A DNA stretch of 44,392 nt from a virus (taxonomy: Duplodnaviria; Heunggongvirae; Uroviricota; Caudoviricetes): IMG/VR virus record IMGVR_UViG_2778261532_000008; one strand, 5' to 3'. Numbering within the stretch: the first letter of the stretch is position 1; each line of letters begins with the position of its first letter. This document shows positions 1 through 44,392 of the stretch, piece after piece. A program made the position numbers and the translations under genes. Below the pieces are notes generated by a model. That model saw only the letters and a program-made list of their open reading frames with translations, was not told where the DNA came from and made no database searches.

Positions 1-63
1 GTCAACATAAGGGGATGAGTCCTTAATAAAACAGGTCCTCAGAGCATACATATTCTGCGGGGC

Positions 64-462
64 GTGCGGCAACAACAGGACGAACCGGGGCGGTTTTCAA
101 TTTGCAGCCGCCAGGCTGCCGTGGTTCTTGGTGCTGGGTTTGCATGGGAACGTCATCAGCTAAAGCAAGCCATCGAGAAAATTGGCAGTCTTGATCAGGC
201 TGTTAAGGAACGTGATAAGTCAATAATGGATCTTAACCAGACCATTGAGACGATGAACAAAGCAGATCAACATTTTCACAGCCAGGAAGTGAAAAATGAA
301 TCAGAGCAAGCCAAGTATGCTGACAGGCAAATGGAACGAAAAGCAGAAGTTCAGAAACAACTGGTTGCGGCGGGTAATGTTCGCCAGCGCATTCCTGCTG
401 ACACTCAGCGGTTGCTCCGGGAGTCGATCAGCGAATTTAACGCCGACGCCGACAAAGGTTAA
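64..462 (+). CDS. hypothetical coiled-coil protein (GTG start); overlaps the downstream lipoprotein ORF, so one of the two may be mis-called
   Basis: 132-codon ORF, E/K/Q-rich heptad-like sequence; no recognisable motif; overlap with 296..628 in another frame. Confidence 0.3.
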   Translation: MRQQQDEPGRFSICSRQAAVVLGAGFAWERHQLKQAIEKIGSLDQAVKERDKSIMDLNQTIETMNKADQHFHSQEVKNESEQAKYADRQMERKAEVQKQLVAAGNVRQRIPADTQRLLRESISEFNADADKG

Positions 463-628
463 CCACCCTGCCCCCAAAAGTGCATTTATGTGCAGGATGC
501 CGGAGTTTAGCAGTGAATATTTTGATGATCTGCCAGCGTATATCCTCGATACAGAAACGATGCTGATGGGGATTAACAGGAAGAATCGCAACGTTAATGA
601 TTACAACCGCGCTATCAGCGGTAACTAA
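296..628 (+). CDS. putative membrane lipoprotein (P1 mlp position); a classic signal peptide and lipobox would start at the internal ATG at 377
   Basis: Lipobox L-S-G-C preceded by hydrophobic stretch MFASAFLLTLSGCSG; AGGAAG Shine-Dalgarno before ATG 296; position upstream of repA matches the P1 upfA/mlp neighbourhood. Confidence 0.5.
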   Translation: MNQSKPSMLTGKWNEKQKFRNNWLRRVMFASAFLLTLSGCSGSRSANLTPTPTKVNHPAPKSAFMCRMPEFSSEYFDDLPAYILDTETMLMGINRKNRNVNDYNRAISGN

Positions 629-639
629 AAGGGATTTTT

Positions 640-1032
640 ATGTCTGATAAAGTAACAGTTAAGCAAACTATCAACAAAGCGACTTCAATCTATAAAATTG
701 AGCAAATCACTGTTGGCAAGCCAGGATCTGAACAATACCGTCATGCTTTCGAACTTGCCGATCAGCTTGGTTTAAAACACCCGGATTGTATCGAGCATGT
801 ATTTCCAACTTATGCTGATGAGCAATGTAATCAAGTGCTTATTGAAGAGGATTTTTTCAGCACTGAAGAACGAGAAGGCGTTGATCGCTGCATTGGTGTG
901 ATTTGTTCTTCGGTAAGTGATGATTTATTCCCTAATGTTCCGGAAGGTGGTGGTGTTGGATACCAATTCCTGTATGAAGGCGATGAGCTTAAATGTTATG
1001 AACATGGTCTTCTTATCGAAAGCGTAGAATAA
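640..1032 (+). CDS. hypothetical protein (P1 upfA position)
   Basis: 130-aa ORF followed by an intrinsic terminator; no motif recognised. Confidence 0.55.
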   Translation: MSDKVTVKQTINKATSIYKIEQITVGKPGSEQYRHAFELADQLGLKHPDCIEHVFPTYADEQCNQVLIEEDFFSTEEREGVDRCIGVICSSVSDDLFPNVPEGGGVGYQFLYEGDELKCYEHGLLIESVE

Positions 1033-1046
1033 TACGGTTTCCTTCC

Positions 1047-1071
1047 AACCGGCTTTGTTGGCCGGTTTTTC
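1047..1071 (+). terminator. rho-independent terminator
   Basis: Stem AACCGGC/GCCGGTT with 7-nt loop followed by TTTTT. Confidence 0.6.
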
Positions 1072-1335
1072 ACTTATCCACATTATCCACTGGATAGATC
1101 CAATAATCAGGTCCATACAGATCCCAATTAGATCCATATAGATCCCTGATCGTCGTAGGCCGCGCCCCGTCTGGCTTAGAAGCCTTTCGCGATGTGTGCT
1201 GGAGGGAAAATGATGTGCGCTGGAGGGAAAAAAATGTGTGCTGACGGGTTGCTAATGTGTGCTGGCGGGATATAGGATGTGTGCTGACGGGAAAGCCTGG
1301 GTAGTTATCACCGCTTATAAAAACTATCCACATAA
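1072..1335. promoter_or_regulatory. oriR: P1-type plasmid origin oriR/incC: tandem DnaA boxes, GATC cluster, five 19-bp RepA iterons, distal DnaA box
   Basis: TTATCCACA (1074-1082) and TTATCCACT (1084-1092); five GATC within 1097-1151; five direct repeats GATGTGTGCTGGAGGGAAA-like at 1191-1294 spaced ~21 bp; TATCCACA at 1324-1331; recalled P1 oriR architecture. Confidence 0.85.
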
Positions 1336-1350
1336 TTCGGAAAAAGTAAT

Positions 1351-2211
1351 ATGAATCAATCATTTATCTCCGATATTCTTTACGCAGACATTGAAAGTAA
1401 GGCAAAAGAACTAACAGTTAATTCAAACAACACTGTGCAGCCTGTAGCGTTGATGCGCTTGGGGGTATTCGTGCCGAAGCCATCAAAGAGCAAAGGAGAA
1501 AGTAAAGAGATTGATGCTACCAAAGCGTTTTCCCAGCTGGAGATAGCTAAAGCCGAGGGTTACGATGATATTAAAATCACCGGTCCTCGACTCGATATGG
1601 ATACTGATTTCAAAACGTGGATCGGTGTCATCTACGCGTTCAGCAAATACGGCTTGTCTTCAAACACCATCCAGTTATCGTTTCAGGAGTTCGCTAAAGC
1701 CTGTGGTTTCCCCTCAAAACGTCTGGATGCGAAACTGCGTTTAACCATTCATGAATCACTTGGACGCTTGCGTAACAAGGGTATCGCTTTTAAGCGCGGA
1801 AAAGATGCTAAAGGCGGCTATCAGACTGGTCTGCTGAAGGTCGGGCGTTTTGATGCTGACCTTGATCTGATAGAGCTGGAGGCCGATTCGAAGCTCTGGG
1901 AGCTGTTCCAGCTTGATTATCGCGTTCTGTTGCAACACCACGCCTTGCGTGCCCTTCCGAAGAAAGAAGCTGCACAAGCCATTTACACTTTCATCGAAAG
2001 CCTTCCGCAGAACCCGTTGCCGCTATCGTTCGCGCGAATCCGTGAGCGCCTGGCTTTGCAGTCAGCTGTTGGCGAGCAAAACCGTATCATTAAGAAAGCG
2101 ATAGAACAGCTTAAAACAATCGGCTATCTCGACTGTTCAATTGAGAAGAAAGGCCGGGAAAGTTTTGTAATCGTCCATTCTCGCAATCCAAAGCTGAAAC
2201 TTCCCGAATAA
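1351..2211 (+). CDS. repA: plasmid replication initiator RepA (iteron-binding), P1 type
   Basis: 286-aa ORF flanked upstream by 5 and downstream by 9 copies of the same 19-bp iteron; length and sequence match my recollection of P1 RepA. Confidence 0.9.
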   Translation: MNQSFISDILYADIESKAKELTVNSNNTVQPVALMRLGVFVPKPSKSKGESKEIDATKAFSQLEIAKAEGYDDIKITGPRLDMDTDFKTWIGVIYAFSKYGLSSNTIQLSFQEFAKACGFPSKRLDAKLRLTIHESLGRLRNKGIAFKRGKDAKGGYQTGLLKVGRFDADLDLIELEADSKLWELFQLDYRVLLQHHALRALPKKEAAQAIYTFIESLPQNPLPLSFARIRERLALQSAVGEQNRIIKKAIEQLKTIGYLDCSIEKKGRESFVIVHSRNPKLKLPE

Positions 2212-2497
2212 GTGTGTGCTGGAGGGCAGCTGCATTTGAAAAATGTGCGCTGCCGGGAATGCCTGCCCATTTTCCTGTTTTTGGTGTGCGCTGGAGGGTT
2301 GCGCCACGCAGTTTGCCCAGACATTCCCTCCAGCACACATCTAACCATCCAAGTTTCCCTCCAGCGCACATCTAATCTTCTATCTTTCCCTCCAGCACAC
2401 ATATTTGATACCAGCGATCCCTCCACAGCACATAATTCAATGCGACTTCCCTCTATCGCACATTCTGGTCCTGCATCATCCCTCCAGCACACATCTA
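2211..2497. repeat. incA: incA copy-control iteron array (nine 19-bp RepA sites, 3 in one orientation and 6 in the other)
   Basis: Repeats of GTGTGCTGGAGGG / CCCTCCAGCACACAT at ~2211, 2245, 2285, 2326, 2357, 2388, 2419, 2449, 2479. Confidence 0.85.
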
Positions 2498-2604
2498 ATA
2501 GCCTCATCGCCATTTCTTTACGTGCAATAATTGACGCACGAATCAAAAAAAGTTGCACGTAGCAGAATCAAACGTACAATTCACTCATACGAAATGATAA
2601 GGAG

Positions 2605-3816
2605 ATGATGATGAAACGCGATTACGGCGGTGTCGGCACCATAGCTCTTCGTGCAAGCGCATTACTTAAGGCCATGAGTCAGGATATTGAAGATCAGCGC
2701 AAAGAGTTCAATCAGACCGAGTATTATCAGACGTTCACTCGTAACGCTGTGGCAAAGTTGCCGAAGCTGAGCCGCCGCATTGTGGAGCAGGCCATCAAAG
2801 AGATGGAAGATGATGGGTACCAGTTCAACAAGAAACAGGTCGGTAACGTTGAACAGTACGCGCTGACCATCCAGAACGTCATTGATATCTATGCCCACCG
2901 TAAGATCCCCAAATATCGCGACATTCACAAATCGCCTTACGTTATTTTTGTCGTAAACCTGAAGGGTGGCGTATCCAAAACGGTTTCCACAGTCACGTTG
3001 GCGCACGCTCTGCGTGTGCATCAGGATTTACTGCGTCACGATCTGCGCATTCTGGTAATTGACCTTGACCCTCAGGCATCCAGCACAATGTTCCTCGACC
3101 ATACTCACAGTATTGGTTCCATCCTGGAAACCGCCGCGCAGGCGATGCTGAACGACCTGGACGCGGAGACGCTACGCAAAGAGGTGATTCGTCCGACCAT
3201 CGTTCCTGGCGTAGACGTGATTCCAGCCTCTATCGACGATGGCTTTGTTGCCAGCCAATGGAAAGAGCTGGTTGAAGAGCATCTTCCCGGACAAAATCAG
3301 TACGAAATCCTTCGACGCAATATCATTGATCGTGTTGCGGATGATTATGACTTTATCTTTATTGATACCGGTCCACACCTGGATCCGTTCCTGCTCAACG
3401 GTCTGGCGGCCAGCGATTTGCTGCTTACCCCTACCCCACCAGCCCAGGTTGACTTCCACTCAACACTGAAATATCTCACCCGTCTGCCAGAAATGCTGGA
3501 GCAACTGGAGGAGGAAGGCGTAGAACCGCGTTTGAGCGCCAGCATTGGTTTTATGTCGAAGATGACCGGCAAGCGCGATCACGAGACATCACACAGCCTT
3601 GCGCGTGAGGTTTACGCCAGCAACATTCTGGACTCTTCTCTGCCTCGTCTGGATGGCTTTGAGCGATGCGGCGAGTCTTTCGACACCGTAATCAGTGCCA
3701 ACCCGCAATCGTATCCAGGCAGTGCAGAGGCGCTGAAGAAGGCACGAACCGAGGCCGAGCGTTTCACTAAGGCTGTGTTTGATCGAATTGAGTTTGTTAG
3801 GGGTGAGGCGGCATGA
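2605..3816 (+). CDS. parA: partition ATPase ParA (type Ia, Walker-type with N-terminal regulatory extension); true start may be the third ATG at 2611
   Basis: Deviant Walker A NLKGGVSKT, ILVIDLDPQ motif; homologous in outline to P1/P7 ParA but clearly divergent; precedes overlapping parB. Confidence 0.9.
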   Translation: MMMKRDYGGVGTIALRASALLKAMSQDIEDQRKEFNQTEYYQTFTRNAVAKLPKLSRRIVEQAIKEMEDDGYQFNKKQVGNVEQYALTIQNVIDIYAHRKIPKYRDIHKSPYVIFVVNLKGGVSKTVSTVTLAHALRVHQDLLRHDLRILVIDLDPQASSTMFLDHTHSIGSILETAAQAMLNDLDAETLRKEVIRPTIVPGVDVIPASIDDGFVASQWKELVEEHLPGQNQYEILRRNIIDRVADDYDFIFIDTGPHLDPFLLNGLAASDLLLTPTPPAQVDFHSTLKYLTRLPEMLEQLEEEGVEPRLSASIGFMSKMTGKRDHETSHSLAREVYASNILDSSLPRLDGFERCGESFDTVISANPQSYPGSAEALKKARTEAERFTKAVFDRIEFVRGEAA

Positions 3817-4778
3817 AAAAAATAGTTTCCCGTGGACGAGTGCTGGGCAAGAATAGCTCCGAGTTTGCTCGCATGCTTGAAGGCAGTGAAGGCACCAAAA
3901 CCTTTACCCTAAAATCTGGCCGCCAGGCTAAATTCTTGCTTACCGTCGTGCTGAGTGGTGAGATTGAGTCGCGCACGTTCGTTGACCCGGCAGTTAACGG
4001 CCGCGATCAGTCTCTGCTCACCCCTGAGTCGGTAAGCGATATTTCCCGCACCATTAAATTGCAACAGTTCTTCCCGGCTATCGGTCGTATGGTTGGGGAG
4101 CGCATTGAGGTATTGGACGGATCGCGTCGCCGTGCTGCGTGTATCTTCAATGAAACGAAATTTGAGATTCTGGTGACGAAAGATGAGATCAGCCTGGCGG
4201 ATGCCCGCCAGCTGGCCATTGATATCCAGACAGCCCGCGAACACACTCTGCGCGAGCTGGGTAAACGCTTCGAGGTTATGTACGGTAAGAATATGACCAA
4301 AGAAGAGATCGCCCGAGCTGAGAACATCTCAAAGGCTAAAGTGACGCGAGCTTTCCAGGCTGCCGCGGTGCCGGATGAGATGATTGCTGTCTTCCCCGTA
4401 GCCAGCGATCTCGCCCTTCCAGATTACCAGTTACTGCTCCAGATCGCCGAGGATGCTAACGCTAAAAGCGTGCCGATTGAAGAGCTGGTTGATACGGTGC
4501 GCGAACGAATTGCAGAGACTGAGGGCGCGAAAGAGGATAAAGCGAAGATACTGGCTATCTTCAAAGCGGAAAGCAAAAGCCTGAAGCCCGCGCCGGTTAA
4601 ATCTGTGGTGGTTGAGAAGCTGCGAGACTTCTCTGACCGTCGCCAATATGCCCGAAAGAAGTCCGATCCGAAAAAACGGGTTGTCGCCTACGAGTTCTCC
4701 AGACTCCCGTCTGAAGTGCAAACTGAAATTGACGAAGCAATAAAAAAAATCATTGGGAAAATGTCTGCTGGGGAATAA
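3813..4778 (+). CDS. parB: partition centromere-binding protein ParB
   Basis: ATGA overlap with parA stop; motifs ILDGSRRR and KAKVTRA characteristic of P1-family ParB; divergent from P1 ParB as I recall it. Confidence 0.9.
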   Translation: MKKIVSRGRVLGKNSSEFARMLEGSEGTKTFTLKSGRQAKFLLTVVLSGEIESRTFVDPAVNGRDQSLLTPESVSDISRTIKLQQFFPAIGRMVGERIEVLDGSRRRAACIFNETKFEILVTKDEISLADARQLAIDIQTAREHTLRELGKRFEVMYGKNMTKEEIARAENISKAKVTRAFQAAAVPDEMIAVFPVASDLALPDYQLLLQIAEDANAKSVPIEELVDTVRERIAETEGAKEDKAKILAIFKAESKSLKPAPVKSVVVEKLRDFSDRRQYARKKSDPKKRVVAYEFSRLPSEVQTEIDEAIKKIIGKMSAGE

Positions 4779-4835
4779 TCCCGCTGGTGGGAGGCGGCTT
4801 TAGCCCCCTCCCCTGTCTAAAATGTCCCGCGCCTA

Positions 4836-4905
4836 TTTCATGTATAAATATATGATATATATAGATATTCATGAAAAATTTCAGACTGAAATTCCCACGG
4901 TTTCA
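4836..4905. promoter_or_regulatory. parS: candidate parS centromere: AT-rich core with inverted heptamers ATTTCAG-AC-TGAAAT
   Basis: Perfect palindrome AATTTCAGACTGAAATT at ~4872-4890, further ATTTCA(T/C) heptamers at 4845 and 4897, AT-rich IHF-like core; sits immediately 3' of parB as in P1. Confidence 0.5.
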
Positions 4906-4972
4906 CGCCTGTTTTACTTGCCCCCCTCCCCCGCACAAAAAATTTAAAAAATTACTTTTAGCGAGAAAGTCA

Positions 4973-4993
4973 ACAAGTGACTTTCAATAAAAT
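4973..4993 (+). promoter_or_regulatory. late-promoter-like element ACAAGTGACTT-N4-TAAAAT upstream of the head gene
   Basis: Member of a 5-site motif family seen upstream of late operons in this window. Confidence 0.4.
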
Positions 4994-5044
4994 CTCTTCC
5001 GAAAAGGGATTCACACAAGTGCCTTGTGTTTAAGGAAGAGTAAA

Positions 5045-6751
5045 TTGAGTAACTTACGCGAATACCAGAATCGTATTGCAGATATCGCAAAACGCTCTAA
5101 AGCTGTGCTTGGCTGGGCAAGCACTGCGCAGTTCGGTACTGATAACCAATTCATTAAAGATGATGCCGCGCGTGCCGCATCTATCCTTGAAGCTGCACGT
5201 AAAGACCCGGTTTTTGCGGGTATCTCTGATAATGCCACCGCTCAAATCGCTACAGCGTGGGCAAGTGCACTGGCTGACTACGCCGCAGCACATAAATCTA
5301 TGCCGCGTCCGGAAATTCTGGCCTCCTGCCACCAGACGCTGGAAAACTGCCTGATTGAGTCCACCCGCAATAGCATGGATGCCACTAATAAAGCGATGCT
5401 GGAATCCGTCGCAGCAGAGATGATGAGCGTTTCTGACGGTGTTATGCGTCTGCCTTTATTCCTCGCGATGATCCTGCCTGTTCAGTTGGGGGCAGCTACC
5501 GCTGATGCGTGTACCTTCATTCCGGTTACGCGTGACCAGTCCGACATCTATGAAGTCTTTAACGTGGCAGGTTCCTCTTTTGGTTCTTATGCTGCTGGTG
5601 ATGTTCTGGACATGCAATCCGTCGGTGTGTACAGCCAGTTACGTCGCCGCTATGTGCTGGTGGCAAGCTCCGATGGCACCAGCAAAACCGCAACCTTCAA
5701 GATGGAAGACTTCGAAGGCCAGAATGTACCAATCCGAAAAGGTCGTACTAACATCTACGTTAACCGTATTAAGTCTGTTGTTGATAACGGTTCCGGCAGC
5801 CTACTTCACTCGTTTACTAATGCTGCTGGTGAGCAAATCACTGTTACCTGCTCTCTGAACTACAACATTGGTCAGATTGCCCTGTCGTTCTCCAAAGCGC
5901 CGGATAAAGGCACTGAGATCGCAATTGAGACGGAAATCAATATTGAAGCCGCTCCTGAGCTGATCCCGCTGATCAACCACGAAATGAAGAAATACACCCT
6001 GTTCCCAAGTCAGTTCGTTATCGCGGCTGAGCACACGGTACAGGCGGCGTATGAAGCACAGCGTGAATTTGGTCTGGACCTGGGTTCCCTACAGTTCCGC
6101 ACCCTGAAGGAATACCTGTCTCATGAACAGGATATGCTGCGTCTTCGCATCATGATCTGGCGCACTCTTGCGACCGACACCTTTGACATCGCTCTGCCGG
6201 TTAACCAGTCCTTTGATGTATGGGCAACCATCATTCGTGGCAAATTCCAGACTGTATATCGCGACATTATTGAGCGCGTTAAATCTTCTGGTGCGATGGG
6301 GATGTTTGCTGGTGCTGATGCAGCATCTTTCTTCAAACAGTTGCCGAAGGATTTCTTCCAGCCAGCCGAAGACTATATCCAGACTCCGTATGTTCACTAC
6401 ATCGGTACCCTGTTCGGTAACGTGAAAGTGTACGAAGTACCTGCTGGTATTTGTAAGAACTTAACGACAGAGAACATTCAGTTCAGCTCGATGGATGTGC
6501 TGTGCTACGTCCGTGATGAAAATCCGGGTAAAGCAGGCTTCGTGACTGGTGATGCTGTCCCGGCCATCCCGTTCCAGCATCCGACCACTCCGGCGCTGGT
6601 CAACCGTACCACGCTGTGGGGTTCGGCTATCAACGATATGCACCCACGCAACGGCGCTGATTACTTCACTCGTGTAACGCTGACAATGGCCAAAAAAGGC
6701 GGGCTTAACTTCATAAGCGGCGACACGATTGATGCCGGTGACTCTGAGTAA
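5045..6751 (+). CDS. putative major head (capsid) protein precursor, P1 gene 23 position; TTG start at 5045 preferred over TTG 5024
   Basis: AAGGAAGAG Shine-Dalgarno 7 nt before TTG 5045; large ORF directly after parS as gene 23 is in P1; function assigned by synteny only. Confidence 0.5.
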   Translation: MSNLREYQNRIADIAKRSKAVLGWASTAQFGTDNQFIKDDAARAASILEAARKDPVFAGISDNATAQIATAWASALADYAAAHKSMPRPEILASCHQTLENCLIESTRNSMDATNKAMLESVAAEMMSVSDGVMRLPLFLAMILPVQLGAATADACTFIPVTRDQSDIYEVFNVAGSSFGSYAAGDVLDMQSVGVYSQLRRRYVLVASSDGTSKTATFKMEDFEGQNVPIRKGRTNIYVNRIKSVVDNGSGSLLHSFTNAAGEQITVTCSLNYNIGQIALSFSKAPDKGTEIAIETEINIEAAPELIPLINHEMKKYTLFPSQFVIAAEHTVQAAYEAQREFGLDLGSLQFRTLKEYLSHEQDMLRLRIMIWRTLATDTFDIALPVNQSFDVWATIIRGKFQTVYRDIIERVKSSGAMGMFAGADAASFFKQLPKDFFQPAEDYIQTPYVHYIGTLFGNVKVYEVPAGICKNLTTENIQFSSMDVLCYVRDENPGKAGFVTGDAVPAIPFQHPTTPALVNRTTLWGSAINDMHPRNGADYFTRVTLTMAKKGGLNFISGDTIDAGDSE

Positions 6752-6811
6752 TCAGGGGAAGTTCTCCGTTTAACATAGCGCCCCCGTGCGGGGCGCATAA
6801 CAGGGAAAGTT

Positions 6812-8401
6812 ATGTCTCAATATTCAATTCAACAGTCATTAGGTAATGCATCCGGCGTCGCGGTTAGCCCGATCAATGCCGATGCGACGTTATCTACCGG
6901 TGTTGCATTAAATAGCAGCTTGTGGGCTGGTATTGGCGTATTTGCGCGTGGCAAGCCGTTTACTGTTCTTGCGGTTACTGAGTCCAATTACGAAGATGTT
7001 CTCGGCGAACCGCTGAAGCCGTCTTCCGGCTCACAGTTCGAACCAATTCGCCATGTATACGAAGCTATTCAGCAAACGTCAGGTTATGTTGTTCGTGCTG
7101 TTCCGGATGATGCGAAGTTCCCGATTATTATGTTCGATGAATCAGGCGAACCGGCTTACAGTGCGTTGCCATACGGTTCTGAAATTGAACTTGATAGTGG
7201 CGAAGCCTTTGCTATCTACGTTGATGATGGTGATCCGTGTATTTCACCTACCCGTGAGTTAACCATCGAAACGGCAACAGCGGACAGCGCGGGTAATGAA
7301 CGCTTCCTCTTAAAACTGACCCAGACGACTTCGCTCGGCGTGGTAACGACCCTGGAGACACACACTGTGTCTTTGGCGGAAGAAGCGAAAGATGACATGG
7401 GCCGCTTGTGTTATCTGCCTACGGCTCTGGAAGCCCGTTCTAAATATCTGCGCGCGGTTGTTAATGAAGAGCTGATTTCGACGGCGAAAGTAACAAATAA
7501 AAAATCGCTGGCGTTCACTGGCGGTACCAACGGCGATCAGTCGAACATTTCCACTGCTGCTTACCTGCGTGCGGTGAAAGTGCTGAACAATGCGCCGTAC
7601 ATGTACACCGCTGTTCTCGGCCTGGGTTGCTATGACAATGCGGCGATCACTGCGTTAGGTAATATCTGTTCTGATCGCCTGATTGATGGTTTCTTTGATG
7701 TCAAACCGACATTGACGTACACGGAAGCGATCTCTGCTGTTGAAGATACCGGTTTACTTGGTACCGATTATGTAAGCTGTGCTGTCTATCATTTCCCGTT
7801 CTCCTGCAAAGACAAATGGACCCAATCCCGTGTGGTCTTCGGTCTGTCTGGCGCGGCGTATGCGGCGAAAGCTCGTGGCGTCAAGAAAAACTCTGATGTC
7901 GGCGGTTGGCATTACTCACCGGCTGGTGAAGAACGTGCCGTCATTGCTCGTGCGTCAATTCAACCGCTGTATCCGGAAGATACCCCGGACGAAGAAGCAA
8001 TGGTCAAGGGCCGTCTCAATAAAGTATCTGTAGGTACCTCTGGCCAGATGATCATCGACGATGCTTTAACTTGCTGCACGCAGGATAACTATCTGCACTT
8101 CCAGCACGTCCCATCCCTGATGAATGCAATCAGCCGTTTCTTTGTCCAGTTAGCCCGACAGATGAAGCATAGCCCGGACGGTATTACTGCGGCTGGCCTG
8201 ACTAAAGGGATGACCAAACTTTTAGATCGCTTTGTCGCCTCCAGCGCTCTGGTGGCTCCTCGTGATCCTGATGCTGACGGTACAGAACCGTATGTGCTGA
8301 AAGTTACGCAGGCGGAATTCGATAAATGGGAAGTAGTCTGGGCCTGCTGCCCGACTGGCGTAGCCCGTCGTATCCAGGGCGTACCGCTGCTTATTAAGTA
8401 A
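6812..8401 (+). CDS. putative contractile tail sheath protein (P1 gene 22 position)
   Basis: 529-aa ORF following the head gene; assignment by synteny with P1. Confidence 0.45.
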   Translation: MSQYSIQQSLGNASGVAVSPINADATLSTGVALNSSLWAGIGVFARGKPFTVLAVTESNYEDVLGEPLKPSSGSQFEPIRHVYEAIQQTSGYVVRAVPDDAKFPIIMFDESGEPAYSALPYGSEIELDSGEAFAIYVDDGDPCISPTRELTIETATADSAGNERFLLKLTQTTSLGVVTTLETHTVSLAEEAKDDMGRLCYLPTALEARSKYLRAVVNEELISTAKVTNKKSLAFTGGTNGDQSNISTAAYLRAVKVLNNAPYMYTAVLGLGCYDNAAITALGNICSDRLIDGFFDVKPTLTYTEAISAVEDTGLLGTDYVSCAVYHFPFSCKDKWTQSRVVFGLSGAAYAAKARGVKKNSDVGGWHYSPAGEERAVIARASIQPLYPEDTPDEEAMVKGRLNKVSVGTSGQMIIDDALTCCTQDNYLHFQHVPSLMNAISRFFVQLARQMKHSPDGITAAGLTKGMTKLLDRFVASSALVAPRDPDADGTEPYVLKVTQAEFDKWEVVWACCPTGVARRIQGVPLLIK

Positions 8402-8410
8402 GGGAATACA

Positions 8411-9226
8411 ATGAGCAAAAACTTTTTTCAATCCGGGGCATTTTTGGGGAATGGACTGTCCCGTTTCGCTTTGAACTCTGATCCTGTGCAGCTGATGGAG
8501 TCTGCCCGAGCAAGCGCCGAACCGCCAACAGATCCGGTTATTAATAATAATCCGGAACCGGCGGCACAGACTAACGATAACGTTCCATCTGATCCGGCTC
8601 CTGAGCAAATCCTGGAAGGGAAAGACGGTAAAGAATGGACCGTCGAACAGGCGCACCAGATGATTCTGGAAGCTGCAAATCGAAGTGCTATGCAGAATGC
8701 GTTGAGTGATGCGGCCGACGCCGTTTTCGCCTGGGCTGATAGCGGTGATCTGACTTTCGACTCCCTTGATGGTTTCGTTCAGGCTATCGCTGGTATCTCT
8801 GATGACGACGACTCCGAAGTTACAGAAGAACAGGACGATGCCTATAACGAAGCATGGGCAAATGTTGCTGACTTCCTCGCAGCATGCGGTGTAGATGATG
8901 ACCTGATCGAAGCACTGGCTGACGATGAAGACGACGACGCTGCTGCTGATGTTGGTGCCTCTATCGCTGGTTTAGATAGCGACGACCGCGACGAACTGGA
9001 AGCGGCGTTTGTTGTTGCTGGCACTTCTGATGAAATGCTGACTGAAGCATTTAAGAAGGTTGTTCGTAACGGTGAGATCAAACTCATCCGTAAACGCCTG
9101 CGTAAAAAACGTCTGACTGCGGCTCAAAAATCGGCGCTGAAAAAAGCGCGTCGTAAAGCCCAGACCGGCGCGGCAAAACTGGCCCGCAAAAAGTCAATGA
9201 AACTGCGCCGTAAGCGCCTCGGCTAA
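8411..9226 (+). CDS. structural-module protein with acidic core and highly basic C-terminal tail (P1 gene 21 position)
   Basis: D/E-rich central region and a K/R-rich C-terminal ~45 residues; followed by hairpin GGCCGGAG-AA-CTCCGGCC. Confidence 0.5.
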   Translation: MSKNFFQSGAFLGNGLSRFALNSDPVQLMESARASAEPPTDPVINNNPEPAAQTNDNVPSDPAPEQILEGKDGKEWTVEQAHQMILEAANRSAMQNALSDAADAVFAWADSGDLTFDSLDGFVQAIAGISDDDDSEVTEEQDDAYNEAWANVADFLAACGVDDDLIEALADDEDDDAAADVGASIAGLDSDDRDELEAAFVVAGTSDEMLTEAFKKVVRNGEIKLIRKRLRKKRLTAAQKSALKKARRKAQTGAAKLARKKSMKLRRKRLG

Positions 9227-9261
9227 AGGAGGAGGCCGGAGAACTCCGGCCTTTAACTTGA

Positions 9262-19266: not shown

Positions 19267-22200
19267 ATGGAAAGAAAAAACGCCAACATTGACGATGTTA
19301 TAAGGACAGTTGAAACCGCCAGCGCAAAAGAGCTGGAAGAGCTTGCAGGTATCCGGGAAGCTGTTGAAGATTTGAAAGGGGGACGCGTTGCTACTGTTGA
19401 TCCTGTCTCTCGCAGCGTGTCGGCATTAAATCGCACAATCGAAAATTCACGTCCTGACTTTGTGACCAAAGCGCCATCAGTAGACCCTATTGTTGACGCA
19501 ATGAAACGGCTTAATTTAGGGGACGTTTCTCGTGTAGTTCAGGAAGATGTTGCTCAACAGGAACAGCGGGCCAAATCAACCACACCAAAGGGTAAAAAAC
19601 GACGCAGGAAGGCTATACCAGAGGATGTAAAGGCACAACGGACCGAAGCAGCCGAACACGCTCGCGAAATGTTCGGTCAAAAAGGCGGTGCGCAAAAAAG
19701 CCAAAACCAACGCGATGCGCGTGGTCGTTTTATTGGAAAGTCAGGGAGTAAGGCCGCAGCGGAAGAAGCCCGTGCTGAACGAGCAGAAAAGGCCAGGCGA
19801 AAAGAGGATGATGAGCGTCTAAATGCTGAATCAGGTTTATTAAAAAAATTGTCAAAAGTAGCTGAAGGCATAGGTAACCCTTCAGAGACTCGTGCCGTCG
19901 ATGCGTTAGGTTATGCCGTTGCTGGTCCATTGTGGGCAGCAGGGAAGGAGCTTGGCGGGATATCAAAAGAAGTTGGCGGATCGCTTAATGGTGCCAGAAA
20001 GTCTATTGCCGATGTGATTCGTGGCAATGACGATAACAGCCGTAGAAAAGGTTTTTTTAGGCGTAAATCGCAAAATAGTGCCGATGTCGTTCAGGTTAAC
20101 ACCCAAAAACGGACGGTTCAGGAACTTCAGGATCAGACCAGCGAAATTAAAGAGGGCAATGACAAGATTCTCAGCGCCCTTGATCAGATAGCCAAAAACA
20201 CCGGGAAAAAGAAGGGCGGCTTGCTGTCCAAATTATTTAGCCTGTTAGGGAAGGGGGCCGGTGGTATTGCCTCCCTTATTTTTGGCCGTGGGGCACTAAA
20301 GAAAGTTGGCTCGATGGCACTCGGCGCTTTAGGTATTAAGGGGGTAGGGAAACTAGGGATTAAGGCGGTCGCAAAAGGCGCTTTACGTGCAATTCCGCTA
20401 GTCGGCACGGTGGCTGGAGGTATCTATGATGCGGTAACCGGTTGGAATGATATAGAAGCGCAACGCCGAGCGTTTGGGCTTAAATCAGGACAAGATCCAT
20501 CATTCCAGCAAAAAGCCGCTTATACGTTAGCTAATGTTCTTGATATGGGGGGACTGGTATCTGGTATTAGCAGCGCCATTGGTGAGGTTCTCAAATCACT
20601 TGGATTTGAGGATATCGGCAATATGTTGCAATCATTTTCGACGGAAAGTATTGCCCAGGCCATTGATAGCGGGGTTACCAACTTAGAAACATATATTTCT
20701 AATCTTGGCGACACCATTTCTACCAAGTTCGATGATTATACAGCAAAGATTGGTGATGCTATTTCTGCATGGTTCAGTGACACCACAAAGAATCTGAACG
20801 AAAAATTAGACGCCATCAAAAACTTCTTTACTGTCGATAACCTGAAACAGGTTTTCAGTGATGCAATTGATAGTGCAATTGATTTCATTAAGAATCCTGG
20901 GAAATACATTAAAGAGGCTGGCAGTAATCTATGGAGTGCCGCAAAAGAGCTTTCAGGTGAGGTTGCAGATGCCGCTGTTCAGAGCACCCCTGTGGCCTGG
21001 GTTGCATCAAAGCTAGTCAACAAAGCGGATGCGAAAGAGGTTACACCTGAATTAAAAACACCAGCTAAAGAAAGTCAGGAGGACAATGCTCCTAAGACTG
21101 AATATACCCCTAAAAAGGCTAATATTGTCACTCGTGTTGTAAATGCATCCCTAGATACGGCGAAAGATAGCAATAAAACAGTTAAAGAAACTGCCAATCA
21201 GATTATCAATGCAAATGCCGTAGAAACGGGCAATCGCGCGTTGCAGAAAATTGATAATGCTATTGGTCAAAATAGCTCGTCATCATCCTCGCTTAATACC
21301 ACTGGCACTAGGAATGACATTCAGAAAGCTGCGGATACCTACAATAATGGCAACTTGGATGTAAAAGTCGGAAGTCTTGGCGCTGAAGGTAAGGCAAATC
21401 TCGATAAGTTGGCTCCGTATTTTGCTGAACTAGAGAATAAATATGGCCTTCCTGAAGGTACTCTTTACGCGATCGCTGCAACTGAATCTGGTGGTGATCC
21501 TAACGCAAAATCTACGCTTACAAGATCACCAAATGGAAAGCTAAGTGGTGGCGCTCTCGGAATGTTCCAGTTTACGAGCGTTGCTCGTGAGGAAACTGGA
21601 TTATCCCGGGAAGATTCTTTTAATCCGGAAAAATCGGCAGAAGCTGCGGCTCTTCTCATGAGCAAGTATCTGAAGCAAGCCAATGGAGACTTAAACGAGG
21701 CCATCACTGCATATAACGCTGGGTTTGGCACTATCAATAAGTGGAAAAAAGGCACAGGTGACTTATCGAAAGAAAACCGTGAGTACGCGATCAAGGTCAA
21801 TACTCATCGTGCTCGCTATTTAGGTGGTGAAATCTATACACCTGGAGCAGGAGCACAGGGTGGGGCGCAATATGGAGTGAGGGGACCACTGCCTGATAAC
21901 GCTGTTATCGATCAGTCTACTGGCTTGGCGTTTACCCCTGGTGATAGCCCGTTTGAGAAAGGCGGTCTGGTAGACAAAATCGGCAATGCTGTTGGCGTTA
22001 ACGATCTGGTCAACAAATTCATGAATGGCCGGGGTATGCGTCGGGAAGTCGTTCAGGGAACGCTCGAAGAACGTGCACGAGGGAAGGGGACCGCAACAGC
22101 AGCTGGCAATGTGTATGTTGATACCCCGATGCCAGTTGAAGAGGCGCGTCCGGTGGCCAACAACTCAAGTTACTTTGACCAGCTCGGCGCACAAATGGGG

Positions 22201-22599
22201 ATTGATGGACTATTCGATAAACTCCGCAACTCGCCGGGGATGCGGAAAAATAATGAGCCTGAACCAGCCTCCACGTCCCAGGTGACGACTGCCGCCAACG
22301 ATTTGCAGCAACCAACCGGTCGTATGCAGATAGACGGACAGGTTATTAGTGACCTTGGCGGCTCCGGTGCCAAGCCGACAATGCAGTTGGCTGATAATAC
22401 CGTTTCACTTGATGGTGAAACGAAGCGGCTGTTTGCGCAGATGACCTCATTGCTTGCCAGGATTGAAGAGCACACCAAAGACTCGGCGAAAGGCCAGGGA
22501 ACTGTCGTAAAGGTCAGCACGCCTCAGCCGGGCGTTATGCGCACGGTACCACTGTCAATTGATGATCCGTTGATGAATGACTACGCGAGAGTTGATTGA
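19267..22599 (+). CDS. sit: tape-measure-like structural protein with C-terminal lytic transglycosylase (SLT) domain, P1 Sit-like
   Basis: 1110-aa ORF; Gly-rich hydrophobic segment (GGIASLIFGRGALKKVGSMALGALGIKGVG); SLT-type motifs AATESGG...GMFQF...AYNAG at ~21470-21730. Confidence 0.8.
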   Translation: MERKNANIDDVIRTVETASAKELEELAGIREAVEDLKGGRVATVDPVSRSVSALNRTIENSRPDFVTKAPSVDPIVDAMKRLNLGDVSRVVQEDVAQQEQRAKSTTPKGKKRRRKAIPEDVKAQRTEAAEHAREMFGQKGGAQKSQNQRDARGRFIGKSGSKAAAEEARAERAEKARRKEDDERLNAESGLLKKLSKVAEGIGNPSETRAVDALGYAVAGPLWAAGKELGGISKEVGGSLNGARKSIADVIRGNDDNSRRKGFFRRKSQNSADVVQVNTQKRTVQELQDQTSEIKEGNDKILSALDQIAKNTGKKKGGLLSKLFSLLGKGAGGIASLIFGRGALKKVGSMALGALGIKGVGKLGIKAVAKGALRAIPLVGTVAGGIYDAVTGWNDIEAQRRAFGLKSGQDPSFQQKAAYTLANVLDMGGLVSGISSAIGEVLKSLGFEDIGNMLQSFSTESIAQAIDSGVTNLETYISNLGDTISTKFDDYTAKIGDAISAWFSDTTKNLNEKLDAIKNFFTVDNLKQVFSDAIDSAIDFIKNPGKYIKEAGSNLWSAAKELSGEVADAAVQSTPVAWVASKLVNKADAKEVTPELKTPAKESQEDNAPKTEYTPKKANIVTRVVNASLDTAKDSNKTVKETANQIINANAVETGNRALQKIDNAIGQNSSSSSSLNTTGTRNDIQKAADTYNNGNLDVKVGSLGAEGKANLDKLAPYFAELENKYGLPEGTLYAIAATESGGDPNAKSTLTRSPNGKLSGGALGMFQFTSVAREETGLSREDSFNPEKSAEAAALLMSKYLKQANGDLNEAITAYNAGFGTINKWKKGTGDLSKENREYAIKVNTHRARYLGGEIYTPGAGAQGGAQYGVRGPLPDNAVIDQSTGLAFTPGDSPFEKGGLVDKIGNAVGVNDLVNKFMNGRGMRREVVQGTLEERARGKGTATAAGNVYVDTPMPVEEARPVANNSSYFDQLGAQMGIDGLFDKLRNSPGMRKNNEPEPASTSQVTTAANDLQQPTGRMQIDGQVISDLGGSGAKPTMQLADNTVSLDGETKRLFAQMTSLLARIEEHTKDSAKGQGTVVKVSTPQPGVMRTVPLSIDDPLMNDYARVD

Positions 22600-22955
22600 T
22601 GGCCAATAATAACGAAATTGATCCTTTGCTGACGCTGGAGTTATCCGGCGTAAAAACGTATGAGTCCCAGGAGGAGGCCTGGGGCGCTCGTTTATATGAG
22701 TGGCTAAACACTTATCAGGGTGAGGTATACGGGGATCCGTCATGGGGCAATGTTTTACCGCAGTTTAAACACGAACCGACCAACTTGTCGCATGTTCAAA
22801 TTGCGGTTGAGGCAATGCTGTTGCAAAAACTGACGGTAGATTTACCTGACATACCGATTTCTGGCTTGTCAGTAGCCGAGGGAGATGCTTTTGATAAGTT
22901 GAAAATATCCATTCGTATCAGGGATATAACTATCACACAGGACGTGGTGCTATGA
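22596..22955 (+). CDS. baseplate protein, gp25/W-like (P1 pmgA position)
   Basis: 119-aa ORF overlapping sit stop; size and position typical of the gp25-like baseplate wedge subunit. Confidence 0.5.
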   Translation: MMANNNEIDPLLTLELSGVKTYESQEEAWGARLYEWLNTYQGEVYGDPSWGNVLPQFKHEPTNLSHVQIAVEAMLLQKLTVDLPDIPISGLSVAEGDAFDKLKISIRIRDITITQDVVL

Positions 22956-24385
22956 GTAAAACAACACCGACTAAAGACAGTATTCGTGCAGAGTTTGAAG
23001 AGCTTGTCGAGAAAGATTCATTCTGGTCGAAGTTTGTCGGCTCTCAATTTGTCTCGATGCTGACATTGTTTATTACCCAGATTGTCTACAGGTGCTTTCA
23101 GTATGCCGATGCGGCGCTGGCTGAAGGCTTTATATCGACCGCGACGCGGCGTTCCTCTATCCTGGCAGCGGCAGAAACGAATAGTTACGTTGGTACCAAG
23201 CCAACACCGTCATCGGGGATGATTGAGATCACCGCCACAAGTGAAGATGCCCCAGCGGTAATCCCCAAAAACATGCCTTTAATATCTGACGACCAGTACC
23301 CTTACATGACTATGGATGTATGCAGGTTGGTTGACGGCACCGGTACGGTAGAAGTGGCACAGTTGGAAATCCAGGAGGTGACATATACCGTTACGGCAGC
23401 CAAAGAATTTCTGGAAGTCGTGTTATCAAAGGCTCTCACTGCTGTCTGCTATAAGCTGGAAGTATTCGTGACGACCGATGGTAAGACCACACAGTGGTCT
23501 TCCAGCACTATGTTCCGGTTAGCCGGTAGTAAAAGCCAGGTCTACGTTGAGTTTTATAAACCATCCGAGCAGTTGGGGGTTCGATTCGGTGATGGGCTAA
23601 TTGGGCAAATACCGCCAGAAGGCTCGACCATTACACTTAAGGTATGGTGCACCAACGGAGATATAACCTTGGTTGCTGGCCAAAATCTGACGCCTGTCGA
23701 TTCTGCTGCTAATTTAGCTAATTTGATTTCAGTTAAGACAACGACACCCATAACCGCAGGTACCGATGCCGAAACAACGGAGATCACACGTAATCGTGCA
23801 CAATATTACCTTGCCTATGATGATCAGGTCGTATGGGGCGGGGACTATACGTATTTTCTGGTGCGTAACATCCCGGGACTGTCCTGGATAAAGGCATGGG
23901 GCGAAGGCCAGCAAGAGAAATTAGATGGTGCTTATAATGTTCGGAATATCAATAAGATATTTATTTCAGGATGGCATCCAAACAAAAGCCAGTCAGAGCT
24001 TGAAGAAATGATCCTGGCTGCCTTTAAGAAGGTGCCGAATGAGTTGAACAAGAAATTCTCGTATAAAGAGGTCAGAAAACTACCCTTTAAGATCACCATC
24101 ACCGGGCGGATATCGGCAAGCCTGACCATTGAGAACGTGACTGATGAGCTGAAGTCGGCACTGGAAACAAAATTTGGGCGCGACTCAACTTTCTTTGATC
24201 CGAACCGCGTCGGAAAGTACATCCTGATTAAGAAAAAAGACGTTTGGGCGTTTATCGAAACGCTGGGTTATTTCCGCGACTTTTATCTGGAATTTGTCGA
24301 GTGGAATGAGTCCAACGGCTTTTACGATTTCGTTTATCTGGATACAGAAAGCTCCACCTTTAATATTTCGTATGAGGAGGAGTGA
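22952..24385 (+). CDS. baseplate protein (J/gp6-like; P1 bplA position)
   Basis: 477-aa ORF overlapping the previous stop; synteny. Confidence 0.5.
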   Translation: MSKTTPTKDSIRAEFEELVEKDSFWSKFVGSQFVSMLTLFITQIVYRCFQYADAALAEGFISTATRRSSILAAAETNSYVGTKPTPSSGMIEITATSEDAPAVIPKNMPLISDDQYPYMTMDVCRLVDGTGTVEVAQLEIQEVTYTVTAAKEFLEVVLSKALTAVCYKLEVFVTTDGKTTQWSSSTMFRLAGSKSQVYVEFYKPSEQLGVRFGDGLIGQIPPEGSTITLKVWCTNGDITLVAGQNLTPVDSAANLANLISVKTTTPITAGTDAETTEITRNRAQYYLAYDDQVVWGGDYTYFLVRNIPGLSWIKAWGEGQQEKLDGAYNVRNINKIFISGWHPNKSQSELEEMILAAFKKVPNELNKKFSYKEVRKLPFKITITGRISASLTIENVTDELKSALETKFGRDSTFFDPNRVGKYILIKKKDVWAFIETLGYFRDFYLEFVEWNESNGFYDFVYLDTESSTFNISYEEE

Positions 24386-25221
24386 TGCAGCGTTCCTGGT
24401 TTAATAACCGGCTTACATCAGCTAAGCAAAAGTCATTGCTCTATAAATCATTGGCTGATTTGGTTCAGTCAATGATGGACACCTTTGTTGACCCATGGTT
24501 GGAGCGAATTACCAACCGGAAGTCTATTTTCTCCATGAGCAAGGAGGATCTGGAGACCAGGACAAATGAACTTGGCCAGTTCTTTACTATCAGAACCTCG
24601 AACTCATCTTCCGTTCCGATGTTGTTACAACAGCGGCTTGATGAGATCCACTTTAAGGGAACTGAACGCCCTATAAACCAGACAATTTACCGCGAATTTA
24701 ACGGTATTTCTGTTTTATGGGATCCGATATATGCACCGGTGGACCTTGAGCGTCATCCCTATGGCACGGTTCTAATACCAGAAAGCACACTGGAGACTAC
24801 CGGCGGCACATTCGGCGAGATGTTTCTGACTTCCAGAGGGATGATCAGTATTCCCATAAACGACTTGGCCCGGACAATGGGGATTACTGGCACGATAGAT
24901 CAGTCCGCAATTACAGAAGAAATTCTCAGAAAGTTTAATCAGTTCGTAAAGCCTCTACTGCCACTGCATATAGTGTTTGATGGGCTTACGCTCTATTTGT
25001 CGGTTGTTGTAAATGAACAGGCCGACATGATCACTTTGAACGAGATTTCTGATACCGAAAAAGCGTACTGCTGGTTTGAAACTTCGGATACAACTTCGCT
25101 TACTGGAGTTACGTCGATTAGCGCTCCGATCACTGCAACGCCGGGCGGCACTATTGTGAAAGCAACGCCTACGTTTGATCGCACCCGCGCAGATGATTTG
25201 CTGCTGGATAGCGATGCCTGA
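24382..25221 (+). CDS. baseplate protein (P1 gene 16 position)
   Basis: 279-aa ORF overlapping the previous stop; followed by a GC-rich hairpin. Confidence 0.45.
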   Translation: MMQRSWFNNRLTSAKQKSLLYKSLADLVQSMMDTFVDPWLERITNRKSIFSMSKEDLETRTNELGQFFTIRTSNSSSVPMLLQQRLDEIHFKGTERPINQTIYREFNGISVLWDPIYAPVDLERHPYGTVLIPESTLETTGGTFGEMFLTSRGMISIPINDLARTMGITGTIDQSAITEEILRKFNQFVKPLLPLHIVFDGLTLYLSVVVNEQADMITLNEISDTEKAYCWFETSDTTSLTGVTSISAPITATPGGTIVKATPTFDRTRADDLLLDSDA

Positions 25222-25248
25222 CAATCACCCCGTCCGTAGGGCGGGGTG

Positions 25249-25269
25249 ACAAGTTACTTCTCTTACAAT
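25249..25269 (+). promoter_or_regulatory. late-promoter-like element ACAAGTTACTT-N4-TACAAT upstream of the R and S genes
   Basis: Motif family member. Confidence 0.35.
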
Positions 25270-25299
25270 GAGGCTTCACAACATTGATTAGGGAAAATC

Positions 25300-25734
25300 A
25301 TGTCTGACGTCTCAACAAACCTCTATAAGAGTCAGTTGTTGGACTATTACTATCAGCGGCGCGCTGAATCGTCCATTAACAAAGGCTCTCGATTTTTAAT
25401 CAGCAAGGCCGTTTTCGGTACCAGTTCGCTGGTTACCAAGAAAGGAGATGGCACTTATGAGATTGGAGAACTGCCAAAGGCTTTCGATCTGGCAGAACTG
25501 ACCAGTCAATTTTGCACCATCAACCTCGTGCCAACCTACTCAGGTGGGATAATTACTGTCCGAATGGACCTTGATCAAAGCCAGTTGCAGGAAGGGAAAA
25601 ACTACCCATTCAACACTCTGGTTGTTCTGGATAACGAGAACAAGCCAATCGCCATTATTTGTGTCCAGGAAGACTCGCTGTATGTGGGCAAAACATATAC
25701 CGCAGTTATGGCCATAAACACGACTACAGCATAA
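25300..25734 (+). CDS. tail fibre-associated protein (P1 R position)
   Basis: 144-aa ORF immediately upstream of tail fibre gene. Confidence 0.5.
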   Translation: MSDVSTNLYKSQLLDYYYQRRAESSINKGSRFLISKAVFGTSSLVTKKGDGTYEIGELPKAFDLAELTSQFCTINLVPTYSGGIITVRMDLDQSQLQEGKNYPFNTLVVLDNENKPIAIICVQEDSLYVGKTYTAVMAINTTTA

Positions 25735-25745
25735 GGATATGCTTG

Positions 25746-28664
25746 ATGAATGACGTTACAGTTGTCACATCGGTTACTTACCCATCACCCGAGTCGTTGG
25801 CTCTGGTGGCTGATGTGCAATACCACGAACCATATCTGTCAGCCGCGCTAAACCGAAAATTCAGGGGGATTGTTGACCCGGGATTTTATGCCGGTTTCTT
25901 ACCTAAGCCTGGCGGTGGGATGAACCTGTTAATCACCTCAGTGGATGGTGATAAAACCGCAGGCGCGGCGTCGGTGGATATTGGTGAATTCTACCAGGTA
26001 ACTATTCAGCAACGTAAGGATATTTCTCTTGCACTTAGTGCAGGCAAGAAATATGCAATTGTGCTGAAGGGAAGATACCTCCTTGGAGAAGATACCTATC
26101 AGGTGAATACCGCGTCACATATTCATGCGGCTGAATTTGTTGCCAGAACCTATACCGATTCATATCAGTTAGGAGATGGGGAGCTGCTTGTTTGTACGGT
26201 GAATATCCCTGCTGGTGTATCTGCCATTACCCAAGAGATGATTGATACATCCGAGCGTATCAACCGCACGATCGGCATTGATATTTCAGACTCTGTAACC
26301 AGTAGCAGAAGTGATGTTGCTGCAAGTTCGCTGGCAGTTAAAAAAGCTTACGATCTGGCGAAAAGTAAGTATACGGCGCAGGATGCAAGCACAACGCAAA
26401 AGGGATTAGTTCAGCTCAGTAGCGAAACTAACAGCGACAGCGAAACAATGGCGGCTACCCCTAAAGCCGTTAAGTCTGTAAAAGATCTTGCTGATACCAA
26501 AGCGCCAATAGAAAGCCCGAGTCTGACAGGAACGCCAACCGCGCCGACGGCAGCGCAAGGTACAAATAGCACGCAGATCGCAAATACAGCCTTTGTTAAG
26601 GCAGCTATAACGGCACTTATCAACGGTGCACCTGGCACACTGGATACGCTTAAAGAAATAGCTGCTGCGATCAATAACGACCCGAATTTCAGCACAACTA
26701 TCAACAATGCTCTGGCTCTTAAAGCTCCTTTAGCAAGTCCTGCATTAACGGGAATACCTACTGCGCCTACCGCTGCACAGGGTACGAATAACACGCAGAT
26801 TGCTACGACCGCTTATGTAAGAGCTGCCATATCCGCATTGGTTGGTTCATCACCAGAAGCTCTTGATACCCTGAATGAGCTTGCCGCAGCACTTGGTAAT
26901 GACCCGAACTTTGCGACAACAATGACAAATGCGCTGGCAGGCAAACAGCCTCTGGATGCAACTTTAACCGCGCTCGCTGGCCTTGCGACTGGTGCAAACA
27001 AACTGCCTTATTTCACCGGTAAGGATACGGTAGCGCAGACTGATTTAACGTCAGTCGGTCGCGATATTCTGGCTAAAACAAGCACACTGGCCGTTATCCA
27101 ATACCTTGGTTTAAGAGAACTCGGTACCAGCGGTGAAAAGATCCCCCTGTTGAGCACGGCTAACACATGGAGTGCACGCCAGACTTTCAACGGCGGGATC
27201 ACCGGGGCGCTGACAGGGAACGCCGATACCGCAACAAAATTGAAAACAGCCAGAAACATTAATGGCGTCAGGTTCGATGGTTCTGGTGACATTAATATCA
27301 ATACTCTGGTATCGCGCGGTCGCGTAACGGCCCTGGAGGCGAATGCACAGGGAACATCCGGGATTCAGCTGTATGAGGCATACAACAATGGCTACCCTTC
27401 CCCCTATGGCAATGTGCTTCACCTTAAAGGTGCCACCGCTGCTGGCGAAGGTGAGTTATTCATTGGCTGGAGTGGCACGAGCGGTGCCCATGCGCCCGTA
27501 CATATCCGTTCGCGGCGGGATACTGATTCTGCCAACTGGTCTGAATGGGCGCAGGTCTATACGTCAAAAGATTCAATTCCCGGCGTCAATGCCAAAGGGG
27601 ATCAGGATACCTCTGGTAATGCGGCTACAGCGACCAAGTTGCAGACAGCATGTACTATCAACGGTGTCTCGTTTGATGGTTCTAAAAATATTGAGCTAAC
27701 GGCTGAAAATTTAAATCTTGAGCGAACAGTAGAATTAGCCGCTGGGTCATTGCAGAAAAATCAGAACGGCGCGGATATTCCTGGAAAAGATACCTTCACT
27801 AAAAATATTGGTGCATGTCGCGCTTTTCACAGTTCTATTAGTACAGGTGCAGGGAACTGGACAACGGCACAATTGATTGAATGGCTGGATTCTCAAGGGG
27901 CATTCAATCACCCATACTGGATGTGCAAATGTTCATGGTCGTACGGCAATAATAAAATTATAACCGATACTGGCTGTGGAACTATTCATCTTGCAGGTTG
28001 CGTTATTGAGGTTATGGGTAATAAAGGTGCCATGACCATCCGTGTAACAACACCAAGCACTTCCAGCGGTGGCGGAATCACTAATGCTCAATTCACTTAT
28101 ATTAATCATGGTGATGCTTACGCTCCTGGCTGGCGACGAGACTACAACACGAAAAACCAGCAGCCTGCATTTGCTTTAGGGCAAACAGGACGCAGGGTCG
28201 CAAATGATAAAGCTGTTGGCTGGAACTGGAATAGCGGCGTTTATGATGCAGATATCAGTGGCGCATCGACATTAATCCTCCACTTTAATATGAATGCGGG
28301 GAGTTGCCCTGCTGTACAGTTCCGCGTGAATTACAGAAATGGCGGTATCTTTTATCGTTCAGCGCGTGATGGTTATGGCTTTGAAGCTAACTGGTCAGAG
28401 TTTTACACCACAACACGCAAACCCTCTGCGGGAGATGTTGGTGCATATACGCAGGCAGAATGTAACTCAAGGTTTATTACAGGTATTCGCCTTGGCGGTC
28501 TGTCATCTGTTCAGACATGGAATGGTCCTGGCTGGTCTGACAGGTCAGGTTATGTCGTTACTGGTTCAGTTAACGGAAACCGTGATGAATTAATTGATAC
28601 AACTCAGGCAAGGCCAATTCAGTATTGCATTAATGGAATGTGGTATAACGCGGGGAGTATTTAA
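25746..28664 (+). CDS. S: tail fibre protein S (constant part Sc plus currently joined variable part Sv)
   Basis: Repeated fibre motifs SP(S/A)LTGxPTAPTAAQGTNxTQIA(N/T)TA(F/Y)V; C-terminal portion lies inside the invertible segment; ATG 25746 has AAGGA Shine-Dalgarno. Confidence 0.85.
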   Translation: MNDVTVVTSVTYPSPESLALVADVQYHEPYLSAALNRKFRGIVDPGFYAGFLPKPGGGMNLLITSVDGDKTAGAASVDIGEFYQVTIQQRKDISLALSAGKKYAIVLKGRYLLGEDTYQVNTASHIHAAEFVARTYTDSYQLGDGELLVCTVNIPAGVSAITQEMIDTSERINRTIGIDISDSVTSSRSDVAASSLAVKKAYDLAKSKYTAQDASTTQKGLVQLSSETNSDSETMAATPKAVKSVKDLADTKAPIESPSLTGTPTAPTAAQGTNSTQIANTAFVKAAITALINGAPGTLDTLKEIAAAINNDPNFSTTINNALALKAPLASPALTGIPTAPTAAQGTNNTQIATTAYVRAAISALVGSSPEALDTLNELAAALGNDPNFATTMTNALAGKQPLDATLTALAGLATGANKLPYFTGKDTVAQTDLTSVGRDILAKTSTLAVIQYLGLRELGTSGEKIPLLSTANTWSARQTFNGGITGALTGNADTATKLKTARNINGVRFDGSGDININTLVSRGRVTALEANAQGTSGIQLYEAYNNGYPSPYGNVLHLKGATAAGEGELFIGWSGTSGAHAPVHIRSRRDTDSANWSEWAQVYTSKDSIPGVNAKGDQDTSGNAATATKLQTACTINGVSFDGSKNIELTAENLNLERTVELAAGSLQKNQNGADIPGKDTFTKNIGACRAFHSSISTGAGNWTTAQLIEWLDSQGAFNHPYWMCKCSWSYGNNKIITDTGCGTIHLAGCVIEVMGNKGAMTIRVTTPSTSSGGGITNAQFTYINHGDAYAPGWRRDYNTKNQQPAFALGQTGRRVANDKAVGWNWNSGVYDADISGASTLILHFNMNAGSCPAVQFRVNYRNGGIFYRSARDGYGFEANWSEFYTTTRKPSAGDVGAYTQAECNSRFITGIRLGGLSSVQTWNGPGWSDRSGYVVTGSVNGNRDELIDTTQARPIQYCINGMWYNAGSI
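27097..27122. promoter_or_regulatory. cix-like crossover site (left) for Cin invertase
   Basis: CCAATACCTTGGTTTAAGAGAA, near-palindromic around a central AA/TT; resembles hix/gix/cix 26-bp sites. Confidence 0.6.
27103..27252. repeat. left inverted repeat of the invertible C-segment (~150 bp, ~90% identical to 30941-31090)
   Basis: Direct comparison of the two stretches after reverse-complementing; encodes STANTWSARQTFNGGITGALTGNADTATKLKTAR in both S and Sv'. Confidence 0.8.
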
Positions 28665-28666
28665 TT

Positions 28667-29200
28667 ATGATGCACTTAAAAAATATTACTGCTGGCAACC
28701 CTAAAACAAAAGAGCAATACCAGCTAACGAAACGATTTAACATCAAATGGCTTTATACAGAGGATGGGAAGAACTGGTATGAGGAACAAAAGAACTTTCA
28801 GCCTGATACGTTGAAAATGGTCTATGACCACAACGACGTTATTATTTGTATTGAAAAGGATGTTTCAGCAATTAATCCAGAAGGCGCAAGCGTCGTTGAG
28901 GTTCCTGATATTACAGCAAATCGCCGGGCTGATATTTCGGGTAAATGGATGTTCAAAGATGGCGTAGTGATAAAGCGAACTTATACCGAGGAGGAACAGA
29001 GGCAGCAGGCAGAGAATGAAAAGCAAAGCCTGTTGCAACTTGTCAGGGATAAAACCCAGCTATGGGACTCACAGCTACGGCTGGGCATCATTTCCGACGA
29101 GAATAAACAAAAATTAACCGAGTGGATGCTCTATGCGCAGAAAGTCGAATCTACAGACACCTCCAGCCTGCCAGTAACGTTTCCAGAACAACCAGAATGA
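28667..29200 (+). CDS. U: tail fibre assembly chaperone U
   Basis: 177-aa ORF directly after S; N-terminal ~120 residues homologous to the convergent U' ORF. Confidence 0.8.
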   Translation: MMHLKNITAGNPKTKEQYQLTKRFNIKWLYTEDGKNWYEEQKNFQPDTLKMVYDHNDVIICIEKDVSAINPEGASVVEVPDITANRRADISGKWMFKDGVVIKRTYTEEEQRQQAENEKQSLLQLVRDKTQLWDSQLRLGIISDENKQKLTEWMLYAQKVESTDTSSLPVTFPEQPE

Positions 29201-29203
29201 AAC

Positions 29204-29228
29204 AAGGCCCGCTATCGGGCCTTAATTT
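29204..29228. terminator. bidirectional terminator between convergent U and U'
   Basis: AAGGCCCG-CTAT-CGGGCCTT hairpin flanked by A/T runs on both sides. Confidence 0.6.
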
Positions 29229-29759
29229 TTATTCAGGCTTTTGTGGCCATTCGGGCTTTGCCGTATCCACGCGGCTGACCAGAACGCTGTAGCGTTCCCA
29301 TGACTCCAGTCGTGTGCGCTCCTCGTCTGTTGCCATATTCAGCCTGACAGCGCGTTCCAGCGGCTGGATGACTGATTCAGCTTCGGAAAGCAATGCGGCC
29401 TTTTGTGATTCGGCCTGTTGTTGCTGTTCGTCTGCCGTATAAATCCGTTTAACCACAGCTCCATCCTTAAACATCCACTTCCCGGAGTCATCAGCACGTC
29501 GGTTGGCAGTAATATCGGGAACCTCAACGACGCTAAAACCTTCAGGGTTAAGCGTGGATGCATCTTTAGTGATGGCGACAATAATATTATTTTCATCGTA
29601 AACAATCTTTATTGTGTCTGGTTGAAAGTTTTTCACTTCCTCATACCAGTTTTTATCGTCTTCGGACCATAACCAGATAACATCAAAATTCTTTGTTAGC
29701 TGATATTGTTCTTTCGTTTTAGGATTTCCAGACTTAATATTTTTTAAATGCTGCATCAT
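29229..29759 (-). CDS. alternative tail fibre assembly chaperone U'
   Basis: 176-aa ORF, paralogue of U. Confidence 0.8.

Positions 29760-44392: not shown

What the first reader, a model, noticed from the sequence alone, without database searches (positions are those of the whole stretch)
1072..4940. Mosaic maintenance region: P1-type iteron replicon joined to a divergent ParAB-parS partition system
The RepA ORF and its 19-bp iterons look essentially P1-like. ParA and ParB, by contrast, are clearly homologous to but substantially different from the P1 proteins as I recall them, and the centromere candidate has ATTTCAG heptamers in a perfect palindrome (AATTTCAGACTGAAATT). C-rich boxes flank it on both sides (CCCCTCCCC at ~4803 and ~4924). 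This suggests the partition cassette was swapped as a module, which would change partition incompatibility relative to P1.
Basis: partly seen in the sequence, partly recalled or inferred. Interest (0 to 1): 0.5.

Follow-up and report, generated by a model that had tools for sequence, protein, structure and literature searches.

The report
Phage P7-type partition cassette, P1 replicon
This is the ordinary plasmid-maintenance region of a P1/P7-group phage-plasmid: the P1 replication module sits next to the partition module already described for phage P7, a combination found in hundreds of sequenced plasmids.

Summary

- **Replicon:** window 1072-4940 holds the IncY/P1 plasmid replicon. It has DnaA boxes, five GATC sites, five incC iterons, repA and nine incA iterons. 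RepA is 100% amino-acid identical to both P1 and P7.
- **Partition operon:** ParA is 100% identical to phage P7 ParA and 57% to P1 ParA. ParB matches P7 at 319 of 321 residues and is 40% identical to P1.
- **parS:** it has the P7 box layout, including the P7 discriminator hexamer TTCCCA where P1 has TCGCCA.
- **Junctions:** identity to P1 falls from over 95% to unalignable within about 35 bp at the end of incA (about 2464-2499). It returns just past parS (about 4907-4961). This is a clean 2.4-kb cassette replacement.
- **Relatives:** the cassette belongs to the pMT1/IncFIB branch of the P1par family (ParA 89% and ParB 67% identical to Yersinia pestis pMT1/pFra).
- **Prevalence:** the P7-type cassette is in 237 PLSDB plasmids and the P1-type in 547. 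The whole 3.9-kb region is 99.8% identical to CP063718.1.
- **C-rich boxes:** the left one is the 3' arm of a hairpin after parB. The right one is P1-type backbone sequence outside parS.

Interest is low.

The parts
1074..1091 (+). Two tandem DnaA boxes at the left edge of oriR (TTATCCACA, TTATCCACT). A third box lies at 1324-1332.
   Evidence: Pattern scan. A DnaA site is annotated at the same position in P7 and P1.
1097..1151 (.). Cluster of five GATC (Dam methylation) sites in oriR
   Evidence: GATC at 1097, 1120, 1131, 1141 and 1148. P1 and P7 both annotate five Dam sites here.
1191..1294 (+). incC: five 19-bp RepA iterons (copies 14-10), part of oriR and overlapping the repA promoter
   Evidence: Copies 14, 12 and 11 are identical to P1 and P7. 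Copy 13 differs from both.
1351..2211 (+). repA, iteron-binding initiator (286 aa)
   Evidence: 100% amino-acid identity to P1 and P7 RepA; all nucleotide differences are synonymous. Pfam Rep3_N.
2211..2495 (.). incA: nine RepA iterons (copies 9-7 on +, 6-1 on -), the copy-number control locus
   Evidence: The left half (2188-2388) is a third allele, 84-88% identical to both P1 and P7, and is found at 99% or more in 127 PLSDB plasmids.
2464..2499 (.). Left junction of the par cassette: identity to P1 collapses here while identity to P7 stays at about 100%
   Evidence: Three-way alignment. Megablast to P1 stops at query position 1427, which is window 2498.
2500..2604 (+). P7-type par promoter/operator region, with inverted repeat TACGTGCAA (2519-2527) / TTGCACGTA (2553-2561)
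   Evidence: About 100% identical to P7 and unalignable with P1. PMC8465637 reports that the P1 and P7 par promoters differ in sequence and have inverted-repeat ParA motifs. No consensus sigma-70 match was found by the simple scan.
2605..3816 (+). parA, type Ia partition ATPase (403 aa) with N-terminal HTH and Walker A motif KGGVSKT
   Evidence: 100% amino-acid identity to P7 ParA and 57.1% to P1. PDB 3ez9/3ezf match over 403/403 residues with 4 substitutions. Pfam HTH_54 + AAA_31.
3813..4778 (+). parB, centromere-binding protein (321 aa). It overlaps parA by 4 nt.
   Evidence: 319/321 identical to P7 ParB (N160S and A212S in P7) and 39.9% to P1. Pfam ParB PF08775, TIGR00180. Residues 137-316 align to the P1 ParB-DNA structures 1zx4/2ntz.
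4786..4814 (+). G+C-rich hairpin after the parB stop codon. Its 3' arm is the left 'C-rich box'.
   Evidence: Inverted repeat GGGAGGCGGCT/AGCCCCCTCCC. Minimum free energy -17.9 kcal/mol, but z is only -1.5. pMT1, Klebsiella and Serratia relatives have a hairpin plus T-run at the same position.
4824..4906 (+). parS centromere, P7 type. Box B1 4824-4829 GTCCCG; A1 4835-4841 ATTTCAT; IHF site 4845-4857; A2 4878-4884 ATTTCAG; A3 4886-4892 CTGAAAT; B2 4892-4897 TTCCCA; A4 4900-4906 GTTTCAC.
   Evidence: Transfer of the AF503408 annotation. All boxes are identical to P7, and B2 differs from P1 TCGCCA. Only two bases differ from P7, at 4866 and 4885, both outside the boxes.
4907..4961 (.). Right junction of the cassette, including the right C-rich box (4921-4932). 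Identity to P1 returns to 97-100% from about 4962.
   Evidence: P1 has a degenerate C-rich tract (CCTTCCTCCCCTCCTCCC) at the same place. The tract is absent downstream of parS in the non-phage relatives.

Best explanation
The region is the plasmid-prophage maintenance block of a P1/P7-group (Punavirus) phage-plasmid in the phage P7 configuration. The IncY RepA/iteron replicon is shared with P1, and it is followed by the P7 'species' of the P1par family of type Ia ParABS systems.

**Replication (inferred from identity to the studied P1 system).** RepA binds the five incC iterons in oriR and, with DnaA, starts replication. The nine incA iterons hold copy number down.

**Partition (shown only by sequence identity to P7).** ParB, with IHF, binds parS. 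The helix-turn-helix domain reads the box A heptamers and the C-terminal dimer domain reads the box B hexamers. ParA, a nucleoid-bound Walker ATPase, positions the ParB-parS complexes. ParA also represses the parAB promoter through its N-terminal helix-turn-helix.

**Specificity.** Box B is TTCCCA here and TCGCCA in P1, and ParB is the P7 protein. The cassette should therefore neither work with nor show partition incompatibility against P1 par. The element should stay incompatible with P1 through the shared replicon.

**Origin.** The par block differs from P1 because a whole 2.4-kb module was replaced between the end of incA and the sequence just past parS.
For: - **Overall identity:** the 3.9-kb region is 98.0% identical to phage P7 over its full length, while P1 matches only the first 1427 nt.
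- **Proteins:** RepA is 100% identical to P1 and P7. ParA is 100% and ParB 99.4% identical to P7, against 57.1% and 39.9% to P1.
- **parS:** all boxes are identical to the P7 annotation and box B2 differs from P1.
- **Junctions:** both are sharp, at about 2464-2499 and about 4907-4961.
- **Relatives:** ParA is 89% and ParB 67% identical to Y. pestis pMT1/pFra, and the relatives keep the same B-A-IHF-A-A-B-A parS layout.
- **Domains:** HTH_54 + AAA_31 for ParA, ParB PF08775 for ParB, Rep3_N for RepA.
- **Structure:** the P7 ParA crystal structure 3ez9/3ezf matches end to end.
- **Prevalence:** the P7-type cassette is in 237 PLSDB plasmids and the P1-type in 547. The whole region covers at least 80% in 225 plasmids, the best being CP063718.1 at 99.8%.
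- **Literature:** PMC6906374 lists the replicon/par block as a variable hot spot of P1-like plasmids and reports 'parAB 99.8% P7 (minimal similarity to P1)' in pTZ20_1P. PMC10999674 describes box A, box B and IHF and names box B2 as the incompatibility discriminator. PMC8465637 reports that the P1 and P7 par operators are dissimilar.
Against: - Nothing in the sequence contradicts this explanation.
- Function is inferred from identity and was not tested here.
- The window differs from reference P7 by two ParB residues (160, 212), two parS bases outside the boxes (4866, 4885), a 91-96% patch in parB (4190-4490) and its own incA allele.
- The primary P7 par papers (Ludtke 1989; Hayes and Austin 1993; Radnedge 1998; Dabrazhynetskaya 2005) are not held in the library. 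Their content is cited from memory or second-hand.
Confidence: 0.95

Rival explanations
1. The cassette is a new partition specificity, distinct from both P1 and P7. The cause would be the ParB substitutions at positions 160 and 212 and the parS changes at 4866 and 4885.
For: There are two amino-acid differences and two parS base differences relative to AF503408. In this family, single residues and base pairs can switch specificity (title of Dabrazhynetskaya 2009, as listed in PMC10999674).
Against: All seven box A and box B elements are identical to P7. The two ParB changes are conservative. They lie in positions that also vary against P1, one before the helix-turn-helix and one between it and the dimer domain, and not in the C-terminal domain that reads box B. 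Position 4885 is the single spacer base between boxes A2 and A3. The exact cassette is 100.0% identical in NZ_CP101271.1 and 99% or more in 82 plasmids.
Confidence: 0.03
2. There was no module swap. The par genes simply diverged in place, faster than the replicon.
For: P1 and P7 ParA and ParB are homologous, in the same order, with the same parS layout.
Against: Identity to P1 steps from over 95% to unalignable within about 35 bp on the left and returns to 97-100% within about 50 bp on the right. The flanking repA and gene 23 encode proteins identical to their P1 counterparts, and repA differs from P1 at only 8 of 861 nt. ParA is 89% identical to pMT1-type ParA on unrelated IncFIB plasmids but only 57% to P1.
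Confidence: 0.02
3. The two C-rich boxes are functional parts or boundaries of the centromere, for example extra ParB sites, or microhomology used in the recombination that brought in parS.
For: The 19-nt direct repeat CCCCCTCCCCTGTCTAAAA / CCCCCTCCCCCGCACAAAA brackets parS at a spacing of 118 nt. CCCCTCCCC is over-represented, 3 copies against 0.24 expected.
Against: The left box is the 3' arm of a post-parB hairpin that relatives have in other sequences. The right box has a degenerate counterpart in P1, which has no left box. Neither box occurs next to parS in the pMT1, Klebsiella or Serratia relatives. From my own knowledge, functional P1 parS is confined to the box A, box B and IHF segment. 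A role as recombination microhomology cannot be excluded.
Confidence: 0.05

Closest known systems
Phage P7 plasmid maintenance region (AF503408 / NC_050152; X17529 par, J03308 rep)
   Same: Same order and content: oriR/incC, repA, incA, parA, parB, parS. RepA and ParA are 100% and ParB 99.4% identical. All parS boxes are identical, and DNA identity is 98.0% over 3869 bp.
   Different: The left half of incA is a different allele (84-88%). There is a 91-96% patch in parB giving 2 amino-acid changes, and 2 non-box bases differ in parS.
Phage P1 plasmid maintenance region (NC_005856)
   Same: RepA is identical, with the same 5 + 9 iteron layout, DnaA boxes and GATC cluster. The parA-parB-parS layout is the same, with box A, box B and IHF.
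   Different: ParA is 57% and ParB 40% identical. The par operator is unalignable. Box B is TCGCCA in P1 and TTCCCA here. P1 parS starts 5 nt after parB with no hairpin.
pMT1/pFra (Yersinia pestis) and related IncFIB/IncFII plasmid par systems of the P1par family
   Same: ParA is 89% and ParB 62-74% identical, with the same parS architecture and a hairpin between parB and parS.
   Different: The box B sequences differ (for example TCACCA in pMT1/pFra), and the replicons and plasmid backbones are different.
Natural P1-like phage-plasmids with P7-type par (for example pTZ20_1P in PMC6906374; CP063718.1; NZ_CP101271.1)
   Same: Same replicon plus P7-type par. CP063718.1 is 99.8% identical over the whole region and the NZ_CP101271.1 par cassette is 100.0% identical.
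   Different: No material difference. This window is one more member of that population.

Membership tests
P1par family, type Ia ParABS | ParA with an N-terminal helix-turn-helix autorepressor domain plus a deviant Walker A ATPase | tested here: met
   Pfam HTH_54 (E 3.8e-37) + AAA_31. KGGVSKT is visible in the translation. The P7 and P1 ParA structures match end to end.
P1par family, type Ia ParABS | ParB with a helix-turn-helix domain and a C-terminal P1-type dimer/box B-binding domain | tested here: met
   Pfam ParB PF08775 (E 4.4e-33), TIGR00180. Residues 137-316 align to P1 ParB 142-333 in structures 1zx4/2ntz.
P1par family, type Ia ParABS | parS immediately downstream of parB, with box A heptamers and box B hexamers in B-A / IHF / A-A-B-A order | tested here: met
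   Boxes at 4824-4906 in register with the P7 and P1 annotations. The IHF site read on the reverse strand, TATCATATATTTA, matches 8 of the 9 specified positions of WATCAANNNNTTR (direct reading of the sequence).
P7 species of the P1par family | P7 discriminator box B (TTCCCA at B2) and the P7 ParB C-terminal and N-terminal specificity regions | tested here: met
   B2 is TTCCCA and B1 is GTCCCG, both identical to P7. ParB differs from P7 only at residues 160 and 212.
P7 species of the P1par family | Functional specificity: stabilisation by the cognate proteins, partition incompatibility with P7 parS but not with P1 parS | not testable with these tools
   This needs plasmid stability and incompatibility assays. 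It is inferred here from sequence identity only.
IncY (P1-type) RepA-iteron replicon | P1 RepA initiator | tested here: met
   286/286 amino-acid identity to P1 and P7 RepA.
IncY (P1-type) RepA-iteron replicon | Five 19-bp iterons in oriR (incC) and nine in incA flanking repA, with DnaA boxes and a five-GATC cluster | tested here: met
   The positions coincide with the P1 and P7 annotations.
Module (cassette) replacement relative to P1 | Sharp identity breakpoints on both sides, and closer relatives of the cassette on unrelated replicons | tested here: met
   Breakpoints at about 2464-2499 and about 4907-4961. ParA is 89% identical to pMT1/pFra against 57% to P1.

The most novel reading that the evidence does not exclude
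This allele might behave as a new incompatibility or copy-control subtype within the P7-type group. The features that could cause this are the parB patch at 4190-4490 (ParB N160 and A212), the A at the centre of the A2/A3 palindrome, and its own incA iteron variants. If so, it would allow coexistence with canonical P7-type or P1-type phage-plasmids.
Probability: 0.03. Interest if true: 0.3.

Novelty: already known. Interest (0 to 1): 0.08.

Why it matters
It matters little beyond correct annotation. The P1 and P7 pair is the textbook example of homologous but species-specific partition systems joined to a shared replicon. This window shows that arrangement again in a wild phage-plasmid.

The practical value is for typing. 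P1-like phage-plasmids come in at least two common par alleles, with the P1 type in 547 PLSDB records and the P7 type in 237. Replicon typing by RepA alone does not distinguish them.

Tried and rejected
- **Primary papers:** I tried to read the P1 genome paper and the primary P1/P7/pMT1 par papers (PMC523184, PMC1196149, PMC94575, PMC2632008, PMC2699355). None is held. Statements about experimental P1/P7 specificity therefore rest on secondary citations (PMC10999674, PMC8465637, PMC5002424, PMC6906374) and my own knowledge.
- **par promoter:** the simple sigma-70 scan found no consensus promoter anywhere in 1000-5100, so the par promoter could not be placed computationally. By eye, TTGCAC (2553-2558), a 16-nt spacer and TACAAT (2575-2580) is a candidate.
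- **Post-parB hairpin:** it folds at -17.9 kcal/mol but is not significantly more stable than shuffles (z -1.5) and has no T-run. I do not call it a terminator.
- **C-rich boxes as centromere parts:** rejected, because they are not conserved in relatives and the right box is shared with P1.
- **New par specificity:** rejected, because all boxes and the specificity regions are identical to P7.
- **Rarity of the incA allele:** it is not rare, being present at 99% or more in 127 plasmids.
Full report
**What is there.**

The ORF map and raw sequence show three co-directional genes: repA (1351-2211), parA (2605-3816) and parB (3813-4778, overlapping parA by 4 nt).

- **Iterons:** the 19-bp iteron consensus GATGTGYGCTGGAGGGAAA matches 8 times at 3 or fewer mismatches, all between 1191 and 2495, against 0.04 expected. 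Repeat finding and transfer of the P7 annotation give the complete set: five direct copies upstream of repA (incC, 1191-1294) and nine downstream (incA, 2211-2495; three on the + strand, six on the - strand).
- **Origin:** to the left lie two tandem DnaA boxes (1074-1091) and five GATC sites (1097-1151). Another DnaA box sits at 1324.
- **Centromere:** downstream of parB, the palindrome AATTTCAG-A-CTGAAATT is at 4877-4893 and is unique in the window (0.03 expected).
- **C-rich boxes:** CCCCTCCCC occurs at 4805-4813 and 4923-4931.

**Identity.**

- **DNA:** megablast of 1072-4940 against phage records gives phage P7 (AF503408 / NC_050152) at 98.0% over the full 3869 bp. P1 (NC_005856, AF234172/3, K02380) matches only query positions 1-1427, which cover oriR, repA and incA.
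- **Proteins:** RepA is 286/286 identical to both P1 and P7. ParA is 403/403 identical to P7 and 57.1% to P1. ParB is 319/321 identical to P7 (N160S and A212S in P7) and 39.9% to P1. The flanking major head protein gp23 is 568/568 identical to P1.
- **repA nucleotides:** the 8 differences from P1 and 11 from P7 are all synonymous.
- **Structures:** the PDB holds P7 ParA (3ez9/3ezf, 403 aa, 4 substitutions relative to this protein) and P1 ParA (3ez2/3ez6/3ez7). P1 ParB 142-333 bound to DNA (1zx4, 2ntz) aligns to residues 137-316 here.
- **Domains:** Pfam and NCBIfam give the expected architecture. ParA has the HTH_54 N-terminal domain plus AAA_31, ParB has PF08775 and TIGR00180, and RepA has Rep3_N.

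**Anatomy of the mosaic.**

- **Left of the cassette:** a three-way alignment of window, P7 and P1 shows 83-100% identity to P1 from about 190 to about 2463 (91-100% outside the divergent incA left half at 2188-2388).
- **Left junction:** identity to P1 collapses within the spacer before iteron 1 and is lost completely after 2499.
- **Inside the cassette:** identity to P1 is 19-70% through parA, parB and parS.
- **Right junction:** identity returns to 97-100% from about 4962, upstream of gene 23.
- **Against P7:** the same interval is 100% identical to P7 for most of its length. It falls to 91-96% only within a patch in parB at 4190-4490.

The exchanged unit is thus about 2.4 kb. It contains the par operator, parA, parB, a post-parB hairpin and parS.

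**The centromere.**

In window coordinates the P7 annotation gives box B1 at 4824-4829 (GTCCCG), A1 at 4835-4841, the IHF site at 4845-4857, A2 at 4878-4884, A3 at 4886-4892, B2 at 4892-4897 (TTCCCA) and A4 at 4900-4906.

- Every box is identical to P7.
- P1 has TCGCCA at both B boxes and slightly different A boxes.
- Only two bases differ from reference P7: 4866 in the AT-rich spacer and 4885, the single base between A2 and A3.

According to PMC10999674, the A2-A3 and B2 boxes are the minimal ParB site, and box B2 is the discriminator that sets P1-specific partition incompatibility. PMC5002424 summarises that P1-type ParBs read the inverted repeat with the helix-turn-helix domain and the second motif with the dimer domain, and that the ParB N-terminus specifies the ParA interaction. 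Both regions here are identical to P7.

From my own knowledge of Ludtke et al. 1989, Hayes and Austin 1993 and Radnedge et al. 1998 (none held in the library), P1 and P7 par neither cross-complement nor exert partition incompatibility on each other.

**The operator.**

Region 2500-2604 is P7-type and unalignable with P1. It contains a perfect 9-nt inverted repeat, TACGTGCAA / TTGCACGTA, with 25 nt between the arms. This agrees with PMC8465637, which reports that the P1 and P7 par promoters are very different in sequence yet both carry inverted-repeat ParA motifs.

**The C-rich boxes.**

- **Left box:** it is the 3' arm of a hairpin (4786-4814, GGGAGGCGGCT/AGCCCCCTCCC) between the parB stop codon and parS.
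- **Relatives:** those on other plasmids (Y. pestis pMT1/pFra, Klebsiella, Serratia) have a hairpin at the same place with unrelated sequence and a T-run. P1 has none.
- **Right box:** it lies beyond box A4, in the junction zone. P1 has a degenerate counterpart (CCTTCCTCCCCTCCTCCC), and the non-phage relatives have nothing similar.

The boxes are therefore not conserved parts of the centromere. A role as microhomology in the original recombination cannot be excluded.

**Where the cassette comes from, and how common it is.**

- **Family size:** tblastn of ParB against PLSDB finds 4630 plasmids in the family.
- **Closest branch:** the P7-type proteins are closest to Serratia, Klebsiella and Yersinia plasmid systems. 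ParA is 88.6-89.3% and ParB 61-74% identical to them, while P1 is the outlier at 56-57% and 40-42%.
- **Cassette counts:** the P7-type cassette (2500-4940) is present in 237 PLSDB plasmids, 234 of them full-length. It is 100.0% identical in NZ_CP101271.1. The P1-type cassette is in 547.
- **Whole region:** the complete 3.9-kb region covers at least 80% in 225 plasmids, the best being CP063718.1 at 99.8%.
- **Literature:** Venturini et al. (PMC6906374) already list the replicon/par block as one of five variable hot spots of P1-like plasmids. They report 'parAB 99.8% P7 (minimal similarity to P1)' in pTZ20_1P.

**Mechanism.**

Every step below is inferred from identity to the studied systems. 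None was tested here.

1. RepA binds the incC iterons and, with DnaA, opens oriR.
2. The incA iterons titrate or handcuff RepA to hold copy number near one.
3. ParB and IHF assemble on parS.
4. ParA-ATP on the nucleoid positions the complexes.
5. ParA, with ParB as corepressor, represses the par promoter.
6. Specificity is set by ParB with box B and by the ParB N-terminus with ParA.

The element should therefore be partition-compatible with P1 but still replicon-incompatible with it, because RepA and the iteron cores are shared.

**Context.**

The whole window is colinear with P7 in reverse orientation, with a few replacements.

**Verdict.**

Novelty: already known. Interest: low.

Noticed in passing
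window 39075-40775: This segment has no match in P7, which carries nmpC here. In P1 this is the isaA-IS1-isaB variable hot spot. It holds two minus-strand ORFs: 39106-39894 (262 aa, no Pfam hit) and 39901-40746 (281 aa). The second has a C-terminal Tad2-like (Thoeris anti-defence 2-like, PF11195) domain, E 5.7e-23.
   Followed up: partly
window 42287-43622: A 1.3-kb insertion relative to P7, between the proB and lydD homologues. It carries a 402-aa IS200/IS605-family TnpB (OrfB_IS605 + Cas12f1-like TNB + HTH). There is no tnpA, and no terminal repeats were detected.
   Followed up: partly
window 2188-2388 (left half of incA): This stretch is 84-88% identical to both P1 and P7, although P1 and P7 are 95-98% identical to each other here. 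Iterons 13, 9, 8, 7, 6 and 5 differ from both phages. This third allele is common, at 99% or more in 127 PLSDB plasmids.
   Followed up: yes
window 1351-2211 (repA): RepA is 100% amino-acid identical among this element, P1 and P7, while the genes differ at 8-11 nucleotides. All differences are synonymous, which indicates very strong purifying selection on the initiator.
   Followed up: yes
window 4190-4490 (inside parB): A patch of 91-96% nucleotide identity to P7 is embedded in otherwise 100% identical sequence. It gives only two amino-acid changes and looks like a small recombination or gene-conversion tract. PLSDB P7-type cassettes split into 82 records at 99% or more and 150 records at 95-99%.
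   Followed up: partly
window 1-124: The first 124 nt match neither P1 nor P7. The window starts at or near another breakpoint, upstream of or inside the ppfA homologue (ORF 64-462).
   Followed up: no
window 20346-31704: The tail-fibre / invertible C-segment region is only about 93% identical to P7, with patches at 66-70%. Phage RCS47 covers this half of the window better than P7 or P1.
   Followed up: no
GenBank OP279344.1 (match to window 1072-4940): A record labelled 'Escherichia phage P1' (host MG1655 Z1, 88,362 bp) carries the P7-type par cassette, 98.4% identical over the whole region. The name P1 therefore does not guarantee P1-type par.
   Followed up: no
window 12615-12623 (- strand): This is the third copy of CCCCTCCCC in the window, 3 observed against 0.24 expected. 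Its significance is unknown.
   Followed up: no
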